From: Alphaproteobacteria bacterium
Lineage (GTDB): Bacteria > Pseudomonadota > Alphaproteobacteria > Micavibrionales > UBA2020
Assembly: GCA_046314385.1 (NCBI GenBank)
Contig: JBKBWZ010000002.1
Coordinates: 697,095 to 761,094, forward strand
Reading direction: 5' to 3'
Length of the DNA stretch: 64,000 nt
In this document: positions 1 through 64,000 of the stretch, one piece after another
Layout of the letters: every line of letters begins with the position of its first letter
How positions within the stretch are numbered: the stretch's first letter is position 1
Translations under genes and position numbers: made by a program
The notes under the pieces: model-generated
Databases searched by the model: none
Seen by the model: only the letters and a program-made list of their open reading frames with translations
What the model was told of the DNA's origin: nothing

Positions 1-20
1 TCGGCACCGTTGGCTTTTTT

Positions 21-383
21 GTGGCCGCGCCGTTTGCGGGTGCTGCGGCACTGGGCTATCTGGGCTTTACACAGGCGGCAGGTTTGGGCGTCATGGCCAA
101 GACAGCCTTGACAGCTGTTGCGGCTGTGGGCGGGCTTTGTTTGGGTGCAGCGCCTCTTTACGCGCTGCGAAGCAGCAAAGAGACGCCCACCAGCACGCTT
201 GAGTTGATGACGATTCCTGCCGCGGCTGTCGACAAGGGCGTGAGCAAGATATTTGCGCCGCTCAAGCGCCTGTGTCTGTCTGCACGCTTCAACCGTCCTG
301 CGCACCAGCAGCCCCTGCAACCGCCTGCGCAGCCGGACGCCGCGCCAAACGCAAAAGATACCAAGCCGCCAGCGCCCAAATAG
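21..383 (+). CDS. hypothetical protein; hydrophobic Gly/Ala-rich body and a Pro/Ala/Lys-rich tail; may start upstream of the window
   Basis: ORF track 21..383. The same frame has no stop between nt 3 and 21, so the start is open. Tail is PLQPPAQPDAAPNAKDTKPPAPK. No family recognised. Confidence 0.3.
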   Translation: MAAPFAGAAALGYLGFTQAAGLGVMAKTALTAVAAVGGLCLGAAPLYALRSSKETPTSTLELMTIPAAAVDKGVSKIFAPLKRLCLSARFNRPAHQQPLQPPAQPDAAPNAKDTKPPAPK

Positions 384-463
384 ACAAGCTGCCGCCGCCC
401 AAAAGTAACCAATAGACAGGTTTTACTGTCTATGCCTTAATATTCCTGTCAAACGGCGGGGGT

Positions 464-1972
464 ATGATGAAGCGGCGGCAGTTCTTACGGGCGGGGTTGA
501 TGTCGGCGGCGGGCGCGGCGGCGCTTTTGTCGGGAGGCGGGCTGGGGGCTCGGGCGCGCCCGCTCGAGAATGACCCCGACATGGCGCGACGCGAAGCCGC
601 CGAGGGCATCGTCGTCAATGACGTCCATGGCCAGATCAGCCCTACGCGCGTGGCCTTCATCCGCACACCTGCCGATACTGCCGCGCTTGAAAAGGCGCTG
701 GAGCCTGGCGGCGGCGTCGCCCTGAGCGGCGGGCGGCATGCGATGGGCGGGCAGCAATTTGCCGCCGGCCGGCCACTTGTTGATATGCGCGCGATGGATA
801 AAGTCATCGGCATTGACCGCGCAGCACGCACCGTAACGGCGGAGGCAGGCATTACATGGCCCGCTTTGATGGCGGTACTCAACCGTGATGCGCCGGAGCT
901 GTCGATCATCCAGAAACAAACCGGCGCCGACGATTTGACGCTGGGCGGCGCGCTTTCGGCGAATATACACGGGCGCGGTCTTGTGATGGCGCCGATCATC
1001 GGGGATGTGGAATCGTTTACGCTGCGCACGGCCCAAGACGGTGTGGTCACCTGCAGTCGCAGCGAAAACAGCGAATTATTCGCACTGGCCATTGGCGGTT
1101 ATGGGCTTTTCGGCGTGATCCAGACGGTAACGCTGCGCCTGATGACGCGGCGTAAACTGCGGCGCGAAGTGCAGATGCTGGGTATTGACGCGCTGATCCC
1201 GATGATCGAACAGCGCATCGCCGAAGGCTGCTGGTACGGCGATTTCCAGTACAAAACCGATCCCGCCGCCGAAGATTTTATGCGCACCGGTGTTTTCTGC
1301 TGTTACCGTCCGGTGGATGATCAGGCGGTTTTAAGCGAGGTGGCGCGCAACCTGTCCCTTGAAGACTGGCAGTCTCTTTACGATCTTGCGCATGACGACA
1401 AAAAAGCGGCGTTTGAAAAATACAGCGCCTATTACCTTGCCAGTCACGGTAATGTTTATTGGTCGGACAGTCACCAGACCAGCACCTATCTGAAAGACCA
1501 GAACGTCAAATACGACCGGCAGCGAAAGAACGCGGCCAAATCATCGCTGGTGATCAGCGAGATTTATGCCGAGCGGGAAAAGCTGACCGAGGTAATGGAG
1601 GCCTGCCGAACGGCGGCGCTGCGGCGCGGCATGAATATTGTATACGGTACGGTGCGGTTTATCGAGCCGGATACAGAAAGCTTCCTGCCCTGGGCACGCA
1701 AAAGATACGCCTGTATCATTTTCAATCTGCATGTACGCCATACCGTGCCGGGGCTGTCCAAGGCACAGGAAGATTTCCGTACGCTGTATGATATCGCGCT
1801 TGACCATAGCGGCAGTTTTTATCTGACCTATCATCGCTGGGCGCGCAAGGAGCAGGTTCTGACCGCCTATCCGCAAATGCGCGCGTTTATCGCGCTCAAG
1901 CGCAAATACGACCCTTACGATAAATTCGTCAGCGACTGGTACGCGCATTACCGCGAGATGTTCCAGATTTAA
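464..1972 (+). CDS. FAD-binding (PCMH-type, FAD-linked oxidase family) oxidoreductase with a twin-arginine signal peptide
   Basis: N-terminus MMKRRQFLRAGLMSAAGAAALL resembles a Tat motif. The GGRHAMGGQQF block and context resemble the FAD-binding-4 domain. G-rich SD-like GGCGGGGG lies just upstream of the ATG. Confidence 0.75.
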   Translation: MMKRRQFLRAGLMSAAGAAALLSGGGLGARARPLENDPDMARREAAEGIVVNDVHGQISPTRVAFIRTPADTAALEKALEPGGGVALSGGRHAMGGQQFAAGRPLVDMRAMDKVIGIDRAARTVTAEAGITWPALMAVLNRDAPELSIIQKQTGADDLTLGGALSANIHGRGLVMAPIIGDVESFTLRTAQDGVVTCSRSENSELFALAIGGYGLFGVIQTVTLRLMTRRKLRREVQMLGIDALIPMIEQRIAEGCWYGDFQYKTDPAAEDFMRTGVFCCYRPVDDQAVLSEVARNLSLEDWQSLYDLAHDDKKAAFEKYSAYYLASHGNVYWSDSHQTSTYLKDQNVKYDRQRKNAAKSSLVISEIYAEREKLTEVMEACRTAALRRGMNIVYGTVRFIEPDTESFLPWARKRYACIIFNLHVRHTVPGLSKAQEDFRTLYDIALDHSGSFYLTYHRWARKEQVLTAYPQMRAFIALKRKYDPYDKFVSDWYAHYREMFQI

Positions 1973-1993
1973 ACACCAGCAATCCGGCCCGGA

Positions 1994-3685
1994 TTATCCG
2001 CGGTCGCGGATCATCGTGACGGCGCGTTCTGCGGCATCGTGGAACGGCAGAAACACCACATGTGCGCCCGCGGTGCGCAGCAGGCCGTCTTGCCGCGGGT
2101 CATGCGTGGAGACAGCGACTTTGCCGGCGTATTTTTCTTCGCGCAAGGCATTGAGCAGCATCAGGCGCGGGTCTTCGTGTGTGACGCCGGTATCATGCTG
2201 CGGCATGGCGGAAATCACCCAGCGTGCCTGTCCAAGCGGCAGCGAGGCGATAAATTCCGGATCGCAGGCATCGCCGTAAACAGCCGGATGTCCCAGTGTG
2301 CGCCATTTGCGGACTTCGTCGGGGTTAAAATCGACGCCCAGCAGGTGATAGCCCGATGCGCGCAGGTGATGCGCAATCGCCGTGCCATAGCGCCCCAGAC
2401 CAAAGAGGATAACATCGTAATGCGCTTCGCTTTTCGGCACGGTGGCATGTTCTTCGTCGGCGACTTCGCGGTGCGGTGTCTTGCGCTCGAAAATGCCCAG
2501 TCCGCGTTCCAGCCAGCGGTACAGCGGATGCGCATAGGTAATCATATAAACCGACAGTGCAATAGTAATCAGCCCGACCAGCGTGACAAGCCCCAGCGCG
2601 TCTTTGTTGACATGGCCGAGGGTCAGACCCATCGCCATAAAAATCAGCGAAAATTCGCTGATCTGCGCCACCGTTAAACCGGCCAGAAAACCTGTACGTT
2701 TGCGGTAACCCATCGCCCCCATGATCACCATCACGATCAGCGGGTTGCCGATCAGGACAAAAGCCGAGAAGATCAGCGCCGGCCAGACCTGAGCGCCCAA
2801 GAGGCTGAGATCCAGCTGCGTGCCAAGCGCGATAAAGAAAAACAGCAGCAGAAAATCGCGCAGTGAAGACAGGCGCGCGATCAAAGCCTCGCGGAACGGG
2901 GTGGAGGCGAGGGAGACGCCGGCCAGCAATCCGCCCAGTTCCTTGCTGAAACCGAAATGATCGCCCAGCGCCGCCAGCAGGGCCGCCCAGCCGATGGCAA
3001 AGGTGATCAACAGCTCCGGCGAGCGGGCAATGCGGTTCATCAGCGGCGTTGCGGCAAAGCGCATAAACAGCGCGACCAGCGCGAGCATGCCAGTGCCGTA
3101 AAGCATGACTTCGATAATGCGGGCAGCCGCGCTTTGTTCACCGGCCTCCTGCGATACGCCGAAGGCCGACAGCACCATCATCGCCAGAACGACCACCAGA
3201 TCCTGCACAATCAGAAAACCGATAGCGATGCGTCCGTGCAGGGAGTCGACTTCTTTTTTATCCGACAGCAGTTTGACGATAATAATGGTGCTGGAAAAAG
3301 TCAGCGCAACGGCGACGTAGATCGATGTCATGTGCCCAAGACCAAGGGCGATGCCGAGAAAATAACCGATGACCGATGTAAAGGCGACCTGCCCCAGACC
3401 TGTTGCCAGCGAGACAACGCCCATCGTGCGGATCAGTTTGAGGTCGAGCTTGAGGCCGACCAGAAACAAAAGCACCGCAATACCAAGCTGTGCCAAAAGT
3501 TCGATATGCGCCTGCGACCGGACAATATCGATGCCCGAAGGCCCGACCAGCACACCCGCCGCAATAAAGCTGACGATCATCGGCTGACGCAGGTAAAGCC
3601 CGACCAACCCGATCGCCGAGACGATCATCAAAAGCGCCGTCAGTTCATAAAAAACCGATGTATGCAAAAGTTCGAAAGATGGCAT
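1994..3685 (-). CDS. cation:proton antiporter (Kef/CPA2-type) with a C-terminal RCK/TrkA-N domain
   Basis: 563 aa. About 12 hydrophobic helices are followed by a Rossmann-like ILFGLGRYG segment typical of KefB/KefC-type K+ efflux proteins. Confidence 0.85.
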   Translation of the reverse strand: MPSFELLHTSVFYELTALLMIVSAIGLVGLYLRQPMIVSFIAAGVLVGPSGIDIVRSQAHIELLAQLGIAVLLFLVGLKLDLKLIRTMGVVSLATGLGQVAFTSVIGYFLGIALGLGHMTSIYVAVALTFSSTIIIVKLLSDKKEVDSLHGRIAIGFLIVQDLVVVLAMMVLSAFGVSQEAGEQSAAARIIEVMLYGTGMLALVALFMRFAATPLMNRIARSPELLITFAIGWAALLAALGDHFGFSKELGGLLAGVSLASTPFREALIARLSSLRDFLLLFFFIALGTQLDLSLLGAQVWPALIFSAFVLIGNPLIVMVIMGAMGYRKRTGFLAGLTVAQISEFSLIFMAMGLTLGHVNKDALGLVTLVGLITIALSVYMITYAHPLYRWLERGLGIFERKTPHREVADEEHATVPKSEAHYDVILFGLGRYGTAIAHHLRASGYHLLGVDFNPDEVRKWRTLGHPAVYGDACDPEFIASLPLGQARWVISAMPQHDTGVTHEDPRLMLLNALREEKYAGKVAVSTHDPRQDGLLRTAGAHVVFLPFHDAAERAVTMIRDRG

Positions 3686-3763
3686 GCCTGTCCTCGTAAA
3701 CCGATGGGGGCATTAGACACGACTTTACGGGCAAAGGCCACAGAGTCCCGCCATGAGGGGAGA

Positions 3764-3837
3764 TGGAGGCACGGGCCGGAATCGAACCGGCATTCAAGGA
3801 TTTGCAGTCCTCTGCATCACCATTCTGCCACCGCGCC
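3764..3837 (-). tRNA. tRNA-Cys (GCA)
   Basis: The reverse complement reads GGCGCGGTGGCAGAATGGTGATGCAGAGGACTGCAAATCCTTGAATGCCGGTTCGATTCCGGCCCGTGCCTCCA. It has a 7-bp acceptor stem with one G-U pair, anticodon loop CTGCAAA, T-loop GGTTCGATTCC, discriminator U73 and encoded CCA. Confidence 0.92.
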
Positions 3838-4025
3838 ATCTCGGGAAGCCTGTTGTAGCTGAAAATCGGTGCCGTCTCAAGTGGCGGTACTGTTCAACGG
3901 CGCTAAAAACGTATAAATATGACGGCAGTAGCCGCCGTGTGCAAAAAAGGCTTTGATTTTTTGCGCAGGCAGGGCATAATACAACCTGTGGATGTAATTC
4001 CGCACAACTTTTGGATGTGCAAGAG

Positions 4026-4685
4026 ATGCAAAACTTTGATATTGCCCGTGAAAATATGATTTTCAGCCAGCTGCGGCCCAGCGGTATCTCTTCGCCGGCG
4101 CTGATTGCGGCAATCCACGCTGTCCCGCGCGAACAATTTGTGCCGCGTCATTTGCAGCGCATCGCCTATGTGGACGAGGATATCGATGTTGGCGGCGGCC
4201 GCTTTTTGTCCGAGCCGATTGTGCTGGCCCGCCTGCTGCAGGCGCTGGATGTCGAGCCGGGGGATGTTGCGCTCGATATCGGCTGCGGCACGGGGTATTG
4301 TGCGGCCTTGCTTGCACAGATGGCGGCGACGGTCGTGGCCATCGAAGAAAACGCCAATATGGCCGCCGAAGCGGAGCGGCTGTTGCGCACGTTGGATATT
4401 TGCAACGTTGCCGTTATCCAGCAGAAAAACCTGCCGGAGGGATATCCCGCGCAGGCGCCCTACCATAAAATTTTGATCAACGGCTCGGTCGCGGATGTGC
4501 CCGAGGCTATTCTTTCCCAGTTGGCCGATGGTGGCCGGCTGGTCACGGTTCTTTCAAACAAGGGGCATATGGGCTCCGCGGTTTTGTTTACCCGGACGGG
4601 TGACGGTTTTTCAAAGCGTGTTCTTTTCGATGCGGCCACGCCGACACTGTCCGGGTTTGAACAGCGGAAATCATTCGATTTTTAA
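4026..4685 (+). CDS. pcm: protein-L-isoaspartate O-methyltransferase family protein
   Basis: SAM-binding motif VALDIGCGTGYCAALLA. Size and C-terminal GGRLV block fit the family. Position directly upstream of tolC is common in Alphaproteobacteria. The ATG at 4026 is chosen over the TTG at 4011. Confidence 0.75.
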   Translation: MQNFDIARENMIFSQLRPSGISSPALIAAIHAVPREQFVPRHLQRIAYVDEDIDVGGGRFLSEPIVLARLLQALDVEPGDVALDIGCGTGYCAALLAQMAATVVAIEENANMAAEAERLLRTLDICNVAVIQQKNLPEGYPAQAPYHKILINGSVADVPEAILSQLADGGRLVTVLSNKGHMGSAVLFTRTGDGFSKRVLFDAATPTLSGFEQRKSFDF

Positions 4686-6068
4686 ATGACATCTTCCCGT
4701 TTCTTTGTCTTTCGTCTTATCTTTACCGCCGCAATTTTGCTGACCGCAGGGGCAGCTGTCGCGCAGGCGCCGGACGGGGACGGAACGGTCAGTTTTGCCC
4801 GCGCCTTGGCCGAAGCCTATCTGCACAACCCCGATCTTGAAGCCGCAAGGGCAGAGCTGCGCAGCGTGGACGAGGGCTATGCGCAGGCGATGTCCGGTTA
4901 TCGCCCGCGTTTGACGGGGGAAGCTTCTTATACCTCGTCACATTTTGATGGCGATATTTTCGACACCCATGCCGATCCCAAGACGGTGGCGCTGGAGCTG
5001 CGCCAGCCGCTCTATCGCGGTGGTTCCACGGAGGCGGGCGTGCGCGCTTCTTCCAATAGAATCAAGGCGCAGCGGGCTGTTCTTCACAGCGTAGAACAGC
5101 GGGTATTGCTGGATGCCGTGACAGTTTATCTTGATGTCCGCCGCGATATTGAATTGGTGCGGTTAAATGTCAACAATCAGAATGTTTTGGAGCGTCATCT
5201 TGAAGCTTCGCGTCAACGGTTTAAGCTGGGCGACATCACCAAGACCGATGTAAGTCAGGCGGAATCGCGTCTGGCGAATGCCGTTGCCGGACGGGTAAGG
5301 GCGGAGGGCAGCCTGGAGGCCAGCCGCGCACGGTTCGAACGTGTGGTCGGACTGACAGCCGGGAATTTGCCTGCGCCGGCCTATGCTGTCGATATCCCCG
5401 CAACGCTGGAGGCCGCAGCGGCATTGGGCGAAGCGCAAAATCCGGACATTCATTTTTCAGAATTTAGTCATGCTGCCGCAGTGGCCAATACCCGCGCGGT
5501 GAAGGGGGAGCTGTTGCCGCAGGTCGACCTGACCGGCAGCCTTGGCCGTACCTATGACCCCGCGCAGCGCGCGGATGACCATGTGAATACAACCTCGGTC
5601 GGTGTCGTGGCCAGTATCCCGCTCTATACCGGCGGGGCGGTGGATGCGCGCGTGCGCCAGTCCCGCCAGATCGAATCCCAGCGCCGCATGGAGCAGCAGC
5701 GTGCGGCTCGTGCCGTGCGGCAGGCCGTGATCGACGCCTGGACAGAGCTCAGTGCCGCCGATTCCGAAATGCAGGCCCGTAAAAGCCAGATCGACGCCGC
5801 CAAACTGGCGCTGGACGGGGTGCGGATCGAGGCGGATTATGGGTCACGAACCACGCTCGATCTTCTGGATGCCGAGCAGGAATATCTCGATGCACAGGTC
5901 GCCCATGTGATTGCAGAGCGCAACAAAGTCGTTGCCCTGTACCGTTTACTGTCATCAACCGGAGAGCTGACCGCGGTGCGGCTGGGGCTGGATGTGCGCG
6001 TGTATAACCCGTCTGCAAATTTCCAGAAGGTTAAAAATCGCTGGATCGGTACCTCTATCCGTGACTAA
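4686..6068 (+). CDS. tolC: TolC family outer membrane protein
   Basis: 460 aa with signal peptide ...TAGAAVAQA. Two internally repeated coiled-coil/beta halves match the TolC pattern (YLHNPDLEAARAEL, YRPRLTGEASYT, TKTDVSQAESRLA). Confidence 0.85.
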   Translation: MTSSRFFVFRLIFTAAILLTAGAAVAQAPDGDGTVSFARALAEAYLHNPDLEAARAELRSVDEGYAQAMSGYRPRLTGEASYTSSHFDGDIFDTHADPKTVALELRQPLYRGGSTEAGVRASSNRIKAQRAVLHSVEQRVLLDAVTVYLDVRRDIELVRLNVNNQNVLERHLEASRQRFKLGDITKTDVSQAESRLANAVAGRVRAEGSLEASRARFERVVGLTAGNLPAPAYAVDIPATLEAAAALGEAQNPDIHFSEFSHAAAVANTRAVKGELLPQVDLTGSLGRTYDPAQRADDHVNTTSVGVVASIPLYTGGAVDARVRQSRQIESQRRMEQQRAARAVRQAVIDAWTELSAADSEMQARKSQIDAAKLALDGVRIEADYGSRTTLDLLDAEQEYLDAQVAHVIAERNKVVALYRLLSSTGELTAVRLGLDVRVYNPSANFQKVKNRWIGTSIRD

Positions 6069-6162
6069 AGCCGTCGCTTGTGGCCAGAATCTGACTCGCT
6101 TTTCTGCCTTAAATGTCTTAAAAACAGAATATTCAAGACTTTAGAAGAAAACGGTCACACGG

Positions 6163-6738
6163 ATGCCAGAAACAAAACCAGAGCAGGACGCCTCCATCGA
6201 AGAAATTCTGGAATCGATCCGCCAGATCATCAACGAAGATGAAGACGCGCCCGCAGATACCGGCGGAGCCGATTTGCGCCCCAAGCCCCAGACCCCCGAC
6301 AAACCCGGTGTGATCGAAGCGCCGCCCGAAGAGGCTGTGGCAGGCGGTGTGCTTGACCTTACAGAAAAAGTTGAAGATCTTAGTGATGCGGCCGACATGC
6401 TGGGAGAAGATCTTATGAACCCGGACTATGATCCCGACCCGCCGCCGCAGATTGATTTGCAGGACGCCCCGCCCATGAAGACAGACGATCAGGAAAGCCT
6501 GCTCTCCGACCGGACGGCAGATGCCGCAGCGGCGGAAATGGCAAAACTGCTGAGCACAAATGTTGCCATCGAACGCGATGAGCCCGCCCGCATTGGCCGC
6601 GTGACGCTCGAAGACATCGCGCGCGATCTGATGCGTCCGCTGATCAAAACATGGCTGGATGAAAACCTGCCGCGCGTTATCGACAGGGTTGTCACGCGCG
6701 AGCTGGAAAAACTGGCGCGCCGCGCCCGCGACGAATAA
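6163..6738 (+). CDS. DUF2497 domain protein (PopZ-like pole-organising protein)
   Basis: Acidic N-terminal helix IEEILESIRQIINED, a Pro/Asp-rich linker, and the conserved C-terminal block LEDIARDLMRPLIKTWLDENLPRVIDRVVTRELEKL. Follows pcm-tolC. Confidence 0.65.
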   Translation: MPETKPEQDASIEEILESIRQIINEDEDAPADTGGADLRPKPQTPDKPGVIEAPPEEAVAGGVLDLTEKVEDLSDAADMLGEDLMNPDYDPDPPPQIDLQDAPPMKTDDQESLLSDRTADAAAAEMAKLLSTNVAIERDEPARIGRVTLEDIARDLMRPLIKTWLDENLPRVIDRVVTRELEKLARRARDE

Positions 6739-6761
6739 AAAACGCGCCCGCCAAACGGGCG
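6735..6761 (-). terminator. putative intrinsic terminator downstream of glnE (overlaps the stop codon of the convergent DUF2497 gene)
   Basis: CGCCCG (6745-6750), a 5-nt loop, then CGGGCG (6756-6761). On the minus strand this is followed after 2 nt by TTTTTT. Confidence 0.4.
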
Positions 6762-6774
6762 ACGTCCAAAAGAT

Positions 6775-9700
6775 TTAGGAAACGCGCGCTCCGGTTTTGC
6801 CCGGGGCGCGTTTCTTCTTTGCAGGGCTTTTGCGCGCCTGCAAAATACGGCGGCATATTTTATCAGCCGCGGCGATATCCTTGAGGAAGGTGGCAGTGGC
6901 TGATTTGAAGGACGCTCTGCGGCTTTGCACCTTGTTTTTAGGTGCAGCGCCCATGAGGATGGCGGTCATTTTCGCTTGCAGCCCCGCACTTGCGCGCGCC
7001 GGATCAAATGGCAAAGCGGCCGACAGCCGTAAAAACATCTGTACGTCCAAAAGCCGCTGCTGCGCTTTTGTCAGGACTTTCGCCTCTGTGGCTGTCAGCG
7101 CGCGCAGGCGGTGCAGTGCTTCTATCGCTTTGGTAATGTCTGCGGCCAGCACGGTTTTTTCTTTCGCGGCGTTTTTCAGTTGCAGATATTGCACGGCGAA
7201 AAGCTGGTCCATCAATCCGCCTTTGCGGTATTTCAGGTTCCAGCGGTCTTTGCTGCCAAATTCCTTGCGCACCCGCGCCTGCATTTCGGTGATGTCTTTT
7301 TGCAAGGCGTTTTCATCGCGCTGGCGGCACAGGATTTTGCCGATACCGCGCGACAGCGCGCCAGCCGCTTTTGCATCACCGTAAATGATGCGGTGGCGGA
7401 TCAGCGACATATGCTCCCATGTCCAGGCTTTATGGTTGTGGTAATCAAGAAAGCTGCCGACCGATACCGCCAGCGGCCCGTCGTCACCGGCGGGGCGCAG
7501 GCGGGCATCGACGTTATAGAGAATGCTTTCCGACGTCGGCGCGGTGATAGCGGTAATCAGGCGCTGCGTCAGGCGAATATAATAGGGGCCCGCCGACAGG
7601 GGTTTGATGCCATCACTGGGCGCGGCATTGTCGGGCGCACTGTAAAGCGCAATAATATCGAGGTCTGAGTCGGTAAACATGCGCCGCGCGGCAAAACTGC
7701 CCATCGCCAGCAGCAGATAATGCCCGTCTTTGATGCGCCCGTGGGTTCTGGCGAATTCGGCTTCGACGGCGGGGGTGAGCAGACGCAGGCAGGCTTCGGC
7801 AATATCGCTCAGATAGGCGGCAGTATCTTGCGGTTTTGATAGTTGCCGCAAGATATGAATGCCGGCATGGAATCGTTTTTCCCGCGCCCAGCGGCGGGTG
7901 ATATCTAGAACATCCTGATAATCATGCGCGGCGTCAAGCGCCGCTTGTGTTTTTGGCGCGCCGGGGCGCGCGGCGTCAAGCGCCGCCGGTGTTTTAGGCG
8001 TGCCGGGGCGCGCGGCAGACAGGCGATGCGCCAGTTCCTGTTCCAGCCAGCTGCGGTTTGGCAGGCGGCCAAAGAAATCACGGCTGATCACACCGTCCAG
8101 CACTTGCGGGTGTGTCCCCAGCCATTCGGCCAGAGCAGGGGCCGTGCCCATGATTTCGGCCACCAGCCCCAGCAGCTGGGGGTGATGCGCGAACATCGAA
8201 AAGATCGGAATGCCAGAAGGCAGTTTTTCGAGAAAACGGTCAAAACGGATAAAGGCTTCGTCCGGCTGCGGCGTTGCGGCAAGGGTGGCAAGAAGCTGCG
8301 GCGTGATTTCAGTCAGGATTTGCCGCGCGCGTGCGCTGCGCACCGCGCGGTAGCGTCCGTGATGCCAGCCGCGGATGGCGGCGGTGACTTTCTCCGGCGC
8401 ATCAAACCCCATGCCGCGCAGGGTTTGCAGCGTTTCCGGATCATCTTCGACGCCGGTAAAGACCAGATTGCCGCCGGCTTGCGACAGTGTCTGCGATTCC
8501 ACAAACAAAGCGGCATAACATTTCTGCACATAGCCCATATGTCTGGCAAGATCGGCGCAAAGCGCGGCAGCATCGGCATATCCGGCAAAGGCGGCGAGCG
8601 TGGCAAAATCATCCGGCTGCAAAGGCAGGCTGTGGGTCTGGCGGTCGTCGATCATTTGCAGGCGGTGTTCGATACGGCGCAGAAAAAGATAGGCATCATG
8701 CAGCGCGGCGCGGTCTTTTTCCGGCACATGTCCGGCTGCGGCAAGTGCGGCGAGCGCCGCCAGTGTGCCGCTCTGGCGCAGCGTCATATCGCGGCCGCCA
8801 AAGATCAGCTGCTGCGTCTGCGCATAAAATTCGATCTCGCGGATACCGCCATGGCCCAGCTTGACATTCACGCCCAGAAAGGGGTTTTCGTTTTTGCCCT
8901 TGCCGCGCGCGCCGCCTTGCTGTGATTGTTTGGCGTTGATTTGCCGCTTGATAGAATGGATATCCTGTATCGCCGCGAAATCAAGATTGCGGCGCCATAT
9001 CCATGCTGTCATCAGCCGCATGAAATCGACGGCAATCCGCGTATCGCCCGCAACAGGCCGCGACTTTGTCATCGCCGCGCGTTCCCAGTTCTGGCCAAGG
9101 CTGCCGTAGTAAATTTCTGCCGTGCCCAGTGATACCGCTAGCGGCATGGCGCCCGGATCGGGCCGCAGGCGCAGATCGCAGCGGAAAACATAGCCATCCG
9201 CGGTTTGCAGCTCCAGCATCTGCGCCAGATCACGCGTGAAGCGGATAAAGAAATTCTGCGCCGCGTCCTTGTCCTTGATCGGTGTGCGCAGCGGGTCGAA
9301 CAACACCATCAGATCGATATCGCTGGAATAATTCAATTCATGCGCGCCCCATTTGCCAAGGGCGATGATTGTCATGCCGCAGTCTTTTTGCGGTGTTTTG
9401 GGTGCAGCCAGGCGCAGCGTGCCTGCCGCATGTGCTTCGCGCAGCAGATGGTCAGCGGCGGCGGCTGTGGCGGCATCGGCAAAATCCGACAGTGTTTGCA
9501 TGACACGGATATCGTCCCAGATGCCCGAAAGATCGGCCAGTGCGGTCAGCAGTGCGATTTTTTGTTTGGCGCGGCGCAGCGCCGACATGATATCGGCGCG
9601 GCTGCTGGCGGCACGGCATTCCGCGCCCAGAGCGGTATGGGCGGCACCCAGTGCCTGCTGCGGCGACAGGGCGACGATATCGGGCCAGCGGGCCGCCAGA

Positions 9701-9849
9701 CCGGACAGATAGGGACTGTGACGCAAAAGCTGCGCTGCTGTTGCCTTTGTACCGCTGTTTTTCTGCTGCGGGCGGCCTGTCGCGGAACCGCTGCGCTTTT
9801 GGCGCGTTGTGTTTTTAGGGCTGCCGGAAGTTTTTGTTTTGCGGGTCAA
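6775..9849 (-). CDS. glnE: bifunctional glutamine synthetase adenylyltransferase/adenylyl-removing enzyme
   Basis: 1024 aa with two nucleotidyltransferase halves (GKWGAHELNYSSDIDLMVLF and LLAMGSFAARRMFTDSDLDIIALY) plus GlnE-type helical domains. The start is a TTG and is uncertain. Confidence 0.9.
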   Translation of the reverse strand: MTRKTKTSGSPKNTTRQKRSGSATGRPQQKNSGTKATAAQLLRHSPYLSGLAARWPDIVALSPQQALGAAHTALGAECRAASSRADIMSALRRAKQKIALLTALADLSGIWDDIRVMQTLSDFADAATAAAADHLLREAHAAGTLRLAAPKTPQKDCGMTIIALGKWGAHELNYSSDIDLMVLFDPLRTPIKDKDAAQNFFIRFTRDLAQMLELQTADGYVFRCDLRLRPDPGAMPLAVSLGTAEIYYGSLGQNWERAAMTKSRPVAGDTRIAVDFMRLMTAWIWRRNLDFAAIQDIHSIKRQINAKQSQQGGARGKGKNENPFLGVNVKLGHGGIREIEFYAQTQQLIFGGRDMTLRQSGTLAALAALAAAGHVPEKDRAALHDAYLFLRRIEHRLQMIDDRQTHSLPLQPDDFATLAAFAGYADAAALCADLARHMGYVQKCYAALFVESQTLSQAGGNLVFTGVEDDPETLQTLRGMGFDAPEKVTAAIRGWHHGRYRAVRSARARQILTEITPQLLATLAATPQPDEAFIRFDRFLEKLPSGIPIFSMFAHHPQLLGLVAEIMGTAPALAEWLGTHPQVLDGVISRDFFGRLPNRSWLEQELAHRLSAARPGTPKTPAALDAARPGAPKTQAALDAAHDYQDVLDITRRWAREKRFHAGIHILRQLSKPQDTAAYLSDIAEACLRLLTPAVEAEFARTHGRIKDGHYLLLAMGSFAARRMFTDSDLDIIALYSAPDNAAPSDGIKPLSAGPYYIRLTQRLITAITAPTSESILYNVDARLRPAGDDGPLAVSVGSFLDYHNHKAWTWEHMSLIRHRIIYGDAKAAGALSRGIGKILCRQRDENALQKDITEMQARVRKEFGSKDRWNLKYRKGGLMDQLFAVQYLQLKNAAKEKTVLAADITKAIEALHRLRALTATEAKVLTKAQQRLLDVQMFLRLSAALPFDPARASAGLQAKMTAILMGAAPKNKVQSRRASFKSATATFLKDIAAADKICRRILQARKSPAKKKRAPGKTGARVS
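7926..8020. repeat. 42-bp tandem duplication (2 full copies and the start of a third) inside glnE
   Basis: Units 7926-7967 and 7968-8009 both begin GCGCGGCGTCAAGCGCCGC and differ at a few positions. They encode ARPGTPKTPAALDA / ARPGAPKTQAALDA between the two GlnE halves. Confidence 0.85.
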
Positions 9850-9957
9850 GGCGGGGCTTACTCTCGCAGGGGAAAAGGGGCTATAATACAGACCAGAAGC
9901 CGGTTTGCGCCGGTGAGGCTATTCTATCTGCAAAACCACCGGGGATAAAGACACAGC

Positions 9958-12900
9958 GTGAAAAAAGCCTTGCACTATTTCAACCGCGGGCTGGTCATGG
10001 GGCTCGAATTTTTCGCCCTGCTGATCGTGCTGGCTTTTTTGCTGTGGGGGGCTTTGCTGTGGCGGCTGTCGACGGGGCCGCTCGATGCGTCTTTCCTGAC
10101 AGAAAAGCTGGAAGCCTCGATGAATGCGCGCCAGCCGGGCTTCGTTTTCGATATTGGCAGCACGCAGCTTGTCTGGGGCGGGCATTTCGACCTGTTTCAG
10201 GTTGAAATGAAAAACGTCACCGTGCGCCGTGCAGATGGCGCCGATATTATCACCATGCGCAAGGTCGGCGTGCATCTGTCCAAACGGCATCTTGTTTTCG
10301 GGCAACTGACGCCAAAGCTTGTACGTGTTTACGAACCGGCGCTGCGCGTGGTGCGCTGGGAAGACGGCCATGTGACGCTCAATTTCGATGCGCAGCCGGC
10401 GGAAGTTTTTGGCCCGCCTTTGCCGCCCGAATGGGTCGATAAAAATTCTGCGGCGCAAATCGCCTTGCTGCAAAGCGTGCTGCAGGGGTTGAATGACCAT
10501 TCGGCGCTGGGCATGCTGATCGGCGGGCTGGAAGAAATTGCCATACGCGATGCGCGCGTGACATACGATGACCGCGCATTGGGGCTGGAGCTTGAATCCA
10601 GCGATACCGATATCGCCCTTGGGCGCACGCGCAGCGGTATCCGTGCCAAGATCAATCTGGCAACCGCGCTGTCGCCTGACCGCCGCATGGGGCTGGTCAT
10701 CGAAGGGCGTTACCGCCGCGATACCGGCGAAAGCGATATTATCGTGCAGTTTGCAGGCGCGGATCCGTCGGTGATTGCCGCCTATAGTGAAAAACTCTCG
10801 GCATGGCGGGGGCTGTCTGTGCCGCTGGCCGGCAGCATGAGTTTGCTGCTTGATCGCGGCTTCAGACCGGTTCGCGGCCGTTTTATTCTGGGCGCGGAAG
10901 AAGGCCGTTTCAGCGGTTTCGGCCTATATGACGACAAGACACCCTTGCCGCTGGGCAGAATATACGCCAAAGGCTCGCTGGATTTTACCCAGCAGGCGCT
11001 GCGGCTCGATACGTTCAAAGCCGATCTGCGCGGTCCGCAAGCAGAGGGGCAGGCAAGCATCACGCGTGCAGAAGACGGGCGTTTTCGTATCAGCGCGAGT
11101 GCGGCTTTGACCCAGATGCCTATGGATGATCTGGCAAATTATTGGCCGGAAACGCTGACGCCAGATCCGCGCTGGTGGGTGACAACGCATCTGTCCAAAG
11201 GCATTGCGACAAAGGCGACGCTGGAAACCGATATGTTTTTTAATCCCGCGCCTGCCGAAGGTGCGGCGGCAATCGATATTGAAAAACTTGGCGGCATCAT
11301 TGATTTTGAAGGAATCAAAGTTGATTATTTGCCACCGCTGATGCCGGTTGAAAAAGTGCGCGGGCAGGCACGCTATGACACACAGCGTTTTGATCTCGCT
11401 ATCACCGGCGGCATGCTGGGTGATATGACGGTTAGCAAATCGGCGATTGCGATTACCGGGCTGGCCGATAATGATCCGGATTCAGATATCGAAATCGATA
11501 TTCAGGTATCGGTCGCAGGGCCGGTGGTGACGGCCTTCAAGGTGCTGGATTCAAAACCGCTTGGATATACCCAGATGCTTGGCATCAACAGCGCGGCGGC
11601 GGGCGGCAAAGCGGATGTGGATCTTTCGCTGCGGTTTCCTATTCACCGCGGGCTTGATATTGCCGATGTGCAGGTTGCGGCAACCGCAAAACTGGACGAT
11701 ATGCGCCTGCCTGCGATGGTTGCGGGGATGGACATCACCGGCGGCCCGATGACGCTACAGGTCGACAGCGGCGCGCTGAACGTGAAAGGCAACGGCAAGC
11801 TGGGCGACATGCCGATCACCTTCGACTGGAGCAAGAATTTCGACCGAAAAAAGCCTTTTGACAGCAGTGTGACGGCAGAATTGACGTTAAGCGATGCCGC
11901 GCGCCGCGCCTTCGGCGTGCCGGAAATGGCCGGGCTGCGCGGGCCGCTTCCGTCCAAAATTGCCTATCGCCTTGAACACGGCGGCAAGGCAACGCTTGAT
12001 GTAACGGCCGATCTGGCGCCTGCCACCTTGTCTGTGCCCGACATCGGTTTTTCCAAACCGGCGGGAACAGCCGGCAGTTTGTCGCTGCGCGTTTTTCTGG
12101 CAGGTGGCGCGCCACAGCGCGTGGGCAATATTTCGGTTGAAACCGGCGGTCTGGTGCTGCGCGGCGAGGCGGATGTGACCGGCGGCACACTGCGCAAGGC
12201 CAGCTTTCCGACCGCAATGTGGGGGCAGACACAGGCCGCAGTCGATATAGAAACCCGCGGCGGCGGCTATGTACTGCGTATTACAGGGCGGCAGTTTGAT
12301 GCAGGGCGCTGGATGCAAGACGATGGCGTGCCGAACAGCGATGCGGTGGCGGCGGTTAAAACAATGCCTTTGCAGATATCCATGAACGTGGACCGGCTGC
12401 TTGTGAACGAAGGCCGCGTACTCGAAAAAGTCAAAATGTTCCTGCGCCGCAACGAATGGCAGCGGATCGAACAGCTGGAAATCGACGGTATGATCGGCAA
12501 GGATGATATTTATCTGCGTTATACGCCGTCTGCGCGCGGCCCGTCTTTGCGGTTCGAAGCACAAAATGCGGGGGCGGCGCTGGCTTTCTTTGGCATCAGC
12601 AAATCGATACGCGGCGGCAAACTGGTGGTGCGCGGCGAGCCGGCCGAAAAAGGCGGCCCGCGTGATATGCGCGGCAGCGTTGTGCTCAGCGATTTTATCC
12701 TGCGCGACGCACCGGTGCTGGCGCTGCTGCTGAATTCGATGTCGCTGGTCGGCGTGCTGGATTTGCTCAATGGCGATGGCATCGCCTTTAAACGCGCGCG
12801 CGTGAATTTTAACTGGATAGACCGCGGCCAGCCGGCGCAGCAAAAAAATATCCGCCAGATACGTCTGCGCGATGGCCGCACATCGGGCGCGTCGCTGGGG

Positions 12901-13152
12901 CTGAATTTTGAAGGCGAGATCGACAATTGGGCAAAAACGCTGGATCTGGATGGCACGATTATCCCCATTTCGGGCATCAATAATGTGCTAAGCGGTATCC
13001 CGCTGGTCGGCGATATCCTGACCGGTGGCGGCGGCGGCATTCTGGCCGCGACCTATAGCATCAAAGGGCCGATAGACAAGCCGCGCGTGTCGGTCAATCC
13101 ACTATCGGTTCTGGCGCCCGGCATTCTGCGTAAAATCTTTTTCGAAAACTAA
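9958..13152 (+). CDS. AsmA/YhdP-like large envelope protein (DUF3971-type)
   Basis: 1064 aa with a GTG start and an N-terminal TM helix. The C-terminal signature is GGGGILAATYSIKGPIDKPRVSVNPLSVLAPGILRKIF, typical of the YhdP/AsmA-like C-terminus. Confidence 0.75.
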   Translation: MKKALHYFNRGLVMGLEFFALLIVLAFLLWGALLWRLSTGPLDASFLTEKLEASMNARQPGFVFDIGSTQLVWGGHFDLFQVEMKNVTVRRADGADIITMRKVGVHLSKRHLVFGQLTPKLVRVYEPALRVVRWEDGHVTLNFDAQPAEVFGPPLPPEWVDKNSAAQIALLQSVLQGLNDHSALGMLIGGLEEIAIRDARVTYDDRALGLELESSDTDIALGRTRSGIRAKINLATALSPDRRMGLVIEGRYRRDTGESDIIVQFAGADPSVIAAYSEKLSAWRGLSVPLAGSMSLLLDRGFRPVRGRFILGAEEGRFSGFGLYDDKTPLPLGRIYAKGSLDFTQQALRLDTFKADLRGPQAEGQASITRAEDGRFRISASAALTQMPMDDLANYWPETLTPDPRWWVTTHLSKGIATKATLETDMFFNPAPAEGAAAIDIEKLGGIIDFEGIKVDYLPPLMPVEKVRGQARYDTQRFDLAITGGMLGDMTVSKSAIAITGLADNDPDSDIEIDIQVSVAGPVVTAFKVLDSKPLGYTQMLGINSAAAGGKADVDLSLRFPIHRGLDIADVQVAATAKLDDMRLPAMVAGMDITGGPMTLQVDSGALNVKGNGKLGDMPITFDWSKNFDRKKPFDSSVTAELTLSDAARRAFGVPEMAGLRGPLPSKIAYRLEHGGKATLDVTADLAPATLSVPDIGFSKPAGTAGSLSLRVFLAGGAPQRVGNISVETGGLVLRGEADVTGGTLRKASFPTAMWGQTQAAVDIETRGGGYVLRITGRQFDAGRWMQDDGVPNSDAVAAVKTMPLQISMNVDRLLVNEGRVLEKVKMFLRRNEWQRIEQLEIDGMIGKDDIYLRYTPSARGPSLRFEAQNAGAALAFFGISKSIRGGKLVVRGEPAEKGGPRDMRGSVVLSDFILRDAPVLALLLNSMSLVGVLDLLNGDGIAFKRARVNFNWIDRGQPAQQKNIRQIRLRDGRTSGASLGLNFEGEIDNWAKTLDLDGTIIPISGINNVLSGIPLVGDILTGGGGGILAATYSIKGPIDKPRVSVNPLSVLAPGILRKIFFEN

Positions 13153-13162
13153 GCCGCGCGGC

Positions 13163-14413
13163 TCAATCGCCTGCAACCACCAGCGCGTGTTTTTTCTTGC
13201 CGGCGGAAAGTTTGATGCTGCCTTCTGCGCCGATATCGTTGATTGTAACGATGCGCTGGTCGCTGTCGATTTTTTCGTCGTTGATGCGCGCGCCGCCACC
13301 GGCGATCAGCCTGCGCGCTTCGCCGCCCGATGCGGCAAGACCGGCATCTTTGAACAGCATAAAGACAGGGACGCCTTCTATCAGTAATTGGCGCTGCACG
13401 GTGATGGTGGGCAGGCCTTCGGCCGCGGCGCCTTCTTCAAAGGTTTTGCGTGCGGTTTCGGCGGCGGCTTCGGCGGCTGCCTGTCCGTGGCACATGCGGG
13501 TGGCTTCAAGCGCGAGGATTTTTTTGGCGTCGTTGATTTCGCCGCCGCGCAGGGATTCAAGCCGTGCGATTTCGTCCATCGGCAGCTCGGTATAGATTTT
13601 CAGCATACGGCCAACGTCGGCGTCTTCGGTATTGCGCCAATATTGGTAATAGTCATAGGCGCTGAACAGGTCATCATTCAGCCAGACGGCGCCGGTGGCG
13701 CTCTTGCCCATTTTTTTGCCGCTGGATGTGGTCAGCAGCGGGCAGGTGAGGCCGAAGCTTTCTTTGTGCAAGACGCGGCGGATCAGCTCTACGCCGTTCA
13801 CGATATTGCCCCATTGGTCGGAGCCGCCGAATTGCAAGCTGCAGCCATAATTTTTATAAAGCTCGAGGAAGTCATAAGCCTGCAGCAGCATGTAGTTGAA
13901 TTCAAGGAAGCTGAGCGGCTGTTCACGCTCCAGCCTGAGGCGTACGCTGTCCATGCTCATCATGCGGTTGATGCTGAAATGCGGGCCGTAATCGCGCAGA
14001 AATTCGATGTAATTGAGTTTTTCCAGCCATTCGGCGTTATTGACCATGACGGCATCGGTTTTGCCGCCGCCGAAGGTCAGGAATTTTTCGAAGACAGTCC
14101 GGATGCCATTGATATTGGACTGGATATCCGCATCCGACAGCATCTTGCGGCTTTCGTCCTTGCCCGACGGGTCGCCGACTTTGGTCGTGCCGCCGCCCAT
14201 CAGGACGATGGGACGGTGGCCGCATTTCTGGAACCACCGCATCATCATGATCGACAAAAGGCTGCCGGCATGCAGGCTGGTCGCCGTCGCATCGTATCCG
14301 GTATAGCAAGTGACCGTACCGGCAGTAAGCTGCTTGCCCAGTGTTTCAAGATCGGTGCACTGGTGCAGGAATCCGCGCTCCTGCATGATGTGGAGAAAGT
14401 CGGAAGTCGTCAT
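13163..14413 (-). CDS. tyrS: tyrosine--tRNA ligase
   Basis: 416 aa. HIGH-like [15 protein letters not shown]-like KKMGKS, and a C-terminal S4 domain. Confidence 0.93.
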
Positions 14414-14422
14414 CGTGTGTTT

Positions 14423-14905
14423 TTACCTCGTGCTGGCGCGAACGACATCGTGGAGGATATCGAGGATCAGATCTGTTTTGGTATCGATCAGCACGACATC
14501 GCGGCCAACCAGAATGCGCTTTGTGCCTTTTTTCGGCGGATAGAGTTTATTTTGCAAAGACAGCGGCAATTCGTTGCGTACAAGGCCGGGCGGCAGCGTG
14601 CCGTTTTTCTTCAGCTGTTTTTGCAGTCCGGGGGGCAGCTGGTCTTTTTTGGCAAGGCCGGGCGGCAGTCCGTCGCGGCCTTTGCCGCCCTTGCCGTGGC
14701 CTTTCCCGTGTTTTTTGCCGTGTTTCTTTTTGTCTTTTTCGGCGAAATATTCGTCAATAATCGCGCGTTCCGTTGCCGAGAATACCCGCTCAATGACGCG
14801 CTGCGCAGAAGACGCGCTGCCGGAAGACTGCGGCCCTGCAAGAGCATAGGCCGAAGGAATAACGCTGACCGCAGTCAGAAACAGAAAGGCAAAAATATTT
14901 TTCAT
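14423..14905 (-). CDS. periplasmic CigR/RcnB-like protein (paralog 1)
   Basis: Start trimmed to MKNIFAFLFLTAVSVIPSAYALA (signal peptide). It has an HGKKHGKGHGKGGKG run, repeated LPPGL motifs, and the C-terminal block GTKRILVGRDVVLIDTKTDLILDIL. Family assignment is from memory of CigR-type sequences. Confidence 0.55.
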   Translation of the reverse strand: MKNIFAFLFLTAVSVIPSAYALAGPQSSGSASSAQRVIERVFSATERAIIDEYFAEKDKKKHGKKHGKGHGKGGKGRDGLPPGLAKKDQLPPGLQKQLKKNGTLPPGLVRNELPLSLQNKLYPPKKGTKRILVGRDVVLIDTKTDLILDILHDVVRASTR

Positions 14906-15012
14906 GGGTGGCCTCGTCATGGGTTTGAAAAAAATGGTGTTGTTGTCAAGCGCTGCGCCGGTTCGGGTAAATCCAAACCGGCGCAACTGTCACGTCATGT
15001 TAAAAATGCAGA

Positions 15013-15453
15013 TCATCTTGTGTATTGTGGGATAACGTTCGGCACAACATCGAGGATGCGCAGGCTGCTCAGGTCCAGCATGACAAGATCGGCATCAACC
15101 GCGACGATCTTTGTGCCGGACTTGGGCGGGTTCAGTTTGCGGGCCAGACGCACAGGCAATTCGTTGCGGGGGACGCCCGGTGTCAGGCGGCTGTTGACGA
15201 GAGAGTCGGGGCCGGTATGGATTCTGGAGCGGATATCTTCGCGGATATCGCGCTGAAACATCGGCATATCGAAATAATCATAAATCGCCTGACGTTCTTT
15301 GATCGTAAAGCCGGGAAGGTTTTGCGTATCCGTGACCACGGGCGCGGGCGCGGCATATTCACCAGCCGTGCGTTCATGGGAGGTCGCCAGCGCAGGTGCA
15401 AACGGCAGGGCGATAGCAGCTGTCAGAAACAGAGTAGCGATGGTGTTTTTCAT
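15013..15453 (-). CDS. periplasmic CigR/RcnB-like protein (paralog 2)
   Basis: Start trimmed to MKNTIATLFLTAAIALPFAPALA, with AAAGAGG SD upstream. The C-terminal block LTPGVPRNELPVRLARKLNPPKSGTKIVAVDADLVMLDLSSLRILDVV parallels paralog 1. Confidence 0.5.
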   Translation of the reverse strand: MKNTIATLFLTAAIALPFAPALATSHERTAGEYAAPAPVVTDTQNLPGFTIKERQAIYDYFDMPMFQRDIREDIRSRIHTGPDSLVNSRLTPGVPRNELPVRLARKLNPPKSGTKIVAVDADLVMLDLSSLRILDVVPNVIPQYTR

Positions 15454-15536
15454 GGGAGCCTCTTTCTTGCCTTTTGAAGGCAGGTTATCATAGGATATTT
15501 GCTGTATTGCGGCAATATGCCAAAAGGAGCCAGAAT

Positions 15537-16634
15537 ATGCCTTCCTATCGAGTAATCGGCCTGATGAGCGGCACATCCCTTGACGGAATCGATGCCGCTT
15601 TGCTGACAACGGACGGCGAAAGCCAGATCCTGCGCGAAGGTTTTATGTCGGTTCCTTATGACGACGGCCTGCGCGCACGCATCCGCAGCTGTCTCAATCT
15701 GCCCGCGGCGCGGCGCGTGGAGGCCGCTGCGGTCGAACGTGAAGTGACAGAAGCGCATGCACAGGCGATTGACAAACTGATGGCCGGGCATAAGAGTTCC
15801 CCCGTTGATTTAATTGGTTTTCATGGGCAAACCATCGCCCATGACCCCGCGCGCGGCTATACCTGCCAGCTGGGTGACGGTGCGCTTTTGGCGCAGATGA
15901 CGGGTATTCGGGTCGTGAATGATTTCCGCTTGGCGGATGTCGCGGCGGGCGGGCAGGGCGCGCCGCTGGCGCCGGTCTACCACCGCGCGCTGTCGGCGCA
16001 GGTGGGCAAGCCGTGCTGTTTTTTGAATATCGGCGGCGTGGCCAACCTGACGTATATCGGCGCGGCGGACGAAGTGATCGCGTTTGATACCGGCGCGGGT
16101 AACGCGCTGATTGATGACTGGATGCTGGCCAAGACCGGCAAAAAATTCGACACCAACGGAGAGGCCGCGGCGGCAGGGAGTGCCGACGAAGCGATCCTTG
16201 CGCAGATGATGGCGCATGCTTTTTTTGCGGCGCCGCCGCCCAAGTCGCTCGATCGGAATGATTTCGTATCAAACCTCTGGCAAGACCTGTCGGCCGAAGA
16301 CGGCGCGGCGACGCTGACGGCTTTTACGGTGCGCGGTATTCTGCGGGCGGCCGAACATCTGCCGCAAAAGCCGCAGCGCTGGATTGTTTCCGGCGGCGGG
16401 CGTTTGAATGCGGCGATCATGCAAGGATTGCAGCAGGGGCTTGGCGTGCCTGTGAATCCGATCGAAGATATCGGCTTTGATGGCGATGCGATCGAGGCAG
16501 AGGCCTTTGCCTATATGGCGGTGCGCAGCCTGCGCGGCCTGCCGATCAGCTTTCCGGGTACCACTGCCGCCCCGCGCGAGATGACCGGCGGTGTGCTGCA
16601 CGAACCCGCGAAGGCCGCGGCGGGCATGGCATGA
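15537..16634 (+). CDS. anmK: anhydro-N-acetylmuramic acid kinase
   Basis: N-terminus MPSYRVIGLMSGTSLDGIDAALL is the AnmK signature. AAAAGGAG SD upstream of the ATG at 15537. Confidence 0.88.
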   Translation: MPSYRVIGLMSGTSLDGIDAALLTTDGESQILREGFMSVPYDDGLRARIRSCLNLPAARRVEAAAVEREVTEAHAQAIDKLMAGHKSSPVDLIGFHGQTIAHDPARGYTCQLGDGALLAQMTGIRVVNDFRLADVAAGGQGAPLAPVYHRALSAQVGKPCCFLNIGGVANLTYIGAADEVIAFDTGAGNALIDDWMLAKTGKKFDTNGEAAAAGSADEAILAQMMAHAFFAAPPPKSLDRNDFVSNLWQDLSAEDGAATLTAFTVRGILRAAEHLPQKPQRWIVSGGGRLNAAIMQGLQQGLGVPVNPIEDIGFDGDAIEAEAFAYMAVRSLRGLPISFPGTTAAPREMTGGVLHEPAKAAAGMA

Positions 16635-17641
16635 CGCTGATTGTACAGGCTACGGCAGAAAATATCGCGCTGGCCGCAGACCGCCTGCGCGGCGGCGGGC
16701 TGGTGGCCTTGCCGACCGAAACCGTCTATGGGCTTGGTGCGGATGCAACGAATGACCGCGCTGTCGCCGCGATTTTTGAAGCCAAGGGCCGTCCAAGTTT
16801 CAACCCCGTTATCGTCCATGTCGCCAGCCGGGCGGAGGCGGAAAAGATCGTCGAATTCGATATCCGCGCGCGGCTTTTGGCCGAGCTGTTCTGGCCGGGG
16901 CCGCTGACGCTGATTTTACCGCGGCGGCCAGATTGCAACATTTCGCTGCTGTGCAGTGCGGGGTTGCCGACGCTGGCGGTGCGCTGCCCGGCGCATCCGG
17001 TGGCGCGGCAGCTGATTGCGGCACTGGGGCGCCCTGTTGCCGCGCCAAGCGCGAATGCTTCGGGCACACTCAGCCCCACAACGCCGCAGCATGTGGTGCA
17101 GAGCTTGGGCGAAAAGGCGGGTATGATTTTGGCGGGCGGCAAAGCGCAGGTGGGGCTTGAATCAACGGTGGTTGATCTATCGGGTCCTGTGCCGGTTTTG
17201 CTCCGCCCGGGCGGCGTGACGTTGGATGAACTGGAAATGCATCTGGGCGAGATCAAGGTCGAAACCGAAGCGGTCGATGATAAACCAAAATCACCCGGGC
17301 AATTGTTGAAACATTACGCGCCAAAAACACCGCTGCGTCTGCATGCCGTGGATGTGCGCGAAGGCGAAGCGCTGCTGGCCTTCGGCGCGCTCAAATTTAT
17401 GGGCATGCAGGGCGGCGGATTTGCCAAACAGAAATTGCCGCCGGAGCGTCTGATGAACCTCAGCGAAACCGGCGACCTTAACGAAGCCGCCGCAAATGTT
17501 TTCGCCATGCTACACGCACTGGATGCCAGCGGCGCGGCGGCGATTGCGGTCATGAATATTCCCGATACCGGTTTGGGGCTTGCCATCAACGACCGCTTGA
17601 AACGTGCAGCGGGCGCACAGCAGGTGCGCCCGCAAGATTAA
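16631..17641 (+). CDS. L-threonylcarbamoyladenylate synthase (YrdC domain plus Sua5 C-terminal domain)
   Basis: LPTETVYGLGADATN, KGRPSFNPVIVHV and SANASGTLSPTT motifs. 336 aa, consistent with the long Sua5 form. The ATGA overlap with anmK suggests coupling. Confidence 0.85.
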   Translation: MTLIVQATAENIALAADRLRGGGLVALPTETVYGLGADATNDRAVAAIFEAKGRPSFNPVIVHVASRAEAEKIVEFDIRARLLAELFWPGPLTLILPRRPDCNISLLCSAGLPTLAVRCPAHPVARQLIAALGRPVAAPSANASGTLSPTTPQHVVQSLGEKAGMILAGGKAQVGLESTVVDLSGPVPVLLRPGGVTLDELEMHLGEIKVETEAVDDKPKSPGQLLKHYAPKTPLRLHAVDVREGEALLAFGALKFMGMQGGGFAKQKLPPERLMNLSETGDLNEAAANVFAMLHALDASGAAAIAVMNIPDTGLGLAINDRLKRAAGAQQVRPQD

Positions 17642-17712
17642 AATCAAGCGCACAGCAGGTGCGCCCGCAAGATTAAAATCAAGCGCACAGCAGGTGCGCC
17701 CGCAAGATTAAA
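17613..17712. repeat. 35-bp tandem repeat, about 2.9 copies, spanning the stop codon of the Sua5/TsaC gene
   Basis: Unit is GCGCACAGCAGGTGCGCCCGCAAGATTAAAATCAA, at 17613, 17648 and 17683 (the last truncated). Each unit carries the hairpin GCGCAC-agcag-GTGCGC and an in-frame TAA. Confidence 0.9.
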
Positions 17713-17733
17713 CAAACGGCGGCACAAAAAAGA

Positions 17734-18648
17734 TTAATAATGTTTTCTCTGTTGCTGCGGCGGTTTTTTGGGCGCGGCGGGCGCTTCTTCTGCTTCGTTT
17801 CCGCGCGGCAGGGTGGTGGCGGCCACGCGCAGGGCGGGCAGCAGGTTGCCGGCCTTCTCGGCCATATCGCGGATCACGGGCAGGGCGGGCGGCGTAAAGT
17901 TATCGACGATTTCGTTGTAATCCAGATCGCCTGATTTATTGGCGTCATAGCGCGTCATCAGGTCGGTGGCGATTTTCTCGCCCTCGTTTTGGGCGCGTTC
18001 TTTCATTTTGGCGATGGTGGCGGCATCCAGCGTGGTTTGCGCCCCCATCTCGGCAAAGAGCATCAGGCTTTCGGTGGCGGCAAGAATCTCGGCGCGGCTC
18101 AGACGGTTGTTGTTGTCGCTATCGGCCAGTTTGAAGGCAACGCGCGCGCAGTCTTTTGAATTGGTCACGGCGCAGGCATCACGCAGACGGTCGACAAAAC
18201 GCATCAGCCGGACCATGTTTTTCGGCACCACACTCGGTGCCTGTGTGCAGGCGGTGTATTCGACGGTCTGGTCATGCGGCAATCTTTCCCATAGGCGCGG
18301 CCAGTTGCGGGTGCGGCGGGCGGGCGGGCGCTCCAGCACGCCGAGGGTCAAAATCCCGTCATCTTCGATCTGCACCGGTGCCGCCGCACCGGAGAGGGAG
18401 AGAATCATGTAATCCTCCGCCTGCCGGTCCAGCCCGGCCGGACGCAGCGAAAGCCCCTCTGGCGAGGATTTTAGGTAAAAATAACGCGTGAAAAGCAGGG
18501 CTTCGTCATAAATGCCGCAATCCGGCAGGGCCCAGTTGCCCTGAATCTTGTCCGGCAGCGCCGTAAGCTCTTGAGCTTTCGCCATATTCCCGCTAAAACA
18601 AAGCGCAATAAGGAAATAAACAATAACGGTTATCAGGCGCTGCATCAT
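17734..18648 (-). CDS. secreted EF-hand domain protein
   Basis: Start trimmed to [26 protein letters not shown] (signal peptide). Two canonical EF-hand loops: [12 protein letters not shown] and [12 protein letters not shown]. Pro/Lys-rich tail. Confidence 0.6.
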
Positions 18649-18679
18649 CCACCGAACCCGGTTGAAACAAGAAAAAATT

Positions 18680-20485
18680 ATGACAGAACAAAAACACATC
18701 CGTAACTTCTCGATTATTGCCCATATCGACCATGGGAAGTCAACACTTGCCGACAGGCTGATCCAGACCTGCGGCGGTTTGACCGCGCGGGAAATGAAGG
18801 AGCAGATCCTCGACAACATGGAGCTGGAGCGCGAGCGCGGCATCACCATCAAGGCGCAGACCGTGCGCCTGACCTACAAAGCGCAGGATGGCAACGAATA
18901 TATTCTCAACCTGATGGATACGCCCGGCCACGTGGATTTCGCCTATGAGGTCAGCCGTTCGCTCGCTGCCTGTGAAGGCGCGCTTTTGGTTGTGGATGCA
19001 AGTCAGGGCGTGGAGGCGCAGACCCTCGCCAACGTATATCAGGCGATCGACAACAATCTTGAAATCGTGCCGGTCATCAACAAGATCGACCTGCCCGCCG
19101 CCGATGCGGACCGCGTGCGTTTGCAGATCGAAGACGTCATTGGCATTGATGCGTCGAATGCGGTGCTGACCTCTGCCAAAAGCGGTATTGGTATTGATGA
19201 ACTGCTCGAAGCCATCGTCACGCGTCTGCCCGCGCCCAAGGGCGACCCGGATGCGCCGCTGAAGGCGCTGCTGGTCGACAGCTGGTACGATGCCTATCTG
19301 GGCGTGGTTATTCTGGTGCGCGTTGTCGAAGGCACGGTACGGATCAAGGACAAGCTGCGATTTGTCAGCACCGGCGCGTCTTACGAAGCTGACCGTGTGG
19401 GCGTGTTTACGCCCAAACACGTGATCACGGGGGAGTTGAAACCCGGCGAGATGGGCTTTATCACCTGCGGCATCAAGACAATTCACGAAACAAAAATCGG
19501 CGACACGATTACGTTTGACCGCAATCCGTGCACCGAAAACCTGCCGGGCTTCAAACCGTCGGTGCCGATGGTGTTTTGCTCCTTGTTCCCGCTGGATTCC
19601 AGCGAGTTTGAAAAACTGCGTGAATCTCTTGGCAAGCTCGCGCTCAACGATGCCAGTCTGCATTACGAAGCCGAAAGCTCGAACGCGCTCGGTATGGGGT
19701 TCCGCTGTGGGTTCCTCGGTCTTTTGCATCTTGAAATTATTCAGGAACGTCTGGAGCGCGAATATAACCTCGATATGATCCCGACCGCGCCGTCGGTGGT
19801 CTACAAAATTTACCTGACCAACCGCGAAGTAATCGATTTGTATAATCCGGCTGATATGCCCGATGTGGTGCGGATCGAAAAAATCGAAGAGCCTTGGATC
19901 AAGGCGACGATTTTTGTGCCCGATGAATATCTGGGCGGTATTTTGCAGCTGTGTCAGGAACGCCGCGGCGTGCAGGTTGAACTGACATGGGTGGGCAGCC
20001 GCGCCATGGCGATTTACCGTCTGCCGCTCAACGAAGTCGTTTTCGATTTCTATGACCGCCTGAAATCCATCTCCCGCGGCTATGCCAGCATGGATTATCA
20101 GCTGGACGGGTTTGAAGAAGGCGATCTGGTGCGCATGAATATCATGGTGAATGGCGAAATTCTCGATGCGCTGTCGATGATCGTCCACCGCAGCCAGGCC
20201 GAACGCCGCGGCCGCCAGTTGTGCGAACGCCTTAAAGACCTTATTCCGCGCCAGTTGTTCAAGGTCGCTATTCAGGCCTCTATCGGCGGCAAAATCATTG
20301 CGCGCGAAGATGTTTCTGCCATGCGCAAGGACGTCACCGCAAAATGCTACGGCGGCGACATCAGCCGCAAACGCAAGCTGCTGGACAAGCAAAAAGAAGG
20401 CAAGAAAAAGATGCGCCAATACGGCAACATCGAAATCCCCCAATCCGCCTTCATCGCCGCTTTGCGGATGAGTGACGATAAGTAA
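18680..20485 (+). CDS. lepA: translation elongation factor 4
   Basis: [22 protein letters not shown]1 motif, [13 protein letters not shown], and the LepA C-terminal domain. The ATG at 18680 is preferred over the TTG at 18662. Confidence 0.95.
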
Positions 20486-20499
20486 TTTTTTAGATCGTT

Positions 20500-20580
20500 G
20501 TCATTCCGGGCGCAGAACGGAATCCCCGGGCGATCCCTTCGCGGGGAGGCCTAGGATTCCGCGCGGCGCTCGGAATGACA
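20500..20580. repeat. 81-bp composite palindromic intergenic element; likely a bidirectional terminator between convergent lepA and the exonuclease gene
   Basis: Outer arms GTCATTCCGGGCGC / GCGCTCGGAATGAC match 13 of 14. Two ATTCCG-N9-CGGAAT units sit at 20503-20523 and 20556-20576. Central hairpin is CCCCG...CGGGG at 20524-20546. Confidence 0.7.
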
Positions 20581-20630
20581 TTTTTATGATCTTTTCGGCG
20601 GTATGAGGCTGATTTTACCGAGCGGATTTT

Positions 20631-21212
20631 TTAAAACGGTGCCTGCGCCCCGTGCTGCACCAGAAAGCGGTAGGCGGCGGCGATGCTGCGAGCGTCGTGC
20701 AGGGCGTTGTGTTCCTGTATGCCATCCATGGGCGCGCCCAAGACGGCGGCCAGCTTGCCGGAATTGACACCGGGGCGGATGCCGAAATCGGCACCTTTTT
20801 CCATGAACCACGGGCCGATGTTCAAGCTGCTGAAATCTTCTTCGCTGTCCGGCATGCCGGCCCAGCCAAGGTTTTCGCGCACCACACTGTCATCCTGCCC
20901 ATAGGCCGCCGTCGGGTCGCTTTGCACAAAGGCGATAAAGGCATGATAGGCATCGGGGAAGGGCACGCCATCGCGCGCCACATCGTCGTTGCTGATGCCG
21001 GTCAGCGCCGTGAAGAAATCCGACAGCACGGGGTTTTTGACGGGTTTGACGAGGATCTGGAATTCGTCGACTTCTTGCAAGCGGTCGATATCAAAACGGA
21101 TGGCGCCGATCTGCACCAGCTCGCGGTACTGGCCGGGTTCTGACCAGCCGCCTTGCATCGCGCCTTCCCAGGTCGTGAATTCGGTATCGTAAAAAACAAC
21201 CGTGCGTCCCAT
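20631..21212 (-). CDS. DEDDh 3'-5' exonuclease domain protein (KapD/ERI-1-like)
   Basis: Exo I VVFYDTEFT. The C-terminal HNALHDARSIA (Exo III, H-x4-D) is typical of the DnaQ-like DEDDh family. Confidence 0.7.
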   Translation of the reverse strand: MGRTVVFYDTEFTTWEGAMQGGWSEPGQYRELVQIGAIRFDIDRLQEVDEFQILVKPVKNPVLSDFFTALTGISNDDVARDGVPFPDAYHAFIAFVQSDPTAAYGQDDSVVRENLGWAGMPDSEEDFSSLNIGPWFMEKGADFGIRPGVNSGKLAAVLGAPMDGIQEHNALHDARSIAAAYRFLVQHGAQAPF

Positions 21213-21217
21213 GCGTC

Positions 21218-23470
21218 TTATGCCCCCGGTTTGAATTTGCGTATGAACTGCACGATCTTGCCATCAGCTTTCTGTTCGGCGTCGACTTTGGCCTTATAGG
21301 CTTTCTGGTCGACGGGGCCGACGGCTTTTTCGATGAAGCCGAAGGTCTCTGCCCAGTCCTGAATATACTTCTGGATCGAACGGCCCGCGCCATGGCCGGC
21401 GTCTTTTTCCACGCGCATCAGCGTCAGGTTGTCGGGCGAAGATTTCGCCTGCAATGTCGCGGCCAGTTTAAACGAATGCCACGGCACGACGCGGTCGTCA
21501 TGATCGGCCGTTTTGATCAGGTGCTTGGGATACTTCGCGCCCGGCTTCACGTTATGCAGCGGCGAATAGCGCGCGGCGGTGTTGAAATCTGCTTTGATAT
21601 CCGGATCGCCGTAATCCGACTTCCACGCCGCGCCATAGGTGGCCAGATGGAAGCGGAACATGTCTGTCACGGCGACTTCGGTAATGACCGCGCCGAACAA
21701 ATCGGGGCGCTGCAGCATGGTGGCAGAGGTCAAAAGCCCGCCGTTGCTGCCGCCGTTGATGATCAGGCGGTCTTTCGACGTATAGCCGCTTTTTTGCAGG
21801 TGTTCGGCGCAGGCGATAAAATCGTCAAAGACGTTCTGCTTGTTTTCGCGTCTGCCGCCGTTGTACCAGTCTTCGCCAAATTCGCCGCCACCGCGCAGGT
21901 TGGCCTGCACATAGATGCCGCCGGATTTGACGAAGTGCATGATCGACGTATCATAGCCCGGTGTCAGCGGCACGTTGAACCCGCCGTAGCCGTACAAAAT
22001 CGTTGCCGCGCTGCCGTCCAGTTTGGTGTCGGGGTGACGGATGACGGTCATCGGCACTTTGGTGCCGTCTTTGGATGTAGCATGGAGGCGCTCGACCACG
22101 CAATCGGACAGGTCGTATTTGGCGGCACCTTTGCGCACGAAATCGAGGCTGTTTTTCTCGATATCGTAATGGTAAATGTCGCCCTGCGTTTGCCAGCCGG
22201 AGATTTTCATCGTGAAAAAATCATCATCCTTCTGGATGCGCGCATAGCTGGCTGTAGATTGCAGCGGCAGGGGCATGTCGTGCAGATAATCCCCTTCGGG
22301 TGTGAAGACGCGCACGGCATCGGCGGTGTCGCGGGTATAAAAGCCGAAAAGCTTTCCTTTGTGAATCATCGCGCTGTCAAGGATATCAATCACGTGCTGG
22401 TCGATGACGGTTTCCCAGTTTTCGGGCGCGGGGTTGTACGGGTCAAGCTTGACCAGTTTGCCGCGCGGGGCGTCCTTGTTGGTGACGGCGAGGATCTTGC
22501 CGTCTTCCAGCTCCGCAATCGGGCTCACAGTATAGGTTTTCGGTGCGGTGATCTGGCGGAATTCTTCATTGCTGCCAAAGGGGCGGAAAGAAACGCCGCT
22601 GTTTTTATCCGTGCCGATGCTGTGCCACATCCATTCATATTTGGCGGTCGATAGGCGCGACGGCCCCACGAAGGAATCCGGCTCGGCCACTTCATAAACC
22701 GTTTTGTCCGCTGCGACATCGGTGCCGATGGTGTGGTGCTTCACGATGCTGCGGCGGGTGTCGTCATGCGTGGGATAGGTATACTGGAAACTTGTATTGC
22801 TGCCTTTGTCCCACAGAACGCTGGTAAAACGGCAGTTGTCGATTGTATCGGCCAGATCTGCGCCGGTTTCGACGTCGCGGATATGCAGTGTTTGCGCATC
22901 ACTGCCCGCCTTGGAAACCAGATAAACCACGCGCTTGCCGTCGGGGCTGGGCGTCCAGCCGGACAGGGCAACCGTCCCGTCCTTGCTCAGCGTATTGGGG
23001 TCGATCAAGGGGCGCCACGGGCCTTCTTCGCTGTCGCCGACTTCAACAACGCTTTGTGCTGCCAGCGATTTGTGGAAGGTGCGGAAATATTTCTGGCCGT
23101 AGCGGCTGGGCAGGCTGAAGCTGTCGTAATCAAGCGCATCGGTCATGAATTGCTCGGCGCGTTTCATGCCTTCTTCCTGACCTTTGATATAGTCTTCAAA
23201 GCGGGCGTTCTGCTTGCCGACCCATGTGGCCGTTGCCGGCGCGTCGAGGTCTTCGAGCGGACGGAACGGGTCGGAAACCGGCGTGCCGTGTTTGATCTCG
23301 ACAAGGGTGTTATCGACCGGCGGCTCTGCGGCGCGGAATTGCTCTTCCGGCGATACCGTGAACTGCATATTGGGCAGGCGCGGGGCGCGGTTGTCGTTAT
23401 CGGGGGCGGGCAGATCATGCTTGCCGAAGAGTTTGTTTGCCAGCTGGCGCAGGGAACGTCCGAAAGCCAT
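21218..23470 (-). CDS. prolyl oligopeptidase family serine peptidase (S9A)
   Basis: 750 aa with a beta-propeller region followed by the catalytic domain. Nucleophile motif is GGSNGGLL, with distal D...H (ADHDDRV, GHG). Confidence 0.85.
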   Translation of the reverse strand: MAFGRSLRQLANKLFGKHDLPAPDNDNRAPRLPNMQFTVSPEEQFRAAEPPVDNTLVEIKHGTPVSDPFRPLEDLDAPATATWVGKQNARFEDYIKGQEEGMKRAEQFMTDALDYDSFSLPSRYGQKYFRTFHKSLAAQSVVEVGDSEEGPWRPLIDPNTLSKDGTVALSGWTPSPDGKRVVYLVSKAGSDAQTLHIRDVETGADLADTIDNCRFTSVLWDKGSNTSFQYTYPTHDDTRRSIVKHHTIGTDVAADKTVYEVAEPDSFVGPSRLSTAKYEWMWHSIGTDKNSGVSFRPFGSNEEFRQITAPKTYTVSPIAELEDGKILAVTNKDAPRGKLVKLDPYNPAPENWETVIDQHVIDILDSAMIHKGKLFGFYTRDTADAVRVFTPEGDYLHDMPLPLQSTASYARIQKDDDFFTMKISGWQTQGDIYHYDIEKNSLDFVRKGAAKYDLSDCVVERLHATSKDGTKVPMTVIRHPDTKLDGSAATILYGYGGFNVPLTPGYDTSIMHFVKSGGIYVQANLRGGGEFGEDWYNGGRRENKQNVFDDFIACAEHLQKSGYTSKDRLIINGGSNGGLLTSATMLQRPDLFGAVITEVAVTDMFRFHLATYGAAWKSDYGDPDIKADFNTAARYSPLHNVKPGAKYPKHLIKTADHDDRVVPWHSFKLAATLQAKSSPDNLTLMRVEKDAGHGAGRSIQKYIQDWAETFGFIEKAVGPVDQKAYKAKVDAEQKADGKIVQFIRKFKPGA

Positions 23471-23635
23471 TGCGGGCTCCTTTTGTATGTTTACGAAACT
23501 TTTGAAATGAATCCGGGCAAATTTTGCAAAATTATTGCGTAAAATGCAAACGTTTTGTAATTTACATAAAATTTTGAAAGCGTGCGGCGTTTCAGCGACC
23601 TGTTGAGGCTGGCTGCGTAATGCTTATTCAGGGTT

Positions 23636-24916
23636 TTACGGTGCTTGCTTTGTTTTCTCGCAGCGCTCTTCCATTTTTGCCCCTGCGGCGACAGGATCGA
23701 ATCCCTCAGGCCATGTCGTTTCGCAGGTGTAAGTGCTGCCCGTGAGCTGGACATCTGAGAGGATGGATTTACTGAAATCTACTTTTGTGAAATAACCGTT
23801 GAAAATTTGCGCATTTGAAAAGTCTGTGCCGTCAAGCGTGACTTTAGAAAAGCGGGTTTGGTGAAAACGCGCGTTTTTGAAAATGGTATCCGATAGGTCA
23901 CCTGAAAAGCTGCCGCTCTCGAATGTGGCATCAGTAAAGTCAGCATTCTTGAGGTTAGTTTCTGAGAACCCCGATTGTTGAAAGCGGGCTGCCTTAAAAA
24001 TGGCTTTGGAAAGGTCAGAATTTATAAAATAAGTTTTTTTGAAATCTCCGCGTTCGAAGCTGCTTCCGTTTAGCAGGGCTTTTTTAAAATGCACATTTTC
24101 AAAAGAGTTTAAACCCGCCGCCAAATTTGAATTTTTAATGTCTTTAAAACGCAGATCCTTAAGAAAAAGGCGGCTCTGGTGAGGAATTTCTTTATTTAAG
24201 GCAATCCAGGCGTAACTCCATGGCATTGCGATATTCATATTGCTAGCGTCGCGGCGTTGCGGGAAGGGCGCAGAAAATTCACTTGTATAGAGGTCTGCAA
24301 TTTCTTGCGGCTTTTTAAGCTGAAGGAATACATTCAGCAGGCTCTCTATAACCCAGCGGTTTTGCGGTTCTATTTCCCGAAGTTGCCGCAAGGTTGTCTC
24401 TGCTTGCTGGTAGTCTTGCCAGTAGAGCAGCTGCGCTGCTTTTGCTTTTAACAGCGCAGTTTTGTTTACGGTGTCTCTGGCTATAGATTCATCAAGACTT
24501 CTTATTTCTGAAATCCTCTCGTTAATGGCGCTATAGTCTATAGGTGGTGAAAAGTCTAACCGCTGTGTGCCGGAGCAAGAGGTCACAGCTAGGCCGTCTT
24601 CTCTAGGGTAAGCGTATATAATATATTTTTGTCCAACGAGAAGGCCATTACTGCATGAAGTGGAAAAGAAAGGATCAAAAACCAAAACCTCTTTCTCTGG
24701 AAGGCCTTTATAAACTTTCTCTACGCGAATGAGCGTTTTAGTGGGGGTATATCCCTCTTGCTGAGTACTGATGACTTCTCCTTCGAATATTGTGAGTGCG
24801 TTTTTGTATGATTCGTGAGGTGAAGGCGGGCTACATCTGCAGGCTAGCGCAGGGGTTATCGAAGAGGGGAATACCACAAGCAAGAGGGTAAAAAAAATAG
24901 CGGCTGTTCTCTGCAT
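23636..24916 (-). CDS. secreted protein: TIMP/NTR-like Cys-x-Cys N-terminal domain, a TPR-like middle and C-terminal pentapeptide repeats
   Basis: Start trimmed to MQRTAAIFFTLLLVVFPSSITPALA|CRCSPPSPHE. The C-terminal ~170 aa are A(D/N)LxF-type pentapeptide repeats (NLKNADFTDATFESGSFSGDLSDTIFKNARFHQTRF...). GC is markedly lower than the flanks. Confidence 0.6.
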   Translation of the reverse strand: MQRTAAIFFTLLLVVFPSSITPALACRCSPPSPHESYKNALTIFEGEVISTQQEGYTPTKTLIRVEKVYKGLPEKEVLVFDPFFSTSCSNGLLVGQKYIIYAYPREDGLAVTSCSGTQRLDFSPPIDYSAINERISEIRSLDESIARDTVNKTALLKAKAAQLLYWQDYQQAETTLRQLREIEPQNRWVIESLLNVFLQLKKPQEIADLYTSEFSAPFPQRRDASNMNIAMPWSYAWIALNKEIPHQSRLFLKDLRFKDIKNSNLAAGLNSFENVHFKKALLNGSSFERGDFKKTYFINSDLSKAIFKAARFQQSGFSETNLKNADFTDATFESGSFSGDLSDTIFKNARFHQTRFSKVTLDGTDFSNAQIFNGYFTKVDFSKSILSDVQLTGSTYTCETTWPEGFDPVAAGAKMEERCEKTKQAP

Positions 24917-24933
24917 GGCGACTTGATTCTCTT

Positions 24934-26529
24934 CTAAATATTTTGAGCACGGATATGCGCGACCAGTCCGGCGGTAGAGGCGTCGCGGGTGGTGTCGGGT
25001 GGTGCGGTGCCGGCGATTTCGGGCTCGAGACCTTTGGCGAGCACTTTGCCAAGCTCCACGCCCCATTGGTCAAAGCTGTTCACGCACCACAAAATGCCCT
25101 GCACGAAAACCTTGTGTTCGTACATCGACAGCAAAAGGCCGAGCGTATAGGGCGTCAGCGCGTCGAGCAGGAAAGTTGTCGACGGACGGTTGCCCGTAAA
25201 ATGGCGGTGCGGTTCGGCGGTGTTGTTTTGCCCGCTCATCAGCGCCGCGCTTTGGGCAAGGCAATTGGCCAGCAGCATGCTGTGCTGTGCGGCGCTGCCG
25301 CCGGAGGGCGCGGTGCAGGCGATGAAATCGACCGGCACCACATCGGGGCTCTGGTGCAGCCACTGGAAGAAACTATGCTGCGCGTCCGTGCCCGGTTCGC
25401 CAAAGATAATCGGGCCGGTGGCAACGGGCACGGGCTTGCCATCCTGCATGACCCGCTTGCCGTTGCTTTCCATGTCCAGCTGCTGCAAAAACGCAGGCAG
25501 GCGGCGCAGGGCGGCATGATAGGGGATAACAGCCAGCGCGGGATAATTGCACAGGTTGCGGTGCCACAGGCCGATCAGCCCCATCAGCACGGGCAGGTTT
25601 TTTTCCAGCGGCGCGGTTTTGAAATGCGCATCCATGTCGCGCGCACCGGATAAAAATTCGGCGAATTTATCTGCCCCGACCATCAGCATGACCGACAGGC
25701 CGATTGATGACCAGACGCTATAGCGCCCGCCAACCCAGTCCTGAAACGGAAACATGTTTTCAGGCGCAATACCAAAAGCCGCCACGGCGGCGGCGTTTGT
25801 GGAGGCCGCAACGAAATGCTTTGCCACCGCGGCTTCATCGCGCTTGTAATGCGCCAGCAGCCAGCTGCGCGCGATATGCGCATTCTGCATGGTTTCGGCG
25901 GTGGTGAATGTTTTTGAAGCAACAATAAAAAGCGTGGTTTCAGGATCGATACGGCGCAGCGTACCTTCCAGATCAGACGCTTCGACATTCGCCACATAAT
26001 GCGCGCGCAGGCGCGGATGGTGAAATGCGCCCAGCGCTTCGCAGACCAATTGCGGGCCAAGGCTGGAGCCGCCGATGCCGATATTAACGATATTGGTGAT
26101 TTCTTTGCCGCTATGGCCTGTCCAGCCGCCGCTGCGCAGGGCTTCGCTGAACTGGCCCATACGCGCAAGGGTTTCCTGTACGGCGGGCACAACGTTTTCG
26201 CCGTCGACCATCATCTGCGCATCGGCGCCGGCGCGCAGGGCGGTGTGCAGCACGGCGCGGTTTTCGGTCTGGTTGATGCGTTCGCCCGCGAACATGGCGT
26301 CGCGGCGTTTTTCAAGGCCAGCCGCCCGCGCGAGGGAGACGAGGAGAGAGACGGTTTCTTCGGTGATGTGGTTCTTGGAGTAATCTGCCAAAAGCCCGGG
26401 CAGACGCAGCGAAAGTTTATCAAACCGCGAAGTGTCCTGCGCGAAAAGACCGGAGAGGGGCGTTGCCGCCAGTTTCTGGTGATGCGCCTTCAGAAGCGGC
26501 CAGGGGCTGAGCTGGTTGATATCGGTCAT
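24934..26529 (-). CDS. pgi: glucose-6-phosphate isomerase
   Basis: 531 aa. IGIGGSSLGP, GEPGTDAQHSFFQ and the SFDQWGVELGK signature. Confidence 0.93.
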   Translation of the reverse strand: MTDINQLSPWPLLKAHHQKLAATPLSGLFAQDTSRFDKLSLRLPGLLADYSKNHITEETVSLLVSLARAAGLEKRRDAMFAGERINQTENRAVLHTALRAGADAQMMVDGENVVPAVQETLARMGQFSEALRSGGWTGHSGKEITNIVNIGIGGSSLGPQLVCEALGAFHHPRLRAHYVANVEASDLEGTLRRIDPETTLFIVASKTFTTAETMQNAHIARSWLLAHYKRDEAAVAKHFVAASTNAAAVAAFGIAPENMFPFQDWVGGRYSVWSSIGLSVMLMVGADKFAEFLSGARDMDAHFKTAPLEKNLPVLMGLIGLWHRNLCNYPALAVIPYHAALRRLPAFLQQLDMESNGKRVMQDGKPVPVATGPIIFGEPGTDAQHSFFQWLHQSPDVVPVDFIACTAPSGGSAAQHSMLLANCLAQSAALMSGQNNTAEPHRHFTGNRPSTTFLLDALTPYTLGLLLSMYEHKVFVQGILWCVNSFDQWGVELGKVLAKGLEPEIAGTAPPDTTRDASTAGLVAHIRAQNI

Positions 26530-26596
26530 GCATTATCCTGCGTCAATAAAATGAATGGTGCTGTCTGTCATGCGCCACGGGCGCAGGGCAAACGGC

Positions 26597-28009
26597 TTAT
26601 TTCTTTTCCGGTTCCTTCATCCCCGGCGGACGGTCGAGCAATATATCGGCCTTTATATCCGCGGGGCGGCCAACCATGACAATGGTCAGCTCGTCCGCTT
26701 TCAAAAGCCGCTGTGCCACGCGGCGTACATCGGCTGCGGTGACTTTTGTGATCTCGGCATTGCGGCGGTTGATGTATTCGGCATCCAGGCCATCGCGCTG
26801 CAGCCCGTTGAGCGTCGAGGCGATATCGCCGGTCGAGGTCAGCTCCAGCAGCAGCGAGCCGGTTAAATAAGCTTTGGCATCGGCAATTTCCTGCTCGCTG
26901 GCGCCTTTTTCGGCCATCAGCTGCCATTCCTGCTTCAGCACATCAACGGCTTCTTTTGCCTTGTCGTTACTGGTGGCAAAACCGGCAGTGATCAGGGCGG
27001 ATTGCCGCATGCTTTGCAGGCTGGAATAGATGCCATAGGTCAGGCCGCGCTTTTCGCGGATTTCGCGCATCAGCCGCGCATCGAAATTACCGCTGCCCAG
27101 AATATAATTCATGACAACAGCCGCATGCCAATCCTTGTCCGCGCGCGCAATCCCGGCGCCGCCGACCGTGATTTGCGTTTGCGGTGTATCCAGCGGATAG
27201 AGCACGGTCTTGCCCGCATATTTGGGCAGGATAAAGCCGATGGGCGCGTTATCGCTTTTCTCCGGCAGTGCGCCAAAAGCCTTGTCGACCAGCTGCGCCG
27301 CCTGCGCTTCGGTGATATCGCCGGCAAGGGCGACTTTCAGGTTGTCACGTGCAAACTGCGCCTTGGTGTAATCAATCAGATCCTGACGCGTGATGGTGGC
27401 CATCGAAGCCAGATGTCCTGCACCGGGCAGGCCATAGGCGTGACCTTCAAAAACCATACCGTTGAAACTGCGCGCGACAAGCCATGCCGGATCGCCGCGG
27501 TCATGCCGGATCTGGGCAACGTTGGCGTTTTTCATACGCTCGATCGCATCGGTATCAAAACGCGGCTGCGTGAGGGCAAGCTGCAATAAATGCGTTGCCA
27601 GATCGCGGTGCTGGGTCAGCGTGCGCAGCTGGCCGTAAAAAGCATCGCGCCCTGCTGTAAATCCCAAACGGATGGCATTGTCAGAGAGTTTGGACTGGAA
27701 TTCCTGACTTTTGATATTGCCGGCACCTTCGTCGAGCAGGATTGATACCAGGCGCGCCACGCCGGGCTTGCCCGCAGGGTCGCCGGCCAGGCCGCCTTCG
27801 AAAGAAAAATTCATCGAGATGACAGGGACGCTTTTATCGCTCACCAGCCAGACTTCGATACCCGCGGGCGTCTTGAAAGATTTGACATCAAGAATCTTGG
27901 CGCGTTCTTTTGCCGCGGCAGGCAGGGCCATGACGGCATAGGCGCAGATCAGCATAGCCGCAGCGATCAGGCCGAAGGACATGCGCAGGGCAGAAAGGGG
28001 GCGGATCAT
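26597..28009 (-). CDS. M16 family peptidase, non-catalytic-type subunit (no HxxEH motif)
   Basis: Signal peptide. Pitrilysin-fold length and blocks are present, but the HxxEH position is replaced (region ARLVSILLDEGAG). A 4-nt overlap links it to the upstream M16 gene. Confidence 0.75.
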   Translation of the reverse strand: MIRPLSALRMSFGLIAAAMLICAYAVMALPAAAKERAKILDVKSFKTPAGIEVWLVSDKSVPVISMNFSFEGGLAGDPAGKPGVARLVSILLDEGAGNIKSQEFQSKLSDNAIRLGFTAGRDAFYGQLRTLTQHRDLATHLLQLALTQPRFDTDAIERMKNANVAQIRHDRGDPAWLVARSFNGMVFEGHAYGLPGAGHLASMATITRQDLIDYTKAQFARDNLKVALAGDITEAQAAQLVDKAFGALPEKSDNAPIGFILPKYAGKTVLYPLDTPQTQITVGGAGIARADKDWHAAVVMNYILGSGNFDARLMREIREKRGLTYGIYSSLQSMRQSALITAGFATSNDKAKEAVDVLKQEWQLMAEKGASEQEIADAKAYLTGSLLLELTSTGDIASTLNGLQRDGLDAEYINRRNAEITKVTAADVRRVAQRLLKADELTIVMVGRPADIKADILLDRPPGMKEPEKK

Positions 28010-29364
28010 GGTGTGGCTCCTTTCGCGTCCTTGGCGGCGGGCGGTGTTTTGGGCAGCAAGATGCCCGTCACGGGGAAATCCTCGCCTTTAAAAACGGTTG
28101 TGGCCGCTTGCCCGATATCGTCGATGCCGAGTTTTTCAAGCCGCGTCACGATGTTCTCGACGTAATCGATGCCAAAGCCGCTGGTCAGCACGCGCCCGAA
28201 CAAAAGCGCAGGGCCTTGCAGGCTATCGAGGTAATAGGTCAGATTGGCGCGCTTGCGGCCTTTGGCTGCCTTTAGTTCTTCCAGCGTCACGCCTTTGTCA
28301 AGCAACAGGGCAATCTCTTGTCCCAAAGCCGCTTCAAGATCGGCGATGGAAACGCCCGGCGCGGGGGTCGCATAAAGTGAAAAGGTGGTTTCGCTGAGGC
28401 TCAGCGGTTCGTAATTCGCACCGGCGGAAATAGCCAGTTTGCGCTCCACCACCAGCCGTTTATACAGCCTTGATGTAGAGGTGCCGCCAAGGATTTCGGC
28501 AAGCATGTCAAGCGCGTCTTCGCCGCGCGGTGCGCGCCATGTTTTCATGATAACCGGCTGGCCGATGCGTGCATCTTCCATCACCAGCCGCGGTGCGGCA
28601 ACAATCGGTGCCGCGCGCGTGCGTTTGCGCTCCGGCACGGTTTGTGCCGCGATGGGGCCATAGTGTTTTTTTGCCAGCGGCTCCAGCTCCTTGGCGGTGA
28701 TATCGCCGGAGACGATCAGGATGGCGTTATTCGGCGCATACCATTCATTGTACTGGTCAAAAGCATCTTCGCGCGTCAACTCGCGTATTTCATGCAGCCA
28801 GCCGATAACGGGCACGCCATAGGGGTGGTTGATGAACAGGGTGCTCATCATTTGTTCCTGAAACCGCGCTTGCGGGCGGCTGTCCACGCGCTGGCGGCGC
28901 TCTTCGATGATGACCTGACGTTCCGATGCGACTTCTTCTTCGCGCAGGACAAGGTTTTTCATCCGGTCGGCTTCCATCTCCATCACTTTTTCAAGATGGG
29001 CGAGGGGCACGTTTTGGTAATAGGCCGTGAAATCCTGCGACGTAAAGGCATTGTCATTGCCGCCGAGTTTTTTCACGATGCGTGAAAACTGCCCGTCCGG
29101 CACGTTGGGCGTGCCCTTGAACATCAGGTGTTCAAGGAAATGGGCAATGCCAGATTTGCCGGCCGTTTCATCCGCGCCGCCGAATTTGTACCAGATCATA
29201 TGCGTGACCACCGGCGCGCGGTGATTGGGGATGACCACAACCTTCAGGCCGTTATCAAGGGTAAAGGTCTGGGCATTAAAAATCTTCTCCGCCGCCGCCG
29301 GTGCGGGCAACGTCAGGATCAGAAACGCAAAAATGAAAACACAGCCAAGAAGACGCATCGGCAA
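28006..29364 (-). CDS. M16 family zinc metallopeptidase (catalytic-type subunit)
   Basis: Signal peptide. Inverted zinc motif GIAHFLEHLMFKG (HxxEH) with a downstream Glu block. Confidence 0.85.
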   Translation of the reverse strand: MPMRLLGCVFIFAFLILTLPAPAAAEKIFNAQTFTLDNGLKVVVIPNHRAPVVTHMIWYKFGGADETAGKSGIAHFLEHLMFKGTPNVPDGQFSRIVKKLGGNDNAFTSQDFTAYYQNVPLAHLEKVMEMEADRMKNLVLREEEVASERQVIIEERRQRVDSRPQARFQEQMMSTLFINHPYGVPVIGWLHEIRELTREDAFDQYNEWYAPNNAILIVSGDITAKELEPLAKKHYGPIAAQTVPERKRTRAAPIVAAPRLVMEDARIGQPVIMKTWRAPRGEDALDMLAEILGGTSTSRLYKRLVVERKLAISAGANYEPLSLSETTFSLYATPAPGVSIADLEAALGQEIALLLDKGVTLEELKAAKGRKRANLTYYLDSLQGPALLFGRVLTSGFGIDYVENIVTRLEKLGIDDIGQAATTVFKGEDFPVTGILLPKTPPAAKDAKGATP

Positions 29365-29435
29365 CCTTTATTGTTGGACGTCAGCGAGATGCCAGACTAT
29401 AAATTATGAAGCCCATTGTTTAACAGAGATTGAAG

Positions 29436-29831
29436 ATGAAAAAAAGAACAGCTCCCGCCGCAGATATCCATAAACAAGACAAACACGTGCTTGCCGCCGA
29501 TCTGCTCAAAAAACACCGCCAGAAGATCGATAAAATCGACGCCCAGCTGCTGAAGCTGCTCGGCGACCGCTTTGAAGTGGTGCGTGACGTTGCTGACGTC
29601 AAGATAAAGCATGATATTCCGGCCTTTCTTGGCGGCCGCGTCAACGAAGTGCGCAACAATGCCGTCAAGCTGGGCATTCTTTATGGAATTGATCCGGATT
29701 TCGTGCGCACGCTTTATACCATGCTGATTTACCAGTCCTGCGCCGAAGAAGAGGTGCTGAAGCACGAAGCGCAGCAGAAAAAATCCGGTATCAAAAAAAC
29801 ACCCGCTGCGCGAAAGCCCCGTAAAAAGTGA
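29436..29831 (+). CDS. chorismate mutase (AroQ class)
   Basis: RQKIDKIDAQLLKLLGDRFEVVRDVADVK is the AroQ helix-1 pattern. Small helical protein with a basic tail. The ATG at 29436 is preferred over the TTG at 29430. Confidence 0.7.
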   Translation: MKKRTAPAADIHKQDKHVLAADLLKKHRQKIDKIDAQLLKLLGDRFEVVRDVADVKIKHDIPAFLGGRVNEVRNNAVKLGILYGIDPDFVRTLYTMLIYQSCAEEEVLKHEAQQKKSGIKKTPAARKPRKK

Positions 29832-31174
29832 CCGGCACGCCCGAAAAAATCGGGGCGGTATCGGACGGGCTTGCCGCGCGGCAGGTTGCTTTTGCGGTAC
29901 TGAACGATATTTTTTTTCAGCGCCGCAGCCTTGACGAAGCCTATGTGCAGGCCGATGCCGCGCTTTCCGCGCTTGAAAGCCGCGACCGCGGTTTTGTGCG
30001 TCTGCTGGTGGCAACGGTTTTAAAGCGCGCGCCGCAGATGGACGCCGCACTGGCCGCGCTGCTGCACGAACCGCTTGAAAATCTCAAACCGCAGCAACTT
30101 ATCAATGTGCTGCGGCTTGGTATCGCGCAGATCGTTTTTTTGCAGACGCCGGCGCATGCCGCGGTCAGCACGGCGGTGGATCTTGCCGCCGCGGCGGGGA
30201 TTGAATGGCAAAAATCGCTGGTGAATGCCGTCATGCGCCGCATCGCGCAGGAAGGCATCGTGCAGCCCGATGCGCGCGAAGCCGGACGCATGAACACACC
30301 CGACTGGCTGTGGCAACAATGGGTGAATGATTACGGCGTTGAAACGGCGCTGGATATTGCAGCGGCCCATCTTGCCGATGCGCCGGTCGATTTCACGGTA
30401 AAAGAAAACCCCGAGCAATGGGCCGAGCATCTGGGCGCGGCGCTGTTGCCCTCCGGGTCGCTGCGGCTGCCGACGGCCGGTTTCGTGCCTGGGTTGACGG
30501 GTTTTGACGAGGGGGCGTGGTGGGTACAAAACGCCGCCGCCGCGCTGCCGGTCAAATTCCTTGCGGCGCATTTTGGCGGCGAGCTGCGCGGCAAAAAAAT
30601 TATCGATCTCTGCGCCGCGCCGGGCGGCAAGACCGCGCAGCTGGCGGCACTGGGGGCGGATGTGATCGCGCTCGACCGCTCCGCACCGCGACTTTTGCGC
30701 CTGCGCGAAAATATGGCGCGGTTGAAACTGGATGTCGAAACCATCGCCGCCGATGGCGCAGCATGGCAACCACAGCAACCGCTTGATGCCGTGCTGCTCG
30801 ATGCGCCTTGCAGCGCGACGGGGACAATACGCCATCAGCCCGATGTGCTGCGGCTCAAAGACATGCGCGATCAGGATAAACTCGCAGGGCTGCAGCGACG
30901 CCTGATGGTGAATGCGATGCAGATGCTCAAGCCCGGCGGGGTGATGGTTTACTGCACCTGCTCAATACAAAAAGCAGAGGGCGAAGCACAAACCGACTGG
31001 CTGCTCGCACAAAATACGGGCGCAGTATTCTCGCCCATCCGCACGGGCGAGGTTGCAGGCATAAACGCGATGCTCACCGCGCGCGGCGAGCTCCGCGCTC
31101 TGCCGCAGCACTGGCACGAACACGGCGGCATCGACGGTTTTTATGCGGCACGTTTTGTGAAAAACGCCGGCTGA
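29828..31174 (+). CDS. rsmB: 16S rRNA (cytosine-C5)-methyltransferase, RsmB/Sun type
   Basis: N-terminal NusB-like domain. DLCAAPGGKTAQL SAM motif, then DAPCSATGTIRHQPD and TCS catalytic cysteines. GTG start overlaps the preceding stop. Confidence 0.8.
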   Translation: MTGTPEKIGAVSDGLAARQVAFAVLNDIFFQRRSLDEAYVQADAALSALESRDRGFVRLLVATVLKRAPQMDAALAALLHEPLENLKPQQLINVLRLGIAQIVFLQTPAHAAVSTAVDLAAAAGIEWQKSLVNAVMRRIAQEGIVQPDAREAGRMNTPDWLWQQWVNDYGVETALDIAAAHLADAPVDFTVKENPEQWAEHLGAALLPSGSLRLPTAGFVPGLTGFDEGAWWVQNAAAALPVKFLAAHFGGELRGKKIIDLCAAPGGKTAQLAALGADVIALDRSAPRLLRLRENMARLKLDVETIAADGAAWQPQQPLDAVLLDAPCSATGTIRHQPDVLRLKDMRDQDKLAGLQRRLMVNAMQMLKPGGVMVYCTCSIQKAEGEAQTDWLLAQNTGAVFSPIRTGEVAGINAMLTARGELRALPQHWHEHGGIDGFYAARFVKNAG

Positions 31175-31252
31175 TTCCATATTTCCCGACTTTTTTACCA
31201 GAGTCCGCATTTCCAAGTTGTCCGATTCGAATCGGGCTGGTATAAAAGATTT

Positions 31253-31903
31253 ATGAGTCAACGGGTTCGCATAGCTCCTTCCATCCTTTCCGCAGATTTC
31301 TCGAAGCTGGGCGCTGAAGTACAGGCCATCGACGAGGCGGGAGCGGATTACATACATCTGGATGTCATGGACGGCCATTTCGTGCCCAACATTACCTTTG
31401 GCCCCGTTGTCGTTGAATCTCTGCGCAAAGTCACCAAGAAGCCTTTTGATGTGCATCTGATGATTGCACCGGTGGATCCGTATATTGAAGGTTTCGCCAA
31501 GGCCGGCGCGGACATTATTACCTTTCATCCCGAAGCGGGTGCGCATCCGCACCGCACCATCCAGCTGATCAAATCTTATGGCAAGAAAGCGGGTATTTCG
31601 CTCAACCCGTCGACGCCGGTATCGGTGCTGGATCACCTCATCGACGACCTCGACCTTATTCTGGTCATGACGGTCAACCCCGGCTTCGGGGGACAGAAAT
31701 TTATTCCGCTGCTCGATAAAATCGCCGAGATACGCAAACGTATCGACGCGACCGGACGCGAGATCGATCTGGAAATCGACGGCGGCGTCAATGCCGAAAC
31801 CGCAAAGCAAGTGATTGCCGCAGGCGCGAATGTGCTTGTGGCGGGGACGGCCGTTTTCAAAGAAAAAGACTACGGGGAGGCGATCTCGCGGCTGCGCGGA
31901 TAA
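31253..31903 (+). CDS. rpe: ribulose-phosphate 3-epimerase
   Basis: [35 protein letters not shown] and EIDGG motifs. Confidence 0.93.
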
Positions 31904-31977
31904 GCCTTTCGGGTGTAGACGGCAAGAAATAGGGGAGTGTTCACCGAAGGGGTTCGGTGTTCATCGGGGTTTTTTTA

Positions 31978-33630
31978 ATGTTGCTGACAGAGCAGAGTCT
32001 CATCTATCGCGGAATCCGCCCGCTGCAAAAGCTGGGCGATCTTGCCAAGCTCAATGCGCTGTTGCCGCTGGCAGGGCTTGCGATGCCGCAGCGCGTGCCG
32101 GAGCGTTTGCGCGTTGTGCCGCCCGACCCGTGGGCAGGCGATGCCGCCCGCGGCCGCGACATGATGGCGGGGATTTTCCGCTTTGCCGGACAGACGTTTG
32201 AAAAAGAAGAAGTCTCCTGGCGTCCCCCCACGGCAAAAGCCGAATGGATGGCCGAGCTGCATGGTTTTGAATGGCTGCGTGATTTGCGCAGTGTCGGCGG
32301 CGACCGCGCCCGCCGCATGGCGCGCGAAATGGTCGTCTATTGGCTGCGCCACAACGAAAAGCCGCAGCCGGGTCTGCCCGGCTGGGATGCCGAAAGCACC
32401 GGTATGCGTATTGCGGCCTGGATTTCCTTTCATGATTTCTTTTGCGCCAGCGCCGATGACGATTTCCGTCATGCGTGGTTTGCCAGCCTTGTAAAGCAGG
32501 CGCGTTATCTGTCCAAGGTTTTGCCGGGCAATCTTTACGGTATCCCGCTGATGCGTGCGCTCAAGGGGCTGGCCTATAGCGGTCTTGCGCTCGATGACGG
32601 CGAAGACCGGCTGGAACAGGCTTTCCGCATGATCCTGCGCGAAATCAAGATGCAGATTTTGCCCGACGGCGGCCATGTGTCGCGCAGTCCGCAGGCGACG
32701 TTTGAATTTCTGCAATGCCTTGTCGATCTGCGCACGGCGGTGACGGCGGCGCGTCTTGATCTGCCTGCCGAATTGCAGCATGCGATTGACAAGCTTGCAC
32801 CGGCGGTCAAATTCTTCCGCCACAGCGACGGTGCTTTTTGCCAGTTCAATGGCGGGCAGGAAGGCAACCCGAATATCTGCGATGCAACGCTGATGCATTC
32901 CGGCGCGCGCGGCAAGGCGATGAAAAGCCTGCCGTATTGCGGGTATGAAAAAATCCAGCTCGGACGCGCCAGCGTGATCATGGACATCGGCCTTGGTGGC
33001 CTGCCCAAATACAGCGGCCGCGCGCACGCGGGATTGATGGCTTTTGAATACGGCTTTGGCAAAGACCGCGTCATTGTCAACTGCGGCACAACATCTGTAG
33101 ATGGCAAGTGGCGCGATTTGCTGAAATCGACCGCGGCGCATTCCACGTTGATTGTCGACAACCGCAATGCCTGTCATTTTGATGAAGCGGGGCATTTGAC
33201 CACGCGCCCCGAAATCACATCTGACCGCCGCGAAGACGACCATATGGCCGAAATCATCGCCAGCCACAGCGGCTATATGCCGCGCTATGGCCTGATCCAC
33301 CAGCGCAGCCTGCGCCTGCTGGATGCCGGTGAAACGCTCTCGGGCGAAGACAGGCTCAGCGGCAAGGCCGGCGCCCATTTCGCCGTGCGTTTCCATTTGC
33401 ATCCCTGCATTCAGGCATCGTTGATACAGGACGGATCCGAAGTCCTGCTGCGCGCGCGCAGCGGCATCGGCTGGCGTTTTTCTGCCGAAAATGCACAGTT
33501 GTCGATCGAAGACAGCGTTTATGCCGGCGAAGGCGATACGCCCCGCCGCGCGCTGCAAATCGTGCTGGGCGGCGTCAGTACGGCGCCCGAAACCTGCGTG
33601 TCCTGGCAGCTCAAGCGCGATAAAATCTAA
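31978..33630 (+). CDS. heparinase II/III family protein
   Basis: About 550 aa with the HGFEWLRDL and SHSGYMPRYGLIHQRSL blocks seen in alphaproteobacterial heparinase II/III-like proteins. Start is uncertain (GTG 31957 or ATG 31978). Confidence 0.65.
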   Translation: MLLTEQSLIYRGIRPLQKLGDLAKLNALLPLAGLAMPQRVPERLRVVPPDPWAGDAARGRDMMAGIFRFAGQTFEKEEVSWRPPTAKAEWMAELHGFEWLRDLRSVGGDRARRMAREMVVYWLRHNEKPQPGLPGWDAESTGMRIAAWISFHDFFCASADDDFRHAWFASLVKQARYLSKVLPGNLYGIPLMRALKGLAYSGLALDDGEDRLEQAFRMILREIKMQILPDGGHVSRSPQATFEFLQCLVDLRTAVTAARLDLPAELQHAIDKLAPAVKFFRHSDGAFCQFNGGQEGNPNICDATLMHSGARGKAMKSLPYCGYEKIQLGRASVIMDIGLGGLPKYSGRAHAGLMAFEYGFGKDRVIVNCGTTSVDGKWRDLLKSTAAHSTLIVDNRNACHFDEAGHLTTRPEITSDRREDDHMAEIIASHSGYMPRYGLIHQRSLRLLDAGETLSGEDRLSGKAGAHFAVRFHLHPCIQASLIQDGSEVLLRARSGIGWRFSAENAQLSIEDSVYAGEGDTPRRALQIVLGGVSTAPETCVSWQLKRDKI

Positions 33631-33684
33631 TTTTATCTATAAAAATCAATAAATTATCATTTAACGCCCTTTTAAGGCGCTGTT

Positions 33685-33693
33685 TGTTATAAT
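33685..33693 (+). promoter_or_regulatory. extended -10 promoter (TGtTATAAT) placed for a leaderless or near-leaderless transcript of the 33700 gene
   Basis: TG at 33685-86 and TATAAT at 33688-93. The ATG at 33700 is 6 nt after the hexamer and has no usable SD. An AT-rich 70-bp spacer lies upstream. Confidence 0.5.
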
Positions 33694-33699
33694 GCAGGC

Positions 33700-34395
33700 A
33701 TGGCTTTGAAGGAATATGTACTTGATATGTTTAACCTGCGCAAAGACCGCACGGGATTTTTCCGTGCAGAGCCTAATGCTGTGCCTGTGATTTCGCAGGC
33801 GCGCGCGATCGACGTTTTCGATACGCTCAAAAACATGGATAACATCGCCTATGCTTATACCGATGACGGTTGTTATGCGCGCACGCATCTGATGTGCCGC
33901 AGCCTTTTCGGTATGGGGCTGCTGCCGGAAAAGGCCTGGGCTTTTGAAACGGACAACCGCGAATTGATCGTAAAATTTCCGCACGGCGAACAGACATGGT
34001 GGTTTCATGTCGCGCCTGTTCTGAACGTTGAAGACGGCAAGGGCGGCCATATAAAAATGGTCTTTGACCCGTCGCTCTTCGACGGCCCCGTCACGCTGAA
34101 GGAATGGGGAGATATCATGCAGGCCGAAAAAAACCAGATTTTTATCGCCCCCTGCGGCAAGGCGCCCGGATATCACCGCGGTGATTACACGCCGTATCGC
34201 CGCACCGGATGGGCGACCGATGACGCCGCGCTCAGCGTTATGAATGAATACGTGCAGCTGGAAAAAGAACAGGAATTTATGCCGCATGTTTTTCCAAGCA
34301 TCATGCGCAAGGCCGCGAATGATGAAAAATTTCATATCCAGCCCGCAGGTGTTCAAAAGACGGGAGGGCAATCATGCCGGAATCAAAAGGTGTGA
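33700..34395 (+). CDS. protein-glutaminase-like papain-fold protein (putative Cys-His-Asp deamidase), paralog 1
   Basis: Blocks DDGCYARTHLMC, WWFHVAPV and MVFDPSLFDGPVTL resemble the Cys/His/Asp blocks of Chryseobacterium protein-glutaminase as I recall them. No signal peptide by eye. Confidence 0.6.
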   Translation: MALKEYVLDMFNLRKDRTGFFRAEPNAVPVISQARAIDVFDTLKNMDNIAYAYTDDGCYARTHLMCRSLFGMGLLPEKAWAFETDNRELIVKFPHGEQTWWFHVAPVLNVEDGKGGHIKMVFDPSLFDGPVTLKEWGDIMQAEKNQIFIAPCGKAPGYHRGDYTPYRRTGWATDDAALSVMNEYVQLEKEQEFMPHVFPSIMRKAANDEKFHIQPAGVQKTGGQSCRNQKV

Positions 34396-34580
34396 TCCGC
34401 CGCATCGTCGAGCGTGACGGCGGGTTTAAAGTGTCGTTTCCCAATCATTCCGGCTATTTCTCGGTGGCTGAAGGCGAGAACCGCGACGATCTGATCGCCC
34501 GCCTGCGCGATGCGGCGCAAACCGGCACAACGATTACGTTTCGCTTTGATGCACGGTTGAAGATTACGGAGCTTTTGTAA
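34374..34580 (+). CDS. 68-aa hypothetical protein embedded between the two glutaminase-like paralogs
   Basis: Strong SD GGGAGGG lies 5 nt upstream of the ATG. It overlaps gene 1 by 22 nt and ends 3 nt before gene 2. Sequence: MPESKGVIRRIVERDGGFKVSFPNHSGYFSVAEGENRDDLIARLRDAAQTGTTITFRFDARLKITELL. Confidence 0.55.
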   Translation: MPESKGVIRRIVERDGGFKVSFPNHSGYFSVAEGENRDDLIARLRDAAQTGTTITFRFDARLKITELL

Positions 34581-34583
34581 ATC

Positions 34584-35237
34584 ATGGCCATGATAAAACG
34601 TCTGCTGTCTGTTTTTAATCCGCTCAGCGACCGGCAGGGCATTCTGCGCGCGCCGCCGGATGTGATTTCGCAGGCGCGCGCGCTGGAGGTCTTTGATACA
34701 TTACGGGCGATGCCGGATGTGGCTTTTGGCTTTCCGGCCAAGGGCTGCGAAGCGCGCGCGCATTTGATGTGCGGCAAGCTATTCGCGCTGGGGCTTGCGC
34801 CTGAAAAAGCCTGGGCGTTTGAAGTCAAGAACTGCGGCCTGACCGTTGATTTTCCGCACGGGCGCGAAGAATGGTGGTTCCATGTGGCGCCGGCGCTCAA
34901 GGTCGCGGATGGCAAAGGCGGCAGCCAGAAGATGGTTTTTGATCCGTCCCTTTTTGATGGCCCCGTAACGCTGGGCGCATGGGGCGGGGTGATGGGCGCG
35001 AGGTCAAATCTGGTTTCCGTCCTGCCCTATGGCCAGCCTTTGCCGGGGCATGGCGGTGATTACAGGCCGGGGGTCAGCACGGATTGGAAAACAACCGCTG
35101 CGGCCAAAAAAGAAATGCGCGAATGCTTTGCGCTGCAGCGTCAACTGGACTTTACGGTGCAGGTTTTCGCAAGCCCCCTGCGCGCGGCGGAGACGTCCGG
35201 TACATCCAAAAAACAGGCAATCCCGGCACCGGCCTAG
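34584..35237 (+). CDS. protein-glutaminase-like papain-fold protein, paralog 2
   Basis: Blocks AKGCEARAHLMC, WWFHVAPA and MVFDPSLFDGPVTL. 73 of 111 positions are identical to paralog 1 in a hand alignment of the central block. Confidence 0.6.
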   Translation: MAMIKRLLSVFNPLSDRQGILRAPPDVISQARALEVFDTLRAMPDVAFGFPAKGCEARAHLMCGKLFALGLAPEKAWAFEVKNCGLTVDFPHGREEWWFHVAPALKVADGKGGSQKMVFDPSLFDGPVTLGAWGGVMGARSNLVSVLPYGQPLPGHGGDYRPGVSTDWKTTAAAKKEMRECFALQRQLDFTVQVFASPLRAAETSGTSKKQAIPAPA

Positions 35238-35344
35238 CACAATCGCTATCTTGTTGCTGGAGATATAAAGCGGCAGGCTTTGCATTGCGAAGCCGCCAAA
35301 GGGAATGGTATTGTGACTTTTAGCGCGGCGGCGGGAGAGAGCGG

Positions 35345-36082
35345 ATGACGGAAAAAAAATCAGGCGGAAAAGCGGGCGGCGGTGCCAGAGCCGGCGGCGG
35401 CGGCAAATCCGGCGGGCCGCGCGGGCTGCAAAAAAAAGTGCAGGTCAAAACGCGCGCCAAACGCAGTATTTCTTCGGCCCGCTGGCTCGAACGTCAATTG
35501 AACGACCCCTATGTTGCAGCAGCGAAGTCCGACGGCTATCACAGCCGCGCGGCTTATAAACTGCTGCAAATGCAGGAAGATCTGGATATTTTCAAACCCG
35601 GCATGCGCGTTGTCGATCTGGGGGCGGCGCCGGGCGGCTGGACGCAGGTCGTCTGCGAGATTGTCAAACCCGGACAAAATGGCGGCAAGGTCGTGGCGAT
35701 TGACTATCTTGAAATGAAGCCGGTCGCCGAAGCCGAATTCTTTCTGATGGACTTCACCGACGACGAAGCGCCCGATGTGTTGAAAAACGCCATCGGCGGT
35801 AAAGCGCATGTGGTCATGAGTGATATGGCGCCGCCCACCATCGGCCATAAACAGACCGACCATTTACGTATTATGGGATTGGCGGATATGGCCTATGCCT
35901 TCGCGCTGGAGGTTTTACTGCCCGGCGGCACGTTTCTGGCAAAGGTCTTTCAGGGCGGGGCGGAAAAAGATTTACTTAACCAGATGAAAAAAGACTTCAC
36001 CAAGGTCAAACACATCAAACCGCCCGCCAGCCGCGTCGATTCATCGGAAATGTATGTTGTCGCCATGGGGTTCCGCGGATAA
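35345..36082 (+). CDS. rlmE: 23S rRNA (uridine2552-2'-O)-methyltransferase
   Basis: SSARWLERQLNDPYV, YHSRAAYKL, VVDLGAAPGGWTQV and DMAP motifs. Gly/Lys-rich N-terminal extension. Confidence 0.9.
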   Translation: MTEKKSGGKAGGGARAGGGGKSGGPRGLQKKVQVKTRAKRSISSARWLERQLNDPYVAAAKSDGYHSRAAYKLLQMQEDLDIFKPGMRVVDLGAAPGGWTQVVCEIVKPGQNGGKVVAIDYLEMKPVAEAEFFLMDFTDDEAPDVLKNAIGGKAHVVMSDMAPPTIGHKQTDHLRIMGLADMAYAFALEVLLPGGTFLAKVFQGGAEKDLLNQMKKDFTKVKHIKPPASRVDSSEMYVVAMGFRG

Positions 36083-36134
36083 AATGATGCCTTGGGCGTC
36101 TCTATAATACGGCGCATTTACAGGGGTAGTCATA

Positions 36135-37517
36135 ATGAAAAGAAATTCCGTCATCCGCGAGGCGCTGGGCTTCGACGATGTGCTGCTGGTTCCATCCGAA
36201 ACGCAGATCAAGCCCGATGATGTCATCACCCGCACGCGCCTGACGCGCGAGATCGAACTTTCCATCCCCATCATCGCCGCCGGTCTGGATTACGTGACCG
36301 AAAGCCAGATGGCGATTACCATCGCGCAGCTGGGCGGTATCGGCGTTATTCATGACAACATGCCGCTTGGCAAACAGGTCGAAGAAGTCCGCCGCGTAAA
36401 ACGCGCCGAAGGCAACATGGTCACAAACCCGATTACGGTTTCGCCGGAATCCAGCGTGGCCGAAGCCTTTGATCTGATGTCGACCTATCGCATTTCCGGC
36501 TTGCCGGTCATCGAACAGCCGTCACAGAAAGTAATTGGCATCATCACGCACCGCGATATCCGTTTCTTTGAAGATTACGCCAAGCCGGTGAGCGAGCTGA
36601 TGAGCACCAACGTCATCACCGTCAGCCATGCGGTGCCGCAAGACGAAGCCAAAAAACTTTTGCACCAGCACCGCATCGAAAAACTGGTTGTGGTCGATGA
36701 ACAGGGCCGCTGTGCAGGCCTTATTACCGTCAAGGATATCGAAAAACTGGCGCGCTTCCCCAATGCCGCGCGCGATATGTATGGCCGTTTGCGCGTGGGT
36801 GCGGCGGTGAGTTTGGGCAAGGATGCCCTTGACCGTGCCGGCGCCATGGCCGATGCCGGTCTGGACGTCGTCTTTGTCGATGTCGCGCATGGCCACAGCC
36901 GCGAAGCCGTGACCACCGTCAGCATGATCCGCCAGCAGCGCAGCAGCAACGTACAGATTGTCGCAGGCAATGTTGTGACGGCAGATGCCGCGCGCAGCCT
37001 GATTGACGCAGGTGCGGATGCGATCAAGGTCGGCATCGGCGCAACGGCTTGTTCCGCCACGCGCAGCCAGGCCGGTATTGGTATGCCGCAGCTGACGGCA
37101 GTGCTGGATGTGGTGGAGCAATGCGATATGCAGGGCGTGCCCGTCATCGTCGATGGCGCGATCCGCACGCCGGCGCATCTGGCCAAGGCAATTGCGGCAG
37201 GCGCGGAAAGTGCGATGATCAGCGATATGTTCGCCGGCACCGACGAAGCGCCGGGCGTGGTGATGTATCAGGACGCGCAGGCCTATAAGGTTGTGAACCC
37301 GCAGGCCAAGGCGCAGCATCGCCCGACAACGTCATCGCTGGTGCATGACCCGTTCCGTCTGGACGAAGACGCGGTGGATACGTCTGTGCCATACCGCGGT
37401 TCGGTTCAGCATATGGTTGAGCAGCTGGTCGGCGGTTTGAAAACCGCGATGGCCTATACCGGCAGCCGCGACATCACCGCGATGCGCGAAAATGTCGAGC
37501 TGATAAAGGCGAAATAA
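36135..37517 (+). CDS. guaB: IMP dehydrogenase family protein at the guaB locus; catalytic motifs are degenerate
   Basis: LGFDDVLLVPSE N-terminus, a CBS pair, and a TIM-barrel with KVGIGATACSATR in place of KVGIGPGSICTTR. Length is 460 aa. Confidence 0.7.
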   Translation: MKRNSVIREALGFDDVLLVPSETQIKPDDVITRTRLTREIELSIPIIAAGLDYVTESQMAITIAQLGGIGVIHDNMPLGKQVEEVRRVKRAEGNMVTNPITVSPESSVAEAFDLMSTYRISGLPVIEQPSQKVIGIITHRDIRFFEDYAKPVSELMSTNVITVSHAVPQDEAKKLLHQHRIEKLVVVDEQGRCAGLITVKDIEKLARFPNAARDMYGRLRVGAAVSLGKDALDRAGAMADAGLDVVFVDVAHGHSREAVTTVSMIRQQRSSNVQIVAGNVVTADAARSLIDAGADAIKVGIGATACSATRSQAGIGMPQLTAVLDVVEQCDMQGVPVIVDGAIRTPAHLAKAIAAGAESAMISDMFAGTDEAPGVVMYQDAQAYKVVNPQAKAQHRPTTSSLVHDPFRLDEDAVDTSVPYRGSVQHMVEQLVGGLKTAMAYTGSRDITAMRENVELIKAK

Positions 37518-37540
37518 CTCTTGCAAGGAAACCACCGACA

Positions 37541-38887
37541 ATGACGCCCGCCGCACGTATACAGGCGGTGATCGAGCTTCTGGCCGAGGTTGTCGAAACC
37601 CCGCGTCCGGCCGACACCGTGGCCAGCCTTTATTTCCGCGCCCGCCGCTATATCGGCTCCAGCGACCGCGGCGCGATCAACACCCGCTTTTACCGGGCGA
37701 TGCGCGAATATATCCGTCTCAGCTGGTGGGTAGAAAAATGCGGCGCGGAAACAACGCCGCGTAACCTGATTATCGCCGCGCTGATTTTTGACCGCGAACA
37801 TACCGCCGAAAGCCTACCGATGATGTTTTCGGGTGCAAGATACGCCCCTGAAGAGCTGACCGAAGCCGAATATAAACTGGCGCAGGCGCTGGAAGGCAAA
37901 AAGCTCGATGACGCCGAAATGCCGCTGCGCGAACGCTGCGAATGCCCCGACTGGGCTTTCGATGCGCTCCAGAGTGCGCTCGGGCCGCGGTTTGAAGCCG
38001 AGCTGAAAGCGATGCTTTCGCCCGCGCCGCTTGACCTGCGCGTGAATACCATCAAGGCCACGCGCGATGATGTGCTCAAACGTCTCAAGCAAGAGGGCTT
38101 CGATGCCGAAGCCGGTAAAATCTCGCCGCTGTCGATCCGCGTTTTGGGGCGCCCGCAATTGTCGCAGCATGAATTATACCTGCAGGGACATTTTGAAATT
38201 CAGGACGAAGGTTCGCAAATGGTGGCACTGGTCGCAGCAGCGCAGCCCGGTGAACAGGTGGCCGATTTCTGTGCGGGTGCAGGCGGTAAAACGCTGGCAC
38301 TGGGCGCCTCCATGGATAACAAAGGCCGCATCGTTGCCATGGATGTGCTGGGCGGCAGGCTGGAGCGTGCAAAAGAGCGTTTCCGCCGCGCCGGCCTTCA
38401 TAATATCGAAACGCGTTCGCTGACCAGCGAACGTGATAAATACGTCAAGCGCGCAGCGGGTAAATTTGACCTCGTGCTTGTCGATGCGCCGTGCAGCGGT
38501 GTGGGCACATGGCGGCGCGATCCTGATAAACGCTGGCGCCAGCTTGGCCCTGGTCTGTCGTCGCTGGTACCGCTGCAAAAAGACATCCTCGACAGCGCGC
38601 ACCGTCTGGTGCGTCCGGGTGGGCGTCTGGTCTATGCGACCTGTTCGCTGCTGCCGGAAGAAAACGAACTTCAGATCGAAACTTTCCTTGCCGCGCATCC
38701 TGATTTCAGTATCGATCCGGTATCGGCGCGCGTGAAGGTCGAAGGCGCGGGCGATTTTCTGCACATGACACCGGCGCGTCACGACACCGACGGCTTTTTT
38801 GCCGCCGTCCTGCGCCGCAAAGAGCAAGTCAGCGAGTCAAAACAAGAAGCCGCCAGCGACAAGGAAGCAGAACAGGCTGCGACATGA
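37541..38887 (+). CDS. RsmB/NOP family class I SAM-dependent RNA methyltransferase
   Basis: ADFCAGAGGKTLAL, DAPCSGVGTWRRDPD and ATCS motifs, with an N-terminal helical domain. Confidence 0.8.
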   Translation: MTPAARIQAVIELLAEVVETPRPADTVASLYFRARRYIGSSDRGAINTRFYRAMREYIRLSWWVEKCGAETTPRNLIIAALIFDREHTAESLPMMFSGARYAPEELTEAEYKLAQALEGKKLDDAEMPLRERCECPDWAFDALQSALGPRFEAELKAMLSPAPLDLRVNTIKATRDDVLKRLKQEGFDAEAGKISPLSIRVLGRPQLSQHELYLQGHFEIQDEGSQMVALVAAAQPGEQVADFCAGAGGKTLALGASMDNKGRIVAMDVLGGRLERAKERFRRAGLHNIETRSLTSERDKYVKRAAGKFDLVLVDAPCSGVGTWRRDPDKRWRQLGPGLSSLVPLQKDILDSAHRLVRPGGRLVYATCSLLPEENELQIETFLAAHPDFSIDPVSARVKVEGAGDFLHMTPARHDTDGFFAAVLRRKEQVSESKQEAASDKEAEQAAT

Positions 38888-39768
38888 AGAAAGACGACGA
38901 CAAAAGATCCCATGACAACATGACGCAGGCCGCCCATCTGGCGGGTAACCTGCCGGGGCTTTTGTTGCAGGCCGAAAAAATTGCCCATACCGTGATGCGC
39001 GGCGTGCATGGCCGCCGCCGCGTCGGGCAGGGGGAAACCTTTTGGCAATTCCGCGAATATCAGGTCGGCGATTCAAGCCGCGACATCGACTGGCGCCAGA
39101 CCGCCAAACGCGATGCCGTGTTTGTGCGCCAGCTGGAATGGGAAGCATCGCAGACTGTCTGGCTTTACCGCGATGCTTCTGAATCGATGCAATACAGGTC
39201 TTCACCCAAGCTGCCGTACAAAAAAGACTATGCCGAAGTGCTTTTGCTGGCGCTGGCCATGTTGATTCTTGATGGCGGGGAGCAGGTCAGCTTGCTCGGC
39301 ACAACGCTCGCGCCGCAGGCGCATGCCGGTGCGGCGCAGCGTCTGCATGACTATTTGCCGATCCAAAAAGAATTCGATGCGCCCGGCCGCGCCATTGCCG
39401 CGCGTTCCAACATGATTTTGCTCAGCGATTTCTATTTCCCGCTGGAGCGTGTGCAGGCGTTTTGTGCGCCGCTGGCGGAAAAAGAAGTGCGCGGTCTGAT
39501 GGTGCAAATCACCGACCCTGCCGAAGAAGCCCTGCCCTTTACGGGACGTATCAAGTTTCACGACATTGAAAATGGCAAATCCGCGCCGGTGACGGTAGAG
39601 CAGGTAGATGCCATACGCGCTGAATATGTCGAAAAATTTACGGCGCACCGCGCGGCGCTCGGTGACATGGCGCGCAGTTTTGGCTGGCGTTTGCTGACCG
39701 CGTCTACGGCCGACAAGCCCGAAGCGCTTTTGGCGCGTATCTATGATCTTTTGGCGGCGAAAGGATAG
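38884..39768 (+). CDS. DUF58 domain protein
   Basis: GETFWQFREYQVGDSSRDIDWRQTAK is the DUF58 core signature. ATGA overlap with the upstream methyltransferase gene. Confidence 0.8.
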   Translation: MKKDDDKRSHDNMTQAAHLAGNLPGLLLQAEKIAHTVMRGVHGRRRVGQGETFWQFREYQVGDSSRDIDWRQTAKRDAVFVRQLEWEASQTVWLYRDASESMQYRSSPKLPYKKDYAEVLLLALAMLILDGGEQVSLLGTTLAPQAHAGAAQRLHDYLPIQKEFDAPGRAIAARSNMILLSDFYFPLERVQAFCAPLAEKEVRGLMVQITDPAEEALPFTGRIKFHDIENGKSAPVTVEQVDAIRAEYVEKFTAHRAALGDMARSFGWRLLTASTADKPEALLARIYDLLAAKG

Positions 39769-39774
39769 GGGCGG

Positions 39775-42522
39775 ATGCTGGGCGGTTTGACTTTCCTCTT
39801 CCCGATGTTGCTGGGCGCCATGCTGTTTATTCCGGTGCTGTGGTGGCTGCTGCGCGTGATGCCGCCGCGTCCGCGCGCGATAAAATTCCCCGCGTTCTTT
39901 TTGCTGCAAGGTCTCAAGACCGATGTGCGTACGGCATCGAAAACCCCGTGGTGGCTGCTTTTGTTGCGCTCGCTGATTGTTCTTTTGTTTATTCTGGCGC
40001 TATCGGAGCCTGTCTTGCGTAAATCCGAAGGCTTGCCGGGCAAAGACGGGCCGGTACTGGTTGTCATCGACAATGGCTACAGTGCCGCCGTCAATTGGGG
40101 GGATCGCATTGCACGCCTGCGCGAATATCTGCCGCAAATCGGGCGCAGCGACCGCAGCGTGATCTTCCTGCCTACCGCCGCCGCCGCATCGGACGGCAAG
40201 CTGCGCGCGCACGGGCCGATGGGCGCGGGCGAGGCGGAAAAGTGGATTGAAACGATCAAGCCCCAATCCTGGCCGGCGGATCATGTGGCGGCCGCAGCGG
40301 CCGCAACCGAGGTTATCGCCGCGCATGATGTGTCGCATGTGCTGATGCTGGCCGATGGCACCGCACCGGGCGAGGTCAAAGACAGCCGCGCACTGCTGAC
40401 CGCCTTGACCGAAGAGTCCGGTTTGACGCTGCTGCGCGATGACCGCATCAATACGCCGCATATTCTGCGCCGTAACCCGACACATCCGTCGGAACTGTCG
40501 CTGTCGGTTGAACGCCTTGTCAAACTGTCGCGCGATGAAAAAGTGCTGATCACGGCCTATAGCGCCGATGGCAACGTGATTGACGAAACGGCCTTTACCT
40601 TTCCGGCCGGCGCGGCGAAGACGGATGTCACATGGGATATTCTGGGCGAAATCAAAAGCCGCGTCACCCGCATTGCGCTGCGCCAGATGTCGATGGCTTC
40701 GGCGGTTTATCTGACGGATTCGCAGTGGCAGCAACATACCGCAGGTGTCTTGGCCGACCCCAAGGCCAAGGAAAGCGCCAGCGTGCTGAACGAAGTCTAT
40801 TACCTGCGCCGTGCGCTGGCCGTGGCGGGCAAGCCCGTTTTGGGCAGCGTTGAAGAACTAACCGCGCAGCCGATGTCTGCGGTGATCTGGCCCGACAGCA
40901 CGGCGCTGACGGCGGTCGAGCGGGTTGAGCTGCTCAATTGGGTGCGGGCAGGCGGGTTTTTAATCCGCTTTGCGGGCCCCAATCTGGCGGGCAATCCCGA
41001 AGACCCTTTGCTGCCCGTCAGTCTGCGTTACGGCCAGCGCGCGATGCAGGGGGCGCTGACATGGGACAAGCCCGTCGGTTTGGGCGCACCGCTTGAACAG
41101 GGGCCGCTGCAAGGTTTGAACATTCCCAAAGATGTGACCATCACGCGGCAGGTGCTGGCCAGCCCGACGCCCGAAGTGTTTGAACGTACGTGGCTGACGC
41201 TGTCCGATGGCACGCCGCTGATAACCGGCGGACGGGTCGGTAACGGCTCTATCGTGCTGGTGCATACAACAGCCGGGCCGGATTGGTCGAATTTCTGTTA
41301 TTCGGGTCTGTATGTGGAGGCTTTGCAGCGGCTGGTCTCGCTCAGCGCTGGTGCGGCAGATTTCCGCGCCGAGACGATCCTCTCGCCCATGCTGCTGATG
41401 GATGGTTTTGGACGTCTGGAAACGCCTGACCCGCGCGCGCTGTCGCGGCCTGTCGACCCGCGCCAGCCCTTCACGCCATCGCCCGAAACGCCGCCCGGTA
41501 TTTACGGAGTCGAAAAACAATTTACCGTTTTCAATCTGGGCGACGCGCTGGGCGATATCAAGCCGCTGGGCGATGTGCCTTCGGCGGTTTCAGAAGACAC
41601 CTATCAGCTGGCAGGGGAGCGCAGCCTGAAGCCCGATCTTTTGCGGCTGGCGCTGCTGCTGCTGCTGGTCGATACGTTTGTCACTCTTTTCCTGCGCGGC
41701 GTGATTGCGATGCCGGCGCGGTTTATCCGCACGGCGATGGTGGCGGGGCTGCTGGTGACGATGACGGCGCCCGCAAACGCGCAAGCCGCACCGGCGGAGG
41801 CGGAGCTGATGACAGGCGTTTATCTCGCCTATGTCGAAACCGGTGATCAGGAAACGGACCGTATCAGCCACAACGGGCTGGAAGGGCTGCGCGCGGCGCT
41901 CAATCTGCGTACCAACGTCAAGGTCGCGGGCGTGCGCGGCGTGGATCCATCGCGCGATACGCTTTATTTCTACCCCTTTCTGTACTGGCCGATGACGGAA
42001 AGCCAGACGGTCTTGCCCGCCAGCGCGGCGCGGAATATCCAGACCTATCTGGCGCAGGGCGGCATGATTGTTTTCGATACGCGCGACCAGCAATTCGCCG
42101 CCGATGACGGGCGCGGCCCCGCAGGATCAACGCTCGGCCAGCGCCGCCTGCGCAAGCTGACGGAAAATATCCAGATTTCCGAATTGGCGCCTGTCGACGG
42201 AAATCACATCATCACCAAGAGCTTTTACCTGCTGAATAATTATCCCGGGCTTTACACCGGCGGCACGCTCTGGGCAGAAAAAGAACCCAGCCCCGACCAT
42301 GATGGCGTGACATCGGTTTTCATCGGCGGCAACGACTGGGCATCGGCATGGTCGGAAGATGCGGGTGACCGCGCCCGTTTTATGCGCACGGCGCGCAATG
42401 GCGCACGGCAGCGCGAAATTGCGATGCGTTTCGGCGTTAATCTGACGATGGTGGCGCTGTCGGGCAGTTATAAATCCGATCAGGTGCATGTTCCCTATAT
42501 CCTGCAAAGGATCAGCCGATGA
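39775..42522 (+). CDS. BatA-N (aerotolerance regulator N-terminal) / DUF4159 membrane protein
   Basis: N-terminus MLGGLTFLFPMLLGAMLFIPVLWWLLRVMPPRP (double-TM BatA-N pattern). The C-terminal block GGNDWASAW...YKSDQVHVPYILQRI is typical of DUF4159. Confidence 0.7.
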   Translation: MLGGLTFLFPMLLGAMLFIPVLWWLLRVMPPRPRAIKFPAFFLLQGLKTDVRTASKTPWWLLLLRSLIVLLFILALSEPVLRKSEGLPGKDGPVLVVIDNGYSAAVNWGDRIARLREYLPQIGRSDRSVIFLPTAAAASDGKLRAHGPMGAGEAEKWIETIKPQSWPADHVAAAAAATEVIAAHDVSHVLMLADGTAPGEVKDSRALLTALTEESGLTLLRDDRINTPHILRRNPTHPSELSLSVERLVKLSRDEKVLITAYSADGNVIDETAFTFPAGAAKTDVTWDILGEIKSRVTRIALRQMSMASAVYLTDSQWQQHTAGVLADPKAKESASVLNEVYYLRRALAVAGKPVLGSVEELTAQPMSAVIWPDSTALTAVERVELLNWVRAGGFLIRFAGPNLAGNPEDPLLPVSLRYGQRAMQGALTWDKPVGLGAPLEQGPLQGLNIPKDVTITRQVLASPTPEVFERTWLTLSDGTPLITGGRVGNGSIVLVHTTAGPDWSNFCYSGLYVEALQRLVSLSAGAADFRAETILSPMLLMDGFGRLETPDPRALSRPVDPRQPFTPSPETPPGIYGVEKQFTVFNLGDALGDIKPLGDVPSAVSEDTYQLAGERSLKPDLLRLALLLLLVDTFVTLFLRGVIAMPARFIRTAMVAGLLVTMTAPANAQAAPAEAELMTGVYLAYVETGDQETDRISHNGLEGLRAALNLRTNVKVAGVRGVDPSRDTLYFYPFLYWPMTESQTVLPASAARNIQTYLAQGGMIVFDTRDQQFAADDGRGPAGSTLGQRRLRKLTENIQISELAPVDGNHIITKSFYLLNNYPGLYTGGTLWAEKEPSPDHDGVTSVFIGGNDWASAWSEDAGDRARFMRTARNGARQREIAMRFGVNLTMVALSGSYKSDQVHVPYILQRISR

Positions 42523-44612
42523 ACACATCGTTTCAGTGGTTTCCGTTCCTGCCGGATGTGTATTACGGTGTGCTTGCGCTTGCGGCGCTGGCCATCATGG
42601 TTCTGGCCTTGTGGCGCCGGATGCCCGATGCGGGCTGGCGCGGCGTTTTTGCGCTTGTTCTGATGGCGCTTTTGATGAACCCGGTGCTGTCCAAGGAAGA
42701 CCGCACCGGCCTGCCCGACAAATTGCTGATCGTCGTCGACGAAAGCCCGAGCCAAAAAATAGGCGCACGCGACAAGGTGGCCGAAGAAGCCCTGCGGCAG
42801 ATACTGGCCAAGGCGGACAGTATGCCGGGTATCGAACCGATGGTGATCCGTGCGGGCAGCGATGCGCGCGGGCTGCGCGGCGATGGCACCTATCTGTTCA
42901 CGCAGCTGCGCGACAATCTGATGAGCATTCCACTGTCGCAGGTCGCAGGGACGGTGCTGATCACCGACGGGCAAGTGCATGATGTGCCGGAAACGCTCGG
43001 CGCGCTTGAAAAAATTGCGCCGGTGCATGCAGTTCTGACAGGACGCAAGGGCGAATTTGACCGCAAGGTTACAATCATCAGCGCCCCCAAATATGGCGTT
43101 CTGGATGAAACAATCCGTGTCACCCTGCGTGTCGAAGAATTTGGCCGAGACCGGCGCGAGGTTATGCCGCTGGAGGTTCTGCAGGATGGCAAACTGGTCA
43201 CCACCGTTAACGTGCTGCCGGGCGAATTGCGCGATGTCAGTTTTAAGATCAAACATCCGGGCCAGAATATTTTTGAATTCGCCGTGCCGGTGGCAGAGGG
43301 GGAGCTGACCCCGCACAACAACCGCGCCCCTGTTATTGTCAACGGTATCCGTGACCGCTTGCGCGTGCTTTTGGTGTCCGATGCGCCGCATATGGGCAAG
43401 CGCGCATGGCGCAACCTGCTGAAATCCGATCCGGCGATCGATCTGGTGCATTTTACGATTTTGCGTCCGATGACGGCGGTTGACTCGACGCCGCCGAACG
43501 AAATGTCGCTGATCGCCTTTCCGGTTGACGAGCTTTTTTCACGCCGTATCCGCGATTTTGATCTGATTATCTTTGACCGTTACCAGCAATACGGTTTTCT
43601 GCTGCCGCATTATTTCAGCAATATCGCCTCGTTCATCCAGAACGGCGGCGCTTTCCTGCTGGCATTGGGGACGCAGGACAGCGACCAGATGCTGTTCAGC
43701 AGCCCGCTGGGCAAGCTGATGCCTGTACAGCTGGGCGGCGGCGGCAAGCAGGAGGTTCTCAAAAAGACCTTCCGTCCGGCGCTCAGCGAAGTCGGCAAGG
43801 CGCATCCGATCACGGCAGATCTTGACCGTAACAAAGATGCCGATAAATGGGGGCCGTGGCATACCTCGATTGATATGACGCAGCTGCGCGGTGAAAACCT
43901 GATGCTCGGCCTTGATCGCCGCCCTCTGATGGTTATCGACAAGGTCGGTGACGGGCGTGTCGGTGTACTGGCCAGCGATAACATCTGGCTCTGGTCAAAA
44001 GGAAACGATAATACGCGCGGGCCGTATACAGAACTTTTGCGTAACTTGTCGCATTGGTTGATGAAAGAGCCGGAGCTGGAAGAAGACTATATCAAAGCCG
44101 AAGCCGATGGATACGTGATCACCATCAGCCAGCGCAACATCACAGCCGGTGTCGCCAAACCCGTACAGATGACCGCACCCGACGGCAGTAAAAAAGAAAT
44201 CAAGACCGAAAACCGTATCGATGGCGGCTGGATGGTCGCGCGCGAAACGGTGGAACAAAGCGGTATTTACAAATTCAGCAACGGCGCGCGCGAAGCCTAT
44301 GTCGTCGTAGGGGCATCGCAGAGCGTCGAATTCAACGACGTACACACGACCGAAGACGTTTTGGCGCCGATTGTCAAAAAATCCGGCGGTACGATTGTCT
44401 GGTTTCAGGACGCGCCGGATCTGGCGCTGCGGCTGCTTTCTGCCGATGCGACGGAGGGGGGCGGCGCGGGCTGGCTCGGCCTGCGGCGCAATAATGCCTA
44501 TACGGTCGATAGCGTCAGCACCGCGGCGCTGCTGCCCAATGGCTGGATGCTGCTGATTCTGCTGCTGGCGATGGCGGCGGTCTGGTGGCGCGAGGGCGGG
44601 AAAAACGCTTAA
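42519..44612 (+). CDS. membrane protein, last gene of the DUF58/BatA-type operon
   Basis: 697 aa with N-terminal TM helices and a C-terminal TM anchor (LLPNGWMLLILLLAMAAVWW). A 4-nt overlap links it to the preceding gene. No specific family recognised. Confidence 0.6.
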   Translation: MNTSFQWFPFLPDVYYGVLALAALAIMVLALWRRMPDAGWRGVFALVLMALLMNPVLSKEDRTGLPDKLLIVVDESPSQKIGARDKVAEEALRQILAKADSMPGIEPMVIRAGSDARGLRGDGTYLFTQLRDNLMSIPLSQVAGTVLITDGQVHDVPETLGALEKIAPVHAVLTGRKGEFDRKVTIISAPKYGVLDETIRVTLRVEEFGRDRREVMPLEVLQDGKLVTTVNVLPGELRDVSFKIKHPGQNIFEFAVPVAEGELTPHNNRAPVIVNGIRDRLRVLLVSDAPHMGKRAWRNLLKSDPAIDLVHFTILRPMTAVDSTPPNEMSLIAFPVDELFSRRIRDFDLIIFDRYQQYGFLLPHYFSNIASFIQNGGAFLLALGTQDSDQMLFSSPLGKLMPVQLGGGGKQEVLKKTFRPALSEVGKAHPITADLDRNKDADKWGPWHTSIDMTQLRGENLMLGLDRRPLMVIDKVGDGRVGVLASDNIWLWSKGNDNTRGPYTELLRNLSHWLMKEPELEEDYIKAEADGYVITISQRNITAGVAKPVQMTAPDGSKKEIKTENRIDGGWMVARETVEQSGIYKFSNGAREAYVVVGASQSVEFNDVHTTEDVLAPIVKKSGGTIVWFQDAPDLALRLLSADATEGGGAGWLGLRRNNAYTVDSVSTAALLPNGWMLLILLLAMAAVWWREGGKNA

Positions 44613-44722
44613 ATATCAATTATTTAATATGTGTACCCCAAAAGGTGTTTGACTTTCTTCATCGCGGGTCTTTAAGATACACCAATCGACGATTTTCACG
44701 TATTTGGGCAGGTGCAAATATC

Positions 44723-44839
44723 ATGAGCATGAAAGCGAAACTCGGTCAGTCACAACAGCAAAAGCCGTTTGCTCCTGCTGCGCCTGCCAAAGCGCCTTCC
44801 GCTCCGCGCCATGACGCGCCCGCAGCCCCGTCGAAATAA
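44723..44839 (+). CDS. possible 38-aa Pro/Ala-rich small protein
   Basis: TTGACT (44649-54), an 18-nt spacer, then TAAGAT (44673-78). AGGTG SD lies 8 nt before the ATG at 44723. Product: MSMKAKLGQSQQQKPFAPAAPAKAPSAPRHDAPAAPSK. No homology recognised. Confidence 0.3.
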   Translation: MSMKAKLGQSQQQKPFAPAAPAKAPSAPRHDAPAAPSK

Positions 44840-44881
44840 TCCTTTTCTTTGCGCTGCGCGCATCTCTGAACGCACCATATC

Positions 44882-45247
44882 TCATACCGCCCTGTTTTTT
44901 ACAAACAGGGCGTATGCGTCATTAAGGGTCGGGCAGTAGCTGACCAGCCCGCCGTTGAACCCCACCATTTTCAAAACCGATGCGGGCTGGCCTTTGGCGG
45001 CGGCGAAGGCCAGGCGGCCTTTGTTCTTGTGTGCCTGTTTGAGCAGGCTGACAAAGAGGCCGATACCGTGGCTGTCCAAAAATCCGACTTCGCGCATATC
45101 GACGATCAGGTTTGATGAATGTTCCGGCAATTGCCGCTGAAGCGCGGGGCGTATCTGCTGCACGGTCGATGCATCGATAAACCCGTAAAAGCGGATGAGG
45201 GTATAATCGGCGGCGGGCTGTATTTCAAAAATATTGTTGATGTTCAT
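44882..45247 (-). CDS. STAS domain anti-sigma-factor antagonist (SpoIIAA/RsbV-like)
   Basis: 121 aa. LIVDMREVGFLDSHGIGLFVSLL contains the conserved phosphorylatable Ser context (DSHG). The start is 1 nt after the stop of the upstream gene. Confidence 0.8.
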   Translation of the reverse strand: MNINNIFEIQPAADYTLIRFYGFIDASTVQQIRPALQRQLPEHSSNLIVDMREVGFLDSHGIGLFVSLLKQAHKNKGRLAFAAAKGQPASVLKMVGFNGGLVSYCPTLNDAYALFVKNRAV

Positions 45248-45248
45248 G

Positions 45249-46880
45249 TCATCCTCCATAGGCGGCGATAATAAGCGTGGCGTCGTCGGGTGTGCGGGCA
45301 TCTTGCCGCGCGTATTCTTCAAAAATGCCCCATATTTTTTCTGCCGCCGCCGCTGCGCAAAGTGTTGCCAGTGGCCGCAGCAAGGGCAGTATGGCGGCGG
45401 CATCATGTGCCGCGCCGCGGCGCTCGAAGACATCGAAAAACCCGTCTGTTGCAAAAATGATTTTGTCACCGATACCCAATTGCAGACGGTATTCGCGGTA
45501 TCCGGCATGTCCGGCCATGCCGGGGATTGGGCCCTGTGCGGGTAAAATCGCCGCGGTGCCATCGCCGCGCAGCAGCAGCGGCGGCGGATGTCCGGCACTG
45601 GCAATACCGACAGCGCCGGTGTTGCAGAGATGAAAGCTCTGGCAGGTCAGCAAGGTGCCGTCGAGGAAATCATCATCCGTCACGGCATCCGACAGATGTT
45701 GCAAAAAAACGGCGGTATTGATGCTGGTCGATCTTTCAGACGTCGCACGAAACAGGCTGCGCAGATAACCGGCATAGGCATAGGCAAAGAATTTTGCTTC
45801 GGTGCCATGCCCCATAACATCGGCAAGCACCGCCATCAGTCCTTCACGTGTTTCATAGTGCAGCGTAAAATCTCCGCCACCCGCATCGGCCATACGGTTG
45901 AGCGTGGCGATACGCCAGGGCCCCGATTGAGCGGGCAGGTGCGGATGCAGATATTTTTGCAGGTCGCGGTGAAAACGTCCTTCGATCGCACGGTGCAGCT
46001 GTTCGCGGCGGCCGAGCACACGTTCCGCCACGCGTTCAAGCCCCTGCGGCGTAACGGGTTTGAGCAGATAGTCGTCAATACCCAGCCGCAAAATGCCCTT
46101 ATCGTTCATGCCCTCGGCGGATCCGGTCAGAAAGACGAAAGGTACCAGATCGCCGTCAGGCAGGGCGGAAATCTGCCGCCGCAGCGCTGCGCCGTCGGTA
46201 TGCGGCATGTGCAAATCTGAAATCACCAGATCGGGCCGCTGCGCGCGAAACAGCGCCAGCGCAGACACTGCATCGGCAATCGGCACAACATCATAGCGTG
46301 CCGAGAGCATGCGGTGATGCGCCTTCAGATCGCCCGCATCATCATCGACAAGAAAAATCACGGGGCGGCGTTTCTGTTTCGGGGGCGGGTCTTCGGCGGG
46401 CGGGCTGCCGTGGGTGTCTTCGATTATAAAATGGTTCCAGCCATCCGCGCTGTGCGCGGCATCTATATAGGATACGCGCGTATGCTGCGAGAGAATGCAG
46501 CCCAGTCCATAGCCGCTTTCAAGGAGCGTTTCTGCACAGCGCAGGCGGCTTTGCGCGGTCTTGCAAATTGCATCGAATGACGCAAAAGGCGTGCTGTCAT
46601 CTGCAATATCCAGCCGCAGCAAATACGGCTGCAGATCAAAGGTGATGTGCAGCGCGGTTGCTTTTTGGGGCGGATGTTTGACGATGTTTGAAATGACCTC
46701 GCAAAGCGACAGGCAAAAAGCATCCGCGTATGCGGACGGGATCTCGGCAAGGTCAAGAAAATGCCGCATTTCACGGCGCAAAGACGACATGCAGGCATAT
46801 GACGGTGCAGCAACGCTGCGCTGCCAGCGCGGCACAAAATCGGCAGAGCCCGGGACAGGCGGAATTTTCATTTGTGGCAT
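45249..46880 (-). CDS. triple-domain partner-switching protein: RsbW-like HATPase (N), response-regulator receiver (middle), PP2C/SpoIIE phosphatase (C)
   Basis: The N-terminal EVISNIVKH and GYGLGCI resemble anti-sigma kinase N/G boxes. The receiver is VIFLVDDDAGD...VISDLHMPHTDG...K. The PP2C part is GGDFTLHY...LADVMGHG...ATDG. Confidence 0.7.
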   Translation of the reverse strand: MPQMKIPPVPGSADFVPRWQRSVAAPSYACMSSLRREMRHFLDLAEIPSAYADAFCLSLCEVISNIVKHPPQKATALHITFDLQPYLLRLDIADDSTPFASFDAICKTAQSRLRCAETLLESGYGLGCILSQHTRVSYIDAAHSADGWNHFIIEDTHGSPPAEDPPPKQKRRPVIFLVDDDAGDLKAHHRMLSARYDVVPIADAVSALALFRAQRPDLVISDLHMPHTDGAALRRQISALPDGDLVPFVFLTGSAEGMNDKGILRLGIDDYLLKPVTPQGLERVAERVLGRREQLHRAIEGRFHRDLQKYLHPHLPAQSGPWRIATLNRMADAGGGDFTLHYETREGLMAVLADVMGHGTEAKFFAYAYAGYLRSLFRATSERSTSINTAVFLQHLSDAVTDDDFLDGTLLTCQSFHLCNTGAVGIASAGHPPPLLLRGDGTAAILPAQGPIPGMAGHAGYREYRLQLGIGDKIIFATDGFFDVFERRGAAHDAAAILPLLRPLATLCAAAAAEKIWGIFEEYARQDARTPDDATLIIAAYGG

Positions 46881-46951
46881 GCGGCGTATATCCCCCTCAC
46901 GGAATGTGAACGGGTTAAAACACGCAAGACACGTGCCAGCCTTGATGCGGA

Positions 46952-48940
46952 TTACTTTTTGACCATGTCTGTGATGACAACGCCGTCTTCGCCAAAACGC
47001 AGGCGATACATATGGTATGACTCGGTCACCCGCTGGATGTAATTGCGGGTTTCATAGATCGGCAAAAGTTCGACCCAGTCGATCACATCAATCTCGCCCT
47101 TGCGCGGATCGCCAAAGGTATTGATCCACTGGTCGACACGGCCCGGGCCCGCGTTATAGGCCGCCATGGCCATTGGATAAAATCCGCCGAAACGTTTGAT
47201 CATGTCCTGCAAATACGTAGAGCCGAGGGTGACGTTATAGCGCGGATCGCGCGTCAGCTTTTCAAGGCTATATCCTTGGCCGATTTTGCGCGAAACTTCT
47301 TTGGCTGTACCGGGCATCAGCTGCATCAGCCCGCGGGCGCCGACAGGGCTCTGGGCATCGGTATTGAACATACTCTCGCGGTAGATAATCGCATGCACCA
47401 GCGCTTTTTCCGGCACGGCCAGCGGCAGGCTGGGCAGGGCGGGATAGCCTTCGCCGGGCAGAAAGCGGCCGAGTTTTTGCTGTATGTCCTTGTTGGCCTG
47501 CACGGCGTAGTAATAACGCCCCGTTTCGCGCGCCAGCTTTGCGGTCAGCAGATAATCGGCTTCGCTTTGGGCATCTGCGATCAGGCGGGCGAGGAATACA
47601 TCAATAAAATCTTTCAGATCCGCACGGTGCAAAAGCCGCACAACGCGGACGCGCTCGTCACGCTCGAAGCTTTGCAGTTTTTCCGGCAATACGACAGGGT
47701 CGCGCAAACTGGCAGGTTTGGCGGGGCCAAACAGCGCGGCATGGCTCAGCTGTCCGTAGTAAGTCGAAAGGTAGATTGCGGATTTTTTATGCCATTCGGT
47801 GGCCAGCGCCTTGTCATTCATCGCCTCTGCCGCACGGGCTGACCAATAGGCCGCGCGCGATTTGCTGATCGCCGCCTGTACCTTGTCGTAAAGGCCGGAG
47901 AAATGCCGATAGGCCTCGGCAGGCTGCTTCAGGAACCGCAGCGAAAGCCAGCCGACGAGCCATTCTGCCTGCGCATACCCGCTGCCGCTGGTCAGGCCGT
48001 GGCGGCTGAAAATCGCATGTGCGGCTTTGTAGTCGCCCCGCTCGATTGCGCGGCGGCCGATGATGTTGATTTCGGTCCACCATTGTTCGCCTTGCGCTGT
48101 ATTTTTGGGGCGCAGGGCGAGCATGTCGAGCGCGCCGCTGTCCATGCCGCGTTTGCGCCGCCAGCGCATCCGCTCAAAGGCGACGCCTTCGCTGTTCTGC
48201 AATGCGGGCGCCAGCGCTTCGATCAGCGTGCTGGCATTTTTATCGCCGCGTGCCAGCGCCAGCCGCGCCGCACCTGTTGCCCGTGCGGCGGGGCCTGCGA
48301 AAGCCATCATGATATCCGCTTCGGCGTAGCGGCCTTCCCAGATCAGGCGGTCCAGTCTTTGTGCGTGATCATGCGCGGTGAAATAACGGCCGTACATGCC
48401 GATCAGAGATTGCGTTTCTCTGCGTTGCAATCGCGCGCCGGTCCAGAAATGAATGAGTGCTGCGCGCGCCTGTTCTGTCTGTCCCCGTGCGGCGAGGGTA
48501 TTGACATAGGTTTTGATGCCCTCGTACGTGCGGGGCGGGTTGGCTTTGAACCATGCCAAAGTGTCTTCGGCAGAGACCGTGCCCTGCATATTGCGTTCAA
48601 TCTTTTCGCGCAGTACGTGCATGCGCGGCCAGTTCGGATTGTTATGCGTGAAGGCGATCAGGTCGGGCGCATGCATGGGCAGCTTGCTTTCGGCCGCATA
48701 AAGCCAGACCAGCAATTTGCGCACCAGCGGGTCCTGCCGCTGCGACAGCAGGTTGACGGTTTTTTGCAAATCGCTGTCGGACATCTCCTGCACGGTTGTC
48801 TGCGCCTGCACAGGCAAGGGGTGCGATACGCCAAGCAGCGTCAAAAACCCCAGAAAAAGTGCAAAAACAGCGCGAAAAGCCGTATTGCCCCTGTGCGGCG
48901 GCTTGCCTGCGCCGCCGTGGGCGGCTAGAGTGGGGGGCAT
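46952..48940 (-). CDS. soluble lytic murein transglycosylase (Slt70-like)
   Basis: A superhelical U-domain-like region is followed by the SLT catalytic block IYRESMFNTDAQSPVGARGLMQLMPGTA. Start trimmed to MPPTL... ahead of the signal peptide AVFALFLGFLTLLG; it is uncertain. Confidence 0.8.
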   Translation of the reverse strand: MPPTLAAHGGAGKPPHRGNTAFRAVFALFLGFLTLLGVSHPLPVQAQTTVQEMSDSDLQKTVNLLSQRQDPLVRKLLVWLYAAESKLPMHAPDLIAFTHNNPNWPRMHVLREKIERNMQGTVSAEDTLAWFKANPPRTYEGIKTYVNTLAARGQTEQARAALIHFWTGARLQRRETQSLIGMYGRYFTAHDHAQRLDRLIWEGRYAEADIMMAFAGPAARATGAARLALARGDKNASTLIEALAPALQNSEGVAFERMRWRRKRGMDSGALDMLALRPKNTAQGEQWWTEINIIGRRAIERGDYKAAHAIFSRHGLTSGSGYAQAEWLVGWLSLRFLKQPAEAYRHFSGLYDKVQAAISKSRAAYWSARAAEAMNDKALATEWHKKSAIYLSTYYGQLSHAALFGPAKPASLRDPVVLPEKLQSFERDERVRVVRLLHRADLKDFIDVFLARLIADAQSEADYLLTAKLARETGRYYYAVQANKDIQQKLGRFLPGEGYPALPSLPLAVPEKALVHAIIYRESMFNTDAQSPVGARGLMQLMPGTAKEVSRKIGQGYSLEKLTRDPRYNVTLGSTYLQDMIKRFGGFYPMAMAAYNAGPGRVDQWINTFGDPRKGEIDVIDWVELLPIYETRNYIQRVTESYHMYRLRFGEDGVVITDMVKK

Positions 48941-48958
48941 TTGCCGAGGAGAAAAACA

Positions 48959-49870
48959 ATGGCCCAGAAAAACAAAACCGCCGCGAAGGCATTCACCGGT
49001 TCCTACGTCGCGCTCGTCACGCCGTTCAAGGGCGGGAAGGTTGACCTTGACGCGTTTCAAAAGCTTGTCGAGTGGCATATCTCCAGCGGCACGCATGGTC
49101 TGGTTCCTTGTGGCACAACGGGTGAAACACCGACGCTGACGGAAAGCGAACACAAAGCCCTGATCGTCGCCTGTGTCGAGGCCGCGGCTGGCCGGGTGCC
49201 GGTCTTGGCCGGTGCCGGATCGAACGCGACCGAAAAGGCCGTGGAGCTGGGACGCTTTGCCGAAAAGTCCGGCGCAGACGGTATTCTAGTCGTAACCCCG
49301 TATTATAACAAGCCTACACAGGAAGGCCTGTACCGCCATTACAAGGCCGTCAACGATGCGCAGGGACTGCCGGTTATTTTGTATAACGTGCCCGGACGCA
49401 CCGGCGTTGAAATATCGGTCGATACCGTTATCCGCCTTGCCGCGCTCAAGCGTATTGCGGGCATCAAAGACGCTTCGGTGGATCTGTCGCGCCCGCTGCA
49501 AATCCGCCATGCGCTGGGTGATGGTTTTATCCAGCTTTCCGGCGAAGACGGCACCGTAGCGGCCTATCTGGCGCAGGGGGGGCATGGCTGTATTTCGGTG
49601 ACGGCGAACGTTGCGCCCAAACTCTGTGCCGAACTGCACACCGCGTGGCAGAAGAAAGACTGGAAAAAATTCGAAAAAGTCCGCGACCAGCTGCTGCCGC
49701 TGCATAAAAACCTTTTTGCCGAAACCAATCCGGCGCCGGCCAAATATTGCCTGCACCGTATGGGTAAAATCGGCGCCGATCTGCGTTTGCCGATGGTGCC
49801 GGTCAGCAAGGCAACCGAAAAGCTGCTGGAGGCTGCCATGGCGGCCGCCGGAATCAAGCCAAAAAAATAA
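48959..49870 (+). CDS. dapA: 4-hydroxy-tetrahydrodipicolinate synthase
   Basis: GSYVALVTPF, CGTTGE, YNKPTQEG and YNVPGRTG motifs, plus the active-site Lys context GIKDAS. GAGGAG SD before the ATG at 48959. Confidence 0.92.
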   Translation: MAQKNKTAAKAFTGSYVALVTPFKGGKVDLDAFQKLVEWHISSGTHGLVPCGTTGETPTLTESEHKALIVACVEAAAGRVPVLAGAGSNATEKAVELGRFAEKSGADGILVVTPYYNKPTQEGLYRHYKAVNDAQGLPVILYNVPGRTGVEISVDTVIRLAALKRIAGIKDASVDLSRPLQIRHALGDGFIQLSGEDGTVAAYLAQGGHGCISVTANVAPKLCAELHTAWQKKDWKKFEKVRDQLLPLHKNLFAETNPAPAKYCLHRMGKIGADLRLPMVPVSKATEKLLEAAMAAAGIKPKK

Positions 49871-49894
49871 GCAGGAAGAAACTGAGTCTGGGTC

Positions 49895-50389
49895 ATGGCC
49901 GGAAAAAATAAAAATAGCGGAAAATCCGACCCCAATAACAAAACCGTGGCGCAAAACCGCCGTGCGCGTTTCGATTATTTTATCGAAGATGTGATGGAGG
50001 CCGGCATTATCCTGACCGGCACCGAAGTAAAATCGCTGCGCGCCGGACAGGCCAGTGTCGGCGAAAGCTATGCCAGTGTCAGCGGCAGCGAGATTTTTCT
50101 GCTCAATGCCTATATCCCCGAATACAACAAGGCGCATCTGAAAATGCAGCACGAAGTGCGCCGTCCGCGCAAACTGCTGCTGCACAAAAACCAGATGAGC
50201 AAGCTGATCGGTGCCGTCAACCGCAAGGGCACAACGCTGATCCCGCTATCGATTTATTTTAACGCCCGCGGCATCGCCAAGGTGGAACTGGGCATCGCCA
50301 CAGGCAAAAAACAGCATGATAAACGCGAAGCAACAAAAAAACGTGACTGGGAACGCGAAAAATCCCGCGTCATGCGCGAACGTGGCTAA
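49895..50389 (+). CDS. smpB: SsrA-binding protein
   Basis: [20 protein letters not shown] and RKLLLHK motifs, with a basic C-terminal tail. Confidence 0.93.
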
Positions 50390-50395
50390 ACCGGC

Positions 50396-50419
50396 GCCGG
50401 CTTTTGCCGGCTTTATTTT
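50396..50419 (+). terminator. intrinsic terminator after smpB
   Basis: GCCGGC-tttt-GCCGGC hairpin followed by TTTATTTT. Confidence 0.6.
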
Positions 50420-50438
50420 GCGAATAAGGATTTTTTGA

Positions 50439-51572
50439 ATGTCTTTTTTCTCGCTTGAAAAAAAACTCTCGCCCATGACCCGTGACGCTGCAAAGGTCAT
50501 TCGCAGCAATGGTGGTGTCGGAGATATTAAAAGAGGCGGGCATATCGGCGGTTTTTTCAGCAATCTCGGTGATGTCTTTCGGCTGATCCGGCAGGAGCCG
50601 GAAATTCTGATTTTTGCTGTTTTGCAATGGGCCTGCATCACACTGGCTTATATGGGCTGGGTGCAGGCACTGGACTGGATACCCGACAGCGTATGGCAGG
50701 AAGTCCAACGTGCCAACAATGAAGATCGCGATTCAGGTTTTGCGCTGCTGAACCTGTTTTTGATCGGCTGGAGTTTTATCATTGTTGTTTGCGTCAGCTT
50801 TCCGCTTTCCATTCTTACGGCCGGGATGGTCGCGGTGCATGCGCTGCGACATGAAGGGTATGAATCGACTTTTTTCTACGCCCTCTGGCGCGGTATGCGC
50901 AACGTTGGTCAGCAGTGGGTTTTTACCAGCGTCGATGCCTGGATTACCGTGAGGGCGATTTTCGACAGGCTGCCTAAAAAGAACAACTCAAATCCGCGCA
51001 CGCTGGCGGATGAGGCTTTGTACTATGCATGGAAACTGGCGACGATGGGTATGGTGCCGGCAATGATCTACGGGCACGGGCTGGTCGGCGCGGCGAAAGA
51101 TTCTGTGACGATGATCAAGCTTGCGCCCGCGCGGGCGATTGCCATCCGTTTTGGATATAGCGGCATCTGCTGGATCGTCGGTATTACGACCTATATCGCC
51201 GCGATAATTTACGGCTGCAGCATCGGATTTGGGGCAGGACATGAAAATTTCATTTATGCGTTCTATTTCTATATGACGGTGCCGATTTTTATTTCTGTCG
51301 GGATAATCTCTGTTCTGGTGCGTCCGTTCTTTTTGCTGATGGTTGCCAAGCTTTATACCGATGTTATGGCGCCCAAGGGCCTGCTGGATGCGGCGGTGGC
51401 CGGTGAAAAGACAATGGCCGACACGGCGCCAGCATGGCCGGTGTTTTTTCTGGCTGGTGCGATGCTCTTTGCGGTTTTGACAGCAATTTTTATGACCGAC
51501 GATATCGGTCTCACCGCATGGGTCGAAAATCTGGCAGCAAAAGATTTCGCGCGTATGGGTAAAACGCAGTAA
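50439..51572 (+). CDS. hypothetical polytopic membrane protein
   Basis: 377 aa with at least 7 hydrophobic helices. No family recognised. Confidence 0.55.
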   Translation: MSFFSLEKKLSPMTRDAAKVIRSNGGVGDIKRGGHIGGFFSNLGDVFRLIRQEPEILIFAVLQWACITLAYMGWVQALDWIPDSVWQEVQRANNEDRDSGFALLNLFLIGWSFIIVVCVSFPLSILTAGMVAVHALRHEGYESTFFYALWRGMRNVGQQWVFTSVDAWITVRAIFDRLPKKNNSNPRTLADEALYYAWKLATMGMVPAMIYGHGLVGAAKDSVTMIKLAPARAIAIRFGYSGICWIVGITTYIAAIIYGCSIGFGAGHENFIYAFYFYMTVPIFISVGIISVLVRPFFLLMVAKLYTDVMAPKGLLDAAVAGEKTMADTAPAWPVFFLAGAMLFAVLTAIFMTDDIGLTAWVENLAAKDFARMGKTQ

Positions 51573-51590
51573 GCCGTACTTTAAAAAAGA

Positions 51591-51860
51591 TCAGTAACGC
51601 AAAAGACGTATTGGCGGCGGTGGCGGTAGAGTCGGAAGCGCGGGGGCGTCTGGCGGCGGTGGCTTTTGTGCCGGCTGTTTCCGGGCTTCTTCGGCGGCGC
51701 GTCTTTTTTGTTCTGTTTTTTCTGCCATGTCGATAACGCTACGCGCAAAATCAAAACGCATGCGCAGCCCCATCTCAGGCGTCATCCACAGACTGTCAAG
51801 CGGGCCTTGCGAAGAAGGCGTATCCGGCAGACCGAAAAGTTGCGGAGATAAATGCGCCAT
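51591..51860 (-). CDS. hypothetical 89-aa protein (third gene of the orphan small-ORF operon)
   Basis: Starts 4 nt after the upstream ORF. Charged EKTEQKRRAAEEARKQ segment, then PPPPDAPALPTLPPPPP. The opposite-strand ORFs look like Arg-rich shadow frames. Confidence 0.45.
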   Translation of the reverse strand: MAHLSPQLFGLPDTPSSQGPLDSLWMTPEMGLRMRFDFARSVIDMAEKTEQKRRAAEEARKQPAQKPPPPDAPALPTLPPPPPIRLLRY

Positions 51861-51864
51861 ATGC

Positions 51865-52257
51865 CTATCCCAGAGAAATACGGATATGGCCTACGCGCAA
51901 ATCGCTATCCGGCGTTTTGCGGGCGGTTTTTGCGGCGCGTTCTTCGTCTTTTCGGGCTTTGGCAATAAAAGCGGCAAGGCTTTCGGCCGTCGCTTTGCGC
52001 GCCGTACGTTCGGGCGTCCAGAGCGGGTCGCTTTCAAATGCGGCGCTGTTCAACTGCGCCTGCGGGTTTGGCGGCTCTTTTTCACTGTAGCCGATAATTT
52101 TGATACGCGTCCCGTTCCCGCCACGTTGGACAAGGACGACATGCGAAGAGGTATAGAACATATCCGTATCGTGACCGTAGTCACTGAGGTCGGCGGCGTA
52201 TGTGCTGAACTGCTGGCGCAGCGATCTTTTGATTTTCTTGCTGTTTTTGCTGTTCAT
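51865..52257 (-). CDS. hypothetical 130-aa protein (second gene of the orphan small-ORF operon)
   Basis: Starts 1 nt after the upstream ORF. Balanced composition. Contains KARKDEERAAKTARK segment. No family recognised. Confidence 0.5.
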   Translation of the reverse strand: MNSKNSKKIKRSLRQQFSTYAADLSDYGHDTDMFYTSSHVVLVQRGGNGTRIKIIGYSEKEPPNPQAQLNSAAFESDPLWTPERTARKATAESLAAFIAKARKDEERAAKTARKTPDSDLRVGHIRISLG

Positions 52258-52258
52258 A

Positions 52259-52486
52259 TCAAGGCTTACAGGGATTAAAGCTCATGTCGCCGCAGCGCTT
52301 GCAGAGCGTTTTTTGAGGTTGTTTGGCAGCTTCTTCCAGCAGACGTTTTTGCGCGGCGGCTTCTGCGCGCGCTTTGTCTTCGCGCTGTGCGGCGGCGTTC
52401 ATGGCGGCGCTGACGCCTTCGTGGCGTCGCTGCGGGGTTGTTCCGTCATTCCAGAAGGTATCTTTGGTCATCGCGCGTTCAATCAT
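52259..52486 (-). CDS. hypothetical 75-aa protein (first gene of the orphan small-ORF operon)
   Basis: Lies downstream of the near-consensus promoter. Charged QREDKARAEAAAQKRLLEEAAKQ segment and a C-terminal CKRCGDMSFNPC. No obvious SD. Confidence 0.4.
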   Translation of the reverse strand: MIERAMTKDTFWNDGTTPQRRHEGVSAAMNAAAQREDKARAEAAAQKRLLEEAAKQPQKTLCKRCGDMSFNPCKP

Positions 52487-52523
52487 CCGTTGGGGTATGA
52501 GGAGAGGGCGTTTGAGTTTACGT

Positions 52524-52551
52524 ATTATGAGAATATTTGAAGGTTTGTCAA
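52524..52551 (-). promoter_or_regulatory. near-consensus sigma70-type promoter TTGACA-N16-CATAAT reading toward 52486
   Basis: The reverse complement of 52523-52551 is TTGACAAACCTTCAAATATTCTCATAATA. The -35 is 52551-52546 and the -10 is 52529-52524. Confidence 0.55.
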
Positions 52552-52610
52552 GAAAATACCCGCCTTTCCGGCAGAGGATAATCTTACAAAAAGTATTTAA
52601 TTACAGTTGG

Positions 52611-52988
52611 TTAAAAGTCAAAACGGATCGTACCGGAGCGCCCGTCGGCATGGCGGTGATAGAAAATGCGGGATTTCAGTGCGATGCTGTCACCGCGCCC
52701 GCGCATCTCGGCGACTTTGTTTTCCATGCCGCGCTGGGTATTCAGATGTTGTTTGAAGAGCGCAGGGGTTATCACGCGCGCACCGTCTTCGGCGGTCAGC
52801 CAGAGGGCGTCCTGTGCGCCAGCCTCTACCTTGGGTAGCGGTTGCCGGTCAAGGGCGGCCAGGTGATTGAAAAACAGCATCATCATGACACGTTCAAAGC
52901 TCCGAAGCGGAATATCAAAAAGGGGTGTTATGTATACGCCGTAGAGAAGGCCGATGCAAGACGTAAGCACAAGCCGGCAGACAGACAT
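52611..52988 (-). CDS. hypothetical protein (125 aa as drawn; an alternative start at 52886 gives 91 aa)
   Basis: In a hand-counted 60-nt sample, the minus frame gave GC by codon position of 65% at position 3, 55% at position 1 and 50% at position 2, the expected order. The ATG at 52988 abuts the recA terminator, so the start is doubtful. No family recognised. Confidence 0.35.
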   Translation of the reverse strand: MSVCRLVLTSCIGLLYGVYITPLFDIPLRSFERVMMMLFFNHLAALDRQPLPKVEAGAQDALWLTAEDGARVITPALFKQHLNTQRGMENKVAEMRGRGDSIALKSRIFYHRHADGRSGTIRFDF

Positions 52989-52989
52989 G

Positions 52990-53023
52990 AAAAAAGGCCG
53001 GTCAGGGAAGGGACCGGCCTTTT
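52990..53023 (-). terminator. intrinsic terminator of recA
   Basis: 12-bp stem AAAAGGCCGGTC / GACCGGCCTTTT with an 8-nt loop. On the minus strand the GC core is followed by six U. Confidence 0.75.
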
Positions 53024-53069
53024 CTCAGGGTGCAAAAAGAAGGGAGTATGAAGCGGGGGGTTCCGGGGT

Positions 53070-54206
53070 TTATTCGGAAGCCTTCTCCTTGCGGGATTTG
53101 GATACGGCAGCAGGGGCGTCGTCTTCGGCGGAGATTTCGCCGGTTTCTTCGTCGCCTTCGGGGCCGGTCAGCATGGCATTTGTGACCATGCCGGCGTTTT
53201 CGAATATTTTACGTTCGATTTTGGCCATGATCTCCGGATTTTCTTTCAGGAATTTACGCGCGTTTTCACGGCCCTGTCCGATACGCTCGCCGTCAAAGGC
53301 AAACCATGCGCCGGATTTTTCGACGATATTGGCATTCACGCCAAGGTCGAGAATCTCGCCGGTGCGCGAAATGCCTTCGCCGTACATGATATCGAATTCA
53401 ACCTGACGGAACGGAGGCGCCATCTTGTTTTTAACGACTTTGACGCGCGTATGGTTACCGACGATGGTTTCTTTGTCTTTCAGCGCGCCGATGCGGCGGA
53501 TATCAAGGCGAACCGAAGCATAGAATTTAAGCGCATTACCGCCCGTTGTCGTTTCGGGGTTACCGAACATCACACCGATTTTCATACGGATCTGGTTGAT
53601 GAAAATGACCACAGTGCGGGATTTGGAAATGGATCCGGTCAGTTTGCGCAGTGCCTGGCTCATCAGGCGCGCTTGCAGGCCCATATGGCTGTCGCCCATT
53701 TCGCCTTCCAGTTCAGCCTTGGGCACCAGAGCGGCGACAGAGTCGACCACCAGTACATCCAGCGCGCCGGAGCGTACCAGCGTATCGGCGATTTCAAGCG
53801 CCTGTTCGCCGGCATCGGGCTGGGCGATCAAAAGGTTTTCGATGTCACAGCCAAGCTTGCCTGCATAGGACGGGTCAAGCGCGTGTTCGGCATCGATGAT
53901 GGCGCATTGGCCGCCGGCTTTTTGTGCCGCTGCGATGACCTGAAGGGCGAGGGTGGTTTTGCCCGAGCTTTCCGGTCCGTAAATTTCGATGATGCGTCCG
54001 CGCGGCAGACCGCCGATGCCCAGTGCCATATCAAGGCCGAGCGAGCCGGTGGAAATAACCTCGACTTCTTGCCGGGTGTCGCTGCCCAGTTTCATGATAG
54101 AGCCTTTGCCGAAGGCTTTTTCAATCTGGCTTAGCGCGGCATCCAGCGCTTTTTGTTTTTCGGCTGCGTTCATTTCTGTACCCTGACGGAGTGCTGTGAC
54201 GGACAT
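53070..54206 (-). CDS. recA: recombinase RecA
   Basis: [25 protein letters not shown], Walker [13 protein letters not shown], and [20 protein letters not shown]. Start trimmed to MSVTAL (54206). Confidence 0.95.
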
Positions 54207-54307
54207 GTTGTGATTTCCCTTTGTTGTCTCATGCGTCGGAATGAAGATCAATTCCGAATCTCTGTTCTCATTGTACGCAATTCGTTCCGCATAGCAAGAA
54301 CAAAAGA

Positions 54308-54322
54308 GAACAATAAAAGAAC
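54308..54322 (-). promoter_or_regulatory. candidate alphaproteobacterial LexA (SOS) box GTTC-N7-GTTC upstream of recA
   Basis: The plus strand reads GAACAATAAAAGAAC, which is GTTCTTTTATTGTTC on the recA strand, about 100 nt upstream of the ATG. A third GAAC at 54298-54301 is offset by 6 nt. Confidence 0.55.
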
Positions 54323-54433
54323 AAATGTAGTATACATAAGAACGGGTTAGAATATCCGCTGTTGCCTTGGGGCGCAAAGCTGGTTAGCGTCAATACGTCC
54401 AAGTCATATACATATTTTTTTCGGGAGGCCGCC

Positions 54434-55030
54434 ATGCCCGCACCGCAATCACCGCAAAAGCCGAACAAGCTCTGGTACGGATTTGAATACACAAAGGGCT
54501 TTTTCAAGGCCTGTTTCCAATACCCGAACAAAGAGCCGGCCAAACAGGGCGGCAAACATTCTGCCATCGCCCTTGGGACGCTTTACGTCGGGCATATGCT
54601 GGCAGCCCCCTTGATTGGCGCGGTGGCGGGGCCTTTTGTGTCGCTGGTGGTGTCGCTGGCGGCATCTGTCGTTGGTATCCACTACGGCATCAAGGCGTTT
54701 CAGGATTTCCGCCATGTGGCCAAAAGCCCGAATGTCTATGGCGAGGTATATAAGGCCGAAAATAAATGGCGCGAGAACAAGGCCAAAGGCGGTCTGTTCA
54801 AACGCCTTGGCCTGTCGCTGAAAAACGCAGTCACGCCAAAGAAGCCGGAGCCGGATACCCGCCCGCGTACGCAGGGCCCCATCAGCAAGGGCGTGGTTTT
54901 TGAAGGCCGCGACAGCACGACGGATTTCAACGACAGTGCCGGCCCGCAAAAGCCGCCGCAGCCCCCCGCAAACGGCAATGCGCCGTCCGCAGCACCCAAA
55001 AAGCAGGGCGGCGCGCCGAAAGGCCCCTGA
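54434..55030 (+). CDS. hypothetical membrane protein with a Pro-rich tail
   Basis: GGGAGG SD before the ATG at 54434. Two hydrophobic helices (IALGTLYVGHMLAAPLIGAVAGPFVSLVVSLAASVVGI). Tail is PQKPPQPPANGNAPSAAPKKQGGAPKGP. Confidence 0.5.
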   Translation: MPAPQSPQKPNKLWYGFEYTKGFFKACFQYPNKEPAKQGGKHSAIALGTLYVGHMLAAPLIGAVAGPFVSLVVSLAASVVGIHYGIKAFQDFRHVAKSPNVYGEVYKAENKWRENKAKGGLFKRLGLSLKNAVTPKKPEPDTRPRTQGPISKGVVFEGRDSTTDFNDSAGPQKPPQPPANGNAPSAAPKKQGGAPKGP

Positions 55031-55164
55031 GCGTTTAGGCAGTGGCCGCAGGGTACTTATTGACATAATTATTGAGGGCAATTACAATCATGGATGTGTC
55101 GGAGGGTCTGTCTTTCCGGCAATCCTCTGTTTTGTGCGCGCCGCGGCCGGAGCTTTGTGAGAAA

Positions 55165-56244
55165 ATGGCAAAAGAACCCCCTCCGGCTACTGTAGAGCCC
55201 GTGCACGAAAAAGATGCCGCTGCGGCGCCGCTTTGGAAAAAGGTTTTTAAAGCCGCCCTTTATGTCAGCTCTGCCCTGATTGCGCCGGTCAAATTCGAGC
55301 GGGGCCGGTTGCCGCGACTGTCCTGGGGCAAGACGGCGATTTTTCTGGGCGTGCCCTTGTTGGCGATGCCGCTGGCGGCAAACCTGTTTCCGACCGCCGA
55401 AGAGGTGCTGGCACAAAAAGGTTATCCCGCCGCGATGGTGCAGGATCTGGCACCCGACCGCGACAACATCCGTGTCCGCCCCGACAATGCATGGGGCAAG
55501 GCACATGCGTTTCTTTCTTCTCCGCCGGTTTTCACGCTGATTGGAAAAAAGACCACCTGGAGTATGATGCATGACCCGCAGGTGCTGGGGCTGGCGCGCG
55601 CGGGCGGCGGATCAACACCGGATATTATCTATGTGGCCGAAGATCGTATACAGGCGCTTTATGCCGCCGGTCAACCGCCGCGTGCCATGACGCAGCAGGA
55701 CGAATGGCTGCATACCTTTTTGCATGAGGTGCGCCATGTGTCCGACGGCAACAGAAGCCTGATGGTCGAACTGGCGCGCGAGGCGGACAGCGATTACGAA
55801 GCCGCGCGGGTCATGATCAAACATCTCGATCGTCCTGATTTTGCCGAACAGATCCTGTCATACAAAGGCCGCAAATTTAACGCATCGCATGATACGGCAC
55901 TGTATCTCTCGGCGCGGTTTAACGGTACGGTGGCGCCGGCCGTGCAGGACATGGCCGCGGCCAATCTGCAGGCAGGGCTGGCCTATGAAGAATTGTCGGG
56001 CGGTGATACGCTGAATTTTATCTCGGCAATCGATTGCCATCTCAACGAAAAAACCCGCTTGCCGTGCCAATTCACAGCAGAGGGGACGCCGCTGTCAGAT
56101 TTGGCACGGCAGCGTCTGGGCATGTATTTCAACAGCTATGTCGATAGAATGCGTATGATGGCTGCGGACGATGTTCCGTTGTCCGCGGAAGAAAGCGCGC
56201 CAAAACAGCCGCAAAATCTGTCCCCGCCAAAGCCCGCATCCTGA
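55165..56244 (+). CDS. hypothetical membrane-anchored protein with an HExxH motif (putative zinc metalloprotease-like)
   Basis: N-terminal hydrophobic segments, then WLHTFLHEVRHVSDG (HEVRH). Start is uncertain (TTG 55072, ATG 55090 or ATG 55165). No family recognised. Confidence 0.45.
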   Translation: MAKEPPPATVEPVHEKDAAAAPLWKKVFKAALYVSSALIAPVKFERGRLPRLSWGKTAIFLGVPLLAMPLAANLFPTAEEVLAQKGYPAAMVQDLAPDRDNIRVRPDNAWGKAHAFLSSPPVFTLIGKKTTWSMMHDPQVLGLARAGGGSTPDIIYVAEDRIQALYAAGQPPRAMTQQDEWLHTFLHEVRHVSDGNRSLMVELAREADSDYEAARVMIKHLDRPDFAEQILSYKGRKFNASHDTALYLSARFNGTVAPAVQDMAAANLQAGLAYEELSGGDTLNFISAIDCHLNEKTRLPCQFTAEGTPLSDLARQRLGMYFNSYVDRMRMMAADDVPLSAEESAPKQPQNLSPPKPAS

Positions 56245-56249
56245 ATTTC

Positions 56250-58763
56250 CTAGAGCGAACTGTCGATGACTTCTTTCACCTTGGTCGCCAGTTGCTTGAG
56301 CGTAAAAGGTTTGGGCAGGAACCAAACGTCAGCACCCAGATGCTCTTTGAATTTGTCCTCGGCATAACCGGAGATAAAGATAATCTTGATCTGCGGGTAT
56401 TTTTCTTTGACATGTCTGGCAAGCGTTGTGCCGTCCATTTCCGGCATCATGACGTCGGTGACAAGGATTTCAGGCACGACATTGCTTTCTTCGAGAAGCT
56501 TCAGCGCCGCCGTGCCGCCGGGGGCATCCAGTACCTGATACCCCTTGTTGGACAGGGCGCGCGCGCTGAAGGTGCGCACGGCGTCCTCGTCTTCGACCAG
56601 CAGAATACGCGCAGAACCGGTCAGGTCGCTGGCGGATTGTTTTTCTTCGATGATTTCGGCTTTGTGCTCGCCCGTTACATCGGTGAAGCGGGGCAGATAA
56701 ATCGTAAAGCTCGTGCCCTTGCCAAGATTGCTGTTGACCGAGATAAAACCGCCGGTCTGGTGAATGATGCCGTGCACGGTGGCAAGGCCAAGGCCGGTGC
56801 CCGCGCCAACGTCTTTGGTCGAAAAGAAAGGCTCGAAAATACGCGGCAAAATATCGGGCGGAATACCGGTGCCGGTGTCTTCGACGGCAATCGTCACCCA
56901 TTCGCCTGCAGGCAGGATGTCGTCATTCGACAGGCGCAGTTCCTGCTTGTTTGACAGGTTTTGCGTTTTGATTTTTACCTTGCCGCCCTGCGGCATGGCG
57001 TCGCGCGCATTCACGACAAGGTTGATCAGCACCTGATCCATCTGGCCCTGATCGGCCTTGATCAGGCCAAGATCGTTGCCATGCGTCAGGTCCAGTTCGA
57101 TATTCGCGCCAATCAACCGGCGCAGCAGATGCGACAGTTCGCTTAAAACGTCGGTCATATCCAAAACGCGCGGCTGCAACGTCTGCTGGCGCGAGAAGGC
57201 GAGCAGCTGGCGCACAAGGTTTGCCGCGCGGTTGGCGTTTTGTTTGATCTGCATGATATCGGCAAAAGACGGATCACCCGGCTTGTGCCGCAGCAGCAAA
57301 AGATCGCAAAAGCCGATCATCGCCGTCAGCAGGTTGTTAAAGTCGTGCGCAATACCGCCGGCCAGTTGTCCCACGGCCTGCATTTTTTGCGATTGGGTGA
57401 ATTGCTTTTCAAGGTTTTTCTGGTCGGTCAGGTCGATGAAGTGCAGAACAAAACTGTCGCCAGATTTGAATTTCCGCGCATAAACCTGCGCCACGATTTC
57501 AATCGATCCGCGCAGCGGGATTTCGATATAGGACTCTGCACGAATGCCGCGCGAAAGATTTTTTAACCATTCTTCGGCACGCACCTGTGCCTCGACATCC
57601 ACAAAATACAGCAGCGGCTTGCCGTTCAGCGCATTGACAGGCAGCTTCATCATGGCGGCCAGCGTCTGGTTGCAGTCGCTGATAACGCCGGCCGCGTTCA
57701 GCAGACAGATGCCGACGGGGGCTTCTTCGAACAAACGCTCGAAACGGTCTTCGGATTCGCGCAGTGCCTGCTGCATCTTTTGTTCCGTCGTCAGGTCATA
57801 GACGATGGAGCGTGAAATGACGCCGCCATCTTCGCCGCGGGTGATGGAATGCGTGATGGCTGCCTTGAAGACGCGGCCGCCCGCGCCTTTCATCAAAAGC
57901 TCGCCGTGTTGGTGATAGCCGCCTTCGTCAAAACAGTCGAAGGGGCGGCCTTTGGCCGGCGGGGAGACGAGGAAGTCGTGCAGCTTGAGTTTGCCGATCA
58001 GCGTTTTTTCATCGGTGCCGAAAAGGCGCAGCAGGGTGTCGTTGGCGAAACGGAACTTGCCATCTTCGTCCACGGTAAAAAAGCCGACCGGCGCGTTGTC
58101 GGTAAAATCGCGCAGCTTTTCGCGCTCTTCGCGGATAGCGGATTCCATCTGGTGGCGGTGGGTGATGTCGTCAAAACGCCACTGTACATAGCCGTTCCAG
58201 CCGACAATATGCTGGCAGGTGACTTGAAACCATGTCTGCTTGCCGCGGATGCGGGTATGGATTTCCGTGCTGGCCGATCCGGCGGGCGCTGCTTTTGTCT
58301 GCAGGTCGTGCAGCTGTTTTTCGATTTTGCCGGAATGTTCGAACAGGCGGGTGAAAGCATGCAGGTCGCGCGTGCCCAGACCTTCGACCAGTTTATTAAA
58401 CCGCTCGTTGGTATAGATGGTATCGTTATCGGGGCTGGTGATGATACGGGCTTCGGCGCTTTTCTCCAGAACCTCGGTCAGGATCTGGCGGCTGCGGTCA
58501 ACTTTTGTATACAGCTTGTTCAGCAAAAGAATACAGACGCCGCCCAAAAGCCCGTATAAATAAATGGCGAACATCGACATCTGGACGCTGCCATAGGCCT
58601 GAATGTAGAAAACCAGCAAAATGACAAAGCCATAGCCCGCGCTGGCCACAAACAGCATGATATTTTTCCATTTGCGCGCGGTGGCTTCTTTTTGGCGCGA
58701 CGGCGGTTCGGGTCTTTTTTCTAGAAAAAAGCCGCTGTGTTCGGGCTGTGGCGCGCTGGTCAC
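56250..58763 (-). CDS. cckA: hybrid sensor histidine kinase/response regulator, CckA-like
   Basis: Two N-terminal TM helices, PAS domains, H-box [18 protein letters not shown], an HATPase domain (DTGTGI, GTGLGL), and a C-terminal receiver (ILLVEDED...[10 protein letters not shown]...K). Confidence 0.6.
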
Positions 58764-58890
58764 GTGGTGGTCTCCCCCTTGGGTATTTTTTGTCGCGGGC
58801 GTGCAGGCGTTATTTTATCACCGCCGGCTTAAAAATCCACGCACTATACGGGGCAAACCTCGGTTCGCCTGTCCATAATCTGCCGAGGTT

Positions 58891-59970
58891 TCAAAGCTTG
58901 CGGCCCTTGAGACGGAAAACGTAGGAAATGACTTCGGCCACGGCCTTGAAATGTTCAGGCGGGATCATCTGGCCCAATTCCATGCCGTCAAAGAGGGCGC
59001 GCGCCAGCGGCGGGTTTTCGACCAGCGGTATTTTATGATCTTTGGCCAGCGCGCGGATACGCTCGGCCACCGCATCGGTGCCTTTGGCGACCAGAACCGG
59101 CGCGTCCATATTAAGCGTGTCGTATTTCAGGGCGATGGCATAGTGGGTTGGGTTGGTGATGACAACGTCGGCTTCCGGCACGGCCTGCATCATGCGCTGG
59201 CGCGCGCGCTGTTCGCGCAGCTGGCGCAGCTTGCCTTTGACATGCGGGTCACCTTCGGTCTGTTTGAACTCGTCCTTGATCTCCTGCTTGCTCATCATCA
59301 TCTTTTTCATGAAGTCATAGCGCTGGTACATATAATCCAGTATTGCAACGACAAACAAAATACCCAGCGCCGCCGCCATCATGCGTATAAACAGCATACG
59401 CAGGTCATAGAGTGCATCCGTGAAGTTCTGTCCGACAAAATGCTCCACGCCGCCGAAATACGGGTATAGCACCATCAGGCAAGCGCCAAAGATAATCACA
59501 AGCTTGATGATGCCTTTGAGGAATTCGACGATCGAGCGCAGTGAAAACAGCCGCTCGAAGCCCTTGATGGGGGATATTTTCGACAGGCTCGGCTTCATCG
59601 GCTCCGGCGTGAACAGCGGGCCGACCTGCACAAACCCCGACATAAAACCCGTAAACATCAGCGCCAGAAAAGGCAGCGCAAGGATCGCGCCGATATCGAG
59701 CAAAAGGTCACCGACCACGCCGCGCAAACCCACAGGGTCGGTCGGCAGGGCGTGCGCCAATTCAAAAAATATTTTCAGCCGGTCTTTGATCGCGCCCAAC
59801 AGGCCGGGGCCGGCCATGCCGACAACCAGCGTGCCCGCAAACAGCATCAGCCAGTTGTTGACTTCGCGGCTTTGAATAACCTGTCCGCGTTTATGCGCTT
59901 CTTCCAGTTTTCGGGCGGTGGGGTCTTCTGTCTTTTGACTCTTGTCTGTATTATCATCGCCTTCGGCCAT
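58891..59970 (-). CDS. flhB: flagellar biosynthesis protein FlhB
   Basis: TEDPTARKLEEAHKRGQV N-terminus, four TM helices, and the NPTH autocleavage site (VVITNPTHYAIALKY). Confidence 0.93.
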   Translation of the reverse strand: MAEGDDNTDKSQKTEDPTARKLEEAHKRGQVIQSREVNNWLMLFAGTLVVGMAGPGLLGAIKDRLKIFFELAHALPTDPVGLRGVVGDLLLDIGAILALPFLALMFTGFMSGFVQVGPLFTPEPMKPSLSKISPIKGFERLFSLRSIVEFLKGIIKLVIIFGACLMVLYPYFGGVEHFVGQNFTDALYDLRMLFIRMMAAALGILFVVAILDYMYQRYDFMKKMMMSKQEIKDEFKQTEGDPHVKGKLRQLREQRARQRMMQAVPEADVVITNPTHYAIALKYDTLNMDAPVLVAKGTDAVAERIRALAKDHKIPLVENPPLARALFDGMELGQMIPPEHFKAVAEVISYVFRLKGRKL

Positions 59971-59981
59971 GGCATTCCTCC

Positions 59982-60755
59982 CTAAAGGCCGAGCAGGCGC
60001 GATACGGCGCCGGCGTAATTGTTAAGCCAGAACAGCATACCCGCCGACAAAACCATGGTCAGCATGATAAGGCTCATCAGAATCTGCACGGGCAGGGCGA
60101 GGAAGAAAATCTGGATTTGCGGCATCAGGCGCCCCAAAAGACCAAAGGTGGTATGAACAAGAAGCCCGACAACAATAAACGGCAGCGCAATCTGGATACC
60201 GGTGGCAAAAGCAACCGAAACGCTGCGCGCGATAATATCCGACACTGACCCTGTATCGGGAAAAAGTCCCTGCGCGGGAAACAGAATATAGCTATCCGCG
60301 ACTGTGGCCAGCAGGAAATGGTGCAGATTGGTTACAAAAATCAGGGTCAGACCCAGCATCGAATAGAGCGCACCGATCAGTGATCCTTGCGTTGCTGTGG
60401 CCGGGTTGAAAACCATGGCGTTGGCAAAACCCGCCTGCAGCGAAATCGCCGCACCGGCCGTATCGAGCGCGGACATCAGGATACGCATGACGGTGCCGAT
60501 AAAAAGGCCGATGAAGGCTTCGGACAGCAATAGCAGGATCAGCGCAGGCGTAGACGCCGGCATGGCGGGCAGTGCGGTTGCCAGCACGGGCGTCAGAATA
60601 AAACAAAAAGAAACAGCAAACAGCAGGCGTATCTGCGGCGTGACAAAGCTGTCACCAATGCCGGGCATCAGCATCAGCGCCGTGCCAAAACGCATAAAAA
60701 TCAGCAAAAAGGCAAAAATATTGCCAACGACGATTTGTTGCAGCAGGGATTCCAT
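59982..60755 (-). CDS. fliR: flagellar biosynthetic protein FliR
   Basis: 257-aa polytopic protein located between fliQ and flhB, with FliR-type blocks (RFGTALMLMPGIG, GFANAMVFNP). Confidence 0.88.
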   Translation of the reverse strand: MESLLQQIVVGNIFAFLLIFMRFGTALMLMPGIGDSFVTPQIRLLFAVSFCFILTPVLATALPAMPASTPALILLLLSEAFIGLFIGTVMRILMSALDTAGAAISLQAGFANAMVFNPATATQGSLIGALYSMLGLTLIFVTNLHHFLLATVADSYILFPAQGLFPDTGSVSDIIARSVSVAFATGIQIALPFIVVGLLVHTTFGLLGRLMPQIQIFFLALPVQILMSLIMLTMVLSAGMLFWLNNYAGAVSRLLGL

Positions 60756-60765
60756 CGCCCCGCGC

Positions 60766-61032
60766 CTAACTGATGCCGACGATCTTGTCGGCGATTTTTT
60801 CGGTGAAGGCGATCAAGGCCTGCGCCATCATCGGCAGCAGCAGGAAAATGGCAAGAAAGATGGTGATGATCTTGGGCACGAAGGCGAGGGTCATTTCCTG
60901 TATCTGCGTCAGCGCCTGTACCAGTGCGATGATCAGGCCGGTAACCAGACCGACCATCATGATGGGCCCTGCGATCCGGATAACCAGCAGGATCGCTTCG
61001 CGGGTGATGTCGATGATTTCAGCTTCGTTCAT
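60766..61032 (-). CDS. fliQ: flagellar biosynthetic protein FliQ
   Basis: 88 aa with two TM helices and the LVQALTQIQEMTLAFVPKI signature. Confidence 0.9.
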   Translation of the reverse strand: MNEAEIIDITREAILLVIRIAGPIMMVGLVTGLIIALVQALTQIQEMTLAFVPKIITIFLAIFLLLPMMAQALIAFTEKIADKIVGIS

Positions 61033-61086
61033 CGGGCTGCGCCTTCGTTTTTGGCTGCGGCGGCCCTGGCTGTACGGAAAGCCCCG

Positions 61087-61413
61087 TCAGATGGGCGTGC
61101 GCATGATTTCTTGATAAGCTTGCACCACTCTGTCCCTGACCGCAAGGACTGTGTTCAGCGCCACTTCGGCATCATTCACGGCTTGCAGCACATCCGTCAT
61201 ATCTGCCTGACCGAGGAGGGATGCCGCGGCCGTTTTTTCGCTCCGGTGCTGCGCGTCGACCGCGCTCTGGGCGGATTGTTTCAGAATTTCGCCAAAAGAC
61301 GGCGCGCCCGCAGGGATGGCGCTGCCTTTTGCGATATCGGCAGCCGCGCCGCCGCCTTGCACCTGTTTCAGGGTATTCAGATAAGCGCCGGCTGCGTCAT
61401 TGATGTTTACCAT
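61087..61413 (-). CDS. fliE: flagellar hook-basal body complex protein FliE
   Basis: 108 aa. FGEILKQS, AL..V..VRDRVVQAYQEIMRTPI C-terminus. Confidence 0.88.
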   Translation of the reverse strand: MVNINDAAGAYLNTLKQVQGGGAAADIAKGSAIPAGAPSFGEILKQSAQSAVDAQHRSEKTAAASLLGQADMTDVLQAVNDAEVALNTVLAVRDRVVQAYQEIMRTPI

Positions 61414-61442
61414 ATCTGTATTCCTTCTGTCTTTATATTATA

Positions 61443-61853
61443 TCAGCTGCGCAGCAAATCGACCATGCGCATCAGCATCGCGCGCGACATTTCAATCACG
61501 CCAAGGTTGGCTTCGTATGATCGCTGCGCTTCCCGCATGTCCATCATCTCGATCAGGCTGTTGACGTTGGGGGTACGGATATAGCCCAGCTCGTCGGCAG
61601 CGGGGTGGCTGGGGTCGTATTTGATCAGAAAATCACTTTTGTCATTTTCAATGCGGTCGACCGATACGTGGCGCACGCCTTCGGTGCGGTCCATTTCATT
61701 TTTAAAGGTAACGACCTGACGGCGGTACGGGTCTTGTCCTGCGGCCGAGGGGGTGGTGTCGGCATTGGCAAGGTTCTCTGAAATCACCTTCATGCGCACG
61801 CCCTGCGCTTTCATCCCCTGTGCGGCCAGTGCCATTGCTTTGACGAGATCCAT
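61443..61853 (-). CDS. flgC: flagellar basal-body rod protein FlgC
   Basis: ISENLANADTT, PNVN, EMMDMREAQRSYEAN signature. Confidence 0.92.
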   Translation of the reverse strand: MDLVKAMALAAQGMKAQGVRMKVISENLANADTTPSAAGQDPYRRQVVTFKNEMDRTEGVRHVSVDRIENDKSDFLIKYDPSHPAADELGYIRTPNVNSLIEMMDMREAQRSYEANLGVIEMSRAMLMRMVDLLRS

Positions 61854-61882
61854 GTGATCCTCCCGTTACTTAACCTGATATC

Positions 61883-62350
61883 TTATTGTGATCTGATAGC
61901 TGTTTTCAGCATATCGATGTTTTTTTGGTACAAATTGGTGATAAAACGATGGCTCGTATAGGTATCGTTCATCTTCAAAAGCTGTTCTTCCAGCACCACG
62001 GCATTTCCTGCCGGGGCGACTTCGTAGGGTCTTTTTTGCTGCTTTTCCTGCGGGTTGACGGTGCCAGCTGAAGTGCCGCCGACATTCATATGCGCCGCGT
62101 TGGTGATGGCAAGGCCGGAGGCCGCCGGTGCGGCGCTGCCCGCCCCGATACCGGCAATACCGGCATTCAGTGAAAGTGAACTGGACGTTTTCGACAGCAT
62201 CGCCTTGAAATTAATGGGGGTTATTTCATTTGGGCGATAGCCGGGTGTATCGGCATTGGCGATATTCTGCGCGATGACTTTCTGGCGTTCTTCCAGCCAG
62301 TCCATTTTTTGCGCCATCGCCTTGAGCAGTGTCAGATTTTGAGTGGTCAT
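61883..62350 (-). CDS. flgB: flagellar basal-body rod protein FlgB (with an Ala/Gly/Ser-rich internal insertion)
   Basis: IAQNIANADTPGYR motif. 155 aa, longer than the usual ~130 aa because of SSSLSLNAGIAGIGAGSAAPAASGLAI. Confidence 0.85.
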   Translation of the reverse strand: MTTQNLTLLKAMAQKMDWLEERQKVIAQNIANADTPGYRPNEITPINFKAMLSKTSSSLSLNAGIAGIGAGSAAPAASGLAITNAAHMNVGGTSAGTVNPQEKQQKRPYEVAPAGNAVVLEEQLLKMNDTYTSHRFITNLYQKNIDMLKTAIRSQ

Positions 62351-62549
62351 TTTTTACCCCTTCGCACAGGTATCAACAGAAGCAATGCAAGCTCCGTGCC
62401 ATAACTGTATAGACGTCTAAATCTCCCCATACCGACTATAGCACAGCCGATTCGGGGCGGGAGAGTTTCTTTGCGTGCGGGGTGTAATAAGGACGTTAAG
62501 CTTTCGTTCATTTTTGCTAGACTGGCCAAAGCCGAAGGGGAGGCGACGC

Positions 62550-62903
62550 ATGACCGCCGACAACGAAAAAGAAACGCCGGAAAAAAGCCGCCGCGCCGCC
62601 GCCGTGGCGCTCAAGAAATATGGAATAGAAGAAAGCGCCCTGCCCAAAGTCGTCGCGGCGGGCTATGGCAAGCTGGCCGAGCAGATCGTCGAGATCGCTT
62701 TCCAGAACGGCGTCAAGGTGCGCGAAGACAAAGATCTCGCCCAGATGCTCGCCGCGATCGAAATCGACAGCGAAATACCGAGCGAGGCACTGCTCGCCAT
62801 TGCCGAAGTACTGGCCTATGTTTACAAAGCGAACGGAACGTATCAATCTAGCAAAAGCGACAACAAGGACACCCCGCCCGATGACCAGTACAGAGACGCC
62901 TGA
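62550..62903 (+). CDS. stand-alone FlhB C-terminal-domain homolog (EscU/YscU/HrcU family, YlqH-like)
   Basis: AVALKYGIEESALPKVVAAGYGKLAEQIVEIAFQNGVKVREDKDLAQMLAAIEIDSEIP matches the post-NPTH part of FlhB. GGGAGG SD before the ATG at 62550. Confidence 0.75.
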   Translation: MTADNEKETPEKSRRAAAVALKKYGIEESALPKVVAAGYGKLAEQIVEIAFQNGVKVREDKDLAQMLAAIEIDSEIPSEALLAIAEVLAYVYKANGTYQSSKSDNKDTPPDDQYRDA

Positions 62904-63162
62904 AACCGGCGACATTGCCCAGCAACTCAAATCCGTTCTCGACTACGTCAAGGACTGCGACCGCCGCGTTCATATGGGCGAGATCATGGATCTCGACGGG
63001 CTGGACGACAAGGTCATGAAAATTTGCGATGTCGTTGCATCCCTGTCGCAAGAAGAGGCGCAGGTCTTCGAAGCGCAAATGGGTGTGCTGATTACCGAGC
63101 TCGAAAAACTCGCCAAATCGATGCAGGAACAACAAATGAAAATCGACAGCGGGGAGCGCTGA
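62881..63162 (+). CDS. hypothetical 93-aa acidic helical protein in the flagellar cluster
   Basis: ATG at 62881 overlaps the upstream gene by 23 nt and the ORF ends 3 nt before fliO. No family recognised. Confidence 0.45.
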   Translation: MTSTETPETGDIAQQLKSVLDYVKDCDRRVHMGEIMDLDGLDDKVMKICDVVASLSQEEAQVFEAQMGVLITELEKLAKSMQEQQMKIDSGER

Positions 63163-63165
63163 TCC

Positions 63166-63513
63166 ATGGACGCGGCAGGCCTCGACAGCGGCGAGATGTA
63201 TTTAAAGGTGATTTTCGCCTTCGCCTTTGTTGTGGCGCTGATGTTCGGCTTTTCGTGGCTGATGAAAAAACTCGGCCTTGCGACCCCCGGCATGACGGCG
63301 GGCGGTAAGCGGCGTTTGAAAATTGTCGAACATCTGGCGCTTGATACGCGCCGCCGCCTTGTGCTGGTGCGCCGCGACGACCGCGAACATTTAATTGTTA
63401 TCGGCGGTCAGGGCGGTGATTTGCTGGTGGAACGGGATATTCCCGCCGCCGCCGAAAATATCGCCGAAGTCACCCCCATGCCCCAGCAGAAGGATACGCA
63501 GAATGCAGGCTAG
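63166..63513 (+). CDS. fliO: flagellar biosynthetic protein FliO
   Basis: Single TM helix (VIFAFAFVVALMFGFSWLM), then RRLKIVEHLALDTRRRLVLVRRDDREHLIVIG, the FliO core. Lies directly upstream of fliP. Confidence 0.8.
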   Translation: MDAAGLDSGEMYLKVIFAFAFVVALMFGFSWLMKKLGLATPGMTAGGKRRLKIVEHLALDTRRRLVLVRRDDREHLIVIGGQGGDLLVERDIPAAAENIAEVTPMPQQKDTQNAG

Positions 63514-64000
63514 AAAAACAAGTTTCTGGCTGTTGTTGCTGGCCGTGGCGGCGGGGGCTTTTGCGCTTTTGCTGCCGCAGGATGCTTTCGCGCAAAGTTT
63601 GACGCTCAACCTCGGCGGCCCGACGGCGGCAGCCGATGGCGGCGGCGCGGACGGCGGGGGGTCGGTTGCCACGCGCGTCGTGCAGCTGGTGATGTTGCTG
63701 ACGATCTTGTCGCTGGCGCCCAGTATTCTGATGATGATGACATCGTTCACGCGCATCGTCGTGGTTCTGTCTTTCCTGCGCACGGCCATCGGCGCGCAGC
63801 AAACGCCGCCGAACACGGTCTTGGTCAGTCTGGCCATGTTTCTGACGCTGTTCATTATGATGCCGACATTTCAGGCGGCCTATGACCAGGGCATCCGCCC
63901 GATGATGGCCGAAGAAATCAGCGAGATCGAAGGCATCGAAAAAGCCGCCGTGCCGTTCAAGGAATTTATGCTCAAACACACGCGCGAAAAAGACCTCGCG
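63503..64000 (+). CDS. fliP: flagellar type III secretion protein FliP (5' part; runs off the window)
   Basis: ATG at 63503 and the frame is open to nt 64000. Signal peptide, then LLTILSLAPSILMMMTSFTRIVVVLSFLRTAIGAQQTPPN, the FliP signature. Not in the ORF track because there is no stop. Confidence 0.9.
   Translation, partial: MQARKTSFWLLLLAVAAGAFALLLPQDAFAQSLTLNLGGPTAAADGGGADGGGSVATRVVQLVMLLTILSLAPSILMMMTSFTRIVVVLSFLRTAIGAQQTPPNTVLVSLAMFLTLFIMMPTFQAAYDQGIRPMMAEEISEIEGIEKAAVPFKEFMLKHTREKDLA

Follow-up and report, generated by a model that had tools for sequence, protein, structure and literature searches.

AprI, Inh and SmaPI (MEROPS I38) are periplasmic bacterial proteins, the N-terminal residue of which enters the active site of a metzincin, where the free amine coordinates the zinc. 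The mode of interaction of these serralysin/alkaline-protease inhibitors has been described as similar to that of tissue inhibitors of metalloproteinases (TIMPs) (PMC8235301). TIMPs themselves are presented in reviews as a family of eukaryotes or metazoans (PMC4860685, PMC9409782) and have the disulfides C1-C70 and C3-C99 (TIMP-1 numbering) in their N-terminal domain (N-TIMP) (PMC9409782). An exported bacterial protein with a predicted TIMP-like fold and a functional link to the metzincin Mtz is Tim (LMRG_00714) from Listeria monocytogenes, and the authors of the 2021 study on Tim found no record of bacterial TIMP-like proteins (PMC8235301). The gene X described here lies in a 64-kb stretch of alphaproteobacterial DNA (the window) and encodes three domains behind a predicted signal peptide, the first of which resembles N-TIMP.

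The coding sequence of X (23636..24916, minus strand) comprises 426 amino acids and a stop codon. It begins with an ATG at 24916 (MQRTAAIFF...), a start Met shared with the orthologues P0002 to P0006, and its last position is 23636. Only 17 nt separate the stop codon of pgi from the start of X, and the strand of X carries no convincing promoter, so that the gene is probably transcribed along with pgi. A convincing terminator was not found on this strand either. No Rfam families were found in the region 23200-25200.

Residues 1-25 (MQRTAAIFFTLLLVVFPSSITPALA; 24842..24916, minus strand) have the features of a signal peptide, with a positive n-region, a hydrophobic core (maximal 9-mer hydropathy of 3.2) and Ala at positions -3 and -1, which places an A-x-A site just ahead of Cys26. 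The sequence around this site is ...SSITPALA|CRCSPPSPHESYKNALTIFEGEV, and the motifs FSTSCSNG and AVTSCSGT follow further downstream. The original prediction of a signal peptide ending in TPALA and followed by Cys-x-Cys agrees with the (rule-based) A-x-A assignment and with family conservation. Among 136 relatives position -1 is Ala in 120 and position -3 is Ala or Val in 106, the third residue behind the site is Cys in 131, the median position of the first Cys is 25-26, and about 90% exhibit A|CxC directly behind the signal peptide; the orthologue P0002 has an Arg at position 3. Cleavage of X at Cys26, exposing a free Cys1, is thus predicted from the A-x-A rule together with this conservation. 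A Sec signal alone would put X in the periplasm, not outside the cell.

The domain behind the predicted cleavage site (residues 26-125; 24542..24841, minus strand) is a predicted N-TIMP-like OB-fold. With the Pfam model PF00965, X yields 14.3 bits (E 0.036; residues 25-116, from profile position 2), which is below the gathering threshold of 23.1 bits, so that its homology to TIMPs is transitive or holds at the level of profiles (E 1.1e-8). The same threshold is passed by five of ten small relatives (P0038, P0039, P0040, P0045 and P0053; 23.6-32.5 bits). A pairwise BLASTP of the N-domain of X against N-TIMP-2 gave no alignment, the relationship being visible only by profiles or structure, and no NCBIfam model covers the N-domain of X or those of the ten small relatives. 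A profile of six N-domain sequences matched N-TIMP-2 with an E-value of 0.0035. With a profile of 60 sequences, TIMP-2 (1.1e-8, spanning Cys1 to Cys101), TIMP-3 (2.9e-7) and TIMP-1 (5e-6) were matched in the register of Cys1; TIMPs made up the top 15 sequence matches, followed by agrin NtA. The AF2 model of the N-domain (pLDDT 87.1) led to the same family, as a Foldseek search against the PDB returned TIMPs at all of ranks 1-18 (TMq 0.70-0.81, rmsd 2.4-3.8 Å), and behind them the NTR module of PCOLCE, agrin NtA and complement C345C. The TIMP/NTR fold that had been suspected from the sequence was therefore recovered by both predicted structure and family profile.

Further evidence comes from the cysteines. 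Cys26 and Cys28 of X correspond to C1 and C3, and Cys88 and Cys114 (C63 and C89 in domain numbering) align with C72 and C101 of TIMP-2. All four are kept in 175 of 185 domains. The three domains without C1 all lack C63 as well, two domains have lost both C3 and C89, and C89 is never lost alone; losses across the pairs (C1 with C89 or C3 with C63) do not occur among the 185 domains. Loss in the pairs 1-63 and 3-89 is what would be expected from the disulfides of TIMPs. The disulfides Cys26-Cys88 and Cys28-Cys114 are therefore supported as predictions, and the cysteines of FSTSCSNG and AVTSCSGT, which had been proposed as the disulfide partners, are in the appropriate positions by alignment and by covariation with C26 and C28. 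For the third disulfide of the N-domain (C13-C124) X has no Cys at the aligned position (Lys/Asn), and the domain ends before the equivalent of C124. Some relatives of about 1000 amino acids retain the domain although C1 and C63 are gone, which indicates that it can serve without a Cys1 wedge. Position 2 is Arg27 in X, not the Ser/Thr of animal TIMPs. Among the six closest relatives R, R, W, R, L and S are found there, the orthologues of X having R, W, R, L and S, which means fast change at a predicted contact residue, and among the 136 relatives Ser (72), Asp (12), Thr (11), Arg (10) and Lys (9) are found. Taken together, there is little doubt that the N-domain of X shares both homology and fold with the TIMP superfamily.

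The remainder of the protein differs from TIMPs, as the TIMP C-terminal domain with its three further disulfides is absent and a helical domain, a beta-helix and a capped tail are found in its place. The helical segment that had been noted in the middle of X appears in the AF2 model as seven confident helices within residues 129-239 (H129-147 through H227-239; pLDDT ~88-93) and makes up a putative TPR-like repeat domain (residues ~128-240; 24197..24535, minus strand), although TPR-type sequence matches are weak (BepA TPR region 3.4e-4, BcsC 0.12, TPR_6 E 0.23). It is followed by a right-handed quadrilateral beta-helix of tandem pentapeptides of the A(D/N)LXX type (residues ~245-395; 23732..24184, minus strand). 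The presence of C-terminal pentapeptide repeats, also part of the original prediction, is confirmed by three Pfam models above their cut-offs over residues ~260-400 (PF13599, 65.6 bits; PF00805, 64.5 bits; PF13576, 52.5 bits) and by sequence matches to pentapeptide proteins in the PDB with E-values down to 1e-11. The model shows regular short strands with a pLDDT of 90-98, and the full-length model matches structures of Qnr, MfpA and Rfr. The protein ends in a cap (23636..23731 including the stop codon, minus strand) with the motif Y-x-C-x-T-x-W-P-E-G-F-D-P-x-A-A-G-A...C and the conserved pair Cys398/Cys419. Cys419 is invariant in both alignments A1 and A4, and Cys398 is invariant in A1 and present in at least 90% of A4. 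The cap motif also closes each pentapeptide block in the relatives of about 1000 amino acids.

An exhaustive HMMER search (E<=1e-3) yielded about 3,180 clusters of bacterial relatives, almost all of which show A|CxC behind a signal peptide. A word-indexed homologue search with the six-sequence N-domain profile had returned nothing, which in the light of the HMMER result reflects limited sensitivity and not absence. The phyletic distribution, suggested earlier as a check, is thus one of numerous bacterial relatives, with the architecture of X (N-domain, helical and pentapeptide domains) common to about a dozen clusters. Small relatives occur in Cyanobacteria, Bacillus and Alphaproteobacteria and among MYXO-CTERM-tagged (myxobacterial-type) proteins. 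Some small relatives are caught by PF00965, and their labels read 'Tissue inhibitor of metalloproteinase', which is also the JGI label of one relative, or 'hypothetical protein'. It appears that bacterial relatives of TIMPs are numerous and that none of them has been studied. The genomic contexts of eight relatives revealed no consistent metalloprotease neighbour; the sole neighbour of this type was one adjacent DUF6782 putative metallopeptidase.

X also stands out by its composition. Its GC content is 44.7% compared to 57.3% for the window, and nowhere else in the 64 kb does the GC content fall as low as around X (43.8-44.7%), which is some 4.5 sd under the average for windows of gene size (57.3%, sd 2.8%). 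The GC3 value of 0.45 (mean 0.654, sd 0.055) is the lowest of 44 non-overlapping ORFs in the window, and the flanking genes have a GC3 of 0.72. The low GC content of X claimed from a few hand-counted lines thus holds when X is measured against the entire window, and the counts themselves were exact (21/60 for each of 24001-24060, 24121-24180 and 24661-24720, 33/60 for 24541-24600 and 39/60 for 25201-25260).

Comparison of occupied sites (the window, L001 and L006) with empty ones (L018, L019 and L021) delimits an islet of about 1.34 kb (23598..24933, minus strand; boundaries within about 10 nt), which consists of a 17-nt leader after the pgi stop codon, X and a tail of about 38 nt, and which is missing from the empty-site genomes. 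Upstream lies pgi (glucose-6-phosphate isomerase; 24934..26529, minus strand; Pfam PGI, 643 bits) and downstream a prolyl oligopeptidase gene of family S9 (21218..23470, minus strand; Pfam Peptidase_S9_N and Peptidase_S9). In L018, L019 and the outgroup L021, the pgi of which has 73% identity, the spacer and the S9 peptidase gene come directly after pgi, and X is missing. L019, which lacks X, and L001, which carries it, are about 99% identical in both flanks. Similarity between the two site types resumes at window position 23597 with the shared 'GCTGAA'. The original prediction of a foreign insertion without a mobility gene agrees with the atypical composition, with the empty sites and with the lack of mobility gene or repeat. 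It had, however, counted the AT-rich spacer between X and the S9 peptidase gene (23471-23635; 165 bp, 39% GC) as part of the insertion, and this does not hold, since most of it (23471..23597, minus strand) is AT-rich sequence outside the islet that is alike in occupied and empty sites. A block at ~23523-23569, which occurs once in the window, is near-identical in occupied and empty sites and recognisable even in the outgroup. The AT-rich spacer is a conserved ancestral upstream region belonging to the S9 peptidase neighbour.

X thus combines atypical composition with a fixed site that is occupied in some close relatives and empty in others. Neither a tRNA or IS element nor an integrase or flanking repeat was found attached to it, and the marks of mobile-element-type islets (integrase/transposase, tRNA target, flanking direct repeats) are all missing at the locus; the only tRNA of the window is at 3764-3837, and the islet neighbours are housekeeping genes. 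The idea of a conserved syntenic gene that is not an insertion was dropped once a pgi-based metagenome scan showed empty sites. Phages as the vehicle were likewise dismissed, as viral contigs matched the pentapeptide and cap module and never the N-domain, and a fold search in BFVD gave no match. Plasmid matches were pentapeptide-only, apart from one unannotated TIMP-like ORF from Bacillus, and a plasmid vehicle was also rejected. That X is an accessory islet is considered highly probable. The locus is an unusually clean one-gene accessory slot, with presence/absence polymorphism, deep allelic divergence, conserved housekeeping flanks and no mobile-element machinery.

At least four genomes carry an orthologue of X at this slot, and among species representatives a scan of genome contigs revealed X in a single one, Rhodospirillaceae bacterium UBA8982. 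The alleles at the slot share 53-69% identity compared to 77-90% for the flanking proteins, which indicates that the insertion is not recent in origin. With an omega of 0.15-0.30, X is under purifying selection. For the pair L005/L006 the dS of X (0.211) equals that of pgi (0.205), which indicates vertical inheritance of X in that pair. The allele tree of X disagrees with the pgi tree, the window being nearer to L005/L006 than L001 is, and this discord suggests allele exchange. X may be pictured as a strain-variable accessory gene of Rhodospirillaceae-like alphaproteobacteria that is tied to one slot, bounded by the pgi stop codon on one side and the S9 peptidase promoter region on the other. 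The gene would have been acquired from a source of lower GC content before the X-bearing species diverged, and since then kept as a presence/absence polymorphism with very divergent alleles.

Yet X could also be native, an ancestral resident that was deleted in some strains, with its low GC content arising from weak expression, weak codon selection and repeats rich in Lys, Asn, Phe and Ser. The fact that three species-level lineages carry X at this slot, their alleles diverging down to 53% identity, the lack of any mobility gene or repeat and a GC content below that of the flanks in other lineages too (44.7 vs 58%, 46 vs 53% and 51 vs 59%) are in line with this idea, and the clean absence in L019 next to the nearly identical flanks of L001 would fit a recent deletion. 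The outgroup L021, however, has the empty arrangement, the conflict between allele tree and pgi tree speaks for exchange, and GC3, which is not set by amino-acid composition, is far below that of the flanking genes and the most extreme of the 44 ORFs. A native origin is therefore considered unlikely. As to the function of X, the fold of the N-domain also serves as a binding module elsewhere, as in netrins, sFRPs, complement C3/4/5 and agrin NtA. In this manner X could work as a scaffold or an adhesin in the periplasm or at the surface, its active part being the TPR-like and pentapeptide domains. Behind TIMPs, the best matches in structure and sequence are NTR modules and agrin NtA, there is no protease partner beside X or most relatives, the long relatives without C1 and C63 retain the domain, and in the L005/L006 pair the pentapeptide surface keeps pace with the N-domain in its evolution (omega 0.63 vs 0.49). 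On the other hand, TIMPs and not NTR modules hold the top 18 structural and the top 15 sequence ranks, and the position right behind the signal peptide, with A|CxC in about nine tenths of the relatives, is the defining arrangement of inhibitory TIMPs. NTR modules without inhibitory function generally lie inside a protein or at its C-terminus and are not known to have a free N-terminal Cys. A pure binding module is thus a possibility of some weight, albeit an unlikely one. A Cys right after the signal peptide is moreover a hallmark of lipoproteins, and the TIMP-like Tim of Listeria belongs to this class and is set free through cleavage (PMC8235301), so that Cys26 might be acylated at the +1 position of a signal peptidase II site, X tethered to the membrane and the CxC likeness to TIMPs incidental. 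The site in X reads A-L-A-C, though, with Ala, Leu and Ala at -3 to -1, and both the classic pattern L-[AS]-[GA]-C and a PROSITE-type pattern fail, the latter because of the Pro at -4. Family members frequently carry F, Y, Q, R, W or K at position -2, and a classic lipobox, with [LVI][ASTVI][GAS]C as the pattern, is found in only 12 of 136 of them. As the covariation of C26 with C88 as its disulfide partner is incompatible with a thioether-linked lipid on C26, a lipoprotein seems highly improbable. Even less probable is a periplasmic Cu/Zn site formed by the Cys-x-Cys N-terminus, which would make X a metal chaperone or sensor. CxC does bind metals in some proteins and X carries an export signal, but the cysteines are lost as the pairs C1/C63 and C3/C89 aligned with TIMP disulfides, no conserved His or Met-rich metal site is present, and there are no metal-handling genes nearby.

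The reading preferred here is that of a TIMP-like inhibitor. X would be exported via the Sec pathway and cut by signal peptidase I after ...TPALA, so that the mature protein would start with Cys26, and residues 26-125 would form the OB-fold homologous to N-TIMP, held by Cys26-Cys88 and Cys28-Cys114 as the counterparts of C1-C70 and C3-C99. By analogy with TIMPs, the free alpha-amino group and the carbonyl of Cys26 may chelate the catalytic zinc of a metalloprotease, while the active-site cleft may be occupied by residues 26-30 (C-R-C-S-P) and the segment before Cys88, Arg27 lying in the S1' pocket. In place of the TIMP C-terminal domain, the TPR-like and pentapeptide-repeat parts of X probably provide a rigid exosite or a spacing module. 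Most likely, X would protect the envelope or periplasm from a foreign zinc protease (of a competitor, predator or host) or control one that is encoded elsewhere in the genome. We infer the inhibitor function, the exact cleavage site, the zinc chelation, the target and the cellular location; the composition, the empty sites, the homology, the predicted fold, the cysteine covariation and the selective constraint form the basis of this reading. The neighbouring peptidase genes (S9 and two M16), which the original prediction had pointed out as notable, flank the empty site just the same. As, in addition, S9 enzymes are serine peptidases and the M16 family lies outside the metzincins, their vicinity to X is probably coincidental. 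Neither the M16 pair nor the S9 peptidase is supported as a target, since other relatives of X lie in unrelated contexts, and no candidate target is encoded near X. The entire explanation, including the inhibitor function, is regarded as evenly poised between being right and wrong.

A wider idea, put forward here tentatively and with somewhat less than even confidence, is that bacteria have a large family (thousands of clusters) of genuine TIMP homologues with the device of animal TIMPs, a disulfide-braced N-terminal Cys exposed by signal peptidase that chelates the zinc of a metalloprotease. X would be a three-domain member of this family on a strain-variable, fast-evolving islet, serving in the periplasm or at the surface as a shield against foreign zinc proteases with its beta-helix as a new kind of exosite, and the mechanism of TIMPs would then not be an animal invention. 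The bacterial TIMP branch has sequence, fold and cysteine-covariation evidence behind it and keeps the mechanistic hallmark, an N-terminus with a predicted free Cys1-x-Cys3. Should these proteins prove to inhibit zinc proteases, one would have to reconsider where the TIMP mechanism arose. They would then also form a new class of bacterial protease inhibitors with relevance for microbial warfare, predation and host interaction, and offer compact scaffolds for inhibitor engineering.

Compared with described systems, X is thus close to animal TIMPs (MEROPS I35, PF00965), with which it has in common the Cys1-x-Cys3 motif and, by prediction, a cleavage that exposes Cys1, two equivalent disulfides and a five-stranded OB-fold. 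The N-terminus reads C-R-C-S-P-P-S-P in X and C-S-C-S-P-V-H-P in TIMP-2, and a C-G motif after the equivalent of C70 is common in the family of X as in TIMPs. Unlike them, X is bacterial, has neither the third disulfide of the N-domain nor the C-terminal domain of TIMPs, and carries an Arg at residue 2. The small bacterial TIMP-like proteins (~120-220 aa) share the N-domain and A|CxC after the signal peptide with X, but are single-domain proteins, many of which end in a membrane anchor or MYXO-CTERM tag, whereas X has about 300 aa of helical and pentapeptide domains in addition. In contrast to the lipoprotein Tim, X exhibits TIMP homology at the sequence level, a predicted signal peptidase I site and no adjacent metzincin. 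AprI, Inh and SmaPI differ from X by an unrelated fold (eight-stranded barrel) and by having their gene in an operon with its protease, and none of the searches revealed homology between them and X. For the C-terminal part, a DNA-mimic role as in Qnr/MfpA is cytoplasmic and hence unlikely for X. Right-handed quadrilateral beta-helices outside the cytoplasm, which match X in sequence and structure, are instead known from the cyanobacterial Rfr32 and Rfr23, Arabidopsis TL15 and the luminal domain of SV2; none of these is fused to a TIMP-like or TPR-like domain, as is the case in X.

The low-GC gene X (23636-24916, minus strand), located between pgi and an S9 prolyl oligopeptidase gene, encodes an exported protein whose N-domain (residues 26-125) belongs, with very high probability, to the TIMP superfamily by homology and predicted fold. 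X alone matched the Pfam TIMP profile below threshold, its residues 25-116 aligning with profile positions 2-109 (14.3 bits, E 0.036). A profile of six orthologues reached E 0.0035 against N-TIMP-2, with C26, C28, C88 and C114 aligned on TIMP-2 C1, C3, C72 and C101. A 60-sequence profile, whose matches span Cys1 to about residue 104, recovered TIMP-2 (1.1e-8), TIMP-3 (2.9e-7) and TIMP-1 (5e-6), followed by agrin NtA, and no bacterial structure was among its matches. When the AlphaFold model of the N-domain from this 60-sequence alignment (pLDDT 87.1) was compared with the PDB by Foldseek, the best 18 matches were all TIMPs (TMq 0.70-0.81, rmsd 2.4-3.8 Å), followed by PCOLCE NTR, agrin NtA, complement C345C and meteorin NTR. 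The TIMP/NTR likeness proposed in the original prediction is thereby borne out.

When 1.84 billion cluster representatives were searched exhaustively with HMMER, 3,180 relatives of the N-domain were recovered at E<=1e-3, mostly proteins of 120-220 aa carrying the domain right after the signal peptide. A word-indexed protein search with the N-domain profile, in contrast, gave no match and missed even the six source proteins of the profile, so that its negatives on short domains are not trustworthy. Five of ten small relatives tested passed the Pfam TIMP gathering cut-off, 12 of 57 carried a precomputed PF00965 assignment and one is named "Tissue inhibitor of metalloproteinase" by JGI. The small single-domain relatives include proteins of a cyanobacterium and of a Bacillus as well as MYXO-CTERM-tagged ones. 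Three of the latter (P0044, P0046, P0052) end in a MYXO-CTERM-type tail (G-G-C-A-S-C, a hydrophobic stretch and an Arg-rich end; P0046 is so named by JGI), which suggests surface attachment in myxobacteria-like organisms. The Bacillus relative (Bacillus sp. N5-665, L105 4992-5531) is an unannotated ORF of 179 aa in which the TIMP-like domain follows a signal peptide (cleavage context A/CDC) and a transmembrane anchor forms the C-terminus; its record, NZ_CP093325.1, is labelled "plasmid p1", spans 5.5 Mb and has just 25 annotated features.

The cleavage context that would leave Cys as residue 1 is strongly conserved. In a set of 136 relatives whose C1 lies between positions 12 and 60, Ala occupies position -1 in 120, and Ala or Val position -3 in 106; bulky or charged residues are frequent at -2, and the classic lipobox fits only 12. 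X itself (TPALA/CRC) conforms to the A-x-A rule but not to the lipobox, in line with the exposed Cys1 that had been anticipated. Residue 3 is Cys in 131 of the 136, and residue 2 is mostly Ser (72), followed by Asp (12), Thr (11), Arg (10) and Lys (9). All four Cys (C1, C3, C63 and C89, counted from the mature N-terminus) are kept in 175 of 185 aligned domains. C1 is absent in three, all of which also lack C63; C3 and C89 are both absent in two, C89 is never lost alone, and no cross-pair loss occurs among the 185. This loss pattern is that of the TIMP connectivity C1-C70/C3-C99 (PMC9409782). The two further Cys suggested as disulfide partners, C88 and C114, thus occupy the expected places, on TIMP-2 C72 and C101. 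Three relatives of ~1000 aa (P0031, P0037, P0071) show joint loss of C1 and C63, and the TIMP-like wedge is therefore probably not used in them.

In the AlphaFold model of full-length X (pLDDT 82.4, pTM 0.75) a small beta domain (residues 26-120) is followed by seven helices (129-239), a regular beta-helix (249-395) and a short tail. Pfam pentapeptide repeats scored above threshold at residues ~260-400, and these features agree with the helical segment and C-terminal repeats described before. Sequence matches of X in the PDB were pentapeptide proteins; structure matches of the model were Qnr, MfpA and Rfr and, separately, TIMPs. The tail carries the motif Y-x-C-x-T-W-P-E-G-F-D-P-x-A-A-G-A...C with a conserved pair, Cys398/Cys419, common to all relatives of the same architecture. 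This arrangement of N-TIMP-like, helical, pentapeptide and cap parts occurs in about a dozen clusters, either with 370-420 aa (P0027-P0029, P0032, P0034, P0036) or with ~1000 aa and several capped pentapeptide blocks (P0030, P0031, P0037, P0071, P0073); where a source is named, as for a few members, it is an alphaproteobacterial MAG. The ~1000-aa relatives (loci L010 and L011) combine the N-domain and helical domain with at least four pentapeptide blocks, each closed by the cap Y-D-C-x-T-x-W-P-E-G-F-D-P. Viral contigs from IMG/VR (L098-L104) encode a pentapeptide block with a W-P-[ED]-G-F-D-P cap (X residues ~247-422) without the TIMP-like domain. In the orthologue P0002, position 3 is Arg where Cys is expected; its C-terminus (L005 9282-9380), YPPPPPPPPPPPRPGGGGG...KKKKI, coincides with the extreme contig end and is homopolymer assembly junk and no genuine extension.

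X is a real gene under constraint. Although its ORF (23636-25066, minus strand) runs into the end of pgi, the true start is the ATG at 24916, 17 nt past the pgi stop, which gives a product of 426 aa (N-terminus MQRTAAIFF) and is a start position common to all orthologues. Its omega is 0.15-0.30, whereas pgi and the peptidases have 0.05-0.13. When X is divided into its domains, omega in the unsaturated pair L005/L006 (two X-bearing loci) reaches 0.63 in the pentapeptide part and 0.49 in the N-domain, but is 0.17 in the helical part and 0 in the C-terminal cap; two surfaces of X evolve fast despite the overall constraint. The atypical composition that had been read from five hand-counted lines, all exact on recount, was confirmed: GC is 44.7% (window: 57.3%), no other segment of gene size has a GC content as low (mean 57.3%, sd 2.8%), and GC3, at 0.45, is the lowest of 44 ORFs (mean 0.654, sd 0.055). 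The 165-bp spacer has 39% GC. In the X-bearing loci L001, L005 and L006, X is likewise GC-poor (44.5-48.6%; GC3 0.47-0.50 vs. 0.71-0.76 in flanking genes). Relatives in unrelated genomic contexts have 44.7% against flanks of 58% (P0027, L013) and 46% against 53% (P0006, L012), which indicates that low GC goes with the gene family and not with this locus alone. Two further GC dips lie at 18450-18900 (0.47-0.51), under a 372-aa ORF adjoining lepA (17734-18852, minus strand; weak EF-hand pair match), and at 29250-29700, spanning the beginning of M16a (28006-29364) and the adjoining sequence.

As the gene order M16-M16-pgi-X-S9 peptidase is also found in L001, L005 and L006, X was at first viewed as merely a conserved syntenic gene. 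This view was overturned by a metagenome scan with the pgi protein as query, which revealed empty sites in L018, L019 and the outgroup L021 (pgi identity to the window 85-86% for the first two and 73% for L021), where pgi is followed by a spacer of ~175 bp and then the S9 gene. L019 lacks X and L001 contains it, although their Pgi proteins are 98.7% and their M16a proteins 99.5% identical and nucleotides agree by ~99% over both flanks; the fixed slot therefore shows presence/absence polymorphism at the strain level. It is highly probable that X is an accessory islet, which comparing occupied with empty sites delimits to ~23598-24933. Neither a tRNA nor a mobility gene is associated with it, and flanking repeats are absent. 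The final pgi codons at the junction (24934-24950) vary by allele among the window, L001, L005, L006, L018 and L019 (AQNI, RRQQ, RHQS, RNQS, AQNG, AQNS), even between L001 and L019, so that the indel junction extends into the pgi C-terminus.

A compositionally foreign insertion, as originally proposed, fits the outlying composition and the empty sites. The alleles, however, are deep: they are 53-69% identical, as compared to 77-90% for flanking proteins, and depart from the pgi tree, with the window nearer to L005/L006 than L001 is. Within L005/L006, dS of X (0.211) equals that of pgi (0.205), so that X has been inherited vertically in that pair. The islet is thus an old polymorphic slot and not a fresh insertion. 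Nor does the AT-rich spacer belong to it, as most of it (23471-23597, minus strand) is also present in genomes without X. There, an AT-rich block of ~47 nt (23523-23569, minus strand; TTATGTAAATTAyAAAAnnTTTGCATTTTACGCAATAATTTTGCAAA), occurring once in the window, is invariant in both empty-site genomes and in three species-level ones, can still be recognised in the outgroup with 73% pgi identity, and is conserved far beyond the adjacent coding DNA. This part of the spacer is therefore the ancestral upstream region of the S9 gene and no foreign DNA. Containing the imperfect palindrome TTGCAT-TTTA-CGCAA and a possible promoter candidate, TTGCAT-N17-CAAAAT, the block is probably an operator or promoter.

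Whether X inhibits zinc proteases via its N-terminus is, by analogy with TIMPs, about an even bet. If X follows the mechanism established for TIMPs (PMC9409782), Cys26 would chelate the catalytic zinc through its free amine and carbonyl, the cleft would be filled by residues 26-30 together with the segment that precedes Cys88, and Arg27 would enter S1', implying a target pocket unlike the hydrophobic one of MMPs. Residue 2 changes from one close orthologue to the next (R, R, W, R, L, S), which, together with a strain-variable, fast-evolving, low-GC gene, fits a protein engaging foreign partners. The helical and pentapeptide domains stand where TIMPs have their C-terminal domain and might, speculatively, serve in exosite binding or spacing. 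The Sec signal alone predicts a periplasmic location, for which periplasmic inhibitors such as ecotin and AprI offer an analogy. The neighbouring S9 and M16 peptidases, previously taken as a pointer to function, provide no functional evidence, and no recurrent metalloprotease neighbour appeared over eight genomic contexts of relatives. The one protease adjacency is a DUF6782 "putative metallopeptidase family" gene (L007 6869-7882; 40.8 bits, cut-off 27), directly upstream and on the same strand of P0029 (8001-9257), which shares the architecture of X; the same locus has an M48 peptidase at a distance of ~6 kb. Overall, the original prediction is largely supported, apart from the spacer, the age of the islet and the peptidase argument.

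Papers on TIMP evolution treat TIMPs as a eukaryotic or metazoan family (e.g., PMC9409782; PMC4860685), and full-text searches found neither "bacterial TIMP" nor "prokaryotic TIMP". The bacterial branch is partly flagged in databases, with no study of it found in the literature searched. The sole bacterial precedent found is Listeria Tim, a TIMP-like lipoprotein with a metzincin partner, whose authors found that proteins of this kind had not been recorded in bacteria before (PMC8235301). While the similarity of Tim to TIMPs is at the structure level only, X fails the lipobox and shows homology at the profile level. Two features of TIMPs, the third disulfide of the N-domain and the C-terminal domain, are missing from X. 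Its domain architecture is a new one within a known superfamily.

Follow-up and report, generated by a model that had tools for sequence, protein, structure and literature searches.

How does a bacterium keep a protein-glutaminase (PG)-like enzyme in check when the enzyme carries neither a signal peptide nor a pro-region of its own? Canonical PG is made as a single pre-pro-protein (signal, pro-region, and mature enzyme of 21, 114, and 185 aa, respectively), which is secreted and activated by proteolysis (PMC6132073, PMC9396377). The locus discussed here lies in a 64-kb window (i.e., the whole stretch of DNA that was analyzed) and encodes two PG-like paralogs, g1 and g2, on either side of a 68-aa ORF. 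The explanation that we favor overall, and that we consider probable without being sure of it, is a split zymogen in which the g1 enzyme would be inhibited in trans by a separately encoded pro-domain.

The locus and its gene content

33700..34395, + strand: g1, 231 aa, PG-like Cys-His-Asp enzyme
34374..34580, + strand: small ORF, 68 aa, PG pro-domain homolog encoded on its own
34584..35237, + strand: g2, 217 aa, second PG-like paralog

The first-pass annotation had placed all three + strand ORFs correctly; g1 and the small ORF share 22 nt where the one ends and the other starts, and 3 nt separate the stop of the small ORF from the g2 ATG. The block sits in a slot between a heparinase-like gene and rlmE. 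A longer antisense ORF (33661..34371, 236 aa) overlaps g1; all of the homology evidence supports the + strand genes rather than this ORF. The block had also been described as low in GC against core genes at ~65%. The AT-rich spacer is real (69 nt, 29% GC), but the flanking core genes measure 55-62% and the window averages 57.3%, and the contrast was overstated. With g1 at 52.3%, the small ORF at 55.1%, and g2 at 60.4%, the dip is mild, and the strongly AT-rich part is the spacer only. Within the 64-kb window, only core genes are encoded around the locus, and no delivery system or secretion locus was found.

Two PG-like enzymes without a pro-region

The paralogs share 52% identity across 205 aa (E 2e-76); the 73/111 identities counted earlier over their central block were reproduced exactly, and the motifs quoted for that comparison are found in both proteins. 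The link to PG that the first-pass annotation had drawn holds as well. Both proteins belong to Pfam family PF18626 (Gln_deamidase_2; gathering cutoff, 25 bits), with 89.2 bits for g1 (E 2.5e-25) and 76.5 bits for g2 (E 2.2e-21), and alignments to the PGs in the PDB (E about 4e-7) put Cys, His, and Asp in register. Our reference for canonical PG is EC 3.5.1.44 from Chryseobacterium proteolyticum and other Flavobacteriia (PDB 2zk9, 3a54-3a56, and 8z3i; PF18626). Scores against the NCBIfam equivalog NF040782 (44.7 and 35.9 bits for g1 and g2; cutoff, 250) place both outside that equivalog. The putative catalytic residues are encoded as follows.

33871-33873, 34006-34008, and 34066-34068, + strand: C58, H103, and D123 of g1
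34746-34748, 34881-34883, and 34941-34943, + strand: C55, H100, and D120 of g2

The columns of C58, H103, and D123 are invariant in a 30-sequence family alignment, in which g2 keeps all of the invariant family residues; as read from this alignment, its catalytic triad is intact despite its divergence. The six best Foldseek matches of the g1 AlphaFold model (pLDDT 89.3) are all PG structures (E 6e-10 to 5e-8), and the modeled fold is PG-type papain-like.

As the first-pass annotation had judged, neither paralog has a signal peptide: there is no hydrophobic segment in either, nor in the small protein (maximum 15-aa Kyte-Doolittle values of 0.85 for g1, 1.22 for g2, and 0.23 for the small protein). 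A pro-region is absent as well, in that the family profile already covers g1 from residue 3, and a pro-domain profile search found no internal pro-like domain in any split-type enzyme ORF. Each paralog consists of the enzyme domain only, with no delivery domain, and neither combines a signal peptide and an N-terminal pro-region in one polypeptide as a canonical zymogen does. We predict that g1 is a stand-alone cytoplasmic PG-like enzyme; like g2, it shares its catalytic domain family and Cys-His-Asp triad with canonical PG, and its modeled fold is that of canonical PG as well.

A pro-domain homolog encoded by the small ORF

If g1 has no pro-region, where might an equivalent be encoded? Based on fold and profile comparisons, the small ORF encodes a protein homologous to the PG pro-domain. 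The best Foldseek matches of its AlphaFold model (pLDDT 93) are the pro-PG chains 3a56 and 3a54 (TM 0.77, rmsd 2.0); in the pro-PG crystal chain, residues 1-114 were confirmed to be the pro-region and the position of A47Q was identified. By hhalign, residues 7-60 of the small ORF map to residues 28-81 of the pro-region (95% probability, E 3.7e-8). The score of 42.2 compares with 9.5 +/- 1.9 (maximum, 15.9) in a shuffled null (n=200), and the small-ORF family reached 3% against the mature PG domain as a control. An HMM built from stand-alone partners alone matches the pro-region in 105 of 120 canonical PGs, and in the reverse search a PG pro-region HMM matches the partner at locus L030.

The small ORF and the PG pro-region showed no match in pairwise BLASTP, and a 9-sequence small-ORF profile searched against PDB sequences gave chance-level matches only (E about 1, to the N terminus of the deamidase toxin BLF1); the homology emerged clearly with deeper profiles only. 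Long, multi-stretch matches to the small-ORF profile in P0066, P0107, P0111, P0117, P0118, P0120, and P0127 were dropped as bias, these being cadherin/Ig-repeat or otherwise repetitive proteins. There is no Pfam or NCBIfam model for the partner family, and we found no paper describing it.

The homology covers the core of the pro-region (residues 28-81 or beyond), and its arrangement departs from that of canonical PG. There, the pro-region is N-terminal and in cis, whereas here it is a separate downstream gene, without the linker (residues about 82-114 of the pro-region have no counterpart in the small protein) and beside an enzyme without a signal peptide. Two features of the small ORF lie at the following positions.

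34431-34460, + strand: loop V20-S21-x-P23-x-H25-x-G27-Y28-F29, invariant in the small-ORF family alignment
34449-34451, + strand: residue 26 of the small ORF, which aligns with pro-PG Ala47

This loop, the best-conserved stretch of the small protein, matches in position the loop that covers the active site in pro-PG. We take Ala47 of pro-PG to be the active-site plug, a role that Hashizume et al. reportedly described in 2011; the title of that paper and those of the PDB entries agree with it. Across the wider partner family, the Ala47-equivalent residue is variable (S, A, D, P, N).

What might such a protein do? Most likely, the small protein would plug the enzyme's active site in trans and shield the producing cell from a deamidase that may be toxic; both binding and cleft occlusion are proposed here from homology to pro-PG. 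The pro-domains of secreted hydrolases often aid folding, and the pro-regions of transglutaminase and subtilisin are chaperones. Could the small protein be mainly a folding catalyst, i.e., an intramolecular chaperone working in trans that is needed once and exerts no standing inhibition or immunity? Its homology to a pro-domain would suit such a role, as would the cosynthesis that translational coupling ensures; a catalytic chaperone, however, would need neither a strong Shine-Dalgarno (SD) sequence nor the implied stoichiometric coexpression, and what is conserved best is the equivalent of the loop that covers the active site. We consider it quite unlikely that folding is the main task. The folding and inhibitory roles are compatible with each other. 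A reading of the small protein as a Pup-like substrate for deamidation or transglutamination was rejected because the family alignment conserves no Gln or Lys.

Expression of g1 and its partner

33660..33693, + strand: candidate promoter region of g1, based on cross-lineage conservation
34362..34368, + strand: SD sequence GGGAGGG of the small ORF, inside the nonconserved C-terminal tail of g1

Ahead of g1, the sequence TTTAAC (33660-33665) and a perfect extended -10 element (TGnTATAAT, 33685-33693) hold invariant positions in nine lineages whose g1 proteins are merely 54-87% identical, and we infer that this conserved element acts as a promoter. The g1 ATG follows the -10 element after 6 nt and lacks an SD sequence, which implies a leaderless g1 mRNA. 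A generic promoter and terminator scan returned nothing meaningful; it overlooked the extended -10 element because it demands a -35 element. For the small ORF, the GGGAGGG is found as claimed, 5 nt ahead of the ATG. A purine-rich SD sequence is kept 5-8 nt ahead of the partner start across lineages, and the 22-nt overlap recurs in L001-L005, L008-L015, L017, and L019, a conserved layout that we read as translational coupling of the small ORF to g1 with a strong ribosome-binding site. We propose that g1 is transcribed from its own extended -10 promoter as a probably leaderless mRNA, which should favor an excess of inhibitor over enzyme.

Pairing of enzyme and partner across genomes

Is the small ORF a constant companion of the enzyme? 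A partner adjoins the enzyme at 61 of 79 loci in GTDB reference genomes. The taxa with the pair are Micavibrio-like alphaproteobacteria, Bacteriovoracaceae, Planctomycetes, and Bacteroidota. All 82 matches of the partner HMM among 8,188 ORFs adjoin a deamidase gene. The compartments match, too: no partner has a signal peptide unless its enzyme does, and in other phyla both are exported. Together with the pro-domain homology, this tracking supports the earlier suggestion that a small partner would act in trans for the missing pro-peptide. No partner was detectable at the syntenic locus L025 and some other loci, where the enzyme is apparently intact. At L024, L034, and L084, the partner gene lies upstream of the enzyme, a gene order able to fuse directly.

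The taxon list of relatives is dominated by predators; because the genome scan used peptide patterns drawn from the g1/g2 subfamily, this enrichment is biased. Bacteriovoracaceae have enzyme versions of 540-660 aa with signal peptides, and in Herpetosiphon a fusion of WXG100 to PF18626 is followed by four tandem lipoprotein-like paralogs. The pairing of an enzyme gene with a separate pro-domain gene is widespread, found mostly in predatory bacteria, and apparently undescribed.

The first-pass annotation had taken the enzyme-small-enzyme bracket itself as the system. Might all three parts be obligate, with the bracketing functionally essential? Two enzymes do share a single partner in three independent lineages (the window, L096, and L098), and in every case divergence has brought the paralogs to a comparable 52-55%. 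However, the majority of loci pair a single enzyme with a single partner, the gene order in the two-enzyme cases differs (enzyme-small-enzyme versus enzyme-enzyme-small), and g2 is wholly absent from the closest sister genomes, in which enzyme and small ORF are followed by an unrelated 2-TM protein. An obligate three-part system is highly improbable, and the bracket does not survive as a conserved arrangement; judging from these loci, the conserved unit is the enzyme plus its small partner.

A fixed slot and the origin of g2

How did g2 come to follow the small ORF? It is confined to contigs of the same species (L010-L013), and homology with the sister genomes, which lack g2 and some of which have flanking proteins that are 95-99% identical, breaks off exactly from about 34590 to 35330. 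By this comparison, g2 is a precise species-specific replacement of the membrane-protein gene of the sister lineages. The displaced third gene was considered as a diverged paralog or partner and rejected, as it shows no relationship to the enzyme, the small ORF, or the pro-region. The best within-genome match of g2 is g1. That g2 is a recent tandem copy of g1 is doubtful nonetheless: a neighbor-joining tree, in which long-branch effects are possible, separates it from the entire syntenic g1 clade, and it joined that clade in 0 of 100 bootstraps.

The block had further been read as accessory, a view that the comparisons reverse. The same slot between the heparinase-like gene and rlmE is found across lineages whose core proteins are 60-80% identical, and, besides the mildness of the GC dip, there is no mobile-element, viral, or defense-system signal: PADLOC gave no defense-system match at the locus, viral contigs held no relatives of the locus proteins, and Rfam returned nothing relevant. 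Based on these gene neighborhoods, the locus is chromosomal, syntenic, and vertically inherited at a fixed slot. Purifying selection acts on both g1 (dN/dS 0.11-0.29) and the small ORF (dN/dS 0.11-0.21); their dN is 3-10 times as high as in the core genes on either side.

Do g1 and g2 then deamidate an endogenous target as housekeeping enzymes, with the small protein as a regulatory subunit? Given the rlmE/rsmB/guaB neighborhood, a translation or ribosome-associated protein would be an example of such a target. A fixed slot that is syntenic over deep divergence, purifying selection on both genes, and the absence of mobile, viral, and defense signatures all agree with this idea, as does the overlap of the third gene with the rlmE start in relatives, which suggests one transcription unit. 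Against it stand the occurrence of the pair in unrelated contexts outside the syntenic lineages, the variable copy number of paralogs and partners among loci, the raised dN, the secretion or WXG100 fusion of the same domain in other phyla, and the free swapping of the gene downstream of the pair. We hold a housekeeping role to be unlikely.

The raised dN, the two coupled genes with the inhibitor downstream, and the predicted cytoplasmic location of both products would also be expected of an intracellular toxin-antitoxin or abortive-infection system, in which a labile small antitoxin would be lost in stress or phage attack and the deamidase would arrest the producer. A very unlikely fit, in our estimate: there are no PADLOC matches, the fold of the small protein is pro-domain/OB-like and not a DNA-binding fold, the distribution within the clade is neither patchy nor mobile, no phage-borne relatives were found, and the export of both partners in other phyla ill suits an intracellular suicide switch. 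Neither a known model, nor a DNA-binding antitoxin, nor the mobile, patchy spread typical of type II toxin-antitoxin or anti-phage systems was found.

A possible mechanism and its relation to known systems

How, then, might a split zymogen operate? In this model, g1 would be made without a signal peptide or pro-region, and the core of the pro-domain would come from the next, translationally coupled gene. The small protein would most likely bind the enzyme in the cytoplasm, and its invariant VSFPNH(S/A)GYF loop, which corresponds to the stretch around Ala47 in the pro-PG loop, would insert into the catalytic cleft. The deamidase would be held silent until the two separate, i.e., until the small protein is degraded or the enzyme is exported alone. 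The g2 enzyme probably depends on the same small protein, given that the plug is aimed at an active-site cleft that is conserved. The pair would thus resemble an effector/immunity or toxin/antitoxin couple in its working, with an inhibitor that either descends from a zymogen pro-domain or represents the ancestor of one. Its likely use would be deamidating glutamines in the proteins of other cells (prey or competitors), given that relatives are concentrated in predators and include one WXG100 fusion. Homology of both components, their conserved adjacency and coupling, the matched compartments, and purifying selection are observed; binding, inhibition, toxicity, target, and delivery are proposals built on these observations. 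The L025-type lone enzymes, the variable Ala47-equivalent, and the window's lack of a delivery system count against the split-zymogen reading, as does the fixed, vertically inherited slot, which is unusual for toxin/immunity cassettes.

The effector or toxin role proposed in the first-pass annotation finds support in relatives (the WXG100 fusion and the signal-peptide versions in predators) and none in the window, and we infer it from the former. It is conceivable, though doubtful, that the pair represents a widespread and undescribed class of protein-glutamine-deamidating weapons of predators (Micavibrio-like, Bacteriovoracaceae, Herpetosiphon, and Saprospiraceae), with an immunity protein that shares ancestry with the zymogen pro-domain and an industrial Flavobacteriia zymogen derived by inhibitor/enzyme fusion.

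Is there a precedent for a detached pro-domain? In SpeB-Spi of Streptococcus pyogenes, a papain-superfamily enzyme is encoded beside a small separate inhibitor that is homologous to the enzyme's pro-peptide and probably shields the cytoplasm of the producing cell; other propeptide-like inhibitors are the subtilisin-propeptide-like and cathepsin-propeptide-like families. SpeB-Spi was reportedly described by Kagawa, O'Toole and Cooney in 2005 in Mol Microbiol 57:650, an article that PMC1298937 has among its references. The likeness lies in an enzyme adjoining a small, separately encoded, pro-peptide-homologous protein. In contrast, SpeB keeps its own pro-peptide, whereas the partner here is the sole pro-domain; the enzyme there is a C10 protease and here a PG-type deamidase; and the pairing here spans several phyla. 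With pro-domain homology, adjacency, and predicted coexpression all found, g1 and the small ORF would, if the mechanism holds, be a new variant on the propeptide-like-inhibitor theme.

Legionella MavC, MvcA, and Lpg2149 likewise comprise two paralogous papain-like glutamine deamidase/transglutaminase enzymes beside a small inhibitor; MavC and MvcA have Cif-type folds, act on ubiquitin/UBE2N, and are Dot/Icm substrates (PMC7265302, PMC7156659). Lpg2149 differs from the small ORF in that nothing points to a pro-domain-like nature, and no sequence relationship was found between these three proteins and g1, g2, or the small ORF. Polymorphic toxin and effector-immunity systems (T6SS, T7SS/LXG-WXG100, and CDI) resemble the locus in placing a small cognate protective gene after a potentially toxic enzyme, and Herpetosiphon has a WXG100 fusion of a PG-like domain. 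Such fusion to delivery modules occurs in relatives and not in g1 or g2 themselves, and the window locus has no secretion apparatus or delivery domain. The locus further differs from these systems in its syntenic, vertically inherited position and in a partner that shares ancestry with a zymogen pro-domain.

Read as detached pro-domains, about 65 clusters of “hypothetical 70-aa proteins” would become candidate specific PG inhibitors, offering a concrete mechanism for keeping cytoplasmic PG-like enzymes harmless. The split and fused forms of PG would serve as a natural experiment on the interconversion of zymogens and toxin-immunity pairs, and they draw attention to protein deamidation in bacterial predators, where this activity is concentrated and where little is known about the chemistry of killing. 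PG is also a food-industry enzyme whose production depends on the handling of its pro-region; trans-acting pro-domains and naturally pro-region-free enzymes may be useful for that production.

A gene pair and a second enzyme

The locus holds three genes, of which the two larger, g1 and g2, resemble protein-glutaminase (PG) and flank a small open reading frame:

33700..34395, plus strand, g1, PG-like enzyme, 231 aa
34374..34580, plus strand, small ORF, 68 aa
34584..35237, plus strand, g2, PG-like enzyme, 217 aa

The first-pass annotation, made from sequence alone, described this layout accurately. Recomputation returned exactly its 73 of 111 identities in the central block of g1 and g2, which are 52% identical across 205 residues (E 2e-76), and the sequence bears out the GGGAGGG Shine-Dalgarno before the small ORF (34362-34368, upstream of its ATG), the 22-nt overlap with the end of g1, and the stop codon 3 nt upstream of the g2 ATG. 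In agreement with that annotation, neither paralog has a signal peptide, and a search for hydrophobic segments in g1, the small protein, and g2 found none. The idea of a low-GC block survives in part: the 69-nt spacer upstream of g1 is AT-rich (29% GC) and is the sole compositional outlier at the locus, but the genes do not contrast strongly with their flanks (g1 52.3%, small ORF 55.1%, g2 60.4%; flanking genes 55-62%; window 57.3%). An antisense ORF (33661..34371, minus strand, 236 aa), slightly longer than g1, was rejected as unsupported, all homology being on the plus strand; a naive longest-ORF gene caller would pick it instead of g1.

The enzymes are PG-type deamidases

Both paralogs match PF18626 (Gln_deamidase_2) far over threshold (g1, E 2.5e-25; g2, E 2.2e-21) and align with the solved PGs 2zk9, 2ksv, 3a54, 3a56, and 8z3i through the Cys, His, and Asp blocks, which upholds the likeness to PG proposed in the first-pass annotation. 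C58, H103, and D123 (g1 numbering) are invariant in a 30-sequence family alignment, in which g2 retains all invariant positions. The AlphaFold model of g1 (pLDDT 89.3) gave PG structures as its best six Foldseek matches (E 6e-10 to 5e-8), followed by N-terminal glutamine amidohydrolase and transglutaminases. However, g1 and g2 lack the signal peptide and pro-region of the industrial PG and score only 44.7 and 35.9 bits, respectively, against the NCBIfam PG equivalog cut-off of 250. On these sequence criteria, they are members of PF18626 and not orthologs of the canonical secreted PG of Flavobacteriia.

The small ORF as a detached pro-domain

The small ORF matched no family in Pfam or NCBIfam, but nine clusters preserve it, with 65-100% identity and no change in length, and an exhaustive HMMER search gathered 65 representative clusters, nearly all stand-alone and 60-100 aa long. 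Its AlphaFold model (pLDDT 93.2; order strand-strand-strand-strand-helix-strand-strand) finds as its best PDB matches in Foldseek the chains of pro-PG, that is, PG still carrying its pro-region (3a56_B, 3a56_A, and 3a54_A; TM 0.77-0.78, rmsd 2.0 Å, 64 columns), with 8z3i likewise among the matches and the OB-like Shiga and cholera toxin B subunits as runners-up. The numbering of these chains was confirmed from the PDB sequences: the pro-region spans residues 1-114, the mature sequence begins at residue 115, and the substitution in the A47Q mutant is at residue 47, inside KVSFMLT(A/Q)QFYE.

Profile comparisons point the same way. In pairwise hhalign, a 9-sequence small-ORF profile aligns with residues 28-75 of the pro-region (E 5e-4), and when 66 small-family sequences are set against 103 PG pro-regions, the probability is 95% (E 3.7e-8, 54 columns), with small-ORF residues 7-60 mapping to pro-region residues 28-81. 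By comparison, the mature-domain segment of PG gave 3% with the same query, and the real score of 42.2 stands against 9.5 ± 1.9 (maximum 15.9) for 200 column-shuffled pro-region profiles and 14.6 for a reversed profile. One partner ORF, at the related locus L030, is matched directly by the PG pro-region HMM (E 2e-4); in the other direction, an HMM built from stand-alone partners only matches 105 of 120 canonical PGs (E down to 1e-8), always within the pro-region. Close relatives have Ser or Ala at residue 26 of the small ORF, which aligns with pro-PG Ala47; this residue varies more with distance and lies inside the most conserved stretch of the protein (V20-S21-x-P23-x-H25-x-G27-Y28-F29). [quoted passage not shown]

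By predicted fold and by profile, then, the small ORF is a detached homolog of the PG pro-domain. The first-pass proposal that it acts in trans for a missing pro-peptide is thus upheld as regards homology, and we judge its core intuition to be right. As a separate observation, residues 3-27 of the BLF1 chains 3tu8, 3tua, and 6rvu (BLF1 is Burkholderia lethal factor 1, a glutamine deamidase toxin) resemble the helix-strand segment ALIARLRDAAQSGATISFRFDARL when the small-ORF profile is run against the PDB, but at chance level (E about 1) and without significance.

Expression signals

In nine lineages, the spacer retains TTTAAC, and TTTGTTATAAT is invariant in it, 6 nt ahead of the g1 ATG. The element TGTTATAAT at 33685-33693 is a perfect extended -10, invariant in the window and in the related contigs L001, L004, L006, L008, L014, and L016-L018; the sequence between TTTAAC and this element includes a short GC hairpin (about 33666-33679). 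This arrangement points to a dedicated g1 promoter at 33660-33699. Given that no Shine-Dalgarno was found upstream of the g1 ATG and that the extended -10 ends 6 nt before it, the g1 mRNA is probably leaderless, with its 5' end close to or at the ATG. For the small ORF, by contrast, a strong purine-rich Shine-Dalgarno is retained within the otherwise nonconserved C-terminal tail of g1, a difference that should tend to yield more partner than enzyme.

A fixed chromosomal locus with a species-specific replacement

Contigs with small-ORF homologs share an invariant order: rpe, heparinase II/III-like, PG-like enzyme, 68-aa ORF, a third gene, rlmE, guaB, rsmB, DUF58, and batA. The third gene, whose end overlaps the start of rlmE, is not a PG paralog; it encodes 179-203 aa, of which the N-terminal part is soluble and the C-terminal part has two hydrophobic helices near residues 117-166. 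It has no Pfam match, and PADLOC and profile comparisons linked it to none of the locus proteins. In sister-lineage contigs, it occupies the slot of g2:

L001, 6221-6772, third gene
L004, 6214-6783, third gene
L006, 6221-6760, third gene
L008, 6212-6778, third gene
L014, 5194-5805, third gene

All sister lineages carry it, and the window's species has g2 in its stead. The first-pass annotation took the enzyme-small-enzyme bracket to be the system, but this layout is confined to that species (L010-L013; small ORF 100% identical): elsewhere the enzyme and small ORF are conserved, and the second paralog is not. The contig L016 has flanking proteins 95-99% identical to those of the window, and L014 has a g1 87% identical, yet both carry the third gene and no g2. 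Nucleotide identity to these two contigs, which is about 90-95% for flanking sequence, 77-89% for g1, and 72-87% for the small ORF, breaks down precisely between about 34590 and 35330, and we therefore read g2, on this alignment, as having cleanly taken the place of the third gene. In a neighbour-joining tree, g2 sits on a long branch outside the entire syntenic g1 clade; its best within-genome match is g1, and the g1 and g2 blocks share 73-87% nucleotide identity at a constant 875-nt offset. What follows the enzyme/partner pair is thus variable: the third gene, the third gene plus an extra 366-aa ORF without Pfam match before rlmE (L006 and L018, one sublineage; L006:6865-7965), or g2. The insertion and the swap together make the stretch upstream of rlmE a site of recurrent gene gain and replacement.

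The locus itself was first thought to be an accessory, foreign block, and this view does not hold. The enzyme occupies the same heparinase-like/rlmE slot in L020, L025, L029, and L036, where core proteins are only 60-80% identical; no viral-contig relatives of the locus were found; and a PADLOC scan of it gave zero matches. The genes around it in the window are of the usual chromosomal kind (glnE, a yhdP-like gene, a prolyl oligopeptidase gene, recA, genes of two-component systems and flagella, and a single tRNA-Cys). By these comparisons, the locus is not an accessory island. Values of dN/dS indicate purifying selection (g1 0.11-0.29; small ORF 0.11-0.21); the dN of both genes is 3-10 times the flanking value, with dS also higher.

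Two further features lie nearby. RsmB/NusB-type 16S rRNA methyltransferase paralogs, about 30% identical, stand on either side of the region (29828-31174 and 37541-38887) and are both kept in sister genomes. At about 31175-31252, L016 has about 980 bases more than the window between rsmB and rpe, a small indel in an otherwise collinear region.

Spread and variety of the pair

Scanning GTDB with one genome for each species gave 106 relatives. The best 80 of the 106 come from alphaproteobacteria (Micavibrio and unclassified alphaproteobacterial MAGs), from Bacteriovorax, Halobacteriovorax, Bacteriovoracaceae, and Bdellovibrionales, and from planctomycetes (Gemmataceae and other Planctomycetes), with Herpetosiphon, Saprospiraceae, Chitinophaga, and a handful of further taxa contributing single matches. 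Alphaproteobacterial enzymes are stand-alone (217-252 aa), and in Bacteriovoracaceae the domain forms the C terminus of 540-660-aa proteins with hydrophobic N termini.

A partner HMM, iterated to convergence and run over 8,188 ORFs, gave 82 matches, every one adjoining a deamidase gene, usually 0-40 nt downstream of it or overlapping it by 1-4 nt. The partner is present at 61 of 79 loci, several of the others being cut by contig ends. Its N terminus is signal-peptide-like exactly where that of the enzyme is (L054, L072, L076, L077, L086, L088, and L089), and a cytoplasmic enzyme has a partner without one. No internal pro-like domain was found in the split-type enzyme ORFs. Arrangements include two partners upstream of a single enzyme (L024), tandem partners (L039 and L053), tandem modules (L047), and a single partner downstream of two enzymes (L096/L022 and L098). 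Paired paralogs within a genome are the best or near-best match of each other (52-55%), so two enzymes per partner is a recurrent state that arose independently each time. At L025 (4908-7753), labelled Patescibacteria but with alphaproteobacterial core genes, the syntenic slot holds an apparently intact enzyme (Cys motif) with no partner ORF detected; unannotated ORFs occupy the gap between enzyme and rlmE.

A proposed split zymogen

The best-supported reading of these comparisons is a split zymogen, in which the enzyme would be the equivalent of mature PG and the small protein that of the inhibitory pro-domain's core. We posit that the two are co-translated and would meet within one compartment, where the small protein, by homology with pro-PG, would cover the catalytic cleft. 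Because the predicted plug targets a conserved cleft, one partner could plausibly serve two diverged paralogs, and this would explain the recurrent two-enzyme/one-partner layouts. Binding and inhibition, like the toxicity, target, and delivery of the pair, are properties that we infer.

A literature search for the partner family or the split architecture found no description. The closest conceptual precedent is SpeB-Spi, in which a homolog of the enzyme's own propeptide reportedly acts as its inhibitor and is encoded beside it. Here, however, the enzyme itself has no pro-peptide, and the pair is distributed across several phyla. MavC/MvcA/Lpg2149, with two paralogs and one inhibitor (PMC7265302, PMC7156659), is alike in layout, but its proteins are unrelated.

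Why would a cytoplasmic deamidase need an obligate inhibitor? Most simply, it may be toxic, a view supported by the domain's use elsewhere: as a WXG100 fusion, in Bacteriovoracaceae forms with signal-peptide-like N termini, and near Dot/Icm genes, the last noted around PF18626 members in a survey of papain-like enzymes (PMC10318531). The fusion is found in Herpetosiphon giganteus DSM 589 (L091:4536-8015), where a 381-aa WXG100 + Gln_deamidase_2 protein precedes four tandem lipoprotein-like paralogs of 187-193 aa that fall outside the pro-domain-like partner family; from its gene content, this has the appearance of a T7SS-type polymorphic toxin accompanied by an immunity array.

In a single case (L097:6528-9920), the immediate neighbours of an enzyme/partner pair encode two T2SSE-family ATPases, a prepilin peptidase (Peptidase_A24), and an N_methyl pilin, a neighbourhood that may be coincidence or may hint at a pilus/Tad-like delivery route.

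Follow-up and report, generated by a model that had tools for sequence, protein, structure and literature searches.

A non-catalytic IMP dehydrogenase homologue at the guaB locus of Micavibrio-like bacteria, probably kept for nucleotide sensing

INTRODUCTION

The gene at 36135–37517 on the + strand of the window (the whole 64,000-nucleotide stretch of DNA that was analysed) begins with ATG, encodes 460 aa plus stop and is deposited as MFN7114355.1, 'IMP dehydrogenase', the name under which both NCBI and JGI annotate the proteins of its family. By this label, automated reconstructions will credit the predatory MAGs that carry the gene with de novo GMP synthesis. An earlier note on this DNA had suggested that the product is a pseudo-enzyme, or else a CBS/TIM protein repurposed for nucleotide sensing, and the literature, when searched for IMPDH pseudoenzymes or for IMPDH in Micavibrio, returned nothing relevant. 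Does the locus still encode an IMP dehydrogenase, and if catalysis has been lost, for what is the gene kept?

RESULTS

By sequence and predicted fold the window protein is an IMPDH homologue

The Pfam IMPDH model PF00478 was matched over aa 10–458 of the 460-aa protein (E = 3.5e-108) and the CBS model PF00571 was matched twice; the top PDB match was the S. pyogenes IMPDH structure 1zfj (E = 1.8e-118), and identities to canonical IMPDHs were 41–49%, with E. coli at 41% and the nearest canonical sequence (P0123) at 49%. The AF2 model (mean pLDDT 73.7) gave TM ~0.8 against bacterial IMPDH structures, and when it was queried with Foldseek the best 50 matches were all IMPDH or GMPR (TM 0.7–0.84). 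Both features expected of the IMPDH/GMPR superfamily, a full-barrel model match with an inserted CBS pair and the IMPDH fold, were found. In fold, in sequence and in its CBS pair, the window protein is unmistakably an IMPDH homologue; the IMPDH-type N-terminus, CBS pair and barrel recognised in the earlier note are thereby borne out. The N-terminal stretch of the TIM-barrel domain (aa 1–88, 36135–36398, + strand) includes a conserved linker helix, NMPLGKQVEEVRRVKR, and is followed by the Bateman module with its two CBS motifs and retained nucleotide-site residues (aa 89–205, 36399–36749, + strand).

Catalytic elements are lost throughout the family

Motifs were compared through gapped HMMER and MAFFT alignments, with 45 diverse IMPDHs as the canonical reference set and 122 aligned members of the family, which comprises ~125 clusters of proteins encoded by Micavibrio-like MAGs; the homologues that the searches found included no member with a name or in culture. 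In the degenerate former Cys loop (aa 301–312, IGATACSATRSQ, 37035–37070, + strand), GIGPGSICTTR has become GIGATACSATR, which aligns E. coli (Ec) C305 with S307 and places a Cys at 306. The catalytic column holds Cys in all 45 canonical sequences and in none of the 122 family members, 74 of which are without any Cys in the loop and 48 of which have some loop Cys. The claimed replacement of the catalytic Cys by Ser with a Cys one residue earlier holds for the window protein, but that upstream Cys is kept in only 26 of 122 members.

The IMP site has been altered as well. In the gapped alignments DGAIRTPAH (aa 340–348, 37152–37178, + strand) stands in place of DGGIRFSGD, as an ungapped comparison had already indicated, with partial loss of the IMP ribose/phosphate contacts (Ec numbering: G340 to A, S344 to P, G345 to A). 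Of the contacts at Ec S303, D338-G339-G340, S344-G345, G361-S362 and Y385, the window protein keeps only D340 and G341; S303 is replaced by A, G340 by A, S344/G345 by P/A, G361/S362 by S/D and Y385 by V, and across the family these columns are variable or replaced. The substitution of S363-D364 (37221–37226, + strand) for the phosphate-binding Ec G361-S362 was absent from the earlier list of changes.

In IMPDH the Arg-Tyr dyad of the flap activates water and the MGS segment contacts the purine, and the C-terminal E-S-H-x-H-D segment forms part of the K+ site and of the neighbouring active site. The flap of the window protein is remodelled (aa 384–424, 37284–37406, + strand): a family-specific conserved motif, YKVVNPQAKAQHRP...DPFRLDEDAVDTSVPYRGSV, stands in place of YRGMGS, the Arg-Tyr dyad and EGxEG. 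Y385-R-G-M-G-S390 reads V-N-P-Q-A-K, R401-Y402 (Ec) is lost (the family columns are V or gaps, and any flap RY dipeptide occurs in 1 of 122 members), and E418-G419 (Ec) is replaced by D-T-S, in keeping with the statement that the EGIEGRV segment has no counterpart. YRGMGS and DRYFQ are indeed gone as had been noted, but their ungapped pairing with YKVVNP and DPFRL was off by a few residues. By alignment the C-terminus is shortened (...ELIKAK, then stop; 37497–37517, + strand), and the ESHVHD...PNY tail of ~27 aa with the ESHxHD/K+ site, where some 25 aa had been reported missing, is 100% gap throughout the family; in canonical IMPDHs the tail residues E469 and H473 are conserved at 98% and 93%. 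Because both the flap and the Cys loop have pLDDT <50 in the AF2 monomer, the docking place of the new flap motif is unreadable from the model.

Since the affected columns are 87–100% invariant among the 45 diverse canonical IMPDHs, these changes lie far beyond chance. The IMP dehydrogenase equivalog model TIGR01302 (IMP_dehydrog) gave 463.5 bits, short of the 481.5 set as its curated cutoff; the GMP reductase models also stayed below their cutoffs (NF052358, 261.8 versus 675; NF003470, 142.9 versus 397; TIGR01305, 137.5 versus 492), as did TIGR01303 (246.2 versus 562.75) and TIGR01304 (GuaB3, 100.9 versus 342.1). A frameshift or assembly artefact was rejected, because three-frame translation around each altered motif gave stops or unrelated sequence and restored none of them in another reading frame, and because the changes are common to >120 independent sequences.

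Read from these alignments, the nucleophilic Cys, the adjacent Thr residues, four IMP-phosphate contacts, the MGS segment, the Arg-Tyr base and the K+-site tail are gone family-wide; gaps, which might have brought the Cys, Arg-Tyr and phosphate-binding residues back into register, left them absent. Almost certainly, then, IMP oxidation is no longer possible for the window protein. A surviving IMP dehydrogenase (or GMP reductase) with a shifted nucleophile, e.g. C306, which stands one residue before the canonical position, is very improbable: some loop Cys in 48 of 122 members and the public annotation speak for it, but the upstream Cys is confined to 26 members, the loop is Cys-free in 74, the Thr residues, Arg-Tyr dyad, phosphate contacts, MGS purine contacts and K+-site tail are missing with it, and the TIGR01302 score is below and the GMPR scores far below the cutoffs.

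The gene is under purifying selection and its constraint pattern is inverted

The ~125 clusters consist of intact ORFs of 453–463 aa, span 60–98% identity and have one architecture in common. dN/dS was 0.019–0.041 for unsaturated and 0.12–0.15 for divergent pairs, by which a pseudogene was rejected, and 0.2–0.6 in the Cys loop, the fastest-evolving segment of the family. Expressed as −ln(mean pairwise identity), divergence in canonical IMPDHs was 0.29 for the Cys loop, 0.81 for the catalytic core and 1.24 for the CBS pair, versus 0.88, 0.34 and 0.30, respectively, in the pseudo-IMPDH family; the constraint pattern is inverted relative to true IMPDHs. A decaying, functionless guaB relic in a predator that salvages prey guanine nucleotides would fit catalytic loops with relaxed or absent constraint, a lineage related to obligate predators and a guaA missing from the ancestral neighbourhood, but it is left with next to no probability by ORFs that stay intact and constant in length in ~125 clusters of 60–98% identity, by a Bateman module more conserved than in true IMPDHs and by the gain of a new conserved motif, and the selection analysis (dN/dS 0.02–0.15) effectively refutes it.

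ATP1/GDP2-binding roles of the Bateman-site residues have been assigned from PaIMPDH and EcIMPDH structures and mutants (PMC9462843). The family conserves D141 (100%) and D201 (99%), which correspond to Ec D138 and D200 (one Asp per CBS motif), together with R140 (100%; Ec R137), E182 (99%; E181), K183 (100%; K182), K200 (89%; K199) and K204 (91%; K203). The site residues expected of a nucleotide-binding Bateman module of bacterial IMPDH are present by this measure, and the module of the window protein appears to retain both canonical nucleotide sites, at which ATP and GTP would be bound. In two members that nest inside the family (100/100 bootstraps), P0122 (421 aa) and P0124 (408 aa), the Cys loop and the flap are deleted altogether, and HGHS and GN are gone too; their locus, rlmE-X-rsmF-DUF58-BatA, is unchanged, and D141, D201, R140 and K183 are present in them also. 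The family fits an operational definition of a pseudoenzyme, by which an enzyme homologue shows clade-wide loss of essential catalytic residues and is kept under purifying selection. The catalytic column without Cys in all 122 members, the purifying selection, the near-invariant Bateman residues and the nested loop deletions uphold the earlier proposal of a pseudo-enzyme or repurposed nucleotide sensor.

The flap motif is conserved about like the barrel, with K385, D405, D415, Y420 and G422 invariant and Q394, an H395-like residue and R396 highly conserved, and in the 460-aa forms D249, H252, H254, G278, N279, R310, G314 and G316 of the former NAD/IMP pocket are kept at 98–100%. With these pocket residues kept, and with many side chains in the flap motif that might act in catalysis, the barrel could still bind a ligand or carry out some chemistry. 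Barrel and remodelled flap might thus form a different active site that handles a nucleotide-like substrate without a Cys nucleophile, a reading that the barrel-like conservation of the flap and the retained D249, H252, H254, N279 and R310 near the old pocket favour; it is quite unlikely, given that the phosphate cradle is dismantled (Ec S303, S344/G345, G361/S362, Y385), that the loop forming one pocket wall is hypervariable, that the gene stays in synteny in nested sublineages from which loop, flap, HGHS and GN have all gone, and that the family libraries suggest no other activity.

The gene occupies the position of guaB

An rlmE/FtsJ-type rRNA methyltransferase gene (35345–36082, + strand) lies 52 bp upstream of the pseudo-IMPDH gene and an RsmF/B-family rRNA methyltransferase gene (37541–38887, + strand) 23 bp downstream, both conserved neighbours; the RsmF/B-family protein has a ferredoxin-like N domain and no NusB domain. 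A DUF58 gene (38884–39768) and a BatA/DUF4159 gene (39775–42522) follow on the + strand, overlapping or abutting over 38884–42522, and probably share an operon with the co-directional upstream genes. The order rlmE, pseudo-IMPDH gene, rsmF/B-like, DUF58, BatA was fixed in 30 related loci. A promoter and terminator scan gave counts at or below shuffle expectation, and the sole Rfam match in the window was a tRNA at 3767–3837. The nearest canonical IMPDH is encoded in a relative in the order guaB-(MAPEG)-rsmF/B-like-...-guaA, so rsmF/B adjoins that guaB too. This supports the pseudo-IMPDH gene as the positional orthologue of guaB and agrees with the earlier expectation of a guaB between rlmE and an RsmB-like gene. 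The rsmF/B adjacency being ancestral, the operon context speaks only weakly for an output related to the ribosome.

With E. coli GuaA and GuaB as tblastn queries, neither GuaA nor a second IMPDH homologue was found in the 64-kb window or in the 30 related loci with 10 kb on either side, each locus having one IMPDH homologue. In an incomplete copy of the Micavibrio aeruginosavorus ARL-13 gene table (PMC3189940, S4), which is also without GMV_2430 and guanylate kinase, no 'IMP dehydrogenase' or 'GMP synthase' rows appear, an absence that carries no weight given the gaps in the table; the rpe-heparinase locus of ARL-13 also continues differently. Another reading is that the protein is a non-catalytic regulatory subunit, which would hetero-oligomerise with an active enzyme, an IMPDH or GMP reductase whose gene lies elsewhere in the genome, and tune that enzyme. 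Many pseudoenzyme paralogues act so, pseudoenzyme partners are known in nucleotide pathways, such as the PRPS-associated proteins (PMC13252144), and the conserved parts here are the Bateman module and the regions of the tetramer/octamer scaffold; regulation of bacterial IMPDH runs via Bateman-Bateman contacts between tetramers (PMC9462843). We nevertheless regard a regulatory subunit as rather unlikely, the gene being a guaB positional orthologue and not an extra paralogue, and neither a second IMPDH homologue nor guaA lying within the regions searched.

DISCUSSION

We favour, at a probability of roughly 60%, that the pseudo-IMPDH is kept for a role that does not depend on catalysis and has the sensing of adenine/guanine nucleotides at its centre. 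An alphaproteobacterial guaB would have given rise in situ to a pseudo-enzyme that consists of a TIM barrel with an inserted Bateman module, and selection would maintain the module with both nucleotide sites, the linker helix and the barrel core as a presumed oligomer scaffold, and, in most lineages, the new acidic/basic flap motif. Most likely the protein would still assemble like IMPDH and bind ATP and GTP/GDP at its Bateman sites, and these ligands could control a conformational switch of the kind described for bacterial IMPDHs, to be read out through interaction with another component and not through the protein's own active site. It would then act in trans as a sensor of purine nucleotides or energy charge, whose output may be tied to the apparently co-transcribed rRNA-methyltransferase, DUF58 and BatA genes. 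A bolder version, which we offer tentatively and hold to be doubtful as a whole, is a separation-of-function IMPDH: the guaB orthologue of uncultured Micavibrio-like predators, with all catalysis gone, would live on solely as an IMPDH scaffold for a Bateman sensor of ATP/GTP that is transcribed together with two rRNA methyltransferases and couples (prey-derived) purine supply to ribosome maturation or growth control, and the lineage would be a prey-dependent guanine-nucleotide auxotroph.

A role in physiology for the Bateman domain, beyond regulation of the catalytic domain of the same protein, has been under debate since the deletion work in E. coli, from which Pimkin et al. in 2009 reportedly concluded that the role is independent of catalysis. 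Deletion of the domain from E. coli IMPDH perturbs ATP/GTP pools in vivo (review PMC10912719). In this 'moonlighting' (Pimkin and Markham in 2008 and Pimkin et al. in 2009) the pool-balance role lies in the Bateman module, the part kept in the window protein; the E. coli protein is also an active enzyme, whereas in the window protein only the non-catalytic part is apparently under selection. Removal of catalysis, and in some branches of the loops too, along with tightened constraint on the Bateman module would be direct comparative evidence for a separate role, and the family offers a clean reagent for finding the partner of that role. If the separation-of-function reading is true, a long-debated catalysis-independent IMPDH function has been isolated and made tractable. 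De novo GMP synthesis is almost certainly not provided by this gene, for which the label 'IMP dehydrogenase' is misleading, and dependence on prey for guanine nucleotides would help explain the obligate predatory lifestyle.

Canonical GuaB (EC 1.1.1.205; E. coli b2508, P. aeruginosa 4DQW/7PJI, S. pyogenes 1ZFJ) resembles the window protein in fold, domain order, Bateman-site residues and genomic position beside rsmF/B, but has the catalytic Cys, Thr-Thr, phosphate cradle, YRGMGS, Arg-Tyr, EGxEG and ESHxHD, all of which the window protein is without; in the pseudo-IMPDH family a new motif replaces the flap and the constraint is inverted. GuaB1 (the CBS-containing GMP reductase) and GuaB3 of Actinobacteria and Cyanobacteria share its superfamily and the annotation 'IMP dehydrogenase-related'. 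GuaB1 and GMPR retain the catalytic Cys and GuaB3 is without the CBS pair, whereas the window protein has the CBS pair and no Cys at the column. In CBS-pair sensors (AcuB, CorC/HlyC, MgtE, HhpR) a Bateman module with conserved ribose-binding Asp residues senses adenine/guanine nucleotides (for AcuB see PMC13121692). Unlike theirs, the Bateman module of the window protein, for which NCBIfam CBS matches were weak, sits in an inert IMPDH barrel that presumably gives it tetramer/octamer geometry.

The PRPS-associated proteins (PMC13252144) are, as the window protein is, homologues of a core enzyme that have lost catalytic residues and are kept under selection, presumably in a regulatory or scaffold role; they derive from a different parent enzyme, and the window pseudoenzyme stands at the orthologous locus itself, not beside it as an additional paralogue. 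For pseudoenzyme evolution this would be a case of an essential housekeeping orthologue, not a spare paralogue, converted in situ, and its stages are still visible, from substitution of the catalytic residues through the new flap motif to deletion of the loops.

The window protein is an IMPDH homologue lacking the catalytic motifs

The gene lying between rlmE and the RsmF/B-family methyltransferase gene is, as the earlier note had placed it, an ORF of 460 aa at 36135..37517 (+) with an ATG start. Judged by sequence its product is beyond doubt an IMPDH homologue: Pfam IMPDH was matched over residues 10-458 (E = 3.5e-108) together with two CBS domains, and the best solved-structure match was S. 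pyogenes IMPDH 1zfj (E = 1.8e-118). An AlphaFold2 model derived from an alignment of 52 family sequences was superposed on bacterial IMPDH structures with a TM of ~0.8. The protein scored 463.5 bits against the IMP dehydrogenase equivalog TIGR01302, slightly below the cutoff of 481.5, and fell far under each cutoff of the curated GMP-reductase, GuaB1 and GuaB3 models. Its database entry, MFN7114355.1, is titled 'MAG: IMP dehydrogenase [Alphaproteobacteria bacterium]'.

Losses of catalytic motifs had been claimed from an ungapped comparison with E. coli motifs. All were upheld in gapped alignments by HMMER (against PDB sequences) and MAFFT (against a diverse set of 44 canonical IMPDHs and E. 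coli GuaB), although two of the proposed correspondences proved to be offset by a few residues, which leaves the conclusion unaffected. With E. coli numbering, the position of the catalytic C305 is taken by S307 of the window protein, T306 is replaced by Ala, and the Cys-loop residues G302 and S303 by Thr and Ala; T307 is retained as T309 but is not conserved across the family. D338-G339-G340 reads D-G-A, S344-G345 P-A, Y385-R-G-M-G-S390 V-N-P-Q-A-K and E418-G419 D-T, the R401-Y402 dyad is lost, and the C-terminal ESHVHD...PNY segment is entirely absent. The phosphate-binding G361-S362, not listed earlier, has become S-D. Compensated frameshifts and sequencing errors were rejected as the cause, since translation of the two other frames around each altered motif gave stops or unrelated sequence.

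A closed family shares the losses

Searching ~5.8 billion proteins with the window protein yielded 120 top matches of 453-463 aa and 64-95% identity, and a second search from P0121, the most divergent member, returned the same set and only four new clusters; the family is thus a closed set comprising some 125 clusters. In a library clustered at 50% identity it was one representative at 626 bits, with the next, after a gap, at ~430 bits. Every member is from a MAG or a metagenome, the named ones being labelled Micavibrio sp., Alphaproteobacteria, Rhodospirillaceae or, mistakenly, Bdellovibrionales, and no cultured species was found in either search.

Every family member has lost the nucleophile, the IMP-positioning residues, the base responsible for hydrolysing the covalent intermediate and the site for the monovalent cation, so the window protein very probably does not catalyse the IMPDH reaction. 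The earlier reading of a pseudo-enzyme rather than an active IMP dehydrogenase holds in that the gapped alignments restored neither the Cys, the Arg-Tyr dyad nor the phosphate-binding residues. The catalytic column carries Cys in 0/122 members (Ala in 63, Ser in 50). Residual IMPDH activity by a shifted Cys is hardly credible: the Cys noted one residue before that column is present in the window protein, but in only 26/122 members, and the loop of 74/122 is devoid of Cys.

Six IMPDH-like representatives outside the family (P0125, P0129, P0192, P0199, P0187 and P0167) are likewise without the catalytic Cys and further motifs. P0192 is from Caballeronia sp. LZ043 (WP_310009506.1), and at least one of these Cys-less representatives is labelled 'IMP dehydrogenase' in the genome of a free-living Burkholderiaceae. 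It seems that IMPDH homologues without the Cys have evolved more than once.

Purifying selection and inverted constraint

By the Nei-Gojobori method on coding sequences of the related loci, dN/dS was 0.027 for the window against L001 (dS 0.43), 0.019 for L002 against L003, 0.041 for L013 against L014, and 0.12-0.15 for more divergent pairs; the former Cys loop was the sole segment with raised values (0.2-0.6). Such low ratios indicate strong purifying selection and hence a functional gene, and a decaying relic is effectively excluded.

Relative rates per region, taken as -ln(mean pairwise identity), were compared between 122 family members and 45 canonical IMPDHs. The Cys loop is the slowest region of the canonical enzymes (0.29) and the fastest of the family (0.88), the Bateman module is the fastest of the canonical enzymes (1.24) and reaches 0.30 in the family, and the catalytic core gave 0.81 and 0.34, respectively. 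Within the family the Bateman module is therefore constrained at least as strongly as the barrel. The flap shows more than mere decay: it carries a new motif specific to the family, AYKVVNPxAKxQHRP...DPYRLDEDPVDTSVPYRGSV, with K385, D405, D415, Y420 and G422 invariant and many neighbours at least 90% conserved.

Shorter forms have lost the loops

Three homologues score slightly under the family: P0122 (421 aa, 56% identity; related locus L039, 1871-3136), P0124 (408 aa; L041, 8001-9227) and P0131 (433 aa; L042, 167-1468). The Cys loop is deleted in P0122 and P0131 and replaced by unrelated residues in P0124; the flap is wholly or largely deleted in the three, only partly so in P0131, and P0124 also misses the 13 residues directly before it. 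The dinucleotide-site motifs HGHS and GN are missing from P0122 and P0124 as well. What remains in each of the three is the linker helix, a Bateman module still carrying the site residues, and the barrel core. P0122 and P0124 occupy the same rlmE-X-rsmF-DUF58-BatA locus; the context of P0131 differs, adjoining lnt and a CorC-type CBS gene.

In a bootstrapped NJ tree from columns common to nearly all sequences (<=5% gaps), the family together with P0122 and P0124 was monophyletic in 100/100 replicates and with P0131 added in 98/100, while the 460-aa forms alone were so in only 4/100. Because the short forms nest inside the family, the loop and flap deletions are secondary events, and in some branches the new flap motif is dispensable. 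It is these nested forms that most strongly place the selected function outside the old active site. New enzymatic chemistry in barrel and flap appears improbable: D249, H252, H254, N279 and R310 are still conserved in the 460-aa forms, but the phosphate cradle is dismantled, the Cys loop is hypervariable and sublineages have the loops deleted.

The gene occupies the position of guaB

The order rpe, heparinase II/III-like, (variable small ORFs), rlmE/FtsJ, IMPDH-like gene, RsmF/B-family methyltransferase, DUF58, BatA/DUF4159 was found in 30/30 related loci. In the window, gaps of 52 bp and 23 bp surround the IMPDH-like gene and are followed by overlapping or abutting genes, a spacing consistent with one rlmE-IMPDH-like-RsmF/B-DUF58-BatA operon. 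Counts of predicted promoters and terminators did not exceed those expected from shuffled sequence and do not bear on this reading. The nearest canonical IMPDH, P0123 (49% identity, 497 aa, every motif intact), lies in the arrangement guaB-(MAPEG)-RsmF/B-like-...-guaA; this shared RsmF/B-like neighbour bears out the expectation of guaB at this locus and makes the window gene its positional orthologue. The presence of two rRNA methyltransferase genes in the operon may point to ribosome maturation, a link on which we place little weight since the rsmF/B adjacency predates the loss of catalysis.

A tblastn search with E. coli GuaA and GuaB, covering the 64-kb window and 10 kb to each side in the 30 loci, found neither a GuaA homologue nor a second IMPDH homologue, and the rest of the window holds ordinary housekeeping genes and no purine genes. 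That the protein serves as regulatory subunit to an active IMPDH or GMPR whose gene lies elsewhere in the genome is an unlikely reading, though a less remote one than new chemistry.

A proposed nucleotide-sensing scaffold

Two canonical nucleotide sites of proteobacterial IMPDH were defined by Fernandez-Justel et al. (PMC9462843): site 1 for ATP (PaIMPDH R136, D137, T153, E180, K181) and site 2 for GTP/GDP (K181, R198, D199), with E. coli K203 contacting GTP and D138N and D200N abolishing allosteric control in E. coli. The window protein has the equivalents R140, D141 and K183 (each 100% conserved in the family), E182 (99%), K200 (89%), D201 (99%) and K204 (91%); the T153 equivalent is S157, which is Thr in 67% of the family. 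The Bateman module thus looks competent for nucleotides.

From the conserved parts we favour, at a probability of about 0.5-0.6, a nucleotide-sensing IMPDH scaffold acting on another component. The protein would still assemble as an IMPDH tetramer/octamer, its Bateman sites would bind adenine and guanine nucleotides, and the conformational switch that nucleotides control in bacterial IMPDHs (PMC9462843; PMC9375230) would be read out by that component instead of its own catalytic site. When the Bateman domain is deleted from E. coli IMPDH, ATP/GTP pools are disturbed in vivo (review PMC10912719), a precedent for such a role. The primary paper on the E. coli deletion reportedly concluded that the Bateman-domain role does not depend on catalysis. 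The fold match PDB 9a6q, an integrative model of IMPDH from B. subtilis in complex with CodY, offers an example of a bacterial IMPDH in contact with a global regulator that senses GTP.

The searchable literature yielded no account of an IMPDH orthologue that is catalytically dead, whether from Micavibrio or from other organisms; pseudoenzymes and IMPDH moonlighting are known concepts, so what is new is the dead orthologue, not a category. It corrects a systematic mis-annotation that bears on metabolic inference for predatory MAGs, and as a natural separation-of-function form it offers a handle on the trans-acting role of the Bateman domain. The literature on predator nucleotide synthesis is contradictory: complete synthesis was credited to M. 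aeruginosavorus (Wang et al. 2011), whereas a later preprint holds epibiotic predators unable to make inosine. M. aeruginosavorus is absent among the family members found and so may well have a canonical IMPDH.

Other features of the window

The rpe gene and the heparinase II/III-like gene (31253-33630), upstream in all related loci, are also paired in M. aeruginosavorus ARL-13 (GMV_337/338), where the next genes are an Ap4A hydrolase gene and radA in place of rlmE and its IMPDH-like neighbour. In the window, tandem Gln_deamidase_2 (Pfam, protein-glutaminase-like) paralogues are inserted ahead of rlmE, after the heparinase-like gene, at 33700-34395 (+; E = 2.5e-25) and 34584-35237 (+; E = 2.2e-21); with one copy or none in related loci, they are a variable element of a gene order that is otherwise fixed, and may encode an effector or toxin of a predator. 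The window has a pair of RsmB/F-family methyltransferase genes less than 8 kb apart: 29828-31174 (+) has a NusB domain (true RsmB/Sun type), and 37541-38887 (+), adjoining the IMPDH homologue, lacks NusB and has instead the RsmF-B ferredoxin-like N domain. The longest ORF within 13163-15256, 13388-15256 (+), was rejected as an antisense artefact, the real genes being TyrS (13163-14413, -) and a 187-aa ORF without family match (14423-14986, -). Sizeable ORFs without a Pfam match are 50439-51572, 54362-55030, 55072-56244 and 42519-44612, the last (697 aa) being conserved in nearly all related loci, downstream of BatA/DUF4159.
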